Below, piece after piece: positions 1-64,000 of a stretch of 64,000 nucleotides of DNA. Made by a program: the position numbers and the translations under genes. Within the stretch, counting starts at the first letter, position 1, and the number at the start of each line of letters is the position of its first letter. The notes under the pieces were generated by a model that was not told where the DNA came from, made no database searches, and saw only the letters and a list, made by a program, of their open reading frames with translations. Origin of the DNA: Marsupella aquatica (Eukaryota > Plantae > Marchantiophyta); contig OZ316891.1 in NCBI GenBank assembly GCA_973895155.1, positions 13,175,037-13,239,036 of the forward strand, in the 5' to 3' direction.

Positions 1-1626
1 CGCCATACGATGGCCCCATTAATGTTTTTCTAATTAAGCTTTCCAGGATTCAGTTGATTAGAGTATTTCTAAAAATCATGTGCAATTTGAATATAATTAA
101 ACGGGACTTTATCTACTACTCATACTTCATACAGAGAATATTTGATCAAATTTAAAATGACCTATTTTAGCAAGTTGATAATACTGTACATCAGAGAACT
201 TTCAATTATCTATTTTTTTAAAAAGTTTACAACACCCCAATAGTGGTTCTCGCTCGATAAAAAAGAGTAGATGTAAATGTCAGATTAAATACCTGTTTTT
301 TGGAGTTCACATTTTTCCTTTAAACTTCAAGTTGAACTCGGAGTTGACCCCAAAACATAAGACCAACTTACCCTCCCAAAACTTATTTTCTTTCTCATAT
401 CAAGCTAGCTAGGGTCTACTACTGGCTTTGCTCCACTCGGCTTTGCTCCACTCATCGACCAGTAATATAAAGTAAGATCCCAAAGGCATAAGCACAACCT
501 ACCCTCCCCGTACTCATTTTCTTCCCTTATTATGCTAGTGTCTATTGGCTTTGCTCTACTCGTAGACTAGTGATAATATTGTTGGCTATGGGATTGCGTA
601 ATAAAAGAGATGACAATAATTATGATGAATTCATATTCATATTCACATTCACATACTTTATATGTTAATTGTCCATTGTACTTGCCTGCACTCGACAGGT
701 GTACCCAAGTCACAATCATGCCAAAGCCCCAAAGAAAGTAACCATTAATTTTGAGGACTCTCATCAAAAGATGCCTACACTTTGCATCCAGCTAGCTAAA
801 AGCTAAAATATTGAGAGAAGAAGAAAGGAAAGATGGAGGGAACACTAAAAATGGGACACACCAGAAAATATACCCAAGGAATAGGGAAGAAATCTGACAG
901 GGGTGATATGCAAACATGACTTTGAATTCTAGTTAGACTTAGAGGTCGAGACAAAATTGTTGTCAAGCAAGACATTCATATTGCAAGGGTTAAAAAATAT
1001 CCTACTTTAATTTGCTGATATATTGGGTGATGAAAGAGTACTTTAGCTACTGTAGTTTGGTGGAATAGAGAACGTCTAAACCAGTAAAGTTTGACACGGT
1101 TAATTAGGTGCCCAAGATGCGATTGCAAATCCCCACTCTATATATGATGTACACTGCCATATACTACTGTAGTTTCTTTGCAATCATGCCTGTCATATGT
1201 CACAGAAATAGAAACAGGGAAATTGGCTAAGGCCTTGAGCAGTTTTATTATTGTGATCTTTGTCCAGTCTGAGCTCTCATGGACCAAATGCCTATACTCA
1301 AATTTATTATATGCTTTCTGACCCATGAGAGTGTTTTTTCACTTCGCCCTCAACATTCAATTTCCTCATGTCGAGATTCTGTACAACAACTCGTCGAGTC
1401 ACACATTCCACAGTTTTTAACTCGAGACCGGAAATTCTGGAAGATTGTTGATTTTGCATTTCGCCACAGTCACGAGTAATAATGAGAACTTGATCAGGTA
1501 CTCTGATGGGCTTCCCACTTTCTCGAACTTATGATGAGGCTAATTTAAAACGGAGAGTGACGCGCCGTGTTCGGATGTACCGAGAGTATGGCCTCCATCG
1601 GCCTGTTACAATCATACACGGTACAG

Positions 1627-1709
1627 TACTATACTACTACTACTACTGCTACTGATGCGCTGCTGCTGCTGCTGCGCAAGAGCAAAATACTGGCAGGGGG
1701 GGGGGGGGG
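1627..1709 (+). repeat. (CTA)n/(CTG)n microsatellite and poly-G run upstream of the BZR gene
   Basis: Directly visible: ctactactactactactgct...gctgctgctgctgctgc, followed by a G run at about 1696-1709. Confidence 0.8.
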
Positions 1710-1886
1710 TGGAGATCACGCACTCTAGAGAATGATCGAGCATACCTCTGCTAAACTTTCTTGTTTGCGACTGTCTCTTCCTTGTTACCCTCGACAATCG
1801 CAAACCCTTCTCATCATCCTGCCTAGAACTCGATCTGGACATCGAAAGTGGAAGTTGTTGTCACATCGAGATCTGTGGATTTCGCC

Positions 1887-4800
1887 ATGGCAGACGCCAA
1901 TTTTCAGCAGACGCGAAAATGCACAGTGCGTGGATGCATTAAGTCCACGTCCGGTCCATGGATAGTACGACGACCTGCCAGTAAGAATTCCGGTTCTGGG
2001 AGCGCAAGTAAAGGAGCAGCAACAGCCGTGTTGAGGATGCCTTCTGCCCGGGAGCGTGAGAATAACAAAAGAAGAGAACGCCGGAGAAGGGCAGTGGCAG
2101 CACGCATATTTGCCGGTTTGAGGGCACACGGCAACTACAGATTGCCCAAGCATGCAGATCACAACGAGGTTCTGAAGGCGTTGTGTGCAGAGGCAGGTTG
2201 GCATGTGGATGAAGATGGCACCATTTATCGCCAGGTATTTCTGTTTCTTGTTGCTGCTGTTTCTTACTTTCTCCACCCTCAAACACAGTGGAAAAAGAAG
2301 AAGATTTCGACAGAATGATGTAGATTCTGAACCTCGAACTTTTGACATCGTTGTTCATGATGTCACGATCCATTGCAAGCAGATTATTACATATATAACC
2401 GTGTTGGGCACGATTTGAGCTAGAAGACCTCAAAGATAATACACCAAGCATGGATTGTAGCTACAGTCAGTCAATTTGGCATACCGGTTATATATATTAA
2501 TGAGGTGTAGACCACACGACGCGCAAGCCCAAAAAGTTTCCTTGATGACAGGGCCTCATCTTTGAAACTGACTTGGTGCCAGGGGCTTGGCTGACGGCTT
2601 GTTACTAGCTCTACCATCAGCAACCATGTATGCTACCGGGCTATCTCACAGTGTAACCAAACTTGCAACCCTCGACTCAATGTTCAGGCTTGCAGTAAGT
2701 TGAGAGCTTGATTCTCGATCATGTTTGTGTTTGAGGATGTGGGGGGGGCAAGCAAGAACGATCGAGACGTACAAGGTAAAGCGCCAAGTAGTTGATTAGT
2801 TAGGCTTCAATCACTGTCATCTCGATCGATACAGGTTCAACCCATAGAGGAATAAGCATGACGTAAGCCCCGGCCCATCAACTGATCGAGCAAGTTTCAA
2901 AGGGTGTGTCCCCATCAAGGCCAGGTTTCGGTTCCCCGCCGGGCCCATCAAGCAAATCTCTGATTATTCTGATAATATATCCGTCTTCTACATTTGCGAG
3001 TCCAGATTTCGAGAATCGCAGGTTATAGCAGTTTGGGGTTCATTAACGTACAGATTTGTATTGCGCGTGACAGAGATCGAAAAATAGCAAACCACTGCAC
3101 TAATTCTTTCCTGTGAATCTAATGCCGCTGTTAGATTGTCCTTGAAGATAATCCGGGAGCAACTGTCCATTAAATTAAGCGTACAGAGCCCTCGCCTTCA
3201 TGATCTCGTATGCGTAACGCGTGGTAGGATAAAATTTGGCTCAGGTTTATGAAGGTCCCCAAACCGAAATAGTGACAAGGCTCGCTCTTGATGTGCTCTT
3301 GATGTGCTCTTGATGTAAAACTTGTTGCGTGCTTATACGCAATATGCAAACAAGTTCGAGACTCAACTTGCATCGACTTTCCGATAAAAGCTAGGCGCTG
3401 AAACAGACAGCCATTAGAAAGAAACTTCAAAGGGTTTGCAACATAGTTTCACCTTCCAACAATAGTCTATGTGAACTCAAGGTTTGGCTCCAGAAGAGGC
3501 ACAATGATTAGCGCTTTAGCTCAAATGACGTGAATCACGACTTCCTGACATAGCGAGACCAACTTGAGCTCTGTCTCCTCTAACGTTGGGGCTTCCTTCT
3601 TTCCCTTGCGGATACACAGTTTCACTGCCTGCCCACATCGGAGACTAGTAGCGGTCTGCCCTGGATACTTTTCGCTGCACTGTGATGTTGAATCAGAGAA
3701 GAGGGTAAATGGATGTTATATTGTACATAGATAGATTGTGGCTTTGCTCAGACACAGTTGTTTGTTGGCAGGGTTCGAAACCCGCAGAAAGCCCTGGAGC
3801 AGGAGACGACGTCAACTGCAATGGATCAGCTTTGTCCATGCATCTGCTCCAAACTGACAGTCCGACTTCATCCGGTCGCAGTGACGAGACTACTTGCTCG
3901 GTGAGAAGCAGCAGACGTAACAGTGACATGAATCATCTCATACCCGATGATGATCCTTCACAAGTGGAGAACATGTATGACCTAAATCTGAGCCATAACA
4001 GTGGAGCCGAGAGTACCATTCTCATGAGCTCAGAAAAAAGTGGCAAAGTGCAGACAGCATTCATGGACCGTGTGGCAGCTGAGCGAATATTGGGGTCCAA
4101 GAGGTCGTCGTCGTCGATGATCAACCACGGTCTCTCGGAGTACCAATTTCTGGCTGCTGGCATGCAGATACCAGGGCCGTCGAGAGATCACCAATTCTCC
4201 ATTTCAAACGATGCGAGCGTTCGGACGGGGACCAGTCCTCCGCTGTCGAGGATTGCCACAAATGATGTTGTTAGGCTTGGTGACCATTGGTCGAGGCCGG
4301 TTTTCACGGCGGAGCACTCGGACCACCGTGCCGTGAAGAGAGAGTGGGACCATATTCAGTACGGGGAGGTCACCTCCCCATCTTCCCCTATTCTGGAACT
4401 GGAGGCTGCTTCTGTATCGGAACCAGGTATATTTCACTGCTCAGCATATCTCCTCTCCTCCCCGTTTGTAAATGGAAGTGGCGGTTGTCTGAATCTACCT
4501 AGGTATTGGGGCCTCCATTCCGTTCGAGCAGTCGCTCGTTGCGTACCTTATTCCTTTGGCAATCTATACTGTATGCATATTATGCATCTCAAATCTCAAT
4601 TATTTATCGAATAAGCACTGTAGTATATCCTTCTGTCGCGTTTATATGCTGCCTAGGCTTGCGATCTATCTTACGACGCGCAGCTACCACTGTCTCTAAT
4701 GTTTGGGCTACGATGGTCAGACTGTCAGAAATCGTATACCTATTAAGAGTCCACTACCGCCAGATATATCTTCTTACACTTTTAAACTTTTAACTGCTAC

Positions 4801-5949
4801 GGACGGTTAAGCGCATGCATGTACATTGTCTGGACTGGTTTACCGGAGTGATCCAAAAGGCAGGCATGTTTGAAACGCACAGCCACTACGCTTTATTACA
4901 ATTAATCCATATAGACTTCCCTTACTCTCACGTACCCACTCTACGATCTACTTAGCTCCATACAATTATAAACAAAGTTGCACTGGCTTGAACGGATCGA
5001 GCAGGCAGTACTGGAGGGAGCTAGTCGCATGCCTTAATCTAGAGCATGTACACCGCGTGTCCAGATCCGCCTCACAAATCATGGTCGAGCTGGAGATTAA
5101 TGATGTAAATCTTTAATGCCTCACATTGGCTGCTCTTCCTCGACCATAGCTAGAGCTAGAGAAAGGACTGGGCACAAGTTACCCCCGAAATAAGCAGGCC
5201 CACAACTCACTGAAGAAACCAATTAATATAAGAACTAAAAGTAGTCCGGGTCTTTAAGTCTGTTTGGCTTTAGGTCAGAGCTTCAAATCAGAGCTTGCAT
5301 GAGTTTGTTTGCATGCTTCAAATAGACCAGTGCTTGAGGTACGTTCTTGTTCGCATCATGTGTGCTTGCAGCTTGGGAGCATAAAATAAATTCTTTTTGT
5401 CTGACATTGAAGAGCGTGTTCCAAATGTTGCTTTCCATGTGGCTCCATTGTACAGAGAACAACAGCTTGCACAAGAGCAGAGATCACTATCCCACCGTAG
5501 AAGGACATTCTCAGCAGCATGTTCAACATTCTCAGCAACATGGAAATGCAAGGTGCTGGGATCAAATACAACTCACGCAGGCGTTCGACGACTCGAGCAA
5601 ATATATGTGCAGCAGCAATTACTTACAGCTCAACAGCACAAATGTTTCGTCAAGATGCGGTTCCACGGGAGGGAACAGACCATCAGTCGCAACCTGTCTG
5701 CTATCAGCTATCGCACCTTCATGTTCCGACCAGCTGCAGCATCCACGCGCAGAAGAACATCTGGCCGCGCACGGTGCTAATTTCGGGCTCCAAAGTAGTA
5801 CGCAAATGGTCCAATCCATACCTGTTCTGAAGGCAACACTTTGGAACACAGACATTCATCATGAAAACAAGGGAGCAAAGCTATATGCACCAGCGGCAAT
5901 TGACTCTCTCTCTCTCACCCTGTGTACTTCCACAGAAACAATGCATTGA
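1887..5949 (+). CDS. BZR/BES1-like: BES1/BZR1-family transcription factor (likely the non-canonical type-B subgroup); predicted exons 1887-2234, 3772-4426, 5456-5949
   Basis: Exon 1 encodes the BES1_N DNA-binding domain ([65 protein letters not shown]). Splice sites are phase-consistent: CAG|GTATTT at 2234, tggcag|GGT at 3772, CCAG|GTATAT at 4426 (phase 1), tacag|AG at 5456 (phase 1). The C-terminus has an EAR-like LxLxL motif (DSLSLTLC). Confidence 0.88.
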
Positions 5950-8900
5950 AGCACCTCTCTCTCTCTCTCTGAGCTCTCTGCCGACTTTAGGCTGAATCCG
6001 CTGCATGACTACCTAACAAGTGAAGAGACGAGATCGACACTTATTTAGGTAGACAGAAAGTGCACATCAGAGTCTTTGTCAACAGCTTTATGTTACAATA
6101 GTGTAGTCCCGATCGAGTGTAGTTTGTTACCAAAGTAACATTAAGGCCAGTGACTAGACTTAACGTAGCACTATGACTACGATGATGCATGGCAAATTGA
6201 ACTTAGCTACGTGGGTGGACTCTCTCTCTCTCTGTGGATCGCTGTGTTTGAGCTGTGACCTTCCCTTTTCTTCCATAAGGGGTAAGTGTGCTGCCTAGAT
6301 ATAATTAATGCATCGCCTTGCTCACTCTCTTGAAAATTTTCACTGCTCACCATCGTTCCTCGCCTCTGCTCAACCGAAATTCTCGATTCCACGACCAAGA
6401 GCCTCTCATTGTCGGACCTAAATCTTCAAGAACATCTCTAGAACTTTGTCTCAGGGTGAAAATTGACAATGATGAGTAGCAAAGACTTCGACTCGCTAGA
6501 CTGTGAGTCAATCTTGGCTGCTTACTCGTGTATCAAGTTCTATCCAGCCGAAGTTGGTTGATGGTCTAGAGGATAAAATATTCTTTCGAGGAAATTCAGA
6601 TTTACAAGGCACTGTCAAGGGCATTATTCGTAGACCAGTGAAGACCTGCAATGACTTCTCAGCAGGATTAGATTCGTATGGACCAGATGTCAATCAGGTG
6701 TGCCTGGCAATCAAAATTCTGTTATGAACAAGAATGGATCTTTGGAATATTGAAGTCTTTGAAGGCTTGCATGAATGGACTGACAGTTATATAGCAGTTT
6801 TGAACTGAGTTAGGAAGCTAGTACTAGAGCACAAAGACCGCACTTTGTTATTGAGCATTTGAGCTGATATCGATCGCTCGGACTGAAATTCTAAGATGAC
6901 TGCAATTGCAGCGTACTGTCTTGTATTCTTTGCCTGGCACTTTGAGGTAGTGTCTAACACAGGTGTTGGTGTTCAAACGTCCAGGATCCCATCCGGGACA
7001 GCGTTTTGAAGTTATCCTACCGGGGATAGGATAGAACCCGGGGATAAAACTCTGTAGACTTTGATAGGTATGAATCTAGAGAGAAACATTTGATCCTCGT
7101 TTGTCATGATGGTCGGTCATCTTGTGTGAGACCGTCTTGAGTTATATGCGCACTGTATAATTGGCAAGATGATCAATGACTCTTCGATCAAATTAATAGA
7201 AGGGATTCAACAGCTGCTTGCATGTCCTTTTCTCTTGACACCACAATTTTCATGATAAATTAATTACGACCCAGGGTCCTAGATACAGTAGAGTGCATTA
7301 TCTAAAGTGGCATGGATGCCTGGACGACTATGCAGAATATATTCATCCTGAGTATGGCTGAAGAAGTATTACGCAAGTATTTTCAAACGCGTGTCTTCGT
7401 CAGACTTGAACTGCTTGGTTTGGTGGACAACGGTATTCCCAATCCAATTTATACCAAACAAAGTTATACAGAAAAAATTATGCCTCTAAGTTACCAGTCA
7501 GCTCTCAGCCGTGTAAAAGTCGACCTACCAAAAAAAATTGCCGTTTAAATTTCAAAGAATCGTTCGGACGGTAGTTGATGACTAGACTTGAAGTTGGGAT
7601 GAAATTTCGTAATTATAACAACATTAAAGATTAATTAAGTACCTGGCCCATCGAGGACCCGGAACACCATTGGGGTACAACTGACTAGTTCCACTTTCCT
7701 AATAATAGAACAAAAACCATCTGGACAGATAAAGTTGCGTCTCTGTCACTGCACCATTGTGATTGTGATTGTCACTTAATGAGGAAACAAGCTCGGTAAC
7801 TTGGAGGTGTATAATTAATAATGAACTCTGACTGGCTACCTCGACGAGACAACCCATACGCCTTCCGCTAATTACCTTTGAGCTTGCTTGGATCTATGCT
7901 TTCGCTTCTGGACCCAGAACTTTAGCTAATCTGGCACCGGACGTTTGATGGAGTAGATCTTAAGTATTTAAGGATGTATATGGTTTTGAGATAGTATATT
8001 GTGGGATTTGTAGCAAGTTTATCATTATAGTATTATTGTCAGTGATTGGTAGATAAGAGATGCTTTAAATTCTAAACAGTCACCGCAGCGGTAGGACTCG
8101 GTAATTCGAGAATAGCCTCCCAGGCTCCAAGAGTACAATAAGTGCTGTACCACATCAGACTCGAAAGCATCGAGGCCGGTCTCGTGGAGTCACTTTCGCT
8201 TCAAATTGGTACCTGTCGATCCGCGAGAGAGGCCCTGCCCAAAGTACTCCAGTACGTTCGCATCTCGAAGATGGTCGAGTCACGCGCGCCGTTGCGATCC
8301 GAACGAAGCCTTGTGTCGGGAACGAGCCCAAAAGTCCTCTAACTGGTAAATTTCTAGGCGGACCGATGAGATTGGCATAAAATTGTATTGATCGATGATC
8401 TGGATCGGAGCGCTCACCGGATTGTCGAATGTTTGATAGATAAGAGACTTATAGCATGCACTTAACTGTGCACTTGCGTATCGATCGAATCAATCCTTCA
8501 CTACGTACGCACTGTAGGATATGTCGGCCGTCATCTGCAAGTTTGATCCATCATGACTGTCGGTGTTCCGTTTTTGACAGTCCTTGTTGGCTCAGTCGAC
8601 CGATGACGTGCTCGATCAAATAAACTTTTGCACTTCTTTGCAGTTAGTACCCTCGCCTCGATTCAACGACTGGTTCAACTCGATCAGTTAAGTATGCTAG
8701 CTACCGAAATGCTAGGTCCAATCCCACCAAACTGGCATCGATCGATCCTTCCAGCTAGTTTGCATGTGTTAATCGTCCCAAGAATAATCGATCAGATCGT
8801 CTTCCACAGTCACTTTTGAGGAGCAGCAAGCAAGCTGACGGTGGCGCAGACCTCACAGTACTGATCCAATGGTCGGATGCAATGCAAGACAGTACCCGTG

Positions 8901-10353
8901 AGACATCACTAATACTAGGGTTGGTAAAGGCAGCAATCAAAGGCCATGAAATCCAATCCAATACTGCATTTTGTACCGATCATGGATCAAGCTGCCATGC
9001 AAATACACGAAAACTTACTCTAGAGCTACATATTTAGATGTCTCCTCCGAAAATAATATTCCTCCTACGGAACTGGCGTGCTCATTCTAAGCTTGCTTAA
9101 TTTACGAGATTGCGTTCCTCCACAAGGGATTCGTCTGGCTGCAAGCCTGCCTGCCTGGCGCTTCTTCCTAGTAGGGTATATACACATATACGATTATTCC
9201 AAACTCCAATACCTTTTCCTTGAAATTCCGAGGACGGTGTCAAATGATGAGCGGGATTGAATCGAGGGTCGCTTTCTCGTCCCTGTGGAGCTCCACAGAC
9301 TGCACCAGCCGTCGATTCCGAGCTGAGGCCTGTGCCGTGAGGTACAATTCTGTGAGCGATCATCGAGTAAGTTGTTGTCTATGCTCCGCATTACAGTATC
9401 ACGTTGCTGCCCGCCAGCGTCCAGTGATCCAGTCCTCTAGAATACCTGCTTATTGGGGGATTTGCGCACTTGCATGTCGGGCCGGGCTGTGTCGGATTCA
9501 GCTCGACCGATTCGTAACTGCCCAGAATGATCAGATCAGGGAAGGCGCTGCCTGTCTGGTCTGGTGTGCGCACGTGATTAATTTGAGGCTTTCCAGACTC
9601 GGAGGCATTCCAAATGGACGTTCGCCTTACCTTACACCATTACAGTCATGTGAGGCTTGTAACGGAATACCGTAGGCCGTAGAAGTCTGCTCACCTATCC
9701 CTCGGTTAGGTACGGAACGTTGGGTACAGGGTTCGCTGGTTTCATGAGGGTCAGGGTCAGGGTCAGGTGCACATGGGGTCCGGGTAACTGGATAAGTGCA
9801 TTATGTGAAGCACTGCAGGCCAACCATGTCTTCCCTAGGAACTACAAGAATTTTCATTGTAAATGCACCAAAAATACACTTTGCAGCAGTGCAGGTAGAC
9901 CCTCTATAATGACAAAATATTGGCACTAGACGATAAATACATAAGTGTCTGTAAGGGCATACATACATTTTTTCAACGACTACAATTCATACATAAGAAA
10001 CATTTATTTATAAGTGCGGGCAAACAACTACATGAAGTAGTTTCATGCACTTATCCAGCTGAAATGTGCAATATGACGGTTGAGGGTATGAGAAGTCCCA
10101 TGTGTGTGACCAGACAACAGGGAATTATAAGTGCACAAGTGATTTCCCATGCACTGATTAGATATTGCAGACTTTGTACATATGGATAAGTGCATAAGTG
10201 ATGTACTATGCACTTATAGTACAGTGTTTTCCGTTGATAAGTGCTGGCCGGTGATGTCTTTCGGGAAGCCTGCACAATTCACTGTAAGGGGGCTTTACAC
10301 AAACTACTTTCAAGATACAAAATTGAACCGGTCACTTTTGTTTTCCTATACCT

Positions 10354-10548
10354 GATAAGAGTCATTTAGATGACCCCTGACCCAAAAAGGTGGTCACGTA
10401 ATGCATTTAATGTTGTACTGAAAGAACCAGAAAATTGATCAGACACTTGTGTTTTACTGGTGTTTTACCATACTAGATAAGAGTCATTTAGATGGCTCCT
10501 GACCAAAAAAGGTGGTCAGGTAATGCATTGAATATTGTAGTGAAAGAA
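10354..10548. repeat. Imperfect direct duplication (~73-bp core, ~122-bp period)
   Basis: gataagagtcatttagatg...aaaaggtggtca(c/g)gtaatgcatt...tgaaagaa occurs at about 10354 and about 10476. Confidence 0.75.
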
Positions 10549-13500
10549 TGAGAGCAGACTGAGGAGATACTGTCAAAGGGTTCCTAACTCATCTATTTTT
10601 GTTATTGCCCATTGAATTGGGTGCAATACCCAATTCAATGTATCACAAGTTGTCTCTCATGCCTGAAAGGTGAAGATACACATAGGTGCAAAGTCTACTT
10701 GACATTAGGTATTGCATCAAGTACTGTACATAGCAGTAGTCAAGCCAGCAGTAGCAATCTTCATTGCATTAAGTGATGTTTCAAGTAAATTCAAGGTTTG
10801 ACTCATAAGTGGACCAGCTTCTGCACAAACTCCCTCCCCAAAGTGGGGTGCACCAAAGCCCTTTGCACCCAAAAGACTTGACATTAATAAAAAAATATAG
10901 ATTTCACTATTTTATTACCCTAAATCTAAATGGGCAAGCCAGCAGCATCAAAGAGTGGAACAATCAACCTGAATCTGAAGAGGTGCTCTAAAATTTGGTA
11001 CAAGCTCAATCTCCACATAAACATTTTGGAGGACCACTCAAATCCATGGAGGGTTGGGAGAAGTCCATATACAATTGAGAGACTTCTTCTCAACTTGAAA
11101 TCTCATGTATAGCCTGAGTGGACTGGTCACATGAATGAAAGATGAAAGATGCTTTGGAGCTAGCCAGAAAGCCACCTCAAGTTCTTACTTGATAAGGGTC
11201 CTTAACTTCTTTCTTTGTGGATTACATATTTCAAGTTCTCAACTTCTCTTTTAAATGCAAACTGTACATTTTCATGCAGGAACCGTTTAGGTGCTCCATT
11301 GCAAGTTAATGGAACATCATGCAAATGAAACATGGTATGAACAACGTCAAAATAAGAATAATTGCAAACAAATACTGCAATCCATTTGAAGCAATGAATT
11401 GCAATTTCTTAGATGTGAGAAGCCAGAGGAGAGGAAATATGTCAAATATCATATGATCAAATTTTAACAGGCTAAGTGTGGGGAAAAATTGAAAGTTGCA
11501 TGCATCTATCTGCTCTTTGTGCCAAGATGCTGTCATGCAACAAAAGTGTCGTCTGGGCCAACTGCAAATCAGGCGAGCTGTCACTTTCCGGTTAGCAACC
11601 TAGTTTTTCTTATACCTGCTTTTCTTCAAGACAGTACAACCCTTATGGCAACCCATACTGAATCTCCTCCAACACATTTCCCATTTAAATTTCGTCCTGC
11701 ACTCCTCCAGTCAGAGAAGATGTGATGTCAATTTCACAATTATCTCCAATCAACCAGAGATTTTCTCAATCAATGCTCTAGTGTCAAATTTCTCTGTTCT
11801 GTCAACTTCAATTTCGCTATGAGCTATGGAGGTGCTAAGCATCAAGGATTCATATTAAAAAGAAAAACATTTCCAGCAACCAGTTTGATCGTCTTGTCGT
11901 TGCCCGACTATAACGTAGGCGGACATGTCACCCAATATGTCACCGTGGTGAGCAGGTTTTACCGTCCTGTATAGCGCATCGGGTGGGGATGCTAACCGTG
12001 TACAATTGCCACTAACAAGCTCGCCCGCCATTCTACTCACATTTAACGAGTTGTAAATGGCACTACCAGTGGGATTGCTCTGAGACTGGAAATGAATTTA
12101 AAATATAATTTGGGGATGGCTAATTAGGAGATATAAATAAGTGGTAACGAATTTGAAATATAATTTGGGGATTGTGGCTCATTATCCTCATTATGAATGT
12201 AAATAATTATGGTATTTATAGTTGTTGATGGGCCTCCTGGAATTGTTTCATGTGGAATCAAGTACTTACAATCAGGTATCTTTGCAGGCTTCGTGTGACA
12301 GAGTGATCGTTGATTTTCGATCTGGGGCTGTGTAGGACTATTGTTATAACCAAACCTGGCCAGATGGAGCGACCCACCCACCCCAGAGTCAGCCCCTTTA
12401 TTTCAAGTTCCCAAGGTAGATTGCTTGACCCCTTTGTCCATGCTGTTTCAAATCATGTACTGCCTCTCCAATACGAAGAGAAGAGGATCTAGAGGTGGGT
12501 TTGGAAAACAGAGCTTTCTGTAAGAAAAAAAGCAACAGATGTGACGGAAGGAATTTAGCTTGATGCTGGTACCAAAAGGTTGGTGAATTTGATACCCTCA
12601 CAATAAGTTATTGCTCATACCAGGAGAATGATGGTGGATTTTGAACCCTTCTCCGAGCTCTTGTAATGTTTGATCATATGCTTGCTGTTTGGCGAGGGTC
12701 ATTCCAAGACACTGGGTTGTTTTCTTACTATACCTTCAATCTCCAAACTTTTTCTCTCGTTCCTGTTGTTGAGTCTTTTGTAAGTTACACTGGCCACTTC
12801 TCTCGCAGCCGTTAATGTCCAAGGAACGAAAAACATTGTGAGCTAATTTGCTTTAAAACATCCATGTAGCAGCCCGCTTGATCGAAACACTGTCTCGTGT
12901 TTACAATTGAGCCCTGGCCTGCTCTTGAGAACCCGAACGAATTCAATCTTTACTGCATCGATCTGTACCCTTTCCATCGAGCTATCCATCTGTACCTTTT
13001 CTCTGAGGAAGTGCAACTCAAAGTTCTGATTCCAGTGCAACAGAACTCGGTGTATTATTGGGTTAGCTTTGAAGAAATGAAACGCGAGAGGCTGACGCAG
13101 TCAAATTATAATTTCCTAGTCTGTCAAGGGAAAACATTGTTTATCAACTGACCAAAATACTCTGAACCAAATTTTCAGGAGGAACACATTCGGAAACGTA
13201 GGGCCTGAATATAATAAGACAACAAATTAATTTCTTATCGTAGGACTTAGTTGACTCACAAATCAGAAGGGCACATAAGCTACAGCAGATATATAGTGAG
13301 AACGAAAGCAATTGTAGTGCAGTCATTATACATGAAACACCTTACTTTAACATAATTCTATGATTACAGCAGGGAAGTAATGTAAACTAAACGAGAAGAT
13401 AATCCCTGCATAATCAGCAGAACTATTTCGCTCGTTGTCCACCTTCCAGCTGCCCGTGAATTGCTGTTTCTTGATGTCATCCTCCAGCAACTAAGGCTTG

Positions 13501-16500
13501 TCCTTGTACTTTTCCTGGAGAGCAGAATGTACGAAAAAGGGGAGCTTAGACTCGGTAAACAGTAGACTCAGTACAAGTGCCTTAAGTTTCTACCAAAAGC
13601 CCCGCCAAAAGCCTCCCACGTGGGTTACACATTGGCATCACTTGTGCTTGCAATTGCTTCGGTTGGAATTCGCTTTGAGCTCTGAAGTCCGTGTTGTGCT
13701 CATAGAAGTGTATCTAGCTAGAATCCGTCACCAGTCTGATCGTAGGGTAAACTTTCGATGAGTAAACTTTGCATGATTGAATGTCCTTTAATCGACTCAG
13801 TCAGGCTGAATGTCAAACTCCTTAAAGCTGCCTCCAGCCCAAGGAATAAGAAATACAAAAGAAATGTAAATTATGAATTAGAATCCGCTCATGCTTGATT
13901 CAAGATACCAAAGGTCTTATGAAGAGAGGTCGGTGTAGAAGAGAAACAGACCACAGAAGCTATTTCAGTCGATATTGCGCAATCCACTTACTTATCAGCG
14001 TGAGTTCGCCTGTCTGAATGTCTTTCGCTTTGAACTTTCAACTTGAAATTGAACCAGACAGTGCTGTATAATAAGCTCAAGATTCACAAGACTGTAACAA
14101 GCGACAACTTACGTGCGGCTGACACATAAATCGACCACCATTGCTAGACACTGACAATCAGGCACCACCATCTGAAGACGCAAAATTCTTGTTCTTGCTG
14201 ATCGATGAGCATAAAATTTCAGCCTCCAATCGTCGACTCAGCAACACGCCGAACCCAGTCATCTTGTAGATTTTCGATCTAATTGATCTACTCAGGAACT
14301 CAAAATCATATGCCAAGCGCTGGAATCCAGATGCATGTAATTTTGCCAGTGCTGTTCACGAAAATAGATGGCAACCTTGTGAGCATTTTCAAACTGCACC
14401 TCGAATTCCAGCTCACTCAAAATTACCGTACGAACGACATTCCTTCTGTGGCAGAACGTTGCAACGGACTCGTGAATCCAATTGCGCTAGTTAGAGCCCC
14501 TTAATTACCGTCACATTACGCTTTGCATGTATCGTCCTCCGGTATCCCCGGACTCAGATCATCATGATTAATTAATAAGCCCAGAAGCGCCGATTCCGCA
14601 ATCGCCGCGGTTGGTACTCTGATGATTGCGAGACGTCGCGGTACGATGATTTTCTCCGGAAAACCGGGATATGGTATGATTGCCTGGCGGGCAACCTGGT
14701 CTCCTCTAAAGCCCTAAGGCAGTGCCCACTTTAAGCTGCAGAACCAAGAAAAAAGCCATTGGATGAATGGACGGACAGCAATTTTATGGAGAATGCCTGG
14801 ACAGGAGGGAAGTATTCAACGAATCGCGAAAGTTGACTGTCAGTGGCGTCCAACGCTCGAAGTTCATGCGACTCTTTCCCGCAGTTTACTAGTTCGTGCA
14901 CTTTCACTTTTTGGTACTCATCTGTTCCTTGTTCAGTCGGGTCACATGTCCAATTTGGATCTCAATCTGATTTGGTGGAATGATTCTGCAGTCTTTATCA
15001 CGAAACTTGTTGACGCCGCGAAGGATCCAAGATCCCATTACTCATCAGACATTTTGCATCAAGGGACCTCCAGTAGTTCTGATTCTACTCACCCGCTAGT
15101 GGGGCCCGTGTGGTTCCCTTTTTTCTAATGGGGCCGTGCTATCAAAAACTTACTTGACAAATGGATTGAGTTTTTACATAGAATCTTGCATTTATTTTCT
15201 CCAGACCTGATACACTTTTGCTCAAGCATTGTAACTACTGTACATTCTCACTTTAGTGTACGTTATGGACCTCACATTTCAATAGGTGAACGCTGACTAT
15301 ATCTTAATGGCCCTAAGGTCTTGTAAAGCTGCCTTAAAAAAAAGGACTCCAAACCTAAAATCTGTTGCAATAAAGTTCAATTATTTAATATAAACCCCTT
15401 GAAGGAAGCAACCAAAGTTTGGAAATGTTTGGACCACCTTTGGAGGGCGGTCTAAATTCAATACAAAATAAGCACTCCATGTCAGCATTTCCTTGAGTTT
15501 GCTGCTTTCCATGTAGTAGGATATGAAAGGGCCTTGAGTTCTTTTAAGCCAAGTGCAGCTATTTCCACATACTTCTCATTCTACAATAATATAATATCCA
15601 AATGAAAGTAAGGGGCACTCATTTGTTTTAAGGGAGTACTAAGAAGTAGTGAGGAAGTAAATAAGCGGGTAACCATGATTCCAAAAAACTGCCACATGTC
15701 ATTACACTATTCATTGTTGCCACCTGTTACTAATTGATTGGTGGTTTTGTGAGCTTCCTATTCCTTTGAGAGGGAGTGGGTTAATACTTAGGGGCATTTG
15801 CACACGGTATAAGACACCTTCATGAGGTGAACCCCTGGCCAGCATCTTGCTTCAAATTAATTCATGCTAAATATTTTAGAATGTTGAAACCACTCCTGAT
15901 TTAGCTAGGTGGGTACATGACTCACTGGTAGTATTAACTGTTGTCCTAAATAAAGCATCGAGCTCATTCTTAATCAGAAGTTCTTATAAATGTGAACCTT
16001 GTTGTGAATCTGGGCATGCATTCAATGCATATTTTGAGTAAGAATACCTCGTCGTTTTCTCCTTCAATCACATAAAGGTGTCCCTCTCTGAACAATCTTG
16101 TTCTCGTTTTATGAAGGAGACCTTTGAATTTGTGCCACCACGAGGAGTCAGTGTTTCTTCTAAAGACTAGAATAAGCTCCCCTTTGAAGTCCCCTGTCTG
16201 TAATCACACATCAAAATGTGGTAATTAATTATATAAGGTGTGCAGTCATTGATTTAATTAACGAAAATACTGAGGTTTATTGTTGTATGGACATGTAATA
16301 CACCGTATATGCTCTCACGTGTCTTTCACCTGGACCATTCAAAAATGTCAAAAATGTTTGTGACGTAGAAGCTAATCTTTCTAGAGATAATATCCCAGGT
16401 TCAATTTTTACAATTCGAATACAAGGGAGGCTGGATCAATTTGTGCTGGAAACCATCTCTAAAGGAAACTGTGTATTGAGAACGCTGCAGAGTGCCAAAT

Positions 16501-17186
16501 AAGAAGAGGCTGAGGGATCCTGAATTGGAGGAAGATCTACGGACTATCTACTGTAACTAACCTAGATCTAACAGCTTAAGTAATTACCGCAAAGTAAGCA
16601 AAAGAGACAGTAGACTTGTGGCTCCTGATGTAGCTCCTGATGTGTCTGATATATCTTTAAGCCCCTAGACACATACTACCAGTTCTATGGCTACCTATCT
16701 TACGATCGAGTAGCCTGTAAGTACCAAGAGAGTACATGCCCAAAGGACCTTGATGTCTGCAGCAGCACAGTTACTGGTCGTGTTACCTTCATCTGTTCCT
16801 CGTCTCAGGGCCACATCTCTGACTAGCTTCCACTCCTTGGATGGTTTCGTTCCCAATGCTTTACGTACATTTAAACACCAGTATGATCTGAGTAGAAAGC
16901 TGAAATGACAGTAATGAGTTCCAGAAAATCACTTACAGTAGCTGACTTCCTAGTTCCACACTCTGTCAGTACGCAGGACAATAGGGAACAGGAGTTACCG
17001 TGACGTACTCAGACACGTACTTGCTTGGATTGGTTCGTCTCTGCTTTGGATTGGTTGGTTTCTCAGAATGGCAGAACAGCAATTCTCAAAGCATTGAAGG
17101 GACCAAGGACAAATAAAGTTTGCAACTTGTGCCATTCTCTCACCTGATTGAAACCCAGTTTAGGGGTAAAGGGTTTAGGATCCTCT

Positions 17187-17252
17187 TCAACAAACTCGTT
17201 GTTCAGTTGGTCCTAATTATCAACAAACTCGTTGTTCAGTTGGTCCTATTTA
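17187..17252. repeat. 33-bp tandem duplication
   Basis: tcaacaaactcgttgttcagttggtccta(a/t)tta occurs twice in tandem. Confidence 0.85.
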
Positions 17253-17745
17253 TCAGTAACTTCCACAACTTACAACGGCAACATCACGCATCAGTCACAA
17301 CCATATGAGCCGAGACAGTTGCTAGCTTGTTGGCACAGTATGCAAATGGCTCAGTCACGCACAATACGTGATCACTATGTACAAATCGACCTCAGGAGTC
17401 GTCGTCAATACCTTCACCGACCCGTATTACAGAACAGTTCAAAATTTGTAACCACGACGCTGCTAGCTTGAGAAGGAAACAAAACGCAGAACTATACCAT
17501 GTGCTGTCCGATTATAAGGTAAGGAAAGCTACTATCGCAAATGCTTAAAGAGCAATCAGAGGTTTCCAAAAGAGGTTTCCGACATGAATCGCGCAGGAGC
17601 TAGATTCATGTCGTTAACCGCTACTGGCACCAGATCGAAATTGTGACTTCACTTGACTTTCTTTTCTCACACTTTTCATTAGTTTGCACCGTCTTTGTTC
17701 GACATCTTGATCTGACATTGGACCGTTTGGACAGGCAGAAGTTGC

Positions 17746-19307
17746 TCATGGCCTATACATCTGCTCATTGCATTGGCATCTCCAGACTTCAGGATAGTAC
17801 TCGTCATCGGTTTTGACACCACCGATGGGAACGTTCACTGGTTCGCAAGGAGAGCACGTTCCGCAGCTGCCAATACACTTGGGTGGGCGCGATCCAAAAC
17901 CTGGGCCCATAAATCGTGGCATTCCCTCTAATTCTCTCCGGGCATCGAAACCGACGTTGACCATACTCGTGGCTACTGCACGGTTTGCATTGCTGTCGCT
18001 TATGGGATATATATTTACGCCCTGCATCAAAAAAGTGTTCGTAGATGGTCAGGTGTAAGTTGTCAGGTCAGATGACCATGTTGAATGAATCGAAAAAGGC
18101 GTAGAAATCTTTGCATTGCAAGCTCATTTAACTGTGGAGGTCGTCCGAGCTTGTTTCACACCGCCCACCTCTCTACCGATGCCTTAACATTTGAACAGCC
18201 CAAGTGCCCATTGCAATTCCAATCTAGTATTGTGGCTGGATGAAAGGCTAGGCTATCTGACAGACAGCTGAGTGTGCATGATTGATCTTTTGTAACTAAG
18301 TGATCGCAAGAATCGTTAAAAATTGGATGCTCTGGGATGTACTTAGAGAGCTACATTTGGTTTCTGTTACTCTAATTTCCTCAAATGGTGTGCCCAGTGA
18401 TATCACAGCATTATGATCGTGAATAGGTGAGCATGAGCAATCTGAGATCGAGATACCCAGACACTACGCAGCTTACTGAAAACGCTCACTCTCTATTTCA
18501 AATAAGCGTTTGATCCTAGATTGAAGCTTATAAACGTTTAGTAAGCTTATAAAACGAAAAACAGCTGTCCCCATTATTTTTGGGGGGGCGAACTCAGATG
18601 TGGTGAGTGATGTTTCTAGATTATGGTATAGAGAGTATTTTTTTCTTTCGTGTCAAATATATTCGAAGTGACCAAAGACATGCACTGGACGAGGAAAACA
18701 AATGCCATGCATGATACTCAACATTCTATGATATCTTCACTTCACAGTACGCACCTTTGACAGGGAATCCTCTCTCACAAAGACTTGAACTGATATTTTT
18801 AGCAAGACTTCCCGGGAAGCAACTTTGTCGATAGCTCCTCCTGAAAATTTAAAGGAGACACGTCTCAGTCTGTACTTGCGTTGAATCTTCGTCCCTTGCA
18901 GCCATGCCAGCTCTATCACTCATAGAGGTGGATTACAAGTTACTGCTAGTAGTACTGGGAACTTTCCTTCACGTATCTTGGTACTGTATATGTGGACAAA
19001 TGAAGTGTTCCGTCAACATAACATACAGATTTAACATACAAATACGTCGGTCCTCTCCATTAAAATAATGTTAATGATATGCACACCGACTGATAACTCG
19101 TGATTTTGCAAAGCGTTCTTGTTACGTACTCTATCAAGATAACCGATCAAGTCCCTGTGTAAGACCGAGACAATGCGAAAAGTCACAGAAAGAAGAGTTC
19201 GTCGATAAATTAAGAAAGCGCAACGCACCGTTAGGAAATCGGCGTGCTAAAGCCATAAGAGGGAGACTCAGGAAGAGCAACCATGTGATCGACCTGCTCA
19301 ACATCAT
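17746..19307 (-). CDS. EPFL: EPIDERMAL PATTERNING FACTOR-like secreted cysteine-rich peptide (EPFL4/5/6-type); predicted exons 19229-19307, ~18755-18912, 17746-18021
   Basis: The last exon encodes GSRPPKCIGSCGTCSPCEPVNVP...EYYPEVWRCQCNEQMYRP*, the 6-Cys EPF mature domain. Exon 1 encodes a signal peptide (MMLSRSITWLLFLSLPLMALA) ending AAC G|GTGCG (phase 1). A middle exon ending AAG|GTGCGT restores phase 0 for tgcag|GGC at 18021. The middle exon's acceptor is uncertain. Confidence 0.85.
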
Positions 19308-22300
19308 TGCGGATTTACTCTGTTCATATCCTGCCTGTGCCTCATCCCCCAAATCTCGATCTCTAAGAAGTTTGCCTTGGACACCAAAACTCCATATATG
19401 ACACGCACTCTTACTTCACAGTCTACCCACCGGCATCCCTTATCCAAAAACTGTTATAGAGTGAACATCTGCGCATATGAATCTCGACTTGATGACTTGC
19501 CCGTCAGATTTTCGTGTTGAGGTAATTCCGACGCAAAATTATTCCTCCTACTCTCTGCATGAAATCGGTATGGACATCATATGCACAGACCTTGTTCGAG
19601 AGAATTTCACTTTCTACTGCATTCTAGAGTCGTTTCAAAACTTGGAAGGGTGTTGTCTGCTCATCCAAATATTGTCGAGTCTCTCAATAATCACCCCTTG
19701 AACATAGTTGTGATGCAAGTACCGGAAGATTTAATGCTCCAAACGTCGATAGTTTGCTGCTTCGATGAATTACTACGGAAGTGGTGCACATGATGATCAT
19801 CGGTCCGAAACTCAAATTTTCTCAGACATTGAGATCAATGCAGCTCGATCGATCGCATCAGCTTTGCATTTCCCCCTTTCCTGAAGAAACACTTCTCTCA
19901 GCAGTAGAAACGCAGAATCTTGACGAGCTACCGGAGGCCAGCTTACTACTACTGGGGTGAATTGCGATCTACAGCTGAACAAAGATTTTGGCATGTGCGC
20001 TGGATTCAAACCCCAAGAGTGTGAGAAAGCGAAGCGAGTAGATTGTAGCCAAGCTACGCGCAACACCTAGCCGCAGTAGCCCTCAGCCCACCACGTTTGC
20101 AGTACCCACATCCTGTTGCTTGTACTTTTTTACCCATCATCATCAGTTTACAGTAGGATTCGCCTAGCCCCTCTCTGAAAACTCCGCTTTCCTTATTCAC
20201 TCGCACTTCCACGGGTACCGGAGCGTCCATCTTCGTGTCGCGGTGATGCACGGCATACATCAGATCGCGCGAGTCATGGCCTCAATGATCGTCTGACAGG
20301 CAGCAAAACTGTCTGGCTATAGACGGCAAAGTCACGATCAGCTAGACGTACGTCATGACAGTTGGGGTGTTGTGATAGAGATGTCATGAACATAGCCAAT
20401 GAATTGGAGGCTTCAAGTAAAAATGAATTGTATTTCAATGTCTTATTGTCCAGCTTGATGTGTATCCGAAATTCGGGACCATGTAATATTGCGCTTTCGA
20501 AACGCTCCTGCGCTATCCCTGTACAGTACGTAGACATCGATTATTGCAAGATTCTTGAAGGAATTGTATTCCTTGCCTTTGATCTGATCATGCTAAATCG
20601 GTCCAGATGCCTCCATGAGCTTCATTGTCGTTAAAGGGAAAACAGACTTGTTCAATCGCAAGAGAGTTGAGAACACTTCGACCCTCAATGTACGTACAGC
20701 AGTCAACGCATTTCTGTAAACATCGTACGTAGCTAGTGGCCTCCCATTGATCTGACGGATCTGGCTATCCGTCGATCTCACAGACGCTCTCCGCTGCAAC
20801 TATAACTTATTGGAGTCCTGAAATTTATATCCAGATCACTTCATGTTTCAATTTCGTGATTGCAAGTAAAGCTTGGCTTCCATCATCCTATTCTAGCTTG
20901 GATGGCAAGCCACCGAAAGGACTAACTTGACTGTACCCATGCTCTTCGTAATAGGAAAAAGCAGATCGATGGTCAGATTTTGACCGTGATGGACAAGATG
21001 TCATGAACTACTTCAATTCTCGCTTCAATTCAGTACTGTACTTTGATTTTCCTACATCAGGTTATAATGCGATATCTATATTGATTGAGTGCAGGCTGCT
21101 TGGCTTGGCGGCGAATGTCTATATAGGCTCTCGGATATGGCACTGTTGCTGAGGGTAATATTGGAAAAGTGTACCAGGCGTCCATTTCTGTGAATTCAAT
21201 AAGTATTGAATTGTTTTCTGCGTTGCTTGGCGGTCAAATGTCTATACAGCATGGATTGTCAGTAGCTCGAAGTACTCTTGCAATTTCCGCATATATATTG
21301 TAGTATTCTGTTCGAGTTCTAACAACTACAGGTAACCAAATCCCAAGTAAGTAGTTGTCCATCGTTAATGCTAACTCTACGCTATCCTACCATAGCCAAC
21401 ACGAACATGTATAATACTGTACTTTGTGCTAGTGCTCAAATTAAGGCCCTTACCTAGCGTAAGATGATTGCCATTTGGACTCGCAGAAATAGCTCACGCC
21501 ACTAGCTCTTACTACTATGACCTATGACACAATCCTGAAAGTCCTGTAAGTTTGATTTAGCAGCTGGTGACAGGAGCTACAGTAGCTAATAAGACCGAAA
21601 TATTAAATATTGTGTGTTGCTCGCGTGTTCGTGTACGAAGCCAACCAGACGACAAGTGAGTAAGAATCTGAGCATGAATGCAATCCATGATTAAAGGAAG
21701 CCAGTGTCAGACGCACTGCCTTCATCCAAGCAACACCAAGGACTTCGACATCCCGAAAGAGAGAGATCTAATCTATTGCCTAGCTCGACGTACGATTCGA
21801 ATACGTGGGGATCGATGATGGGCAGAATCACTAATAATGGATCACATTGCGGATCGATCGGAAAAGCTCCCAAATAGTCGAGTCTGGTTTTCAACAAGAT
21901 TCCGGATTACAGTACCGTCCTTCCTCTTATCGACCTCCATTTCTCGCGCTCCATGCATTCACCAGCTTGATTCGATCCGTTTGGATTGGGGGGCCTTGAG
22001 CACTACTAGCATAGCATGCAGTACATGACTGAATATTGTGCGTGTTGCCTAGGAGCTATGCAGAATGCATGGTACTTGATGACCAATGCAGGTGGCCGCG
22101 TACTCGTGAACGAGTAAGATATTACTTATTAGTTCATATAGATGCCATTCAAGACAGGCTGGTCGTGAAAGTAGGCCGCACTTCGAGCTCCGCATGGGGA
22201 GCCATTGATCGATCGATCGAGCAGTTACCGTGGAAATCGCCGACTATTTCATATGAACATACATAGATGACGATTAAACTTCCTCCTCAGTTGGATCCAG

Positions 22301-22485
22301 TAATAGTACACTGTACCTATGACCTGCAGCGTAGCAGTGAGTGCAGCAGTGCACCCATTATTTTCCCATTATTTTGGACTGTCAAGCGCGCAGGTGTTTC
22401 AGGTACCTCTCAATCGATTGAAGCTCTGCCCATGTCCGAATGGACAGAATCGGGCCTTATTTGAGAAATTCAATTGGAACCAAAT

Positions 22486-22616
22486 TGTCCCTGGCTAAAG
22501 TCTTTCCCATCCAGGGAAAACCATATAACATTAAAATCCAGGGAAGAGCACTGTCCCTGGCTAAAGTCTTTCCCATCCAGGGAATACCATATAACATTAA
22601 AATCCAGGGAAGAGCA
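22486..22616. repeat. 66-bp tandem duplication, near perfect
   Basis: tgtccctggctaaagtctttcccatccaggga(aa/at)accatataacattaaaatccagggaagagca occurs twice. Confidence 0.9.
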
Positions 22617-24509
22617 TATGGCATTGCAGGTAAGGTGGACGCCACGAAATGGTTTCAGTTAAGCTTTTCTTTTATGTTCCTTGTGTAAGTAAAATGAAAG
22701 CGTTTCTCACTCTTGACAGTGTCATGATATGGAAGTGTAACTTGATAGTTCATGATATGGAAGTAAGAGATTGTTTTTTGGTCTTGCGGAGTACATTATG
22801 GACAGTGGAGGCCTTCCCCTGGTTCTGTTATTACTTTTTCCTTTAGGCAGAGGGTGTCAGTGCACTTCAGCAGGCTCAGGCATTCATTATTCTTGGGAGA
22901 GGTGAGGCCATAGGTTTTAGGACCTCTAGTCAGATTCCTTTGTTGGATCCCCCTATGCAGTGTAGACCATACATAGCTCTACCAGGCTCTCTAGTTTGCG
23001 AATAGGTAGATTTTAGGTTTTTCTACCGGGCTCTACAGTTTGCAAGGTTTTAGGTTTTTTCTTCTTGGCTGTTGCTCACCTGGGACTGTCCTTTGGTTTG
23101 GCTCCTTGGTGGCCTCCCCTTGATTGGATCTTTTGCCTTTGGGATTGTGTCTCAGGGTTGGAGGCCTTTTGTATTTTGGCAGTTGAAACAATGTTTCCAA
23201 CTTCATGATCAACGGTAGAAACATTGTTTGTCCACATTATAAGGTTCCAAACGATGAACAGCAGGCTACCAAGAATTTATTGTGAGCTTTTACAAGGTTA
23301 GGATATGGCCGTATTGCTCAAGGTCCATACCCCAAGATTCATGTGGCACCTGACAAGACTAGTCTCAGTTATTTTAAATTGGTTCCTGTGAGTCAGCCAT
23401 TCGCTTTTTCGTATTTTGCAAATTCAGAGCCTGATATGAACAGGTTTGCCTTGCATCGATCACCGGGAGAGCGCAGAAGAACGTTATGAGGACTTAATGA
23501 TTCCAGTGTGCATTCAGTATATACAGTCTGATAGAATTTCAGACGCTTTAGACTCTTACAATCTACATAATTTTCTCTTACGGGCGATGCTTGTTCCCAA
23601 GATTGTGAAGTGACTCGTTTTCTGATCGTGTAGCTTCTGACAGATACCTCCACTGAAATGACATCTGTCATCACAGTGATCCAGTGGTGCTTCTAGCTCC
23701 TTGGATTATTATTTCCATACCTCCTAATGGCAGACCATTCTATTGGTGTGATCTTTTCTACGTCCTCAAACACAGCTTCTTCTGTTAAAACCTCCGAATC
23801 CATCGTCTCCACCCGAAATTATGAGGTCAATTTGACTCGACAGTTCGTTCCAATGATAATCATCAATACCCTGTGACGTGCGAGGCAATTCAAGGATGTT
23901 CATCACAATCACGGAAACAATGTCGTTCGATGGTCAAGCCGTCATCCCATAAACAGAACTACATCACCGACAGTTGCGCTGAGGACCCAAATTCGCAAGC
24001 AAGCGCAACTTGTACGTCCCAATAATGTAACAAACGAAAACTGGCACATAAAACTGGCAACAGGAACAGGAATGAAACCCTGCAACAAATGCACATCCCA
24101 AATGGAAGAATTCGTCCCACATCAATATGCACATAACCCTCACTGTTTCTGCATTCATTGGTTACAAGAGTGAAGTAAGCTGGTCATGATTTGCAACATG
24201 ACAGACAGTAATCTTACGAGTTTGGGTGACTAGAACAAAGAATCACGCCTTCGTTGAACCTTCATCGAAGACAGGAGCGAGTAATTAACGAACGTTTGCG
24301 GAATGGTGTAATGACATAAAGTTGACCTTAAAAACTTGAGCATGAGATCGGAGATCTAGACCCTGTCACCATGCTTGAAAAGTTCAGCTCATACTAAAAT
24401 TAATCATTTTAAGAGAACTTTGGATGAATGACTTCCAATTGAATCTTCCCCTAATGGTTCAATCCAGTTCAGATGTCCTCCGCAGTCGTGCGATACCAAC
24501 TCTACCTAT

Positions 24510-27500
24510 TTAATCCTTCCTGCTAGATTGAGCTGCGACTTCTGATGCAAAATCTACGACCTTCTTCTCTATCCCTTCCCCTAGATTGAACCGTGTGAAC
24601 CTTCTGACTTGGATGTTTTCCCCCAAAGACGCTATAGCTTCCTTCACAACATCCTTCACCAACTTCTTATCGTCCTTAATAAAGGGCTGCTCCAACAGTG
24701 CGAGCTCTGCCAGCCTCTTGGTTACCCTGCCATCTACTATCCTTGCCCGAATTGCTTCTGGCTTGCTGGCCAGGTCTTCCTTCCCTGATTCCAGCTCCTT
24801 CTCTTTGGCAACCACCTCCGATGGCACATCATCCACACTCACAACCTCAACCAGAGGATACGCAGCTATTTGCATTGCTAAGTCGTCCACCAGCTCCTTG
24901 AACGTTTCTCCTCTAGCTACAAAGTCGGTCTCACAGTTCACTTCTATCAAGATACCGATCCGTCCATCATGAATATAAGACCCTACCAAGCCCTCTGACG
25001 CCAACCGGCTGGCCTTCTTGTCAGCACCGGCGAGACCCTTCTTACGCAGAAATTCCACAGCTTTCTCCAAATCGTTCTCGGTGGAAGTAAGAGCCTTTTT
25101 GCAATCCATCATTCCAGCTCCTGTCTGATCTCTGAGTTCTTTCACAAGGGCAGCTGAAACGACCACAATCTTGTCAGTATTGAGAGGGGCAGGAGGTGCC
25201 TCTTCTGTCGTCGGAGCCTCTACGGGTGTCTCTTCTGCCTTCGGAACCTCTGCGGGTGCTTTGACTGCTGTTTGAGCAGCAACCTCAGCTGCAAAGTCAG
25301 TACCTTTCTTTTGAAGCCCCTCACCAAGGACGTAACGTTGAAACCTGCGGACTTTGATATTTTCACCCAAAGTTGCAACAGTTTGCTTCACTAAATCTTT
25401 CACTAGGATTTTGTCGTCCCGGATGTAGGGTTGCTCCAGCAGGGCAAATTCATTTAGTCTTTTCGATACCCTCCCGTCGACAATCTTTGCACGTATAGCC
25501 TCTGGTTTGTTGACGAGATCCTCTCTCTGAGCTTCCAGCTCCTTCTCCTTGTTCAGCACCTCACCTGGTACATCTTCCACGGACACATACTGCACTTGCT
25601 GGCTGGCAACCACTTGCATCCCTAAGTCCTCCACTAAACTCTTGAAAGCTGCTCCTCTCGACACAAAATCTGTCTCACAATTCACTTCAAGTAGCACCCC
25701 AATTCTGGAATCATGAATGTAGCTCCCTATCAAACCTTCAGATGCAATTCTGCTTGCTTTCTTGTCAGCGCTTGCAAGGCCTTTCTTCCGAAGAGTTTCG
25801 CGAGCCTTCTCAATGTCACCCCCTGTATCTGTAAGAGCTCTCTTGCAGTCCATCATGCCAGCACCTGTTTCATCTCTGAGTTGTTTAACAATGGCAGCAG
25901 AAACCCCCACTTCCTTACTCTCTACGACCGGGGGCTCCTCGACTGTGGGAGCATCAGCCACTGCAACCGACTGCTCTTCAGCAGATGCTTCTTCTTCTAC
26001 TACAAAGGGGGAGTTCTCAACCACAGCAGCAACCTCTGGAATCGCCTCTTCAGCAATCTCCTCTTCATCAACAGGGGCAGCAGCCTCTGGCACGGGCTGC
26101 TCTTCAGCAGCAGCTTCTATGGGAAGTCCTACACCAGCAGCCTCTGTCTCTGGAACGAATTCTCCCAACCTCTCATCCATTGTCAATCCCTGAACAGTAA
26201 CAGGGGCTTCTTCTACGAACGAAATCTCCTCAGCAGTAGCAGTAGCCTCACTAACAATGTCCTCTACAGAAGCAGGGGCCTCTGGAACAACTTCCTCGTC
26301 AACAGGTGGACCTTTGACAACGGTGGCGACGGCCCCTGGAAGAACATCCTTCTCCTCTGCAACAGGGGACTCTCCCACGGAAACTGTGATATCAGCCATG
26401 ACCTCTTCAACAAGAGCAGCTGCCTCTGCGATAACCTCTTTTACCGCAGAAGCTACGGCCTCTGGAACGACATCCTTCTCCTCTGCAACCGGGGATGCTC
26501 CCAATGCAACTGTGAAATCAGCTATGACCTCGTCTACAACAGCAGCTGCCTCTGCGATAACCTCTTCTACCGCAGCAGCGACGGCCTCTGGAACAACATC
26601 CTTCTCCTCTGCAACAGAAGACTCTCCCACTGCAACTGTTTCATTAGCTATGACCTCTTCCACAACAGCAGCTGCCTCTGGGATAATCTCTTCTAGAGCA
26701 GCTGCCTCTGGGATAACCTCTTCTTCAGCAGCTGCCTCTGGGATAACCTCTTCTACAGCAGCAGCTGCTTCTGGGGAAGCAATTTCATTTTCGGTCACCT
26801 CCTCTTCAACAGGGCTAGCGGGTTCGGCCGGAATCAGATTAAAGGCACGAAAAGCGGTCTCAAAGGGATTCGTCGCAGCGCTATCCTTGCCCTTGTTGAT
26901 TTCCCGATTCACACTGCTAATGTCCACAATTGGTTTCATTGTGAGTACAATCTTGCCCCGATCAATCTTCAGCACCGTCGCCTTGATTTTCTCCCCTGTC
27001 TGCAAGGAGGATTCGGGGGCCATGTTCTCACCTCCTGGGATGTCGGAGTAACGAAGAAATCCTTCCTCATTTTCCGGAAGCTCAACGAAAACTCCTGACC
27101 TTATCTTATTCTTCACAGTTCCCTCTACCTCTTGACCTTTGGAAAGTTTCGTGGGAGGCTTCTGTGGCTCGTCTCGCCTGTTCTGCCTTCCACCTCCGGC
27201 AATCCTTCCTCTATTCACAGGCCTCCCATCAGGTCCTTGCTGGAAACGAGACCTATCACTTCCTTCTCTCACGTCACCTGTCTTGGCAGCAGCCTCCTTG
27301 GCAGCAGCTTCTCTTTCTTCCTTGTCTACCATGGCGAGAGCTATGCGACCAGATGATTGCTCCACATTGAGTATTGTAACTTTCACCTCTTGCCCCAATT
27401 TCACAATATCGCCTACATTACTCACATAGCCAGTACTCATTTTCGAGATGTGAACGAGCCCGTCTGTGAAAGCACCGAAATTCACAAACGCTCCGAATGA

Positions 27501-27998
27501 CTGAATTGTTGTCACATTTCCTGTAAACACCGCTCCTTCGACCAATGCCTCCGCAGGAACGGTAGGATCCTCTCGTCTGGCCTTTTGGCCAGGAATCCGA
27601 GGCTTGAATCTCTCTGCCTTTGCGGGTGGCGGGGGGGCAGCAGCTGGGACGGACTCTGCATTCTCCTCTGAGCCCTCACTGACGTCTCCAGGCGCCGGAG
27701 TCTGTGTTTCGTCAACGGCAATGCTTCCCTCAACAGCTGCAGTGAACACATGTCTCGATGAACAACTTGCAGTTTCAGGCCCTGAGCATGACCTTCTCCG
27801 CCTTCCAAACACAGAGTCCAAAGGCCGGAACGAAATCGAAGACTTGACAGACGCCTTGTCCATATTTCCATGAGGTACTGCTCGAGTGAGCGCTGACCCT
27901 GAAGAAACTAATCTCTTTGGCTGCCATATTCTCGCAGCGCTGCAGGAAGGACAAAGCGACTGCACTGGCCCCGAAATCAGGAGCGCTGCAGGTGCCAT
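24510..27998 (-). CDS. PETs: Plastid polyprotein of EF-Ts (PSRP-7 S1 domains + two EF-Ts domains), 1162 aa, single coding exon
   Basis: The protein has a Ser/Arg-rich transit-peptide-like N-terminus and two S1 domains ([28 protein letters not shown]; [18 protein letters not shown]). An acidic Glu/Ala linker is followed by two EF-Ts units ([19 protein letters not shown]...EVNCETDFV; [19 protein letters not shown]...EVNCETDFV). This is the architecture of Arabidopsis EMB2726 and Chlamydomonas PETs. Confidence 0.95.
26270..26770 (-). repeat. Coding tandem repeats in the PETs linker: ~120-bp (40-aa) unit x3 plus 30-bp (10-aa) unit x3-4
   Basis: Protein repeats (V)[37 protein letters not shown] and EEVIPEAAA. 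At the DNA level gcagctgcctctgggataacctcttct recurs at a 30-bp period. Confidence 0.85.
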
Positions 27999-30900
27999 TC
28001 TTGAAAAATTACCACCCTCAGTCCGATGGACTAATTTCCTTGGTTCTGGTTCAGGATTCGAATTCTCTCCTGGAACGGTCCAACGTCAAATGCGCATAAT
28101 TCCCGAGCTAGTGAGGGCTCTAGATGAACAATAGTTTCTTCCCTTACTTCTCTCCGTCCTTACTTCTCTCCGTCTGTCTGTCCACAATGACAAATACCGC
28201 GGTGCCATAGTTAAGTGTGCAGGGACTAATTGGCAGATGTGATGAGGCATAATGTTTGGATGTGAGGCTCACAGGGGGCTACAAGCTTCAGGCTGACGAA
28301 ATAGCATATATGATAACTTGTACAACAAAGTAGACATACTCCTCAGGCAGTCAATCACTGGCGACGAAATAAATGATAAAAAGACATGAAAAGGACCCCT
28401 CACCTCATACATCACTACTCCAGAAGTGGAAGCCAGGAACTCCGACCAACAGCAAATCTATCGAACCAAACGCCACAATACGACTAAAGTAATCCACCCC
28501 ACATAAGTTGCACTCACTTTGTAGAACGGAAATCATGGAAAAAATAACTAGCATCCTATGCATTCATAGCCTGTCAGATTGTAGAAGCAGCGGTGCTCAT
28601 TCTACGTGGACACATACACCACAATCTCGAGAGAAACGCAGCTGACATGGGATAAAAAGTGGGGAATGGCACGGGACAGTTCTCAAATCTCTGAAAAGCG
28701 GGCTCGCTATGGCCCCAGGAATCGAGATGCTCACCTGGGTTGCAGCCGTCTGCCGTGCAACAACAGATCCGAGAACAGCACCGACGATCGCAGCTCAAAC
28801 CGCGGCCATCTCCATGTCCAACAACAACACCAGGAGCGACGGAATGATAACAGACTCGCAAACTCTGCTCCCTGCTCTGCTTGGCCGCGAGCAAAGCTTC
28901 GTCACCCAGCTAAACCTTTTCTCGTGCACCCACTATACTGTTCGCTAAACCTCAGCCCCACCCCTGCACCCCAGCAAGCACAATCACTCCGCCGTTTTCC
29001 TCTCGGGCGTGCAGCTCAGATCTTCTTCGTCCACCCACCCAGGTGCCTTGTTGTTTTCTCTGCTGCGCTGCTGCGATCACTGGGCCATGGATCAAGGGCG
29101 CACGGGCAGTGATGGACTCCTCAGTCCTCACCAGTGGGGCCTGTAGACTGTAGAGTGTACAATTTACCCCACTTTGGGTCCAGAGAATTACTTCCTGTAG
29201 GTCCGCGTAATCTAACCATTATAATAACCAATTCGGCCAAAATATATCAAAGTGCCACAAAACATAAACGACAAACGGGGAGACATGGTACCAAAGGCAA
29301 CGGAACCCAACCCAGTATAGGGAAGGGAAAAAGGCAGCAAGCACGAAGACCAAAGTCCCCCCCAACAACCAAGGAAAAGAAAACCCCAGGACCTACTAAA
29401 CTAAAATGGTTGGGAATTGTATGTTTACCAAAAAACTATGGACTGAAAATCTGTGAGCCCGTCTAATTTATCCCATGTTTTCCTGAACCACTGATTTCAT
29501 TGAAAATTGAGACCTACCTTCAATGTGCCCTCCCTCATCACTTTTGTGACAACAACATGGCTGCGACAACCACAAGGAACATAGCTGCAATGACAATCGT
29601 GCAACACGCGGGCATTGATTGCATGGCCACAACAATCACATGGCAGCAACACAAACAATAGGTTTGAATCCAATGTTGAGGCTGGTAAGAATTGTTTAAC
29701 CAGTTTTGGGAAATTTTCAGTAATACTTCAAATATTTCAAACTAGTAGGAGTAAAAAATATCCCAAAAACCTTTTTTCTTTTATTTAGCGTGTCGGAGAT
29801 TTCATAATGTTGCATGCAATGTGAGGCCTTCATGGAGTGAGACCCCAAAGAGAGGATGTTGACCGTGTGGTTGACCGTTGGATCATTCCAAACAAGCTAG
29901 AGTTACTTTGTTCAACCAAAGATGGAATAAGGTGTTAACATAGTTACAAACCCCCATTAGGGATCCCTTGCAAATTCTCTGGCACAAGGATGTGCCACAT
30001 CAGCAAGGATGGTGACAAAGGGACAGAGCAGGTTTTCTGGACAACAAAAAGGTCCTTGTCATGTTTGCAATCATATTCGTGTAGATTATGGGGTGGCATG
30101 CTATAAGTATTAAGCATAAAATAACCAAAATACACAGGAAGAAATGTAATTTTTTCACTGTAACTGTATTAGTTACCTTTCGAGTGTTTTTAAATTGCTT
30201 ACTATGTAATTAGTAAGACAACTACCTCTAAAATAACGTAAGTAAATAACGGCTCATAACTGATCCTCTATCTTTCGCTCGATCTTTCGATGAGAGAGAT
30301 ACCAACGAGAGATGATTGTGAACAGGATACTGTCATTTTGTCACATTGCATCAAAGAAACGGAAGAGTGATCTTCAATTGAGTTTTGAGTTTGAGTTGTG
30401 AGGTGAATGGTGGATACCTTATCATGATGGTATAACTTGCACTTTCTTAAAGAACCTTCACCAACTCAAGAAATGCAACATCAGAAACTGCCCACCTCCC
30501 TTTCTTGATGAGGAGATGTCACAATCCCGTCACCATCACAAACTTAGCCATTGCAAATTGATTTATTTGATTATCCGTCATCACTTGTTTGCAACACTTG
30601 CTTCCTAGCTTGAATTGTTTGCGTCCCTCCAGGCTTCTAAAGCTCATTCTGAACACAGCTTGACACCAAATGCAGCCTCTATGTCGAAGAAACAATTGTT
30701 GGTCTCCCCCTCAAACCATAGCTTTCTTAAATCAAAAAATTACAAAACCTTCATGTGAAGTGATGGTTTGTCCGTTTTGTGCGTTCCTCCCACTGAAACG
30801 ACAAGCGCTCTTCCGTCAACAACTGAGTGTTGTCCTCCGGTCTGTCTTGTGACCGTAATGCTCAACGTAATAGTCGCGGAACTCGACTACCTTAACACTT

Positions 30901-33253
30901 AGCTCCGGCGTCGCTGACTCCGACGCCGAGCTCCCTTATGGTCCAGGCCCGGATAGGCCATCCGGGGAGGACTTAGCATGGGGAGACTTGTGGGCAATGA
31001 GACGTGGCACTAGCAAGGCAAGGGGCCAAGCTGGGGACACACACTAAGGACTTGAACTAGCCTATGGCTGGTTGGGTCAAGGGGAAATGGGCCGGGCTCA
31101 AGGATGGCCGTCCGGACCGTCCGGACCGTCAGATGGGCTTTGAGTTCTGAGGGCTTGGGAGTGAGCTCCTCTTGGCCCAAGGCCAATGGAGTTGATGCCA
31201 TTGGCAACGGATGCTTGGGGCGCAAGTTGCGGCCCGATCCGGGTTGGGCCAGTCGGGGGCCCCGAGCGGCGATCAGACCTGAGGGCCTAGGCATGAGCAC
31301 TAGGTCGGCCCGGTCACAACCGGCTAAGGCACTCCACTTGGGGATGCCTATCAAGAAAGTTATGGGCGTTGCCAGTTGGTGGCCGCGCCCGTTACGCGCG
31401 ATGGGATCCGGGTTGGGGGCCAAATGTTTAGGGACCAAAGCTGGTCCGGGGGTGGCAGGTCTCCAGAAGCATATATGAGGGGAGTGGTGTCTCCCTGGGG
31501 GCTAAGGGCGAGCCGAAGTCGTGAGCCGCAGCGGTCGCGACACTAAGGGAACCCACCAAACGGAAATGGTGATATCTTCTCAACGGGAAGTTTGTTGGAG
31601 GACTTCTTAGGTGCGTTGGAAAGCTCTTGAGGAGGGCTACGCCCTCCTAAGCTCAGCTGGGTCTGGGGGTGCCATGGGTTCTCGTGGTTTGCGGGTGTTA
31701 GCTCCCCCGCTTGCCAAATCCTGCCAAACAGCAGCCAAGCCGCGTTCAACCTCTCAAGGGAGCTTGCGTTGGGGAGGCAAGGCCAAGTAGGTATGGAGGC
31801 TGAGTCCCAAGGGCGTTCAGTCCCTAGACCATCAGTGGGGCGAACCGGGAGCGGTTGTTAGAGTCGGGGCCATTCTGGTCCCGGCGTGTTGAGACAAGTT
31901 TGGGACAAGCTACGCTATTTGGGCCATGAGCATGTCCTGAGGTCAGGGCGGTCAGTTGGTGATGGATAGGTACGAGGGGGAACCCGGGCCGCGCCCAAGG
32001 AAGGAGTTGTCCTAGACGGACAGTGGGCGTGGGTTCTGGTTCTGGCTTATGGCATCGAGAGGACCTATCGTTGACCTATTTACCAACGTCTGTTGAGCTT
32101 GAGTTAGGATGCTAGACTTGGCCAGTTCTAGATCCGGAGGGGTTACTTACCGAGGTGCTTTGTTGCTTGTGCAGATAGTGAGGACCATTGAGTAGCAGTC
32201 GTGTAGGTGAGCAAGTACGGCTTCGTATGGGAGGGGCCGCAGGTGGTGCTAGAGGCACTTGGATGCTTGCTCGAGGTATTCCGTGGAGGCGTTCGGGCAC
32301 CAAGGGCACTTAGGCGCAAGTGCTGGGATTGGTGAGGGCACTGGGTGGCAAGGTCCACCACTCACTAGTAGAAACCGGGGTGTTTTATGACTAAGTGTTA
32401 CGACTGCCCATGACTCCTTGTGACTAAAGTTTGGGGGGTATCAAGCCAGTCGTAATTTTGACATAGAGTCTTATTTAAAGTGACTGAAATCGATTGGTCA
32501 TTTATGTGACTAGGGTTTAAGACATATTTTGTGACTAATAATGACCACATCCGTACTTGGGCATTTTGGGATTAGGAGAAGGTGTAGTCTTATAAATGAC
32601 TGAAAAGTAGTCATTTGTATGACTCAAAATGAGGTATGAATTAGTCACAAAGAGTCAGTGAGGAAGAGTAGCCTTTCGCATATATGACTGGTGCTATGGT
32701 TCAATATCGGAACACAGGTGACTGATTATGACTACCTGGTCTTAAAAGTTTAGAGTATATGGGCACATTAGTGACCGATGATGACTACAGATGACTAATC
32801 ATTCTTAAAAATCTTAAGATTGGGCTAGACTGGTTGGTCTTATTGGGGACCACTTGATATCTTAATGACCCAAAATGACTCATTAGTCTAGTTCACGATT
32901 GCATTCTTTGACCCTTTTGGTCAAAGATTTTGACCAAAAGGGTGAGGCAATTGCAGCCTGCACATAGTACTAGAACCATGACTAATAGACAACTGAAGCA
33001 TAGAAGCATACATTCAAGCACTCAAGCAAACAAGTACACAAGTCTTACATGAAAACATGAGAGACAACATAGTTCTATTAGAATCTTAGAACTCATATTA
33101 ACTATTGAACACACATGCATAATTTCGTACAAACAAAGTTGTCACAACATGATCAGTGGATGATCCAGTGAATCTCAATTCAACTCTGCATTATGAAATA
33201 TCTCGGTAACATTTGGCACCATGGATGCAGTTGTTTGTAAGTTTAGGCTAAAA

Positions 33254-36200
33254 CTACAAACCACACATTTCAGGTGTCCCTATATATTCTGTTGGCCACA
33301 ACACCAAAGAGTTCAAAGCATCTGCAATAGTTGTCTATGGCGGGTCATCATTCAAATTAGGAACTGGCAAAGGGGTCTTTGGCTTCACAAGCTTTGTCAA
33401 CAACACTACAGAATACCCTGTTGGTACTTCTTTGCAATGGAATGTAATCTGCTCTGGGCGCAATTTTCCATACCCTACACACAACTCATTTTGCTCTGGT
33501 GAGAACAATACATACTCAGGATGTGCCTGAGTCTTCAATTCTGCATCAGCTTTACGCTTCTTTGCCGCTGCCACTCTACCACTTGCCCTGGCCCGACCCT
33601 TCACCTTCCGAATAGGTCTCCCAACAGCTGAAAGCTCTACTTCTACTCCACCGTCTGTGGTCACACCCTGTATGTCACCTGCCTGTGATGGAATTTGGGT
33701 CTCCACCTGGCCCTTTGTTTCGCATCCATTCTCACAGGCTTTGGCAACTTCTATGAACTCTTCATATGGATCCAAACTGGGGGTATTCAGTACATTGGTA
33801 ACCTCTGCAATAACAAAATAGCAAGTCAACACCCTATCAACATTTTTGCCTTATCTCCAATCATGGAAACATATAACAAAACACATTTTTTGTGTCATCT
33901 CCAATCATGGAAACATATGAGAAACCTTACCTTCCATTGTTGGGGCCATGGTACCCTCCACATCCCTTTCTGTGGGCTCCACTTCCATTTGCTGTTCAAT
34001 ATTACCCTCTGGATTCATCAAATTGGAGTAATGTGGCAGGTCTCTAGAGCCTCCATTCCATATTGCATTCATTATACATTTGTATTGGTCTTCTTGCACA
34101 CGAATAAGCTTCTGAACATCTTCCTTTAAAGCAGTCAACTCACTTGCCATTTCACTCAATTTCACAGTCACATCATTCTCATGAGACTCCATACATTTCA
34201 CACAATCTGATAAATTGCTAAGAGAACATGATCCACCTCCCTGCAAACACATATGTCCAACAGAGTCAATCCATTACACCTGAAAAAGAATATATGGTCC
34301 CATTGTTCATGCAAACTATGGAATGTGGAGCGAAAAAAACACTATCTGGTATGAGTACTTACTTGGTTTGAAGGATCACTCTGGCCAGATTTTTGCTTCT
34401 GTTTTCTTGCTTCAGCTCTCACCTCTTCTTTTGTAGGGGACTGTCCATTTTGTGCCTTCTGCATACAGTGTAAATGCACACATTATTTGCTCGAACACAA
34501 AAAAACTCAAATACACTGTAGAAGCTAGGTCTGCCAATCCAACGATTATTCTTACCAGCTGCTCTACTATTGGAGCATTCCCTTTCCTTCCTGTCAAGTT
34601 AAGGTTCTGAACGTTGCCACGTGCATATGCCATCTGGGAACTCTTACTCTTGCCGGATTCACTCAAGAAGTGATGGACTAGCTTGCTCCATTGAAGAGGA
34701 TCTGTCAATGGGGGAGCAGGCATTCTTTGGTCCTCTCCACCTTCTTGAAACAACACGTGCAATCTCCACCTCTCATTCTTCAGAATTGTCTTTGCATGAG
34801 CCTGAAGACACTCCATGGCTACTCCATCCGGATGGCCCACATATTTCCATTTTGCGGCTACATTGTCAACAACTTGTTGCCAATCCGCTGGATGCTGCTG
34901 CACAAAATTCACCACACTCAAATCCAGCCATCGCAATATTTCACCTTTCAAGTCAGCCAACCAATGATTCTTCCCTGCAGATGCACTGTTCACCCAACGG
35001 TTGCTCCCAATCTCCACTACTCCTTTCTTGGTTCTGTCAGGTCCTGCATTGCTTTCTGTGGTACTGCTTGGTGTGACAGGTTTAGGATTCGCTAGAACTT
35101 TTGTACTACCCTTTAGTGGACTTATAATGCCCCCTGCATCATCCCACATCCATGTGACATCATACAATAGTAACATCAATACCTTTGTATATGTCAAATA
35201 GTGGATACCAATTGCAATTGTTTATTGTTTCATAAGTGTAACTTACCAGATGCTTTGGCGACACTCTGTGGATAAGAGGCAGGCTCAACTACCTGTACAT
35301 CTTCCCCACCAGCCAACCAATCAGGCTCTGGCCATTGCTCAGAACCATAGGCTACAGTTGTCTCTTGTCCTGCCTCTACTTCAGGTTCATAGTAAACCTC
35401 CTTGTCAGTTACTCCCCAATCAGGATGGGCAGAATCTGCAGTCACATAATTAAGCACTTTAATTAGGTCTTTAACATCACACTAGCATACCCTTTATTTC
35501 CAAAGTAATTTACATAAATGCCAGAATTGAAGGGCAATCCCTACTCACATCTCCAATCGTCTCTTGTTGCTCCATACTGCTCAGTATGTTGTGTTGGTCT
35601 ACCTTGGCCCCGTGTAATGTGTGCTGGTGGTGGACCCGTAACATACACAACAGTGTGCCCAGCAGGTGGTGGTGGTCCATACCCATCCACTTGTGGGGCT
35701 GCTCTCCCCTGAGAGGGTGCACTGTGTGTTGGTGGTGCTCCATACACCACAGTGTACCCCTCGCTGCGTGGGGTTGCTCTAACCTGACCTGTGCTGTGGG
35801 TATGTGTTGTTGCTCTACTTGCAAAGGAGGGTGGGATGTGCCCACCATGTGGTGCAGCTCCATACACAACAGTGTGACCACCTACACCAACAGTTGTTGT
35901 TCCATACCCACTGCTCTGTTGGGTTTTACCTGGAGGTGGAGGTGGAGGTGGTATGTGCCCAGCACGCCCCACTGGTCCGGACCCACGTGCAATGTAATGC
36001 ACTGTGCTTCGCCCTCCAGATGTTGTTGTACTGTGCCCACGGCCCATACCCCGAGTAGCAAGTCCACCTCTCTTAGCCTGCAAGAACATATGTGCAAGGA
36101 CAATAAACTTAAAAGAAGTATCTTCCTCTGACTTGCCACACTCACATGAGCCAAACATATCACTACTGTGATACACTACTTCAACACTTCATAATTACCA

Positions 36201-36470
36201 CAATTTTCTTGGGCTCCTCGACAGTACGCTTGCCCTGCCCATATTCTTCATCATCTGCATCGGGCTCCTCCTCTGGATAGTACTCTACATCATCAAATTC
36301 CTTATGGTTTTCACCGGACCCAACATCTTGCCCATCATCTGCAGAATCTGCCATCGATGGAATGTCCTTCACTGCTAGTCTCTCACTGCGTCACCGAGGT
36401 CCACTTGCACTGTCACTAATGCTTTGCCTAGCCCTTCTGTGCACTACACTTCTCCTGTCTGGGAGCCTGC
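33254..36470 (-). pseudogene. tnpA-like: TnpA-like (Ptta/En/Spm-type) multi-exon gene with a premature stop at 33335-33337; 5' boundary approximate
   Basis: The exon at about 34556-35140 encodes WSKLVHHFLSESGKSKSSQMAYARGNVQNLNLTGRKG, which is Transposase_24-like. The terminal exon reads FHCKEVPTGYSVVLL...PLPVPNLNDDPP*TTIADALNSLVLWP, a Tnp1-like C-terminal motif that continues past the TAG to a stop at 33254-33256. Upstream exons are acidic and Gly/Pro-rich. Confidence 0.72.
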
Positions 36471-36718
36471 AAGCCATCCAAAAGCAACATCCATTGAACA
36501 ACTCTAGTAAACATAGCTACATTCATTCCAATTAATGAGCAAAGTCTGGATAGGTTCTGTGGATGATAATTGTTCCCTTACAAAGCGGAAAATCCCTGTC
36601 TGAGCTCAGCTCCCAAAGCTGCCAGCCTCTCATCAACATATGCTGCACGTATCATGGCTTGCTTTTCAGACTCACTCATCTCATCATCATCTTCTTCCAT
36701 CCTATTCAATGACAAACA

Positions 36719-39700
36719 TTATTGCATACGCATGGTGTCAGGCTCAGCCTCTACAAATGGCTCCTCACCCTCCCAAGCATCCACCCGTGTTAGAGGAACA
36801 TACTCTGTGCTTGTCTGAACAGTACCAACGTCTCCAGTACGTGGTTGTTCAAATGCACTATGTCTATCTAAATGAAACTCTAGCTTTGAGCCTTCTACCC
36901 TACGATTTCTGGGCTGCTTATGACACACTACCCTCCAACCTAGGTTCTCTTCCACATCCAAGAAGAAGGCCTGCTCCACCTGACTGGGATACACAAAAGG
37001 CTGCTCCCATTCGGGCAACTTGGACTTGAAATTGGCAAGCAGAAAGCCATCCCGGTCTCTTTTCATACTGGCCCTGTTACCACGCCACACTTGTCTTACC
37101 CATTCACCCTTCATCAAAATTACAGGAGTGGATGTGGCTCCATAGTCAAGAAGCCAGATATCACTTAGTTCTCCTACATACCCCATCTGCAACACTCCAC
37201 TACTTTCATCAGGGCTCTCATGCTGAAATACACAAATGAGCCCACAATCATATGTTACCCTGGAAGAAGTTGTTTCATCTCTCACTCTATAGTGATTGCC
37301 ATATGCTGCCATCCGTTTGTAAGACTTTACCAGCAACCGTGGAGGATTGGAGAGGAGATAGACATCTACATCCATATTAGGATGGCTTGCATGATGCTCT
37401 CGAACTGTGCATCTCAGCCATTCTGACATGCATGGGAATGTGGTAGACGTGCTTGATTGAATAGCCTTCTGTGCCTCATACTCCCTACACATATAAGTGC
37501 ATGGATTTAGCAATCAGAGTACACATTCTATACATATCTGCAATTTAGAAACCAAGGGCAGCAAAGAAAATTGAAAACAAGTTACATACAGGGAGACCAA
37601 AGTAGGTACTCACTCCAGCCAGGGTTGCATTGCATCAGTGTTTTCCAGAACGTACTGATGAGCCAAGTCTCTAATTTCGATGGTCAGCTTCACTGTGGTT
37701 GCAGCACCTTGTAGGACTTCCCCAGACACCCCTTCTTCTTCATCAGAATTCCATACTCGCCTTGTCACATGCTCGTAATCTGCTAGGTACTCTGTGATGT
37801 AGCCCAGAGTTTCATCTTTTATATAACCCCGAGCCATACTTGCCTCTGGCCTATAGTAAGATCTCACATGACCCTTCATCAACTTCATGTACCGCTCCAG
37901 GGGGTACAACCAACATGCTGTCACCGGCCCGTACTGGTCTATTTCTTCCACAACATGGATGAGCAGATGAGTCATTACATCAAAGAATGCAGGCGGGAAA
38001 TATATTTCAAGATCACACAACAATAGTGCCACATCTTTCTTCAATTGGGGAAACTGTGCAGCATCCCACACCTTCAGACAAACTCTGCGGAACACATCAC
38101 TCAGACGCAGTATAACTTTACGCACAGGCTCTTGCATGAGGCCCCTCAGGCACAATGGCAGGACTTGTTGCATCATGACATGGTAGTCATGGGTTTTCAT
38201 ACTACCAAATTGGAATTTGTTATCCTTCACATGCCTCTTGAATGCACTAGCATAATCTGTGGGAGCTCGGAGTGAACTCAGCCTTGATAAAAAGGTCTGC
38301 CACTCTGTGTCTGTGCAACAATATGGTGCTTGGTACTTCAAAAACACGTTTGCCCTGCTCTGGTGTGATGTAAGCCAAAGGTGGGGTCGAATTCCCCTGT
38401 CCTGTAGATCCATACGTACAGAGCCCGTGTCCTTTTCTCCACTCAAAAATCGGAGTAGACTCTCGCATATGTTCTTCTCTATGTGCATAACATCAATATT
38501 ATGTTTGTTTGGATCAAACTCCTGCAACTCCGAAACATCAAGCAGTGAGCAAATCTCAATCTTCATAATACATACATACTACTTCATACAATCTAACAAC
38601 TAAATTGACTGAATCACATATATGGGTTGTTGGGGAGAGGAGCTTACTCGCCAATACTCCAGCTGCAAGTCCAAAATGGACTGTCGTTTCACACCATACA
38701 ACCTTGCAGGATCCCGTACTCCATCCTCTGCTCCTCCATCTGCATCATATTGTGCCTTGGCAGCCCCCCAAGAACTTATTTGCTCCTTCTTCACTCGAGG
38801 TGGGGGACTGCGGAGCTCCGTGCGCTTGTTAAAATGTGCTATAAGATTGGGTCTACGTCTGTAAGGGTGATCAGAGGGCAGAAATCGACGGTGACCAAGG
38901 TATTTGATACACTTCAAGGACTTTGAATAGTCACTTGTCACATGGGGGCCACATCTTGTGCAAGCTAAATATCCTTTCCCAACCTGGCCTGCAATCATGC
39001 TATGGGCAGGGTAATCTGCAATAGTCAACATTACAATAGCTCTAAGCAAGAATGGATTGGCTTCACCAATCCTCTGCAGCATATCATATGTGAGCACTCC
39101 AGTGTACCATAGCTTTCTCAGTTCCTCTACTAGAGGAGCGAGATACACATCTATATTGGCTGCAACAGCACTGTCTGGCCCTGGAATCAACAATGCCAAC
39201 ATTACAAAGAACCGCTTTGTAGTCAACCATGGGGGAAGGTTGTAATTCAAAAGGGTTACAGGCCAACAATAGTACGCATTGTTCTTCTCGCCAAATGGGT
39301 TCACCCCATCCAATGATAGCCCAAGCCTAACATTCCTTCTCTCCCTAGCAAACTCAGGATACGCATCATCAATCAACTTCCATTGCTTTGAATCTCCAGC
39401 ATGGCGTTGTAGCCCATCTCGACTTTTGTTCTTAGCTGTCCATGTCATCAACTCTGATATGGCACGGCTCCTGAACATTCTCTGCAGTCTGGGAATTATA
39501 GGAAAGTGACGGAGCACTTTTGTAGGTTGCTTGGACTTCCCATTATTCCGGTACCTGTGCTTCCCACATGTAGGGCATGTCAACTTCTTCTCATGTTCGT
39601 TTCTGAAAAGAACATGCCCATCAGGACAGACATGGATTGACTCATAGTTCAGCCCAAGTTTTGATATCAGTCTCTTTGCCTCGTACATGTTTTTTGGCAC

Positions 39701-40465
39701 TAGATTACCTCCTGGCATCACTGTTTTCTACAAGAAGGCCAGAACCTCGGACACAAAGATGTTTGGCACATTGTGGTTCCCACAAATATTCAGAAACATT
39801 AGCACAAATGCTAATTTGGAACAATTGCTTCCTGGGAACAGCGGATTGAAGGCCTCTTGAACTTCGGTTGGGGAGCCAAACATGGTGTCCACTCCAGCTG
39901 CAGCCTGTTGCCCAATCTCGAACTCATCTAAAGACTCGTGGTCATCACCCGGTGCAGTCTCAAACTCTTCTGCATCTTCCATGTCCTCCCGCATTGCATC
40001 CATGTCCTGGAAAATATCATGCACCATTTGCTGAACATTGATCCCTTCGTCTGCAGGCTGCTGAAGGACTTCGGACCCACCCAGTTGAGTCATCACATCT
40101 GCCAACCCACCAGTGAAGAACTGGTCTCGCCTTGCACTATTTGCATTCTCAAAGTCAGCCCTCCATTCCTCATCCGAAGAATCAGCCTCATTCGGATCGT
40201 TTGTAACACGCCAACGAGGGTGTCTCCCATGAATTGCCAAGTGCCCATGAATCTGCCTCAAGACTCTGGTATGGGAGCCATTGCATTGAGTGCAAGGACA
40301 TCTCATTCGTGAACTTGGACCTGACCGTGCCACTTTGGCCTGTTCCCGATTCCAGAGCTTCTGGTCGTGTTGGGAAACCCTCATTGGATGATGTAGAGGC
40401 AACCTGGCAGATGTTGGATGGGTCCAAGGGGGAGGGTGACCTATGGACACTCTTCTAGACTCCAT
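36719..40465 (-). pseudogene. tnpD: CACTA TnpD DDE transposase (Transposase_21, DUF4218, DUF4216) with an in-frame TAG at 39728-39730; exons ~38648-40465, ~37614-38521, ~36719-37484
   Basis: Motifs in order: RCPCTQC..H, IHVCPDGHVLF..CPTCG, LSLDGVNPF, YNLPPW, IADYPAHSMIAG, DVMHIEKN, FPPAFFDVMTHLLIH, WLYPLERYMKLMK..RPEASMARGY, YVGELSDIWLLDY, EQPFVYPSQVEQAFF. ORFs 39728-40465 and 38600-39721 are in the same frame, separated by TTG-TAG-AAA. Confidence 0.93.
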
Positions 40466-40930
40466 CTTAGAGTTCAGAACACAGGCACTCAGATTTAATT
40501 GTCATTTCATTATGAAAGTGGAAAATACATTTCTTGTATAGCTGTGTTCCGATGTTCACACAATCTACCAAAACATATGACATGATACAGTGTAATAAAT
40601 CATGCATAGACTTTCTACAACCACCAAAAAACAAACAAGAAAGGTTCCTGAATTGTGTACCTATTCTCAGGTTACACTGTAACAAAATTCCTAACTGTCT
40701 CAGGGTGTCACCTCCTTCGCTGTCCTCACTTATACTGCCTCAGTCTGCAATGGCCAACCAAGCACGTACATCCATGACCATATCAGAGTCCAATCACCTA
40801 TAGTCATAGACAAACGTGCTTGGCGTGAGAGCAGTATGAGATCTCCTCACGTTATTACCAGAGTTCATCTGGATACCCACCCTGTTCTCGATGGTAGTCA
40901 CACCTGAGGTACACTGGCATGTACATCAGG

Positions 40931-41461
40931 TCATATATCAAGGAGTATGCCCTGGGCATACCAGGGTGGGGTTCGATCTATGCCTACAAGAAGTGGTTGT
41001 AATGCCCTCCACTGAGGGGAGCTAGCTACCAAGTCCCTCCATTGTGTGCTAATTAGTCTATATTTGCAAATGTCTTGTGCGTTTGACCACATAAGAATTC
41101 TGGGCCACACATCCGACAGCATTATATCATCTGGCAAACCAGGCAACAAGGAAGTCCCCACAACATTATGCTCTTCTATTTCATCTGCTGAAAAATAAGA
41201 TTCATCGTCTCTTGCATCCTCAGGCGGTGCCAAAATATGTTTCAACACCAACCCATGCAGGAGAGTCCAAACAGTGGCCAACCATGTGGCAACCCACAAG
41301 AGGAGCCTACATAGCGTCGGGTGATGTAGGAAAGGCAACATACCCACCAAAGTCTGCCGCCAAGATTTGAGCCCACCCCCAGTAAGTTTACAGTGACACC
41401 CCCAGGCAGCAGGAAACAACAATCCGCCAATAGTAAAATAAGTCCAACTGCGACCAACCAT
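40931..41461 (-). CDS. CACTA cargo: F-box-motif protein with a hydrophobic N-terminus (176 aa)
   Basis: SLLPGLPDDIMLSDVWPRI...ICKYRLISTQWRDLVASS matches the plant F-box consensus (LPGLPDD...RxVSxxWRxL). It is preceded by a hydrophobic segment and an acidic stretch. ATG at 41461, open frame. Confidence 0.62.
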   Translation of the reverse strand: MVGRSWTYFTIGGLLFPAAWGCHCKLTGGGLKSWRQTLVGMLPFLHHPTLCRLLLWVATWLATVWTLLHGLVLKHILAPPEDARDDESYFSADEIEEHNVVGTSLLPGLPDDIMLSDVWPRILMWSNAQDICKYRLISTQWRDLVASSPQWRALQPLLVGIDRTPPWYAQGILLDI

Positions 41462-41552
41462 AACAAGCTACGTTAGTTCAAATATCACATTTATTTAAAA
41501 GATGTGATTTGTACAAAAAGCTTGTCTCAAAACTGATGCTACTACGTACTCC

Positions 41553-42425
41553 TCACTCTGATTCAGAATCGCTAATAACCCCTTCCTCACTTGTTGTCAC
41601 ATAGTTTTCACTGTGAGGATCCTGACCCTTCCGTGGCCAGGCCTCAAAAAGATCATAGTCCATTGGGTTTTGACGCTTCCCAGCTGCTACTGATTCCACA
41701 AGCCAAGCATATGAAACCACAAACACATTATGGGACATGACATAAAAGCGAATGTCACCCTTCCCAAACTTGCGGCAGGCTTTGGGATATGACTTAGTAA
41801 TGACATGAGTGGTGTCCTCTGTTATATTCTCCTCCACTATCCCACCTAGGTCAAGCACTGTGGACTTGTACACTTTGCACTTAACCTCTCCAATTCCCGC
41901 CTCCACAAAAACCATGCTCAGCCCTTTCAAAATGGGGGTTGGTTGCTTCATCTCCTCAGCCAACATACTCTTCAGCCTTCTTGAGCTTTGTCCTGTGTTG
42001 AGTACAGGTCCATATTGGACATCAGCAAGCCGTGCCTTTACTTCCCAGACTTCTTGTTCAGCCCAAGCTGATGCAGTAGCTTCTTCATCCTCCCACAATT
42101 CATATTGCTCAGTATCCTGTACAATCTGATGTGCTATGGAATCTGTGATCCAAGAGGCCTCAACTACTTTTAGGCCTCGCTCAGTAATTGCAGAATTCAT
42201 GTAGGACCATGACCACTTCTTTATCACTGATAGCCATGTCCCTGCAACAACATGTGTAGTCTCTGGAGTGATGTCCTGAAGTACAGTGCCATGGAGCTCA
42301 GAGAATCGTTTCTGTACAGTTGGCCAATGCACTTTGGTCAACCCATGCTGGCCATGGACCAAAATGGCTCTGACCCCTGTAAACACTGCTGGGTGGTCAA
42401 ACTTCCTACGTTTCCCAGGCTCCAT
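41553..42425 (-). CDS. CACTA cargo: tandem BRCT-domain protein (~290 aa)
   Basis: Two repeats carry BRCT hallmarks: VFTGV...HGTV...ETTHVVA...VVEASWITDSI...Y and ILKGL...LGGIV...DTTHVIT...VVSYAWLVESV...Y. There is an NLS-like KRRK at the N-terminus and an acidic Ser-rich C-terminus. First ATG at 42425. Confidence 0.82.
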   Translation of the reverse strand: MEPGKRRKFDHPAVFTGVRAILVHGQHGLTKVHWPTVQKRFSELHGTVLQDITPETTHVVAGTWLSVIKKWSWSYMNSAITERGLKVVEASWITDSIAHQIVQDTEQYELWEDEEATASAWAEQEVWEVKARLADVQYGPVLNTGQSSRRLKSMLAEEMKQPTPILKGLSMVFVEAGIGEVKCKVYKSTVLDLGGIVEENITEDTTHVITKSYPKACRKFGKGDIRFYVMSHNVFVVSYAWLVESVAAGKRQNPMDYDLFEAWPRKGQDPHSENYVTTSEEGVISDSESE

Positions 42426-43009
42426 GTACACACACCCTATGTGATGAGAGTGAATATTGGAAGAATGGGTTCACCTGCCAATAGAAGGACACCAAAATTC
42501 CTGCTTTTTAAGTTGATCCGGTCCACTGTTGCTCAAGTCCAATTTTGATAGGTACAGGGGATATGTGAACAATAAGTACTAGACCTACACCGATGTAGGA
42601 CATTGTTTGAGTATATACTAGGAAATCCATATCAAAGGTGAAATGAAGTGCAACCAACTTGTCATGGCCGCACATACATATTTTTTTGTAAAGGAGGATA
42701 CATTCAATGACAAACTTATAGGGCAATTTGATTAATTGCATGCCTGATGCTTACAACTTTGAAGTCCTGTTTTAATTTAGCAGTCTGATGAGAGTGTTTG
42801 TGAAAATGACCACTCAGTCTAAATACTTCCAAGAAGGCTTGTAAGGATAAGTTTTTATAGGCATGTACCCAGCCAATAACGCCAGGGCACAGGATAAGTG
42901 CTCCCTGTATAAACTCGCCTACCCAAGTCCTGTTCAAAATTGGAATCTCTGCAATCTCCAAAAATAGTACATCCACATTAGGTGCCCTATGCATGTACAA
43001 TGTTCAGCT

Positions 43010-43690
43010 TCACAGCCAAGATATGTGATCTCTCACAGGAGTGCGCGAGGTAGGATCAATGGCATGGCGATGACAATAAAATATCCATCGATCAACACCA
43101 TGTGCAGAGTGATCATAGATTTCCCTGTCACAAGCATAACCCTGTGCTTGACAATCTTTCAAGCAATGATAGTGCCACATAGTGGGACACCTAGCACAGT
43201 GGACTATGTCAGCCCAGTACTCATCATCATGCTCACAACATGCCTTGCACCTATGAAGTGGGCAAGCTATGGCATGAGCAGGCAAACACTCAAAACATAA
43301 AAACCTTACACAAAAACGGTCTGGACATTTCCTAACATTCGGTGCAGCATCAACAGAGCCCTCATAGGACCCCAACTTCCCACACTGTGCACACTTAGCC
43401 TGCTTCTCCAAACAATCAGTGCACATCCAGTCTCCCTGGTGTGTTGACGGGAGGCCCACCCCTGGACAGTTGTTTTCTGCAGCAAGGTCAGACTCCGGGT
43501 TGAGGTGGAAATGCCTCATGCAAGGGCCCTCACAGATGACCAAGCTCCCACCATCGTCACAAATGGCACAACAATGAGCTGCCTTCTGGAAAATCTGACT
43601 TGCAGAGAAGTTAGTAACATGTGGCCCAGGTACACCTGTGTTGCTCACCTCTATCACATGCTTTTTCGCTGGAATTTTGGGGCGTGCCAT
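43010..43690 (-). CDS. CACTA cargo: EDM2-type atypical PHD-finger protein (226 aa) with an H3-tail-like N-terminus
   Basis: CAICDDGGSLVICEGPCMRHFH...WMCTDC...CAQCGKLGS...ACPLHRCKAC...CARCPTMWHYHCL...IFYCHRHAIDPTSRTPVRDHI follows the Cys/His spacing and TPVRDH ending of the EDM2/NSD-type PHD array, as recalled. The first ATG (43690) follows a pyrimidine-rich tag| acceptor. Confidence 0.85.
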   Translation of the reverse strand: MARPKIPAKKHVIEVSNTGVPGPHVTNFSASQIFQKAAHCCAICDDGGSLVICEGPCMRHFHLNPESDLAAENNCPGVGLPSTHQGDWMCTDCLEKQAKCAQCGKLGSYEGSVDAAPNVRKCPDRFCVRFLCFECLPAHAIACPLHRCKACCEHDDEYWADIVHCARCPTMWHYHCLKDCQAQGYACDREIYDHSAHGVDRWIFYCHRHAIDPTSRTPVRDHISWL

Positions 43691-44441
43691 ACCTACGCAT
43701 GAGACAGACAGTACAATTAAGTAGACGGTACAGGCAATACATTTTGGCAGACTGTACAGACAATGTATTTTAGCAGACTTCACAGAAAGTAAAATTTAGC
43801 ATTTAAGGTACAAAGGCATTAACTACTGCAATGAATTGCAATGCCCACACAAGGATGCAGAGCAAACATACTTTTGGTTTGTTGAGCCCACACACAAAAC
43901 TGAACCCCTAGTACAATTGCTCCACCAACACCTCAAATTCGTGGATGTGATTCACCAAAAAAGATCTCCAACAACATTTCATGCATTTGAATCACATACA
44001 ATAGTCATCACATGAAAAATAGGCATTTTTCCAACAAGATTGGGATCAAGCAGTGTGATGAGGGTTGTACTTTATACATCCTATATAGGCTATGATAGTG
44101 AGACAAATAAGTCATACGTGTAAGGGAAGGGATGTTTGCAGGTTATCGCATGGCCCATTAATTCTGTCATAGAATGTTACAATGTTGGCCAAGTTAAAGT
44201 AGACATTAAAGCAGTCTTTGAATGGAGAATTTAAAGAGAGCTTGCCTAATTCTTACATTAGAATATTCCACTTAGTGCAGCCAAAATAGGATAAGTTATA
44301 TACTCTGGACCCTAAACACTTTACCCAAAATTGCTCATACTTCAAAATTTTAAATTAATATCCTCGGTGCTTAAGTCAGAGCATTAAGTGTGAGGTCATT
44401 CCACTCTGGTCTGTGCATACGGGGTGACAAACTGTGCTCCT

Positions 44442-45194
44442 CTACAGCGTGTGATCCAAACATGTGTAGACACCAAAAGCACCAGCCCTGGGGAATCACT
44501 TAGAGTAAAACCCCTAAAACACGTGAGAACAAACCAATGAAATTTGAAAAATAAATTAAAAAATAAATTCAATTAAAATTACCCTTGTACCCTTAATTAT
44601 ATGGCTTTGACACATTTTTAAATACCTTACTGAATATAAAAACTAATATTTTTTCCAAAATTGGATTTTTAAACGCCTTTACTACAAATTTTTGATTATA
44701 ATTATTATGCCAACAAGATTAAAAAGAACCTTCATTTGTTCGCACCCCGTTCTAATAATCCAACGAGTGATTCCCCAGGGAGCACCAGTGGTGGGGTCTG
44801 GGAGGCCAGGACAAGTGACATCGCCAGGCACACTGCAAGATGGTGAGTGGTTCCAGATGATACATTGTGCTCTATGCAAAAATCGACATCCAAGAGAACG
44901 GTCATCCAACTCTGGCCAAGATGCCCGACAGGCAGGACAGTCATATTGGCAACTGTGTACACACCCTTGGGCCCTAATTTGTGGCGGGTCATGTACGAGA
45001 GACAAAAATACCAAGGATGTTGTGAAGGGTGGAGAAGTAGGTACAGGCTGGCTGTAGTTATTCTTGGCAACAACAGGGTACTCAAAGTACCATGCAGACT
45101 GGGCAGGAAGGATCCCAAGTCTGACATACTCAAGGCGCAACCTCTCTGCCTTGCGTGCAAGCCACACATGTTCAGCATTGTGGGTGCTCACCAT
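44442..45194 (-). pseudogene. Possible fourth CACTA cargo ORF, Cys/His-rich, interrupted by the MITE
   Basis: The ORF from ATG 45194 has clustered Cys/His (GCVHSCQYDCPAC...GCRFLHRAQC..WNHSPSC...TC). Removing the MITE and one TSD continues the frame as ...TTGAFGVYTCLDHTL*. No family recognised. Confidence 0.4.
44486..44780. mobile_element. 295-bp MITE with 15-bp TIRs and an 8-bp TSD, nested in the CACTA
   Basis: TIRs CCCTGGGGAATCACT (44486-44500) and AGTGATTCCCCAGGG (44766-44780). TSD AGCACCAG at 44478-44485 and 44781-44788. The interior is AT-rich. Confidence 0.9.
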
Positions 45195-48100
45195 AACTGT
45201 TGCTTTTGTTCAGATGTCTTGTGTTCACGTCCTCCAACGTCCTTCGATCAGCAAGGTCAGTAGGAGCTATAATTGCCTCTCCAACAACAACCAGAAGAGA
45301 GACTAATCAGTTCCCACTCACTGTGTCATTCCCTTGGTTCCAACTAGAGGTCATAGTATAAACATAGCATGAAACACTCCTAATGAACAATGTTGCAAAC
45401 TACAATATCCAGAAAGACTGAAAATCTCACCCTGCAGTGAGCAGCAGAGAGGTAGTTCACTGCTTGCAAGAGTGAACTGAGCAGGAGTGTAGGCAAACTG
45501 GCATTCAGTTGGCACAACTATATTGTGCATCAGCACAAAAGCTCTTATAAACATGATATGCATGAAACTCGTCGATAAAATAGAAGGAAACTAAAGAGTG
45601 GATGCAAAACAAAGTAAATTACAGCACAGGTTGGCACAGGAAGTGGCCCGCAGCACTCAGTCAAACTTCATAACCAAAGTACAGACTGTGTTCACAATAA
45701 GGAGCTTCCTAAAAAAGAGGCCACCAAAAGGGGGTCGCAGAAAGGTCACTTGACAAAATGAAGATGGGAATGAAAAAACTGCCTCCAAGCTCAATACATG
45801 TGACCAAATATATATTCAAAGAGGATCCCCAACAGAGCAGAAGACAGTATGATCCCAATTACTATGTTCTATCCATAACTACATGATCTGAAAAATGTTA
45901 TGAGCAGACACGAAGAAGCCAGCAAAACAGAGGAAACAGAGCAAAACAGAGCATGGATCGAGAAAATGAACAACATCTAGTTCTTACGCAAGAAACTCAA
46001 TGACAGCAAACAAATTCACTAGCCCCAGGAAGTGAAAAGCAAATGAGTACCAAGCCAACCAACTAAGACTGACTATGAAATGCAATGAAACCTGAGTGAA
46101 ACAATTGTTCACACATGCACGGGACATTGGAGGTTGAATACAACAGTCACCGCCAAGAATGTATGCATGAAACAGACATGAAGATATCGAATATGTATAT
46201 GCATTCCAGACTTTCATGCCAGACAGTGGCGAAAGTTAAAATGAACTAGTTTTAACTTTATGACTCTCAGAATGAAAATATTTTATTTCAGAATTATATT
46301 CTATTTCAGAATTGGTTCAACTCTGTGGATTGTGAACTGTCCCACTTGGAATTCAACTATTTGGGCTATCTAAGAATGCAGTTCAAAGGACATATAGTGC
46401 AAGACAGTTAGAGATCATGTCTTCATTCCGACGTCCAATTGGACATTTTATGTCACAAACTGCGCAAGCAATGAAGTCCATGGAATTCTCTCAAAAATGC
46501 AGCTTTTGTTGTTGGTAAAAGCAACTACGAGTTTCCTATTGAGTGCCCCCGACGCACAATACTACCAGAGGCCCACTTTAGACTGCGATGGCTATCATTA
46601 CTTATTGGGAACTCGGATGCATATATATTGAAATGCTTCGCAGAGTGTTTCGACCACAAAAAACCTAACATCAATCTCAACATTCAGTCCCGTCTCAGAA
46701 TTGATTTAGAGGAGGCTTAGCATTCAGTACAGTGTCAACAATCAGTCTTGTCTTCACATTCAACATCCGATTGCAAGGGGCTTCGATGAAAGCACAAGAT
46801 AGAGCTATACAAGAAGAGATAGAGGAAGGCACCTGTGTGTTCGGAGAAAATATGAAGCTCCAAAGACCACCCTAAACTCTCCAAGATGTAGGGTCGATGT
46901 AGGTTGCAGGTAGAAGCTCACAAGCCAAATATTGGGCAAATGTGGGCTCCAACTATACTGTAGTGTGTCGTGGCTTTGCTCTTGCCTCCTATAGCTTAGA
47001 ATGGGCCGGGGTTACCAAACAACTGTTATTCTATTGAAATTGGCTACCGAGAACTCTTGTCTTTCTGCACTCAAACAACACCAAAATGAAGTCTTAGTAC
47101 CAGTGAGACCAAGAACACAAAAGGAAGGGGCACATTCAAAGACAAAGTGATTCATACCACATTCAAAGACAAAGCGGAAAGAATTGGAAAAACCAGAGTG
47201 AAAGAATTGCGAATGAATATCTGTTCACACTGTATGCACAGGATCTTACATTTAGGGTGACTCTATTTGCAAAAGCCATAAAACAGAGAAACAGAGAAAC
47301 AGAGACCAGAAAACAGAGAAACAAATTAAGCATGCATCGCTAAAACGTAAAAACTTCATAGTGTATCATTTCTCTAAACAAAGGGCCACATACTCTGGTC
47401 TCTACAGAGAAAGCAAATCCACCTACGATGAGAAGATTGGTACAGAACAGGAGAGAAAAGGGAGACCAGAACAAATATTTAAAATCAGAACAAGAAGACT
47501 GGCAATTTAAGGAACCCCAGGGAGCCTATTGCATTTGAATCACATACAGGACCCTAGCATACTCATAGTGGGGCACTAGATACTGGGCAAACTCAAGGTA
47601 ATGGTCAGAATGAAACCAGAAAGGTCTTGAAGTTGCCAGGTCCCGCCTCGTTCCTCTCGCACTTTGCAGAAAACAAGATGCAAAAAACTAACCTATAGCT
47701 CCAACCGGCTGTAGTTGACTGAGCTGCAGCAAGTTGTGAAGACAGGTCGTCCCCAGCGGCACCTTGTCCCTGCCTTTAGCTCGTCCTTCACCGCAAGTCT
47801 TTGAGCTGCTCAACAAACACAGCAGCTCAGCACCACAACTAATAGATGGCTAAATAATGGGATCATGTGCAAAGGGAAATGAGCCATGAAGCGAAGGGAA
47901 GCGATCAGTTCCGGCACCCAACAGCTGAAATGACCTCACTGACAGTTGGCATCTATGCAGATAGATCGAGGTCTTGTCACTAAGTTAGACACAATTTATG
48001 GTGTGAGTGTGAGTGTGAGTGTGAGTGTGAGGTTCTAGAGAAGGCTAAAGGACCTCTGCAATGCAAAATGTGGTGCGAATGGAGCCGCGAGGTGAACAAT

Positions 48101-48852
48101 AAGTTGGTGATAAAACCGGGCAGCATACATAACACCAGACCAAAGACGCAAATGACCAAACCGAAAGACGCTTTCACCAACAATGCATATTCAGGACATG
48201 AGTGAATGGAAAGAAGCAAGAGAGATACAAGGATTACAAAAAAAGACTAGGCCCTCGTCTGTCCAGACTTCTGTAGGACTCCACTAACTCCATTGTCCTT
48301 CTCAGATCCCCAAGAAGTCCATGAAGCAACGAAGAACCTGGGCAATGTGACTTAAGGACAGTAGCAACAGTACATACACATAATAATGAAAGGCTGGTTT
48401 GGGGCAGCACAAGCAAGCAATGCGACCCCCTTTCACTCACCGTCCCACGACCAATGATAACGGATGAAAAACTGAACCTGAAATGTAGGTCGCGCGTTCG
48501 ACCTGAAAGTGGTCAGCTCCAAGGCTACCTACCTACCCCTTCGTTGCTCCGCAGCTGAGCTCAATGAAGTATAGAAAGTGGGTGAGGATCCCGTCCTAGT
48601 TCAGCTCCTGTGCCCTCATGGCATTTGAAACAAAAAGAGCCAAAACCAATGCAGAACCTCAGTAGGATGAACGACTCCCCGACAGAGACTAACTGTCCCT
48701 TCTCTCTGGCAGCTCACAAATCCACAATTGCAATGGTTCTGCTCAGTCAGCCAAGAACACCCTAAAATCTATGAAAACAACGGGCGACAGAGGAGTTTGT
48801 AAGTGATTCTCACTTGAAATTCCGCCAGCTGAATCTTCCTTTTTAGAAGGTC

Positions 48853-49420
48853 TGCTAACTCCGCAGAATGACTCTCGGATGATTAGAGCAATGTAAGTGG
48901 CAGAGCTCACTCCCTCTGAATGTCTCTACTCATCGAAGAGTAGAGCTCCTCCCACCTTCGACCTCCCCAACTCCCCAAAGGTCAGTGGCATATGCGCAGT
49001 CACCTCCTTCGCACACCGCAATTGACCGAGAATCCCTCCTCCTAAAGCGCACAATGTTATGCCCAAGTGCGATCAGGTGGCAGAGTCGACAACAAATTGA
49101 GAAAGAGTAACTCGGGAGCGAAGTGATTCAGAGCAGGTGGCTCTTGCTAACTCCGCAGAATGACTAGTAGATGATTAGGGCAGCGTAAGGGCAGAGCTCA
49201 CTCCATCTGAATGTCTCTACTCATCATCGAGTAAAGCTTGTCCCACCTTCGACCTCCCCAACTCCCCAAAGGTCAGTGGCATCTGCGCAAACGAAGCGGG
49301 AGCACACCGCAATCGGTTCAATTCCCTCCTCCGAAAGCGCAAAATGTGATGCCCGAGCACGATCAGGTGGCAGAATCAACAGCAGCGAAGTCTTCGAGCA
49401 GGTGGCTCTTGCTTTTCCCT
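48853..49420. repeat. ~293-bp diverged tandem duplication in the CACTA 5' non-coding region
   Basis: tgctaactccgcagaatgact...cccaccttcgacctccccaactccccaaaggtcagtggca...gatcaggtggcaga occurs at about 48853 and about 49146. Confidence 0.85.
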
Positions 49421-52400
49421 CGCAAAAACTAGCAGTCGACACTAAACTGCACACCAGCAGTCACTCCTTGGATCCCTTCCCGTTGATCGGCATTTTTACC
49501 CTAACAAAAGTTCACACATGTTAGACGTCACTTAACACTTAGCACAAAACGGTCAGTAAGACCTAGTAAGTGTGCATGAGATTTTGTTTGTGGCCCTTTT
49601 AGTTTGGTGATTTGGGTATTGGTTATAAAAACACCCAATGTCACCGGGAGTAAGACAACACCCACCCTTATACAAGAATGCCTAAATTTGATTAAACCTT
49701 ACAATACCCATTTGATCACAATTAATTAAATAATGAGACCACATATTTAGCGAGCAGGCCTAGGTAGCATAGGGTACTTTAGGGCCGGGCCCTCCATTGT
49801 GTGGCTGTTTGGCCTATAGGGTATAGGCCAGGAATACAGATCGACAGGTCGGAGTTTAGCTCCGGCCCAATTGTTCACTTCAAGGTTTAATTAGTTAATT
49901 AGGTCGGGCCCGGGTTACACCGTACGTCCATACCGTGCACCATAATATGTGTTGGCTATATAGTAACCGAACTCATCCTTATCCTTATTACAACCCTAAA
50001 CATACTAATAGGGATAAAAGAAGGTAAGTATGACCCCAAATTATGCCAAATCCAAATGGTAACATGACACATATTAGGTGCACAATATGTAATGGTCAGT
50101 TTAGTGACTAAAATGGCTTGCCTTCCTTCCCGCCCTTCCTAATTGGTCATAGGAATAAGACAGCGACCAAAAAGTGAACAGTTGTATATGTTTTGGAGTC
50201 TTATGTTGACTTAAGAATGACTCAGAAGTCGTATATAGTCACATAAATATGACTGAAGTGTGGGCTGCGCACAATGGTGGTCAAGCCTGTCATAAGTGGT
50301 CGGGTCACAAAACACCCCGGTTTCTACTAGTGACTGTAATTCACAAACAATCAATCAAAAATGGTAGAAACACGATTTCTCCTGGAATGTGTAAGCGAAA
50401 ACCATCAAAAAACTCAATTCCTCCACATTCAACCTTCCGTTTGATAAACCAAAAAGATCATCTCAATCAGATCAGTCTCCTCTATCTTTCAAGCATTCTC
50501 TTTTGTACAAGCACACACCAAGACCACTGGGAGTCTCAAACCCATTGTTACCCCCAGGTTGCAGAAATTTGATTTTACTTCATCACACACACATTCCTTG
50601 GATGAACATGGGGGTCCACGGATTAATTATTAAGTTCCAAACTAAGTATATAACTCAATAGAAAAGAGAGTCAATTTATTTCAATGCTTTTTAAGCTAAA
50701 TTTAAAGCTGCAATGCACCAAATCTGTACTTTGCCATCAAAGTCTACCCTTCATAACCTACTCCCTAGCAGAGTGAAGCCATAGGTAAACAAACTGATAA
50801 CAGAAAATTTGATATTTAGACTATGCTTGCATGGGGAGTCTGGGTATAAGGGGGCCTTCCTATGCATACGGGTGGGTCTTATCAAAGTGCTTTTGTGTTC
50901 GCCTTCTCTTGGAGCAAATCTCTTCCCTCCAAAAAGGACCATGTTGATTATAGCTCTCCAGTGCCTGAAAAGTTGTTGCTTGTCATTGTTCTCATGAAAT
51001 AGTGCTAGTGCCAGTCTCAAGAAAGAAAAGCTATATAGGATTGGTAGCTTAGAAGTCTTCACATGTGCTTGCAAACACTTATTGTTGCTACAAAGACAGA
51101 GTAGGAAAATTAACAACGGGCTCTTGAAACAAACAATTTGTGTTCAAAATGTACTTTGACTAGTTCAATTATCTTTAATCTTGATTGAGAGTCATTAGAT
51201 CTAAGAAAAATTCTCTTACTAGTCATCACATCTGAGAAAGTTTTTGTAGTTATCAATAGATTTGTGGTTCCAAACCTAGCCCAAACTTAGATTAGATATA
51301 GTCTGTTGGTGGTGAGGAGATCTCAATCTTTCACAATCACCACAAGACAGTGATGATATAGTGTCCAATTGAGTTCTTTGGTGAGGATGCTCATGACTGT
51401 GTAAGTATGAATAGCTTGACAGAGTAAGAGTGATCATGGTTCTCCAACAGAAGAGTCTACTTAGAAGGGTACTAAGCAAATCAATAACTATAAGGCCATG
51501 GAATTGAAGCTTGTAAGTACTCTTTACAGAGCCACCAACATTGGTTGCTGCTGATCTCTTGTTGAATTGTCATGGTAAAAATGGAAAGATTTGAGCATTA
51601 TGCCACCTAAGCATGACTCACGGTTTTGAGAGTTTGTAATGTATCTAAAGTTTGAAAAATGGGTATGAGTTTCTAGAGACCATGATTGAATGTCAAGTGT
51701 CAATATCTGATTGGCTCGACTAACTACCATAACTTGCATTACAAATGCTGAAATTATTTAACAATAATCAAAGATTTCCATAAAAGTAGTCCAACCTATA
51801 TTTCAGTTGGGTTCAGCAAAATGATGGATCAAATGTGAGCTGGAGATGGAATAAAAAATGCATGACATATATTTTTACGTCAAATAGGTCAATCGTTTAC
51901 AGTGAAGATAGATAATATTCATAGTTTCTTTATTAATAGCATATGAATATTTCTATTAGACTAGGATTGCACCAAATATCCTAAAATGTACACTAAGTTA
52001 ATTTGCCAAGGCCATGGATTGCTCAGTCTCTTCCACTAGATCGACTTGAATAGACCACTCTCACTACCGCTACCATTCCTCTTGTCATCTTGCTATCTCA
52101 GTGAATTCATGGAAGTTGACTCCGCTACATTTGTATGGGGAGGTTCTTCTAAATCAAAGTCAGTAGTACAATTATCCCACTTCACTACAAAAGGATAAGC
52201 CTTTAGTGTTAATTAAAGAATAATGTCATTTATTGGGAGAGTGAGTGTTAGAGGTGGTGTTTGATCTCTGGCCCTTGTTGTGGTCTTATCCATTATTTAT
52301 ATGCATGATCGGGTGCATGACTGGCAACTTGTTATTTCTGCTAATTAAAGAGCACAAGCAATGTCCTCACAAGGCTTTCTAGGTTCATGTGCAGTTTGAA

Positions 52401-52514
52401 AAGTGTATGAAGGACCTACTGATTATCCTTACTGAGATTTACTCTTTTGACACACTTCTTTATCTATATACTTTGTCACCGTACGTATTTTAGTTTGATT
52501 ATAACACTGCCATC

Positions 52515-53584
52515 TATTAGGAATTGACTCGAGTTCCCGACTATAGTGTTGTGGGTAGTTTCAATGATGTATGCAATGACCTGCACTAGACTTGACATTG
52601 CCCACGCTGTTAGCATTTTGAGTAGATTTATGGCAAACCTTGGTAAACTTCATTGGGAAGCAGTGAAGTGGGTTTTGCGATATCTGAAAGGTACTTTAGA
52701 TTGTGGGATTCTATTTGATGGTAAAGCAGACTCTACATTAGAGTTGGGAGGTTTTGTAGATTCAGATTATGCTAGTAACTTGGATAACAGGAAGTCTACT
52801 ACAGGCTATGTGTTTATGTTGGGTGGAGGTTGTACCAGCTGGAAGTCATCAACTCAATCCTGTGTTGCGTTGTCTACTACTGAGGCTGAGTACATGGCTG
52901 CCTGCGAGGCAACCAAGGAGCTGATCTAGCTACGGAGATTGGTGAGTGATTTGGGTCTTTTACCTGAAAGACCGGTGCTGCTGTGTGATAGTCAAAGTGC
53001 TTTGCATCTAGCTAAGAACCCTGTGTTCCACGCTAGGACAAAGCACATTGATATTTGTTATCACTTCATCCGTGAGGTAATTGAGACGAAGCAGATGTTT
53101 CTGGAGAAGGTGGCTTCAGAGGAGAATGCGGCAGATATGCTTACCAAAGTTTTACCTACCAGTAGCTTTAGTCATTGTGTGGATATTATTAATGTTAGGG
53201 CCAAACCGGAGACTATGTAGATATGTTACTTAGTTACATATTGTTTATCACCTGACTCATTGTGTGAACTGGAGTCAAGGTGGAGATTGTTAGGAATTGA
53301 CTCGAGTTCCCGACTATAGTTAGTTTGGCCTTACTAGGGTTAATTGAACCTTGGTTAGTTTAGGATAAGATCCACTTATTTAGGCCCACACATCTTAGTC
53401 CCCCTTGGGGGGTATAGGTTGGAGGGAGAGCATTCTCTCCCTCATTCTTCACATGTTCAATCTCATGAGCTATGGATCCTTCAGGAGTTTCTCCATGATC
53501 GTGGTGTCTTGTTGGTGTAGTGTGAGATTGAGTGCTCTCATGTTCCGCATTGCTGTCTAGTCTGGAGCTGACGGTTTTCCTACA
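52515..53584 (+). mobile_element. Internally deleted Ty1/Copia LTR retrotransposon: 33-bp 5' LTR stub, RT end/RNase H, PPT and a complete 297-bp 3' LTR (53288-53584)
   Basis: Copia RT/RNase H motifs: MYAMTCTRLDIAHAVS, DSDYA..RKSTTGY, ALSTTEAEY, HARTKHID, ADMLTK, with a stop at about 52927. PPT caaggtggagat precedes the LTR TGTTAGGAA...TTCCTACA. The same LTR start occurs at 52515-52547. The 5-bp TSD CCATC is at 52510-52514 and 53585-53589. Confidence 0.92.
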
Positions 53585-53592
53585 CCATCTTG

Positions 53593-53930
53593 CTCGGGGG
53601 GGGGTCACTTCCACGGACGTGGCACATCACGTGCGACAAAGTATAGGCCATTTAAATGGGTGTGGCGGAAGATTTCCAAAGTTTGGTGGAAGAACACATA
53701 CTTAGGGCATGTTTTATTGACTGGTCGACTTTAAAAAACACATAGGACTATTTAATTGTAAAATATACTTTATTTAAAGTTTTTAGGGGTTTTTTAATAA
53801 AAAATATCAAAATTTAAAGAAAGAAAGGGTTTTGCAAAAAAATAGTTTTCACTTATAAGTTAGGGGGGTCAAACCCTAAACCATCACACGTGATGTATGA
53901 CGCTCCATATAGTGACCCCCCCCCCCCGAG
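53593..53930. mobile_element. 338-bp MITE (G-tract TIR family, copy 1)
   Basis: TIRs CTCG(G)nTCACT and AGTGAC(C)nGAG. 8-bp TSD CCATCTTG at 53585-53592 and 53931-53938. Clearly homologous to 55989-56322. Confidence 0.92.
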
Positions 53931-55828
53931 CCATCTTGTTTCCACTGCTGGTTACCTAGGCAAACTAACTATAGTTAGCTTGAAAGGATTTGACGGACCG
54001 GGTTGACATCTGGCCAAGTATCTGGCCAGCTTTCACTATTAGATGGCGGTAAATCTCCTCTAACCTGATTGCAGCGCCCTTTTAAAACCGTGACATTGGA
54101 TTGGATCTCTTATTTTGCTCCTACTCCATGCCCTCCTGGTCTGCTGGCCCACTCCTCCATTGCCCTGGTTGAGGGTACATGAGATGAGGTGTTGAGGGGT
54201 TAACTTGAGGACCATACCAACAGCTACCAAAAGCCAGTCAAAGCCCCATGCAAAGCCACAAGATGTTGACAGTTGGATCATTCCAAATTAACCAAAGTCA
54301 CTTTGCTTAACTAATATTGGACAAAGGTGGAAATCCAGTATTCAAACTAAAATGAGTGGCAAAGTATGTCATTGGACAAAAAAGAGTCCCAATGGAGTAA
54401 ATATCATATTATCATTATTTATCAACTTTGAGCCTTCCAGCCATTTGAGATATTTCTAAGTACTTGGCAAGGTTGTTGGTGGGTTGGATGAGAGCTCATT
54501 CAAAATCAGTGAACTGAGGTGTCTGACAGACCTAGTAGGAAAATTTCTGGCATGCTTTATTAAATGTGAGTTGAAGATCATATATATAGGGAAAGGTTTA
54601 AAGTTTTGCTTTGCAAACATACTAAGTTGAATGTTTAGAAAACAAGCTACTAAGTTGAATATTTAGAAAACAAAAAAAGGGTGCTAGCACCAGCATTGAT
54701 GGCAATCAAGACACAAGTTGTGATTATAGGTGGCTTTACAAGGCATGAGGAGGCACTTGTGACTCTTTTTCACCAATTATACCAAACTGGAGGGTCACTA
54801 CTTGGTGTAAACATAGACTCCAGACCAAAGATCTTTTCGGCTCATTAAAGGTCCTAACTGTGCAACAAGTTGCATCCAAACTTGCGATGGGTTTTGTTAC
54901 CACTTCCACGCATCATCCGGTCCAGATCTTATCTAAAAAGCAGACAATGGCCCGGACTTTTTGTAAAGCCACCCTCACTGCAAAGAGAAGAGCTAACTAC
55001 AACAGCATATTAAGTGGAAACCATACCAGCTACCAAAAACAAAACCCCAGAAATCTAGATCACTCTTTCAAAACATGAACAAGTCATACTACTCCTTTGT
55101 GATCTTGCTAACTAATGAACAAACGTAGGAATTGGTTGGAACAATCCAAACTTAACTGCAGTATTGCACCCTTGTTACACTCTAACAAGGTGAGGAAGGA
55201 ATCACCATTTCTTGCCCCAATACTAATATCATTCCTTGAAGAGAACAGATCTTTGCACTCACAATCCAAACTAGTGGTGGTTTGGCATGGGAATGGAGGT
55301 GCAGCCAACCTGTCTGCACTACCCAATGCGCGCCTACAACTTAGACCATCTGCACCCATGCGGGCCATACTGGTCCACTATAAGCCAAAGTGCTGAGGCC
55401 AAATGGCGCTCGCCGGCCTGGGCACTAATTGCAGTGGGTAGGGTTCCCCACCCATCCTGCTAAATCCCTCCGCTATATTTTGACCCAAGTTCAAAACTCC
55501 CTGCTCCCGTCCAACTCCACTGTTGACGTACCCCACACAAAATGTTGAGTATGGGTGCTACTTGACGCTCGATGAGGCCCGGCCACCATAGCTGCAAAGC
55601 TTAATCGACTCCATAGTGCCATAGCTTTGATTGATACCTGACCACCATACCTGGAAATCTTTGATGCAATTTCAAGTCATCCATAGCTTCAATGATTGCA
55701 GGGATCAAAGTTTAATTAGGGCTGGGATTGAAATTTGCATTTGGAGCAGCAGTTCCTGTTCTATTTGGTGATCAATTTATGTCAATCAATTGTTGTCGTT
55801 GCATGCTGTTATTTTGCGATGTTCTCTC

Positions 55829-57451
55829 ATGATTAGTGGCCGACTCAATTGAATCAGCAGATTCAAGATGAATTGAAAGAATTGGAACACAAGCAGACTT
55901 GGTGGGAGCACACGACGATTTCTGGACCCCTGGCTCTCATGGAGTTCTACAAACGACACAGAAGCAAGAAACGAGGTGGATCTTTGCCCTCGGGGGGGTC
56001 ACTCCACGGAAGTGACACTAACATGCGACGAAGTATAGGCCCATTTAAATGGGTGTGGAGGAAGACTTCCAAAGTTTGGTGGAAGAACACATAGGACATG
56101 TTTTATTGACTGGTTGACTTTCAAAGAACACATAGGCCTATTTAATTATAAAAATACTTTCTTTAAAGTTTTTAGGGGTTTTTTAGTAAAAAATGACAAA
56201 ATTTAAAGAAAGAAAGGGTTTTACAAAAAACAAATTTTCACTTATAAGTTAGGGGGGTCAAACCCTAAAATGTCGCACGCGATGTATGGCCCTCCATATA
56301 GTGAACCCCCCCCCCCCCCGAGTCTTTGCCTAGAAAAAGCAAGAACATTGATCAAGAAAGAGAGCTTGAGCATGAGAGAATATGGAAAGACTATTTTTGA
56401 GAGAATCCAGTGTACACCGATGCCCAATTCAGGAGGCGCTATAGAATGAGAATACATCTCTTTTGGAAAATCCATGATTCAGTGTGTGAAGCTTGAAGGT
56501 CTGTCCCCAATACAGAAAATGACAGCAGCATTGAGACATCTTTCACCTGGAGTTTCAACAGATGCCATGGACAAATATTGTCGGATTGGAGAGACAACAG
56601 CTATGGATTCTTTGAAGAAATTTTATAGAGCTGTTCGTGAAGTTTTTCAATGGCAATACTTGAGGCAACCGACCAAGGAAGACATGGAGAGAACTGGAAA
56701 TCAATGAGGGGAGAGGATTACTTGGTATGTTTGCTTCATTAGATTGCATGCATTATGTCTGGAAAATTTTCCCTGTTGCATGGCAAGGGCTCTTCACAAA
56801 CAAGGACAAACAAAGATCAATTGTATTAGAAGCAGTTGCAGACCAGTCCCTCTGGATCTGGCATGCGCATTTTAGGCAACAATGATTTGAATGTTTTGGA
56901 CAGGTCTCCACTAGTGAACAATCTTTTGAGAAGTGAGGCTCATGAATTGAAATTTACTGTGAATGGATCATAGTACGATAGATATTACCTCCTCACTAAT
57001 GGTATCTATCCAGATTGGTTCATCTTTGTTCAAACTATAGCACTGCCACAAGGTGAAGCAAGGAAGTGGTTTGCCAAATGCCAAGAAGGTGCACGAAAAG
57101 ATGTTGAGAGAGCATTTGGTGTGCTACAAGCTCGTTTTAGCAGTATTCAAAATCCTGTTCGTATCCACAACCAAGTTGTGATCAAAGACATCCTTCTTGC
57201 TTGTGTCATTTTACATAACATGATAATAGAAGATGAGAGATTGGAGAATTTACCTCAGGAATGGGAACAACAGCAAGGACAGACTAGGCAAGGAGAAAGA
57301 CTTCACAACTACTTATTGGAAAGAATACTTGGCTGCCACTCAAGTCATTGAGGATTCAGAGACTCATTACATGCTACAAAATGATCTAGTTGAGCATGTG
57401 TGGGCTCTCAAAGGAAAAGGTCATAGATTTGATTATGTTGGTCAAGTGTAG
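55829..57451 (+). pseudogene. Harbinger DDE transposase pseudogene (frameshifts, stops, MITE insertion); 5' end approximate
   Basis: Motifs: RGGSLP, ENPVYTDAQFRRRYRM, GLSPIQKMTAALR, SLDCMHYVWK.FPVAWQG, LEAVADQSLWIWHA, NNDLNVLDRSP, QEGARKDVERAFGVLQARF, ACVILHNMIIEDE, LQNDLVEHVW. Confidence 0.9.
55989..56322. mobile_element. 334-bp MITE (G-tract TIR family, copy 2) inserted in the Harbinger transposase
   Basis: TIRs CTCGGGGGGGTCACT and AGTGAAC(C)nGAG. 8-bp TSD TCTTTGCC at 55981-55988 and 56323-56330. It splits the coding sequence RGGSLP|RKSKNI. Confidence 0.93.
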
Positions 57452-57899
57452 GGATTTTGTTTATTAGAATTACACATTCGCCCATGTAGTTGTTGCAGAA
57501 GAGATATATTGTACCTACAAATTGGAAATGTAATTGACTCAGCTTGACAATTTCACAATTCTGTCCCAATTTTGTCTCATCTCAGCATGCACATTGAGAA
57601 TTCTGGAATCTGCTCAAATAGAATTAACATTCCCAAGAAGTACATACAATAAAATCTGCCATGGGTCTCCAGCCAAATGCAAGACCATGGAAGTGACATA
57701 GCTACAAAAACCAGGAATGTGGGCTACAAAATGTCCACGGTCTACTACTCAATTGGACTGCGCAAGCATCCACCACCCTACTCAATCGGATTGCTCCGTC
57801 CTATTCCCAGCCCCCCTGCCAAATTGCCCATGAAATAATTCTCATTCTCGTCAGGGCTAGAGACTTCTGGAGTCTGGGCTGATTCTGGAACACTAGGTT

Positions 57900-58970
57900 G
57901 CTCAATGTCATTGCTAATTGGCACTTGAGGTGTGGTACTTGTACGTCTAGATGCTCTAGCAGCCTTGGCCTCTTCCTGCTCAATTCTCTATGCGAATTTG
58001 GTAAGCTCTCGGGCTCTACAAGCTCGAAAAAATTCTCTGCATTCATCATCCACATTTGCAGCCCTCATGCTAAACAAGTTATGTAGGCTTTGATCTTCCA
58101 AGATCTTCGTCCGTTTGGCGTTGGCAGTTGCCATATCCCGCTGTGCATATGCTGCAATGCGAAAAGAACGTACACTCCTCAGACTGACTTAAGCTTCTTG
58201 GCTGACTTGTTGCCAATTGGCCTATGCTGCGAGTTTTAGCTATATTCAACTCCATCTATACCTGAGTGACCTCCACCATGTTAATTAATGATTTCTGTTG
58301 GCGAATTTGGTGTTGTCTGGTGGTCCACCCTTCCCCTTGCTTTGAGATTTTCCCTTCCCCTTTGATGCCATATCCTCCACTGCCTGTGAAAATCGTGGGC
58401 AGTCTTTGAGCATATACGAGCAGTCTATGAAAGCAAACTCTTTCCCTTTTGCATTCTTCTGCTAGTACAATTCACGTGCTTTTTGCAAAGTATCTTCCTG
58501 ATTTGCACCCAACAACCTCAGGTCTTCTATTGCACCATATACTCCACAAAATTTTGCAACGCCACGCTTTAGGTCCTGCCACTTGCTTTCCAACTATCTT
58601 GCTCCCCTCTCTTGAGTCCTTTTGGTCAATGGTGGTTGTAGTGAGCAGCTACATGATCCCAAAATGCTGTGTTTTCTGCACCCATGACGGGGTCCTCCAA
58701 AATGTTCACCCATGACATGCATACTTGCTTCAACTCTGCATTTGCAAAATTCTGCCCCCAAGCACTGCTTCCGGCCATGGTGAACGATGTGCGAGACGAC
58801 ACGAACGGAACTGTAGCAACACGAGGATTCTGCAGAATGCCTGGCAGTGTACCGCAAGCACATTGCCAGCTCGCCTACTACCGATCGTCGGATCCAACGC
58901 CCTGCATTCAATCTCGGCCGTTCATTCTGAATGGAGATTCTTTGGCGGGCAAAGTCGGGGCCGCTACTGC
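57900..58970 (-). pseudogene. Harbinger second ORF remnant (Myb/SANT / NAM-associated-like); boundaries approximate
   Basis: Frameshifted fragments read EDPVMG..., FWDHVAAHYN, KEFAFIDCSYMLKDCPRF and RPIGNKSAK, which are typical of plant PIF ORF1 proteins. They converge on the transposase. Confidence 0.65.
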
Positions 58971-59484
58971 ATGCTAGGAATGGCGCGGCAGGGATTTGTT
59001 TATCCCAGCCCTGCCGTTTGGTGGAACCCTATTGTCGCTCCGTGGGGAGGCCGTAAATGGATTCCCTGGCGAAACCTGCATTTTTGCTACCGGCCACCTT
59101 GTATGGCGGACCGGTGCGGATGCTCTTACAAGGGGGGGATTAAGAAATAGTTAAACCACACCTGTCCATGTAAAAGCCTCATTCCTTTCCTGTCGTGAAC
59201 AATGTCTCACCATAAAAGATGGAGCAATTGTCAATAAAAGGTGAAGCACTCACCACCTTTGGTGTAACTCAAGCCCATTCTTGCACCTGTGAATTTAATA
59301 ATGAGAGGTGCGGGTGAGAGCTGTGGGTGACCTGTAACTTTTATAGGTGCACTTGTGATTTAAGGTGAACATGAAATGTCACATAAAGATAGCATAGTAT
59401 CATAGTATGGTTAAAGGAGATTCACTTGTTTTATAAGCAGTTTATATATGTCCACCTGCAGCGAAGGGTAAGGGTTGATGATAA

Positions 59485-59585
59485 CCGGTCTGACTCTGGT
59501 TGATTGGTCAAGGAGGGTACGGTATTTGGCTGATACCGATCTGACTCTGATTTATTGGTCAAGGAGGGTACGGTAATTTGACTGC
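59485..59585. repeat. ~51-bp tandem duplication
   Basis: ccg(g/a)tctgactctg..t.attggtcaaggagggtacggta occurs twice. Confidence 0.8.
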
Positions 59586-60938
59586 TGAGTTCAACGTATG
59601 TGTCACCGACCAAGCTGAGAATGGTGATGCGATTAATTTCATTCAGGGGACTCAACAATGTATCCAAACAGCCCCAGTTCATTGATACTACTTCTAGGGG
59701 GAGCATCAGCTGCAAGCTTTGCGCAATTGCAATTATCATCGTTTCCCAGCTTGAACAAGGGTGGACTTACAGAAAGAGAAAAATTATGTGTGGATCACGT
59801 TCTGATGAATCATCCTCTCTTCAAACCCTGTAGAAATGTTTCAACTGCGGAAACAAAGCTTGGGAAGCACCACTTTAAATAAGACCGGTAAACGAAGGGA
59901 TTAAACTATCGGCAAGTGGAGCGTGGAGCGCGTGGAGGACTGGGGCTCCACCCAGCTTCCTGAACGTGACAATTGCACCAGGTCAGTTGCAACTGGGGAG
60001 TCTCGGATTTTAAGGGCAGCCATTTTTGATTGCTTCGTCAATGGTCTTACTCCCAGTTTGGTCAATATGACAATTGACTCCAATACCTTCCCTCACAGTT
60101 TGGATACTGGCAGATTCCTTGGATGAGATGTTGATTTTATTTGCTAGGCTAGTAAGATGGTAACTACGGTAGATGTTGCCCAATCAACTTCTCTCGTTGA
60201 TAAGAGAACCCTGGAGATCACTCTGGCTATGGAATCTCTAGATCCCTAATCAGAGAAAAGTGAAAACTAAAAACCTTGTGAGGCAAGAGCAAAGATAAAA
60301 CAGTATTATTTACATAAAGAAAACACTCAAGAAAGTAATGCATTAAGAAACGTGCACATAGAGATGGCGCAAGGAATCTTCCTTCTTTCTCATAAATAAT
60401 ATATCCAACAACGTGTTACATGAATGTCCTACCACACTACGAGGACAGCATTATTCGGTAGATTTCTCGTACACTGCTGTCAAAAAATGTTACATATTGT
60501 GTAGTACAAGAGGTCTGTGGTTCTAGCCTTCGACTCCGTCTGAAAGGAGACTACCACCGCACATTTTACCACCTCAATTTTTTTTCGAGTAAAAGAATTT
60601 GTTGCTACCTGTCTGCGTCAAAGTGGTCTGGTTTATTCCAAAGACACTCTACAGCATAAATACTTACCGACCGTAAAGAATAGGTAGACATAATGATCCA
60701 CCACAATGGGGGTCACATCTCCAAAATGTGACACAAACTTCCATTTTATGTGTAAGCCCTAGCCCACAAAGATCTTGTTCCTTTTCACAATACATCTTGA
60801 CGTGGCAGAAAGATGACATGAACCCGCCTCTTGCAACAGGCACGGTCATATCCACCATATCATTGCTTTCTTTCAAGAGTCCAAGTGATACGAATTTCGA
60901 TGCCAACCCTTACAAGCGTGCTGGTACAATCCGTATCA

Positions 60939-62706
<1,768 letters not shown>

Positions 62707-63600
62707 TGCGGACCCTCGGCCACTTCCTTTGCCACTCCTGAGCAGCCGAGCGCTCACGAGACCAAGCGGCCAGAGGATGCGATCGAGGCTAAACCTGCTC
62801 CCACCAGGACTGCGTGACTGGATGAATTGTGAAATAGACGAAGCAGAACGGGGAGAGGGTGCCAGGGCTCTACTCTACCCCACAGTTCCTGGCGCAAAGG
62901 CACTCCAATTCCGGTCCACTACATTGTCAGTCACACACGCAACGCCTTCATCAGACACAGAATGTCGCTCTCACAAGTGACTGCAGCGACCGACTACCGA
63001 TTGCACGATAAAATCCAACCCCTGAAGCAACAAGTGCTCGAGCTCCGCCGCAGGCTCCTCCACTGCACACTACAGCAAGATCCTCCGACACGACGGAAGA
63101 GCTACTACTGTAGAGCCAACAACTCTCGGCGAGAAAGCAAACTGACTGCAATGGGCGGACGAGCACAAGTTGTGTGACTGGGTCTCATTCGCCAAGACCC
63201 AACAATTTCCCGACGCTTCTTTGCAATAAAAGGGGAGAGCATTCCTTCATTTTCTTTCACGGTGAATGGAGCAGCCTCGTCGTCCTGTGGCGGCAGCGGC
63301 AGCGGCAGAGGATTTCTACAAGCACATGAGGGATCGTGGAGTCTTCACTCTGGATCGAGGACTCTGCGGTAGAGAACCAGTGCAGCTTGTTTTCGTCGTC
63401 ATAATGAACGACTGACTGCACTGACGAAAAGGGAGTCTCTCGGCGACATGGGCACTTTTGCAGTCCACCAAGTGCGCGAGTAGTGGACGGTTGTGTGCTG
63501 TCTTTCCTGACGGGTTCACGCGATTGAGATTTACGTCATTGTGGAATGCTTTTTTGAAGAAAAATAAACATTCTATCATTTTTTTTGCGAACGCAGACCC

Positions 63601-63783
63601 ATCCGTCATTGGATAGCTTTTGGGGAGGCACCTGCTATTCCCGTAATCTATTGCCCAGAAGTATCCATCATTGGATAGCTTTTGGGGAACCTGCTATTCC
63701 CGCAATCTATTGCCCAGAAGTATCCATCATTGGATAGCTTTTGGGGAGGCACCTCCTATTCCCATAATCTATTGCCCAGAAGT
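63601..63783. repeat. ~60-bp tandem repeat x3, followed by a ~55-bp duplication at ~63887-63995
   Basis: atcc(g/a)tcattggatagcttttggggaggcacctgctattccc..aatctattgcccagaagt occurs three times head-to-tail. Confidence 0.88.
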
Positions 63784-64000
63784 AACCTGCACATTCTCAT
63801 AACCGCTTGCCCAAAAGGTAACTTATTTCTGGGCCAAAATTACTCACTATGAAGGAGGTCTGGTATGGGGTTCTAGCCTGAACCCGCCTCCGAGGAAGCT
63901 CAGATAAATTTTCCTGGTTGTCGCTATCACAGGGTTACACCCCTCCAAGAAAGCTCAGAAAATCTTCCTGGTTGTCTCTATGAGAGGGTTACAGGCTAGT

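Follow-up and report, generated by a model that had tools for sequence, protein, structure and literature searches.

Among the closest described systems, the Arabidopsis EN/SPM families of CACTA transposons carry TnpD and TnpA genes head-to-tail (PMC13547354). A survey of 1007 plant genomes lists transposon accessory proteins in its Table S6, of which every row with PHD, BRCT or F-box (11 in total) was examined; the 775 CACTA accessory clusters include one RTT107_BRCT_5 row and no PHD or F-box row (PMC12973397). The giant Plavaka elements of red algae (EnSpm superfamily; 17–19 kb) are described as carrying a fixed PAG1–3 cassette, partly chromatin-related and also found in other transposon types, with enzymes (adenine methylase, SET, and 2OG oxygenase) as its cargo (10.1101/2025.02.11.637652). 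Counter-defence by plant transposons has been shown in few cases, chiefly for VANC, whose targets are tandem repeats of non-coding regions (PMC10398659), and broad anti-silencing adaptations are rare according to a recent survey (PMC12973397). On the host side, the Arabidopsis EDM2 complex suppresses early polyadenylation at H3K9me2-marked transposons (PMC7529245, PMC3632883). Captured host fragments are carried by Pack-CACTA elements and by soybean Tgm-Express1, whose fragments retain splice sites and are spliced randomly (PMC1947982).

The window, that is, the whole stretch of 64,000 nucleotides analysed here, contains a CACTA element that proved to be bounded as originally predicted, with mutually inverted termini beginning CACTA/G and the 3-bp target duplication ACT on both sides (Table 1). 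A repeat search of the window gave terminal inverted repeats of 33 nt matching at 94%, and the subterminal repeat RTGACY reaches a density of 33 per kb at one end and 16 per kb at the other, compared with about 2 per kb in the interior and in the flanks, being dense over about 600 bp behind the left terminal repeat. These features and the TnpD domains are those of CACTA/EnSpm elements. Two high-depth repeats flank the element (bins 32000–32623 and 50096–50700 of the contig coverage, for this one insertion site). The window copy carries an in-frame TAG in TnpD (39728–39730), a frameshifted tail of the F-box gene, and a MITE within the Cys/His gene, so that only the PHD and BRCT genes are clean and not three ORFs as had been proposed. 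The element is one damaged member of a land-plant CACTA family that has many copies.

Table 1. Features of the element and its genes in window coordinates.
Feature	Position	Strand	Details
Whole CACTA (EnSpm) element	32363–50332	− for all genes	17,970 bp (~18 kb); TIR pair, ends, ACT duplication at 32360–32362 and 50333–50335
Left terminal inverted repeat	32363–32391	+	29 nt, 96.6% to right end
Multi-exon TnpA-like gene	33400–36390	−	Open frames; core exon 34415–35221
TnpD exons	36719–40465	−	Transpos_assoc, Transposase_21, DUF4218, DUF4216 (Pfam)
Cargo gene 4, F-box protein	40855–41461	−	ORF 40931–41461; frameshift near 40935, tail in other frame to 40855
Cargo gene 3, two BRCT domains and acidic tail	41553–42425	−	290 aa, intact; Pfam E 6e-13
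92-aa ORF between PHD and BRCT genes	42716–42994	−	Rejected as gene
Cargo gene 2, EDM2/NSD-type PHD-finger module alone	43010–43690	−	226 aa, intact; Pfam PHD-1st_NSD E 9e-6; alignment
26-bp tandem repeat, 3.8 copies	43704–43801	.	Directly 5' of acceptor-like site of PHD gene
Cargo gene 1, Cys/His protein	44442–45194	−	149 aa without insertion; MITE-interrupted; alignment with relatives
MITE, inverted ends	44486–44780	.	295 bp; 8-bp target duplication 44478–44485, 44781–44788
T-rich non-coding 5' region	45300–49500	−	Donor-like sites 48440, 45430; imperfect ~290-bp direct repeat 48853–49384
Right terminal inverted repeat	50304–50332	−	29 nt, 96.6% to left end; subterminal repeats inward

The ORF list confirmed the arrangement of four single-exon cargo genes, encoding the Cys/His protein, the PHD module, the BRCT pair, and the F-box protein, head-to-tail on the transposase strand and directly ahead of TnpD. 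Behind TnpD lies a gene without Pfam match, which we take to be TnpA-like from its position and a motif. The T-rich region ahead of the cargo, in which the ORF list contains no ATG-started ORF of at least 90 aa on the minus strand, presumably comprises the promoter and leader exons. Moreover, each cargo ATG is preceded by a splice-acceptor-like site, a newly noted feature: YAG occurs within 12 nt 5' of all four cargo ATGs versus 34% of all ATGs (p 0.013, by a rule picked post hoc), and less than 100 nt separate the BRCT stop from the acceptor-like site of the F-box gene. Introns in the leaders of the cargo genes are likely, and the description of these genes as intronless is correct for the reading frames themselves but probably not for the leaders. 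The 92-aa ORF was ruled out as a gene, as it lacks a Pfam match and is interrupted by a stop in a common variant at 42907.

Three of the four cargo proteins proved to be modules recognizable by Pfam (PHD, BRCT, and F-box), but the Cys/His protein matches no family and is not recognizable as an interaction module. The latter conserves CxHSCxxxCxxCR, NH, and a late Cys and is likely zinc-binding, judging from these residues; a degenerate PHD was ruled out, since the spacing of the conserved Cys and His residues is not that of a PHD. Six of the nine search matches are stand-alone proteins of similar length (28–58% identical) with the same start and end, and the other three (P0013, P0015, and P0016) were dropped for low-complexity repeats. 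No Pfam family is common to nine members, the predicted model (pLDDT 65) gave no Foldseek match at E ≤0.001, and its best Z against 48,161 chains was 4.6; no usable Atlas match and, with the alignment, no match in viral contigs were obtained. These negative results do not make the fold a new one. The interruption of this gene by a MITE, recognizable from its inverted ends and 8-bp duplication, was confirmed, and contigs of other copies in runs X1, X3, X5, X6, and X7 skip it, with joints from 44477/44478 to 44782–44784. From the length of its duplication, the MITE is presumably hAT-like.

The assignment of the PHD protein to the EDM2 type was borne out by Pfam and by alignment of its residues 40–225 to residues 241–446 of a 1305-aa EDM2-type protein, L001, with an RFD at 21–150 followed by the PHD architecture (29% identity, E 1e-18). 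All five matches are stand-alone proteins of 217–245 aa, 38–81% identical, with the same start and end, and 24 of the 41 Cys/His positions in their alignment are invariant versus 32 of the 176 others. Before the first Cys, the cargo protein has A-H-C, in place of E-D-E in AIRE and D in the grass EDM2-type protein, and it lacks a 17-aa stretch present in EDM2; because of the absent acidic residues and the missing stretch, its ligand or histone mark may differ from that of EDM2 or AIRE. A metagenome scan with the PHD alignment yielded 11 loci from 221 candidate stretches, all 27–46% alike, whose long ORFs encode host EDM2-type or generic PHD proteins with no transposase seen by eye.

The two BRCT domains arose by internal duplication (23% identity between repeats, E 4e-11). 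Both matches obtained are stand-alone proteins of 294–295 aa, 55–60% identical, with the same start and end, and the pair matches Rtt107, BRCA1, and ligase 4 weakly. Plant polymerase lambda, whose BRCT the pair may resemble, is not among these weak matches. The predicted model is unusable (pLDDT 36), and the Atlas search gave generic BRCT clusters under 0.9. The F-box motif scores 22.3 bits against a cut-off of 20.5 (Pfam E 1e-4), and 19.3 bits in its sole match (P0008; 46% identical, of like length), which starts at Met41 of the window ORF and extends 21 aa beyond the window stop. The start of the gene is therefore likely at 41341 (Met41), and the window gene is regarded as frameshifted because the counterpart of the P0008 tail sits in another frame, ending at 40855. 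An X2 contig, near-identical over 40906–41353, is 4 nt shorter than the window. Neither the window protein nor its relative has a second, substrate-binding domain in Pfam, and as to a membrane anchor, their peak hydropathies are 1.67 and 1.26.

The cargo is not unique to the window copy, relatives being present in contigs, unrecorded in kind or presumed to be of DNA, of seven public runs from four organisms. The whole element is covered in 30 of 30 bins in all four runs compared. For the cargo block, four runs from four organisms cover 30, 30, 29, and 26 of the 30 bins; none of the contigs in the runs compared reaches from the cargo into TnpD, and the BRCT gene and the F-box start are bridged by contigs X2 record 2 and X5 record 11. 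Among the variants listed (a small sample, the best 40 of 1906 and 40 of 427, chosen by support), 11 of the 16 codon changes in the BRCT, PHD, and Cys/His genes are synonymous, where about one-fourth is expected (p 2e-4 to 6e-4); with the F-box gene, set apart post hoc, the count is 12/23 against the same expectation (p 0.003 to 0.009). None of the 12 indels listed out of 46 falls inside a cargo ORF, although the ORFs make up 59% of the stretch. The observed/expected ratio of CpG is 0.21–0.29 in the cargo, 0.37 in TnpD, and 0.58 in a host exon, so that the loss of CpG from the cargo reaches the depth seen in the transposase genes. The F-box gene is the weakest member of the cargo, being broken here, with one of seven codon changes synonymous among the variants listed and a single relative. 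Collectively, as judged from these comparisons, the four cargo genes are very probably selected accessory genes, long resident and under purifying selection, and the stand-alone relatives, synonymous excess, ORF-avoiding indels, CpG loss, and presence in four organisms uphold the original preference for a selected toolkit over random capture. Some of the distant protein relatives may be host genes, because they come without genomic context. The terminal repeat pattern gave no match in prokaryote genomes.

The element shares with canonical plant CACTA/En-Spm transposons the CACTA ends, 3-bp duplication, subterminal repeats, TnpD domain order, and a TnpA-like gene behind TnpD, but differs in its four extra genes ahead of TnpD. 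Plavaka is likewise an EnSpm-group element of similar size with a partly chromatin-related accessory cassette, whereas the present element belongs to the Transposase_21-type CACTAs of land plants, and those three of its cargo proteins that can be identified are modules without enzymatic function; genes of the PAG type (methylase, SET, and 2OG oxygenase) are absent from these three. The VANDAL MULEs with VANB/VANC resemble it as multi-gene plant DNA transposons with host-derived accessory proteins, and the tandem repeat preceding the PHD gene recalls the targets of VANC, but they belong to another superfamily, the Pfam matches of the cargo include no VANC family, and anti-silencing has been demonstrated for VANC, whereas for the cargo it is predicted from the domains. 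Compared with EDM2 of the ASI1–AIPP1–EDM2 complex, the entire PHD-finger module aligns up to its closing motif, but the cargo protein lacks the RFD and about 850 C-terminal residues, is encoded by a single exon, has altered residues before the first Cys, and is transposon-borne. No CACTA element with this gene set was found in the titles and abstracts searched, a coverage lying outside Repbase and most subscription papers.

From domain identity, an anti-silencing or host-pathway role of the cargo is about evenly balanced between true and false. Because the genes are common to many relatives and their protein sequence is mostly kept, the cargo would likely help the element to evade host silencing and repair, and its products could well be adaptors or decoys without enzyme activity, allowing expression and movement of the element in spite of silencing by the host. 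In such a scheme, one promoter near the right end would produce a long pre-mRNA, spliced to the acceptor before each gene and cleaved at alternative poly(A) sites, and expression of TnpD and TnpA would thus require read-through of methylated DNA over about 9 kb. The PHD module, derived from EDM2, would attach to heterochromatic nucleosomes of the element and either recruit or out-compete the host EDM2 complex, the BRCT pair would retain end-joining proteins at excision and insertion breaks, the F-box would bind SKP1, and the Cys/His protein would act as a zinc-binding specificity or bridging factor. The full proposal is tentative and rather improbable as a whole: a land-plant transposon serving as a multi-gene, alternatively spliced counter-defence unit of stripped host modules, in which the EDM2-derived PHD redirects heterochromatin read-through to its own transcript and the Cys/His-PHD-BRCT block is a cassette portable between CACTA families. 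If the conserved set of reader, repair, and ubiquitin-type proteins acts as counter-defence, it would represent a second design of independent origin and, within the literature searched, the first found to borrow from EDM2, a host reader of transposon chromatin. The four small genes, including a family of about 150 aa (Cys/His) without known family, can be tested separately.

The conservation data would equally fit selection of the cargo for transposition, in which the PHD steers insertion to a particular chromatin state, such as repeats or heterochromatin, the BRCT pair helps to complete integration, and the remaining proteins serve the transpososome as cofactors in the manner of MURB or TnpA. 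Accessory proteins are known to bind the transposase in MULE, CACTA, and Harbinger elements (PMC12973397), and the window copy lies between two high-depth repeats; however, this is evidence from one insertion site, and an F-box suits protein turnover more than targeting. Moreover, because the cargo block accompanies transposases less than 80% alike, host-facing proteins fit better than partners of a single transposase, and the transposition role is rather unlikely. Were target selection the role, guidance of a DNA transposon by a stand-alone PHD module would be a novelty in the superfamily, within the literature searched. Purifying selection is also silent on the beneficiary, so that the cargo might be kept for a host benefit, or its host-like sequence might shield the element, the transposon being a mere vehicle; 'camouflage' by captured genes is discussed in the literature (PMC13317346). 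Indeed, the PHD gene also exists apart from the block, as its coverage in run X7 is far above that of its neighbours. Nevertheless, small-RNA camouflage is improbable, because the cargo is only about 29% identical in protein sequence to the EDM2-type protein found, except if the gene of the host itself should be far more similar; the CpG loss of the cargo equals that of the transposase genes, and the window copy lost two of the four genes yet is otherwise near-identical to other copies, which together make a host benefit or camouflage unlikely.

The Cys/His-PHD-BRCT block seems, from contig comparison, to be common to two families with diverged transposases, a newly noted feature. X2 contigs of depth 1,640–1,980 are 86–97% alike over 41382–43397 including spacers, and those of depth 1,620–1,910 match TnpD in patches only, while a second X2 set (depth 213–253) is 96–99% alike over TnpA, TnpD, and F-box; X5 record 11 is 95% alike over BRCT, beyond which its F-box part is diverged. 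Such a pattern might be expected of a selfish passenger moving between CACTA families by recombination regardless of benefit to the carrier. This reading is quite unlikely, as no ends or duplication of its own were seen around the block, depth matching is indirect (depth is not copy number), and useful accessory genes would be just as likely to pass from one family to another. An ordinary Pack-CACTA, with recent capture of host fragments and neutral decay, is very unlikely. The window element shares with Pack-CACTA and Tgm-Express1 host-derived coding pieces within CACTA ends and splice sites before the pieces, a feature retained by Tgm-Express1 fragments (PMC1947982), and two of its four cargo genes, as well as TnpD, are broken. 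In contrast to these non-autonomous fragment carriers, which have no transposase genes of their own, it has TnpD exons and whole conserved ORFs beside the transposase genes, without internal introns and with their own conserved starts and stops and relatives down to 28–38%. Among the variants listed, the synonymous excess, lacking in the F-box gene alone, and the ORF-avoiding indels likewise argue against neutral decay, and in a tree without a same-lineage host gene, a 100/100 branch separates the six short PHD proteins, which lie together, from three grass EDM2-type rows.

The CACTA element proposed in the original prediction, with terminal inverted repeats and an ACT duplication, proved to be well bounded. 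The longest inverted repeat in the window (33 nt, 94%) forms its ends, with CACTAG running from 32363 and, inverted, from 50332, and ACT flanks the resulting 17,970-bp element on the outer side at both left and right. The density of RTGACY motifs is 33 per kb at one element end and 16 per kb at the other, vs about 2 per kb elsewhere. Pfam detected, in order, Transpos_assoc, Transposase_21, DUF4218, and DUF4216 in TnpD, and no match in the TnpA-like gene downstream of it. By its ends, duplication, subterminal repeats, and TnpD, the element is a CACTA. As anticipated, the cargo genes are arranged head-to-tail on the transposase strand upstream of TnpD, the minus-strand order being about 4 kb of non-coding DNA, Cys/His, PHD, BRCT, F-box, TnpD, and the TnpA-like gene. 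Lying between TnpD and the TnpA core, a repetitive Gly/Pro/His-rich stretch could be one of the TnpA exons; part of it is open in two frames of the minus strand. Adjoining the left end is a GC-rich (~60%), high-depth repeat with many differing contig ends at 32140 and 32362; a search within the window found no second copy of it. The insertion site of the CACTA is at or beside another repeat's end.

Coordinates of the features discussed (window positions)
Feature	Position	Strand	Remark
BES1/BZR1 factor	1887-4614		host gene (BES1_N)
EPF-family peptide	17746-18027		host gene
S1 + double EF-Ts gene	24510-27998		single frame, 1162 aa
Repeat adjoining left end	30781-32362
Terminal inverted repeats	32359-32391; 50304-50336
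Gly/Pro/His-rich frame	35544-36158	minus	205 aa
In-frame TAG of TnpD	39728-39730	minus
F-box gene	40855-41461	minus	cargo
BRCT gene	41553-42425	minus	cargo
PHD gene	43010-43690	minus	cargo
Cys/His gene	44442-45194	minus	cargo
Donor-like sites	48440; 45430
Open frame	52564-52929
MITE-like copies	53596-53927; 56041-56316		90-96% alike, G-run/C-run inverted ends

This copy is damaged. TnpD contains an in-frame TAG, and, as predicted, one cargo ORF is broken by a MITE: the insertion, in the Cys/His gene, is 295 bp long and flanked by an 8-bp duplication. It is absent from the contigs of five sequencing runs and, when removed, leaves a frame of 149 aa ending at 44442 (relatives, 150 aa). The count of three clean open ORFs has to be lowered, since the F-box relative P0008 starts at window Met41 and ends 21 aa beyond the window stop, and the tail matching it is found in the next frame; a contig of run X2, near-identical over the F-box stretch, is 4 nt shorter (gap positions not displayed). 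Because of the MITE in Cys/His and this displaced tail, the clean cargo genes are PHD and BRCT only.

The predicted domains were all recovered. The EDM2-type PHD was identified by a PHD-1st_NSD Pfam match and by alignment of residues 40–225 to residues 241–446 (29%) of a 1305-aa, grass-like RFD + PHD protein from metagenome locus L001, which we take to be EDM2-type from its architecture; a profile built from the PHD alignment matched NSD2 at 9e-11. Judged from its sequence, the PHD gene is a reader module alone, not a full EDM2. It lacks a 17-aa stretch of the L001 protein and, unlike AIRE, has no acidic residues ahead of the first Cys, where such residues grip histone H3. Among proteins of near-equal length, which were the only ones searched for PHD, BRCT, and F-box, five PHD relatives (217–245 aa, 38–81%) were found, all with a shared C-terminal motif. 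In the PHD alignment, 24 of 41 Cys/His positions are invariant vs 32 of 176 others, and the short PHD proteins split from three grass rows at 100/100 branch support. Loci L002–L007 (e.g., L004:541-1662 and L003:203-1003) encode grass-like proteins of 216–380 aa with nearly only the EDM2-type PHD module; in the tree they cluster with full-length L001 rather than with the PHD proteins of the transposon, and are perhaps an independent PHD-only branch. In run X7, of unrecorded sequencing kind, summed contig depth was ~1,900–6,200 over parts of the PHD gene vs mostly <35 over its neighbours; this excess suggests that the organism concerned (D) also has close PHD relatives outside the cargo block.

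The BRCT gene contains the two expected repeats, found by Pfam and 23% alike, and has relatives in two clusters (294–295 aa, 55–60%); profile comparison and an Atlas cluster search identified no host donor. The F-box motif lies at residues 109–152 of its ORF, and Pfam found no second domain in the ORF or in its one relative (46%). The Cys/His proteins (relatives, 6 of 9 search matches) have an invariant CxHSCxxxCxxCR core; Pfam, predicted-structure, and fold comparisons revealed no known family or fold, and on sequence they are a new small family. The ten relatives looked up were Logan sequences only, on contigs <3 kb with the genomic context outside them.

The Cys/His-PHD-BRCT block seems to be shared between element families. 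In run X2, one contig set (depth 213–253) is 96–99% alike over TnpA, TnpD, and F-box, and a second (1,620–1,910) matches TnpD only in patches; over 41382–43397, depth is 1,640–1,980 and likeness 86–97%, spacers included. Record 11 of run X5 matches at 95% over BRCT and begins to diverge across F-box. The simplest reading, built on matched contig depths (which do not equal copy number) and on contigs none of which spans the whole, is a recent exchange through which the block came to be shared by two families whose transposases are distant.

Parts of the cargo stretch are present in seven runs, which come from five studies and carry four organism codes, none containing half of its words. The whole element was covered in 30 of 30 bins in each of four runs compared with it, and the cargo stretch in 30, 30, 29, and 26 of 30 bins in the four runs compared with that stretch. 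Among the variants listed (codon changes from 40 of 1906 and 40 of 427 rows), synonymous changes numbered 4/5 in BRCT, 3/4 in PHD, 4/7 in Cys/His, and 1/7 in F-box, against an expected share of 21–27%. Leaving F-box out gives p 2e-4 to 6e-4, and including it 0.003 to 0.009; the samples are small, and these shares are not equal to dN/dS. None of the 12 indels listed (of 46) falls inside ORFs, which make up 59% of the stretch (six clusters, p 0.005). The cargo genes have CpG observed/expected values of 0.21–0.29, compared with 0.37 for TnpD and 0.58 for a host exon; such low values in the cargo fit long residence in methylated DNA. Taken together, relatives, spread, variation, and CpG make PHD, BRCT, and Cys/His very probably selected accessory genes, F-box being a weaker candidate. 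The selected toolkit originally envisaged is supported by relatives, synonymous excess, and indels outside ORFs, and weakened at F-box. The element fails as a Pack-CACTA of random fragments, and neutral capture, which the same data oppose, is very improbable. That the block is a passenger of its own, as its occurrence with distant transposases might suggest, is also improbable, if less so.

What selected genes would do for the element is a matter of domain content. In Arabidopsis, transposon chromatin marked by H3K9me2 is bound by EDM2, which represses early polyadenylation (PMC7529245); EDM2 also increases transcripts of COPIA4 and decreases those of Mu1 (PMC3632883). An element whose transposase genes come last in a long, methylated unit would have direct use for this pathway, gaining from it as helper or as competitor: PHD would act on its chromatin and RNA processing, BRCT at DNA breaks, F-box on SKP1, and the Cys/His protein as a zinc-binding specificity factor. 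Inferring each step, we find it reasonably plausible that the cargo acts as host-facing adaptors or decoys. The same modules could instead serve in target choice or as transpososome cofactors, which is rather unlikely, or in host benefit or camouflage, which is unlikelier still. As for expression, YAG occurs 2–12 nt upstream of 4/4 cargo ATGs vs 34% of all ATGs (p 0.013, rule set post hoc), and the spacers measure 751, 584, 91–211, and 389 nt. Together with the donor-like sites, these features would suit one promoter with alternative acceptors, one per cargo gene, similar to the alternative splicing that yields TnpA and TnpD in En/Spm (PMC13547354). Under such a model, the candidate acceptors would be those at 45196, 43692, 42436, 41467 or 41353, and, for TnpD, 40465.

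Accessory genes in elements of the EnSpm group are already known. The Plavaka of red algae carries three, of which two are enzymes (10.1101/2025.02.11.637652); for anti-silencing, the case that has been tested is VANC (PMC10398659). In a plant survey (PMC12973397), where non-vascular lineages make up only 0.9% of clusters, Table S6 has PHD and F-box accessory rows only under MULEs and one BRCT-type row under CACTA. No title or abstract found in the literature searches describes a CACTA with the Cys/His, PHD, BRCT, and F-box set, though Repbase or closed supplements may contain one; the present combination is real, conserved, and apparently undescribed.

Outside the element, the two MITE-like copies are probably another MITE. 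The open frame at 52564-52929, with no Pfam match at E 0.01, resembles the final part of a Copia reverse transcriptase/RNase H and is presumably a retrotransposon remnant. The three host genes (BES1_N, EPF, and S1 + EF-Ts) identify the host as a land plant, perhaps a non-flowering one. The S1 + EF-Ts gene contains a long, acidic Ala/Glu/Val repeat linker with units of 126 nt and 30–33 nt.

What the first reader, a model, noticed from the sequence alone, without database searches (positions are those of the whole stretch)
43661..43690. Histone H3 N-terminal tail mimic (M-ARPKIPAKK) fused to the transposon's PHD reader
Seen: the first ATG of the PHD ORF gives MARPKIPAKK. Known: H3 begins MARTKQTARK. 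After Met removal, A1, R2, K4, A7 and K9 are identical and R8 is conservatively replaced by K. Both regulatory lysines therefore keep their register at a free N-terminus, which is what PHD readers and many SET enzymes recognise. Viral histone mimics are established. Inference: the tail could be a decoy substrate for H3K9/H3K4 methyltransferases or their readers, or could bind the protein's own PHD as an autoregulatory switch. The match is only 9 residues and could simply be a nuclear localisation signal.
Basis: partly seen in the sequence, partly recalled or inferred. Interest (0 to 1): 0.8.

Follow-up and report, generated by a model that had tools for sequence, protein, structure and literature searches.

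The report
Histone-tail mimic in plant transposon reader
A plant cut-and-paste transposon carries a small gene, likely captured from a host chromatin-reader gene, whose protein starts with a nine-residue stretch matching the tip of histone H3 that is kept across distant relatives and likely plugs into a histone-tail pocket to interfere with host silencing.

Summary
MARPKIPAKK (43661-43690, minus strand) begins a 226-aa stand-alone EDM2/NSD-type PHD-cassette gene inside an 18-kb CACTA element with intact ends. In 25 family members (PHD1-region identity median 42%) the H3 register is conserved: R2 24, K4 23, A7 17 (+5 S), A1 16 (+6 S), K9 13 (+6 R); the linker behind it is not. H3(1-9) outscores all but 1 of 104,624 host-protein 9-mers on the family profile. 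Classical NLS, AT-hook and NuRD motifs are not conserved. A K9-methyltransferase decoy is therefore unlikely. Best reading: an R2/K4-centred H3-like ligand for a histone-tail pocket, more likely a host reader than its own PHD1. No binding or expression is shown. The scan noted a similar tail-plus-finger layout in fungal mobile genes (AI notes, not tested here). Nine literature searches found no such transposon protein.

The parts
43661..43690 (-). H3(1-9)-like N-terminal motif, M-ARPKIPAKK
   Evidence: Sequence; family conservation
43010..43690 (-). 226-aa stand-alone EDM2/NSD-type PHD-cassette gene (motif, variable linker, conserved F/W-S-x-x-E-x-x-Q helix, three PHD-type zinc modules, DHISW end)
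   Evidence: Pfam PHD-1st_NSD 1.4e-5 and PHDvar_NSD 0.024, both under the curated cut-off; AIRE PHD1 and NSD2 hits; EDM2 among longer homologues; AF2 pLDDT 87.8; ESM Atlas first hit PHD_NSD 0.92
43412..43570 (-). PHD1 (Cys41-Cys93): keeps the R2-binding acid (E54) and W88, lacks the K4-binding Asp before the first Cys
   Evidence: Alignment to AIRE PHD1, AIRE contacts, column counts
43693..43721 (-). Predicted 3' splice site (AG at 43694-43693, about 58 nt free of other AG, branch-like hexamer 43721-43716), ending 2 nt before the ATG; likely a 5'-UTR intron
   Evidence: not confirmed by RNA
32363..32391 (.). CACTA terminal inverted repeat, left in window; ACT target duplication at 32360-32362
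50304..50332 (.). CACTA terminal inverted repeat, right in window; ACT target duplication at 50333-50335
44682..45194 (-). Cys/His-rich ORF of the same cargo cassette, no Pfam match
41553..42425 (-). Tandem-BRCT cargo ORF
   Evidence: Pfam BRCT 8e-13, 2 stretches
40931..41461 (-). F-box cargo ORF
   Evidence: Pfam F-box 1.1e-4
36719..40465 (-). CACTA (tnp2) transposase in four frames; an in-frame stop at 39728-39730 separates the first two
   Evidence: Transpos_assoc, Transposase_21, DUF4218, DUF4216

Best explanation
A CACTA transposon carries a gene for a small stand-alone PHD-finger cassette, likely captured from an EDM2-type host gene, whose conserved first nine residues match the R2/K4/A7/K9 pattern of histone H3 and likely act as an H3-tail-like ligand that would occupy the tail pocket of a host chromatin reader. 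Shown: the element, the gene, its relationship to EDM2-type cassettes, the conservation of the motif and its H3 register, and the loss of the K4-anchoring Asp in PHD1. Inferred: the start codon, expression, that the ~25 relatives are also transposon-borne, that the cassette tethers the protein to chromatin, and that the tail binds a host reader that tolerates N-terminal extension (a PHD or an MSI1/RBBP4-type WD40 pocket). In this model the protein is an adaptor or decoy that blunts silencing of the element or steers it on chromatin.
For: Position counts among 25 motifs: R2 24, K4 23, A7 17 (+5 S), A1 16 (+6 S, 2 T), K9 13 (+6 R). In the alignment the commonest residue holds 96% of the R2 and K4 columns but 13-41% of query positions 11-27. 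23 of the 25 motifs were placed by MAFFT; P0002 and P0071 were set by hand to their own N-termini. H3(1-9) scores 17.1 bits on the family profile: 1 of 104,624 distinct 9-mers from 136 host-type proteins, 1 of 3,457 basic 9-mers and 10 of 22,680 permutations of H3's own letters score as high. Two members carry T3 (ARTK in P0008, TRTKQ in P0014). 0 of 110 host-type proteins have the motif within 50 residues before PHD1. 11 of 25 meet the published H3TM rule iM-Z-R-x-K, against 48 of 20,996 human proteins; the seven H3TM peptides tested there bound H3K4me3 readers when methylated, and some bound NuRD when unmethylated (PMC8166343). The motif is kept in all three main subclades of a clade apart from host EDM2 (21 of 21 tips, support 0.992). 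NLS, AT-hook and NuRD consensus motifs are not conserved.
Against: The 25 sequences share one ancestor, so the likeness to H3 is one event (uncorrected p about 0.0004-0.002) and a reader could have matched other histone tails. The family consensus is ARPKVKAKK: P3 in 12, T3 in 2, K6 in 14 and R8 in 4 of 25, a basic pattern that a DNA-binding arm or import signal could also give. 12 of 25 lack a free A1, which most H3K4 readers need. Three members lack K4 or the whole motif: P0002, P0003, P0156. Two host-type proteins hold a similar internal 9-mer, P0030 at 18.3 bits and P0013 at 16.8, and three start with M-A-R-x-K. No host partner was identified or modelled.
Confidence: 0.42

Rival explanations
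1. The motif is a basic nuclear-import signal or DNA/nucleosome-binding arm, and its likeness to H3 is incidental.
For: Net charge +2 to +6 in the first ten residues. P3 and K6 are the commonest residues where H3 has Thr. It works with N-terminal extensions. Basic stretches precede the PHDs in some short host-type proteins.
Against: Classical monopartite NLS in 4 of 25 leaders, bipartite 0, AT-hook core 0. Fixed R at 2, K at 4 and small A/S at 1 and 7 is more specific than import signals usually are (own knowledge). 1 of 3,457 basic host 9-mers reaches 5/9 identity to H3, against 10 of 25 family motifs.
Confidence: 0.25
2. The tail folds back onto the protein's own PHD cassette as an autoinhibitory pseudo-ligand, like the histone-mimicking linker of BAZ2B, and is displaced by real H3.
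For: The 28-48-residue spacer is long enough and variable. PHD1 is neutral to acidic (0 to -8) and keeps the R2-binding D/E (26 of 27) and W88 (23 of 27). In the full-length AF2 model residues 4-9 rise above pLDDT 50 with a strand bridge at 6-7 while 1-3 and 10-24 stay below. Precedent in PMC5663869 (abstract).
Against: The Asp matching the AIRE D297 K4 anchor is His in 24 of 27, and the neighbouring Asp of host EDM2 is Pro/Ala in 25 of 27. The model of residues 1-102 shows no strand in the tail. In the full model A1 and R2 are the least confident residues, the reverse of canonical docking.
Confidence: 0.2
3. The tail is a decoy substrate for H3K9 or H3K4 methyltransferases (KYP/SUVH, ATX) or for K9me readers such as CMT3.
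For: K4 in 23 and K9 in 13 of 25; A7 conserved; one member has ARKT. Internal ARK[ST] mimics are methylated in G9a (PMC8166343).
Against: R8-K9 occurs in 2 of 25 and position 10 is unconserved. K9 is replaced by R in 6 of 25, which cannot take the mark. P3 next to K4 in 12 of 25 departs from H3. That K9 enzymes want Arg before the target Lys is recalled knowledge.
Confidence: 0.08
4. The ATG is internal: an upstream coding exon is spliced to the acceptor 2 nt before it, so the motif is not N-terminal in this copy.
For: A good acceptor sits right before the ATG, and the frame is open for 35 codons upstream.
Against: A Met lies 1 or 3 residues before the motif in 19 of 25 members and 7-8 before it in the other 6, with unconserved sequence upstream. 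In locus L002 an in-frame stop lies shortly upstream and another directly behind the best acceptor-like site. The four other first ATGs of the cassette and transposase have an AG 0-11 nt upstream, as expected of UTR introns, though a nearby AG is common by chance.
Confidence: 0.05

Closest known systems
H3 N-terminal mimicry proteins (H3TMs; Chen et al. 2021, PMC8166343, parts 1-3 of 7 read)
   Same: Starts iM-Z-R-x-K; nuclear chromatin-type protein; the window protein and 11 of 25 family members meet the rule.
   Different: Transposon-encoded and plant; the likeness runs on to A7 and K9; it is fused to its own PHD cassette; 12 of 25 members carry an N-terminal extension; binding untested.
EDM2 / EDM2-like PHD cassette (Arabidopsis; PMC3632883 and PMC7529245, passages read) and NSD PHD1-3
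   Same: Same atypical tandem PHD cassette. EDM2 binds H3K9me2-marked chromatin and affects transposon silencing.
   Different: Lacks the RFD domain and the methyltransferase-like and other C-terminal parts; only 226 aa; a basic H3-like leader replaces the acidic leader; the pre-Cys Asp is lost; forms a separate clade.
VANC anti-silencing proteins of VANDAL transposons (PMC5735166, abstract read) and En/Spm TnpA (PMC13547354 passages; bioRxiv 10.64898/2026.08.24.746577 abstract)
   Same: Accessory protein encoded by a plant DNA transposon beside the transposase; a plausible role in countering silencing; EN/SPM co-option of a host heterochromatin-regulator domain has been proposed for TnpA.
   Different: No sequence relation was seen in any search; those proteins bind DNA motifs, this one is a histone-reader fold with an H3-like tail; anti-silencing activity is not shown here.
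BAZ2B histone-mimicking linker (PMC5663869, abstract read)
   Same: A basic H3-like segment on the same chain as a PHD finger.
   Different: The BAZ2B segment is an interdomain linker acting through lysine-rich stretches; here it is an N-terminal motif in fixed H3 register, and self-binding is unproven.
Influenza NS1 ARSK mimic (as described in PMC8166343)
   Same: A parasite-encoded H3K4-like motif that could engage host chromatin factors.
   Different: NS1's motif is four residues at the C-terminus of a viral protein; this one is nine residues at the N-terminus of a transposon protein with its own reader domain.

Membership tests
H3TM (H3 N-terminal mimicry protein) | Begins iM-Z1-R2-x-K4 with Z a small residue | tested here: met
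   Window protein yes; 11 of 25 family members; definition
H3TM (H3 N-terminal mimicry protein) | The Met is the true initiator and is removed | tested here: inconclusive
   Met position conserved and in-frame stop upstream in L002, but an acceptor lies 2 nt upstream in the window and the start was not mapped
H3TM (H3 N-terminal mimicry protein) | Peptide binds H3K4 readers or is methylated at K4 | not testable with these tools
   Needs peptide arrays, ITC or methylation assays
H3K9-type mimic (G9a ARKT class) | A-R-K-[S/T] around the target lysine | tested here: not met
   Window has AKKH; 1 of 25 has ARK[ST], 2 of 25 have R8-K9
NuRD interaction motif (RBBP4 ligands) | RRKQxxP or RK(x)xxPxK/R consensus (PMC11602157) | tested here: not met
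   0 of 25 for each. H3 itself binds the same RBBP4 face without this consensus (abstract listing), so WD40 binding is not excluded
Classical nuclear localisation signal | K[KR]x[KR] or bipartite basic clusters (patterns recalled) | tested here: not met
   Absent in the window leader; 4 of 25 monopartite, 0 of 25 bipartite
AT-hook | R-G-R-P core (pattern recalled) | tested here: not met
   0 of 25
EDM2/NSD-type PHD cassette | Tandem atypical PHD modules homologous to EDM2/NSD | tested here: met
EDM2 (full-length) | RFD domain before, and methyltransferase-like and Pro-rich regions after, the PHDs | tested here: not met
   226-aa frame; 14 of 27 aligned members end at or just after the DHISW-type motif; RFD is present in long homologues P0016 and P0163
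H3K4me0-reading PHD (AIRE/BHC80 type) | Acidic residue two before the first Cys (AIRE D297) | tested here: not met
   His in 24 of 27
H3K4me0-reading PHD (AIRE/BHC80 type) | Acidic residue after the third Cys for R2 (AIRE D312) | tested here: met
   D/E in 26 of 27
CACTA (En/Spm) transposon | CACTA termini, inverted repeats, 3-bp target duplication, tnp2 transposase | tested here: met
Transposon anti-silencing factor (VANC-like) | Causes loss of silencing marks on cognate elements | not testable with these tools
   Needs transgene expression with methylome or ChIP read-out

The most novel reading that the evidence does not exclude
A family of plant CACTA transposons captured a host heterochromatin-reader cassette (EDM2 type) and evolved a histone-H3-tail mimic on its front end, making a self-contained reader-plus-decoy that hijacks host H3-tail-binding silencing complexes: viral-style histone mimicry used by a transposon against its host, carried in a high-copy cargo cassette with BRCT and F-box genes.
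Probability: 0.3. Interest if true: 0.85.

Novelty: new variant of a known kind. Interest (0 to 1): 0.62.

Why it matters
Few transposon-encoded counters to host silencing are understood, and those read about here (VANC, TnpA) act through DNA motifs. A transposon protein that joins a captured histone reader to an H3-tail mimic would be a different strategy, one known from viruses. It is cheap to test: a 12-residue peptide, a 25-kDa protein, and natural variants with and without a free N-terminus or K4. Even without mimicry, this is an undescribed (in nine searches) stand-alone EDM2-derived gene family riding in a CACTA cargo cassette.

Tried and rejected
No whole genome is held for this window, so copies could not be counted or compared. 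The run search listed 7 holders, none on record as RNA: no RNA holder listed, which is no evidence on expression. The four runs laid were contigs, and none of the joints shown (15 rows; 99 more not shown) lies at the predicted acceptor. Copy-to-copy variation at the motif codons remains unexamined. The complex prediction of residues 2-31 with residues 25-226 gave no verdict (score 0.01, mark 0.34, alignments not used, peptides untested by the tool): no evidence either way. The N-terminal 22-mer found nothing in the PDB at E<=10. A donor-site scan between 45600 and 43700 printed no site at the threshold used. Fold searches gave only PHD/PZP relatives and could not show where the tail sits; the 'pdb_via' library was busy each time. 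Only 2 related loci came from metagenomes, 1.5-1.9 kb, with no similarity to the window outside the PHD gene, so a transposon context for homologues is not shown. Two of 27 aligned members were left out of motif counts: P0011 (no leader) and P0156 (no alignable motif). Six members with under 120 cassette residues were left out of the tree. Literature searches listed no paper on a transposon-encoded EDM2-type PHD or transposon H3 mimic; CACTA+BRCT+F-box+PHD+transposase gave 0 papers; PMC13547354 has 0 hits for PHD, EDM2 or BRCT in its main text (supplements not read and could bear on this). Subscription papers are not covered. Rejected: K9-methyltransferase decoy as the main reading, NuRD-consensus motif, AT-hook, classical NLS.

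Full report
Observation. The minus strand at 43690-43661 encodes MARPKIPAKK, the start of a 226-aa frame ending at 43010. It is the only in-frame ATG that opens this frame; two other in-frame ATGs within 320 nt upstream close after 7 and 9 codons. Five of nine residues equal H3(1-9) and R8 is K. On its own the match is modest: 24 of 15,120 permutations reach 5/9, and the 22-mer finds no PDB chain at E<=10.

Setting. The window is land-plant DNA (BES1_N and chloroplast-type S1/EF-Ts genes). The gene lies in a CACTA element from 32363 to 50332 with a 33-nt, 94% inverted repeat and an ACT duplication on both sides. On the minus strand the element holds, in order, a Cys/His-rich ORF with no Pfam match, the PHD gene, a tandem-BRCT ORF, an F-box ORF and a tnp2 transposase in four frames, the first two separated by an in-frame stop. 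In four public runs of two studies, summed contig depth over 40756-45587 is several- to tens-fold above that over the transposase (for example 861-4,633 against 327-746 in X2), and 110 contigs of run X3 leave the left end into differing flanks. The tool warns that this depth is not a copy number; it suggests that the cargo cassette is more widespread than the transposase.

The protein. Residues 41-207 are an EDM2/NSD-type tandem PHD cassette: Pfam PHD-1st_NSD and PHDvar_NSD below their cut-offs, AIRE PHD1 and NSD2 in the PDB, EDM2 among longer homologues, an AF2 model at pLDDT 87.8, NSD2 PHDv-C5HCH at Z 5.3, rmsd 2.5 over 75 residues. Three searches gave 26 short relatives; 14 of the 27 aligned sequences end at or just after a DHISW-type motif, and many others are truncated or frameshifted, as decaying transposon copies would be (inference). 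In a FastTree tree of 90 cassettes the 21 family members long enough to include form one clade (support 0.992) apart from 69 host-type cassettes (midpoint root, so donor and order of events are not established).

The motif is conserved. In 25 members (27 less P0011, which has no leader, and P0156, which has no alignable motif; P0002 and P0071 set by hand) the counts are A1 16 (S 6, T 2), R2 24, P3 12 (T 2), K4 23, V5 7, K6 14, A7 17 (S 5), K8 10 (R 4), K9 13 (R 6). Pairwise identity over the PHD1 region has a median of 42%, and the linker behind the motif has no residue above 41%. 21 of 25 match [AST]R.K..[AS]. H3(1-9) scores 17.1 bits on the family profile; 1 of 104,624 host-protein 9-mers, 1 of 3,457 basic ones and 10 of 22,680 permutations do as well. 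None of 110 host-type proteins has the motif within 50 residues before PHD1. Exceptions are two isolated internal look-alikes in P0030 and P0013 and three related short host-type proteins that start M-A-R-x-K. Because the family has one ancestor, the likeness to H3 is one event kept by selection, not 25 independent ones.

Is it N-terminal? An acceptor-like AG ends 2 nt before the ATG. A Met stands 1 residue before the motif in 13 members, 3 before in 6 and 7-8 before in 6, with unconserved sequence upstream. Locus L002 has in-frame stops upstream. The other first ATGs in the element also follow an AG closely, which fits UTR introns; EN/SPM elements are known to use alternative splicing or split genes (PMC13547354, passages). 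The ATG is therefore very likely the start. 11 of 25 members meet the H3TM rule iM-Z-R-x-K against 48 of 20,996 human proteins (PMC8166343). But 12 of 25 keep the motif, or most of it, behind an extension, in more than one subclade, so the partner does not strictly need a free amine on A1.

Mechanism. The best-kept residues are R2 and K4, the two side chains that PHD pockets read (PMC2261226 passages; PMC8166343). In the AIRE model backbone bonds come from residues 2, 4 and 6, so P3 is compatible with strand pairing (inference). The K9 side is weak: R8-K9 in 2 of 25, ARK[ST] in 1 of 25, which argues against a K9-methyltransferase decoy. For self-binding, PHD1 keeps the R2 acid (26 of 27) and W88 (23 of 27), but the K4-anchoring position is His in 24 of 27 and the Asp found next to it in 34 of 42 host sequences is Pro/Ala in 25 of 27. 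The full model gives residues 4-9 pLDDT of 50 or more with a bridge at 6-7; the 1-102 model gives the tail mean pLDDT 77 but no strand. Neither is canonical docking. Classical NLS (4 of 25), AT-hook (0) and NuRD motifs (0; PMC11602157) are not conserved. I therefore commit to an H3-like ligand for a host tail-reading pocket that tolerates extension (0.42), ahead of a basic import or DNA arm (0.25), autoinhibition (0.20), methyltransferase decoy (0.08) and an internal motif (0.05). All binding steps are inferred.

Comparison and novelty. It meets the sequence definition of an H3TM and works, if at all, like viral or cellular H3 mimics. It is not EDM2 (no RFD or C-terminal domains), and showed no relation to VANC or TnpA. 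EDM2 binds H3K9me2 chromatin and affects transposon silencing, which makes its capture by a transposon plausible. Nine full-text searches listed nothing on a transposon-encoded H3 mimic or EDM2-type cargo gene; subscription journals and supplements were not covered. The scan holds no note on this sequence or genome but has AI notes on fungal genes, one said to be spread by mobile DNA, with an H3-like start before a PHD-like finger; these were not tested here and are not counted as support. Papers seen: PMC8166343 parts 1-3 of 7; passages of PMC2261226, PMC3632883, PMC7529245, PMC11602157, PMC13547354; abstracts of PMC5735166, PMC5663869 and bioRxiv 10.64898/2026.08.24.746577.

Verdict. New variant of a known kind; interest 0.62.

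Noticed in passing
window 40756-45587: The four-gene cargo cassette (Cys/His-rich ORF, PHD, tandem BRCT, F-box) has several- to tens-fold more summed contig depth than the transposase or the 45.6-50.3 kb part in all four runs, which suggests many non-autonomous or sister elements carry it. No paper held CACTA+BRCT+F-box+PHD+transposase.
   Followed up: partly
window 44682-45194 (-): Cys/His-rich ORF of about 170 aa, no Pfam match, in one of the deepest parts of the cassette; possible unknown zinc-binding cargo gene.
   Followed up: no
window 39728-39730 (-): In-frame stop between the transposase-associated and Transposase_21 frames; this copy is probably non-autonomous unless the stop is spliced out.
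   Followed up: no
window 35541-36188, 34412-35221, 33335-33850 (-): Pro/Gly-rich repeat ORF and two further ORFs in the 3' part of the element with no Pfam match, perhaps exons of a TnpA-like accessory gene.
   Followed up: no
window 48853-49435: Two direct repeats with a period of about 290 nt, 75-92% alike, in the element's 5' subterminal region.
   Followed up: no
window 32363-45587: CpG is depleted (observed/expected 0.26-0.36) while CHG is not (about 1.0), against 0.52-0.72 in the flanks and the element's 5' part: a trace of long-term CG methylation.
   Followed up: no
P0013 and relatives P0015, P0017, P0023, P0025, P0030: A host-type clade with a C-terminal PHD cassette; P0013 shares the family's F-S-x-x-E helix before PHD1, and P0013 and P0030 hold internal motif look-alikes: a candidate donor lineage.
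   Followed up: partly
P0046, P0047, P0124: Short host-type EDM2-like proteins, related to each other and far from the family in the tree, that also start M-A-R-x-K: possible convergent H3TM start.
   Followed up: no
window 52528-53220 (+): Looks by eye like a Copia RT/RNase H fragment with a stop; no Pfam hit at E<=0.01.
   Followed up: no
window 24510-28085 (-), 1827-2318 (+): Ordinary host genes: S1/EF-Ts polyprotein with an acidic repeat linker, and a BES1/BZR1 exon.
   Followed up: no

Follow-up and report, generated by a model that had tools for sequence, protein, structure and literature searches.

A stand-alone EDM2/NSD-type PHD array encoded as its own gene within a CACTA element of the liverwort Marsupella aquatica

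A full-length CACTA (En/Spm) element in the stretch of Marsupella aquatica DNA analysed here (64,000 nucleotides, henceforth the window) encodes an intact EDM2/NSD-type PHD array as a gene of its own. Sequence comparison places this gene in an old, conserved family, with a transposon context seen for the window copy and its close relatives. It was likely captured long ago from an EDM2 paralogue of the host that had no methyltransferase-like domain to begin with. The conserved capture of the array is solid, and its function, as read from sequence, may be that of a small chromatin reader acting on the element itself.

The open reading frame (ORF) lies on the minus strand at 43010..43690, with its ATG at 43690 and a TGA at 43012-43010, and is intronless. 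It encodes 226 residues, with the array at residues 41-222. The N-terminus opens with a basic MARPK and continues into an FSxxQ motif, 40 residues precede the first Cys, and the C-terminus reads TPVRDHISWL. A first-pass annotation had quoted a Cys/His motif followed directly by a stop; the motif is present, but three residues (SWL) intervene before the stop codon. In Pfam the product matches PHD-1st_NSD (E 9e-6; 26.1 bits, below the cut-off of 27) and PHDvar_NSD (E 0.033), an Atlas look-up returned NSD-type PHD clusters (0.92), and Rfam gave 0 matches. From 1.84 billion proteins, a profile built on six family members retrieved 552 at E<=0.001. Among the best 150 of these 552, long EDM2-like proteins dominate after the short relatives, and the named matches include Marchantia Mp2g00350 and a Selaginella 'ENHANCED DOWNY MILDEW 2'. 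A 90-sequence profile matched NSD2/NSD3 with E values of 3e-30 to 3e-27. The array had first been assigned to the EDM2 type, and this identification holds: its relatives by profile and tree are EDM2/NSD proteins rather than unrelated PHD proteins, and the family falls inside a streptophyte clade supported at 94/97. The initial reading that no methyltransferase-like domain follows was also correct, as the stop lies right behind the array, the same is seen in relatives, and no methyltransferase-like ORF was found downstream, the next ORF encoding tandem BRCT domains.

The element spans 17,970 bp on the minus strand (32363..50332), with its genes running from right to left. Its left border (32360..32391) consists of the target site duplication (TSD) ACT (32360-32362) and a terminal inverted repeat (TIR) beginning CACTA, and its right border (50304..50335) of a TIR ending TAGTG and the TSD ACT (50333-50335). 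The TIRs are complementary at 28 of 29 bases (E 1e-6). Exons of a TnpD-type transposase (36719..40465, minus strand) match Transposase_21 (E 3e-66), DUF4218 (E 1e-25), DUF4216 and Transpos_assoc. The 18-kb transposon proposed earlier is thereby recovered with CACTA/TAGTG TIRs, a 3-bp TSD and TnpD domains. Since TnpD carries an in-frame TAG (39728-39730), the window copy is probably non-autonomous. Read from right to left, the order is 5' region, ORF-Z, PHD ORF, tandem BRCT, F-box, TnpD exons and further ORFs, all on the minus strand. The likely 5' control region (48440..49384) contains two 240-bp repeats, is the least CpG-depleted part and offers a strong splice donor candidate at 48440. ORF-Z (44781..45194) is Cys/His-rich, has no Pfam match and is split here by a nested 295-bp MITE (44486..44780) with perfect 15-bp inverted ends and an 8-bp TSD. 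This MITE is absent from many other copies, and joints that skip it occur in runs X1 and X3. The BRCT ORF (41553..42425; 290 residues from the first Met) matches Pfam BRCT over two stretches (E 8e-13) and yielded only generic BRCT leads, under 0.9, in the Atlas look-up. The next ORF (40931..41461) contains an F-box (Pfam E 1e-4, above the cut-off). Downstream of TnpD, Gly/Pro-rich ORFs (33335..36188) without a Pfam match are putatively TnpA-like by position only. The observed/expected CpG ratio is 0.36 inside the element versus 0.72 and 0.52 in its flanks, a depletion that fits germline methylation.

Conservation of the PHD gene is evident from its stand-alone relatives. Five of these, of 217-245 residues, are 81, 74, 53, 38 and 38% identical to the window protein; four stop at the same residue and one eight residues further on, and P0006, P0008, P0155 and P0156 likewise stop within a few residues of the window protein's end. 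The family (about 220 residues, 37-81% identical) has common start and stop sites and is monophyletic (99/100 with 11 rows; 100/100 with 8 rows in the mixture-model tree) on a long branch. At the 26 Cys/His columns conserved across 28 host arrays the window protein keeps 25, the exception being A98 (His or Gln in hosts). Among nine relatives mean Cys/His retention is 0.94, against an identity to the window protein of 0.46 at 166 other columns. It had been asked at the outset whether the ORF might be a recent neutral copy of a host EDM2 exon. This was checked and is ruled out as far as the 28 host arrays compared go, because the window protein is only 30-38% identical to them and its frame, start and stop are conserved.

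Six database relatives (P0011, P0013, P0045, P0136, P0140 and P0145) lose the frame part-way and so resemble decayed repeat copies. No indel reaches a share of >=40% in the PHD ORF in four runs, and in organism D the ORF maps in patches only. At the DNA level the evidence for conservation is weaker. The differences listed (40 of 68) include 38 in the ORF, with 14 synonymous versus 9.3 expected (p 0.06). Array differences that vary between other copies are synonymous in 9 of 19 cases against 24.5% expected (p 0.025, post hoc split), and those specific to the window copy in 3 of 9. The last figure looks neutral, as it would if the gene were a passenger or a domesticated host gene, either conserved for the host or riding neutrally in a recently amplified element, and annotated stand-alone host arrays do exist (Marchantia Mp4g03050, 280 residues; Eleusine, 386 residues). 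However, neutral riding cannot preserve start, stop and ligands across 38% identity, and the many divergent or decayed copies are unlike a host gene, which makes this reading decidedly unlikely. Look-ups of the eight clusters P0001-P0008 returned no NCBI or UniRef records, a search for "longer" homologues yielded 154 candidates and 0 significant ones (weak evidence), and no family relatives were found among viral contigs and prokaryote genomes. One metagenome scan gave 11 loci, comprising three unrelated PHD proteins and eight EDM2-like plant sequences (one full-length, the others PHD-only or partial), none of the 11 belonging to this family.

Structure prediction suggests that the product likely folds as linked zinc fingers, forming a zinc-bound reader. 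AlphaFold2 with 90 sequences gave a pLDDT of 89.1 and a pTM of 0.83, with high values from about residue 30 onwards, superseding a run with six sequences (pLDDT 49.8). Foldseek searches with the predicted fold returned PHD-type matches only, each spanning just part of the array (best TM by query 0.28), and a predicted complex of residues 2-33 on residues 34-226 scored 0.02.

Where did the array come from? Bryophyte hosts contain EDM2 paralogues without the ELP domain, including Marchantia Mp1g03210 and Mp4g03050, Riccia R1sor_003797, two Calypogeia pairs and moss proteins; Calypogeia CAM6087769 ends 4 residues past the array. The best trees place the family as sister to the liverwort ELP-less paralogues with support of 69/90 and, under the mixture model, 87/67, neither being starred. 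Near-duplicates, five misparsed rows, P0146, P0152 and P0009 were left out of the trees, and the mixture-model tree omits 17 rows. AU tests rejected an origin among five angiosperm-clade rows (0.0006), and did not reject grouping with liverwort EDM2 proper (0.134, 0.117) or with Calypogeia CAM6087769 alone (0.257). In a comparison that does not depend on the trees, the 16 residues before the first Cys were scored in 138 proteins, and the motif FSxAEVN, first spotted by eye, proved common to the family and two Calypogeia proteins only; this pair scored 10.6-10.8 against a mean of -8.5 (sd 4.2), with 0 of 5000 shuffles. Because the likely donor paralogues end at or soon after the array, the absence of the methyltransferase-like domain was probably inherited. 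The description of the protein as truncated by methyltransferase loss therefore needs revision: the liverwort and moss ELP-less paralogues are the likelier donor, and the transposon form probably lost an N-terminal part instead.

Stand-alone arrays also occur elsewhere in the trees. A separate clade of PHD-only EDM2 paralogues (L002-L007, P0032, P0034, P0039, P0043, P0051, P0055 and P0067), with one named member from the grass Eleusine, is nested among angiosperm-type EDM2s, and several of its members have a MARxK start and a short end with a GW[LI]xD motif. With this second clade, stand-alone arrays would have arisen at least twice. The moss (Ceratodon, Sphagnum) EDM2-like proteins P0046, P0105 and P0170, of 528-624 residues and without an ELP domain, form a clade of their own.

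Several features of host EDM2s are lost or altered in the window protein. It has neither an N-terminal RFD-like region, for which host P0052 gives a match and host P0016 a weak one, nor the acidic tract: net charge over the 20 residues before finger 1 is +0.2 in 18 family rows versus -9.2 in 71 ELP-bearing hosts. The acidic tract is likewise absent from the liverwort ELP-less paralogues, where the same stretch has a charge of -3 to +4. Within finger 2, 7 residues stand where Calypogeia and an angiosperm-type EDM2 have 26-27, so that about 20 are gone. In 10 of 10 family rows a Cys takes the place of the finger 2 His ligand, and Ala98 stands where a His/Gln is conserved.

How might the gene be expressed? 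A candidate 3' splice site (43692..43725, minus strand), with a pyrimidine tract and a branch-like CTTAAT, ends two bases ahead of the PHD ATG. With all 1245 AG sites scored ad hoc, it reaches the 99th percentile, and in the transposase region the same score singles out probable starts of exons. The acceptor candidate of the BRCT ORF at 42436 is in the 97th percentile, and those of ORF-Z, F-box and TnpD are in the 37-73rd. A Gly precedes the Met in the divergent relatives P0003 and P0011 too. This pattern suggests that the PHD and BRCT ORFs could serve as alternative terminal exons off a 5' leader; the available text of a recent preprint describes an alternative-exon layout from a 5' leader for TnpA/TnpD of Spm (bioRxiv 10.64898/2026.08.24.746577). 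Fusion of the PHD and BRCT ORFs by splicing was considered and is disfavoured, as the relatives keep both start and stop and inspection shows the obvious donor and acceptor sites to be out of phase. Parts of the stretch were present in seven public runs from four organisms, none recorded as RNA.

This layout bears on the function first proposed, in which the PHD protein would recruit or titrate the ASI1-AIPP1 (AAE) complex, so that polymerase passes the proximal poly(A) sites of the cargo and reaches the transposase. The background given for EDM2 agrees with the literature, as far as the accessible text goes (PMC9910501, PMC10852260, PMC10241880, PMC9292364, PMC7529245), and three of these papers (PMC10241880, PMC9910501, PMC10852260) describe AAE as suppressing poly(A) sites that lie proximally within heterochromatic transposons. 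The anticipated multi-ORF arrangement in which read-through would matter is also present: TnpD is preceded by four ORFs, each ending in a stop of its own and two having strong acceptor candidates, and the element is CpG-depleted. However, the likely donor is not EDM2 proper, and the protein differs from the EDM2s in its lack of the acidic tract (+0.2 vs -9.2), in the missing finger 2 residues (about 20) and in the change of His to Cys/Ala at two conserved columns. In addition, the portion of a Marchantia study available to us reports low, uniform marks in a repeat cluster enriched for DNA transposons, and H3K27me3 on half of transposons (bioRxiv 10.1101/827881), so that the chromatin of transposons in Marchantia is unlike that in Arabidopsis. 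The full-text search brought up no paper on AAE function in liverworts. Sequence comparison gave no link to AIPP1 or ASI1, and recruitment of the AAE complex, while possible, is unlikely and not supported as stated.

We also compared the abundance of different parts of the element. Summed contig depth over the BRCT-PHD-ORF-Z cassette (40900-45400) is 8-41x that of the transposase side and 26-67x that of the 5' side in 4/4 runs, where summed depth is not to be equated with copy number; ORF-Z falls in the element's bin of greatest summed depth, again in 4/4 runs. Run X2 has contigs within one depth class (about 1,500-2,000) that resemble the cassette throughout, at about 86-96%, and the transposase in patches only. 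Together, the depth pattern and the run X2 contigs offer hints that a more abundant CACTA family with different ends may share the cassette. A separate nested element around the cassette was sought and not retained: its borders show no notable pair of TIR and TSD, only two weak 10-bp pairs.

The gene could alternatively provide a targeting subunit: bound to the transposase, the reader would direct insertion to chosen chromatin, or would do so for excision repair together with the BRCT protein. There is precedent in RAG2, whose PHD steers RAG1, and separate PHD and tandem-BRCT genes adjoin TnpD. At least three host genes share the region with the window copy, which lies some 4.3 kb upstream of a housekeeping gene, but a single insertion site is uninformative about bias. 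Moreover, the cassette occurs in more copies, or more similar ones, than the window transposase, which fits a transposase-independent role better, and we regard a targeting role as quite unlikely. Among the neighbouring features are a BES1/BZR1 transcription factor gene (1827-4614, plus strand), an EPF-family peptide exon (17746-18048, minus strand) and a chloroplast EF-Ts polyprotein (24510-28085, minus strand), which is one open frame with a linker of 126-bp and 30-bp repeats. Among the 120 rows listed, identity to the EF-Ts polyprotein reaches 85% for two Calypogeia proteins, lies at 73-77% for those of Marchantia/Riccia and is <=71% for other named rows, which points to a leafy liverwort as the likely host. 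The CACTA element is inserted into or beside a GC-rich repeat (31000-32362; up to 61%) of very high contig depth, and a Harbinger-type transposase fragment with Plant_tran and DDE_Tnp_4 matches lies at 56974-57351 (plus strand).

What could such an array read? PHD structures with acids in finger 1 and no Trp before the His ligand fit reading of the H3 A1-R2 tip and not of K4me3, and in AIRE an acid two residues ahead of the first Cys reads unmodified K4. By comparison with AIRE, finger 1 of the window protein retains two acids, D46 and E54, and lacks a Trp ahead of its His ligand, a pattern consistent with A1-R2 tip reading rather than K4me3. Specificity, and binding itself, are uncertain, and histone binding may be lost because AIRE's acid two residues before the first Cys corresponds to His39 here.

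The N-terminus also resembles H3, since MARPK satisfies the mimic pattern M-[small]-R-x-K. In the available text of the study defining it, 48 of about 21,000 human proteins show this pattern (PMC8166343). Of the 19 family rows whose start is visible, 10 carry it, as do 3 of 156 other proteins from the array search (all in the PHD-only clade containing Eleusine) and 0 of 119 EF-Ts proteins. These counts would be expected if the A-R-x-K start baited host H3 readers or writers, or locked the protein's own finger 1. Yet a subfamily of six rows lacks the A-R-x-K start, the basic start equally fits a nuclear signal, the true N-terminus is predicted only, and M-A-R also begins many long host EDM2s and may be inherited. 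We consider histone mimicry to have a slim chance, the least of the readings discussed. As an observation in its own right, the H3-tip-like M-A-R start occurs in 18 of 156 array-search proteins versus 1 of 119 EF-Ts proteins (near-duplicates included), and the long host EDM2s with this start, from liverworts, Selaginella and a Mesen1 record, include P0012, P0014-P0016, P0018, P0022 and P0088.

The reading that we prefer is that the gene is a selected accessory gene of the CACTA element, derived from a host EDM2 paralogue and encoding a small zinc-bound chromatin reader. It would be expressed as a terminal exon spliced from the 5' leader and would reach the nucleus via its basic N-terminus, where it would bind the N-terminal tail of H3 or the partners with which EDM2-family proteins of the host associate. 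As it has no catalytic or DNA-binding domain, its only means of action would be to cover a surface on a histone or partner. On the chromatin of the element itself it would be a decoy or adaptor, either shielding nucleosomes from host readers or recruiting read-through factors, and the element would benefit by staying transcribable; we put this at somewhat short of an even chance. Spm elements are indeed transcribed despite retained H3K9me, according to the accessible part of the same preprint (bioRxiv 10.64898/2026.08.24.746577). An effect could run in either direction, because EDM2 raises COPIA4 transcripts yet represses some transposons such as Mu1, as described in the available text of PMC3632883. 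A bolder version, which we hold to be rather unlikely, is that CACTA elements of liverworts carry an exchangeable cassette (Cys-rich, small reader, tandem BRCT, F-box) that moves between CACTA lineages. In it the small reader would be both a transposon histone reader and an A-R-x-K mimic, hijacking or jamming the host EDM2 pathway so that full-length transposase mRNA is made despite methylation.

If the decoy or adaptor reading is true, a host-derived reader module kept as its own gene would be a different counter-silencing route that acts on the reading of marks, in contrast to the known plant factors VANC and TnpA, which bind DNA. With 226 residues and a well-folding prediction, the protein, together with the tractable Marchantia, offers a system for asking what EDM2-type PHD arrays bind, whether AAE works in liverworts and how methylated DNA transposons reach full-length transcripts. 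The results also point to an unstudied lineage of methyltransferase-less EDM2 paralogues in bryophytes and to an M-A-R start common to many EDM2 proteins of early-branching plants.

Accessory genes in transposons and capture by Pack-CACTA elements have both been described before. A full-text literature search covering few subscription journals and no repeat databases brought up no paper that describes a transposon with an EDM2/NSD-type PHD gene. The term "PHD" is absent from the main text of an Arabidopsis transposon-product atlas (PMC13547354), from the accessible main text of a 2026 gene-capture review (PMC13317346) and from that of the Spm preprint comparing 962 Spm-encoded structures, whose figures or supplements may list such domains. 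The closest proteins are Arabidopsis EDM2/ELP1, Mp2g00350 and Selaginella EDM2, which are like the window protein in their atypical PHD array, 25 of 26 Cys/His columns and a C-terminal TPxRDH. They are 30-36% identical to the window protein, which lacks their RFD-like region, acidic tract, ELP domain and Pro-rich tail, has a finger 2 shorter by about 20 residues, and is intronless and transposon-borne. In EDM2, the ELP domain is C-terminal and resembles an N6-adenine methyltransferase, as outlined in the available text of PMC7529245. The liverwort ELP-less paralogues (Mp1g03210, Mp4g03050, R1sor_003797 and CAM6087769/CAM6107985; 34-37% identity) end at the array or shortly past it and lack the acidic tract like the window protein, and CAM6087769 has FSxAEVN in common with the family. 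Unlike the window protein, these paralogues retain the finger 2 insert and His ligand and, except for Mp4g03050, a long N-terminal part.

The PHD1-3 cassette and PHD-C5HCH tandem of NSD1/2/3 are comparable too: the profile matches NSD2 at E 3e-30, and fold matches include NSD PHD5-C5HCH (TM by target about 0.6) and PZP domains. In contrast to NSD proteins, the window protein has no SET or PWWP domain, and no solved structure spans the whole array. Extra DNA-transposon genes that act, or are thought to act, on host chromatin control include VANC of VANDAL elements, TnpA of Spm, Ulp1, PMD and TET/JBP. As far as the available sources describe them, VANC and the transposase-derived TnpA bind DNA motifs, whereas the window protein has a host-derived histone-reader fold without a DNA-binding or catalytic domain. 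Pack-CACTA captures likewise place host sequence within CACTA elements, in the accessible text of PMC13317346. In comparison with these, the window ORF is old, intact, conserved and independently translatable rather than a recent fragment.
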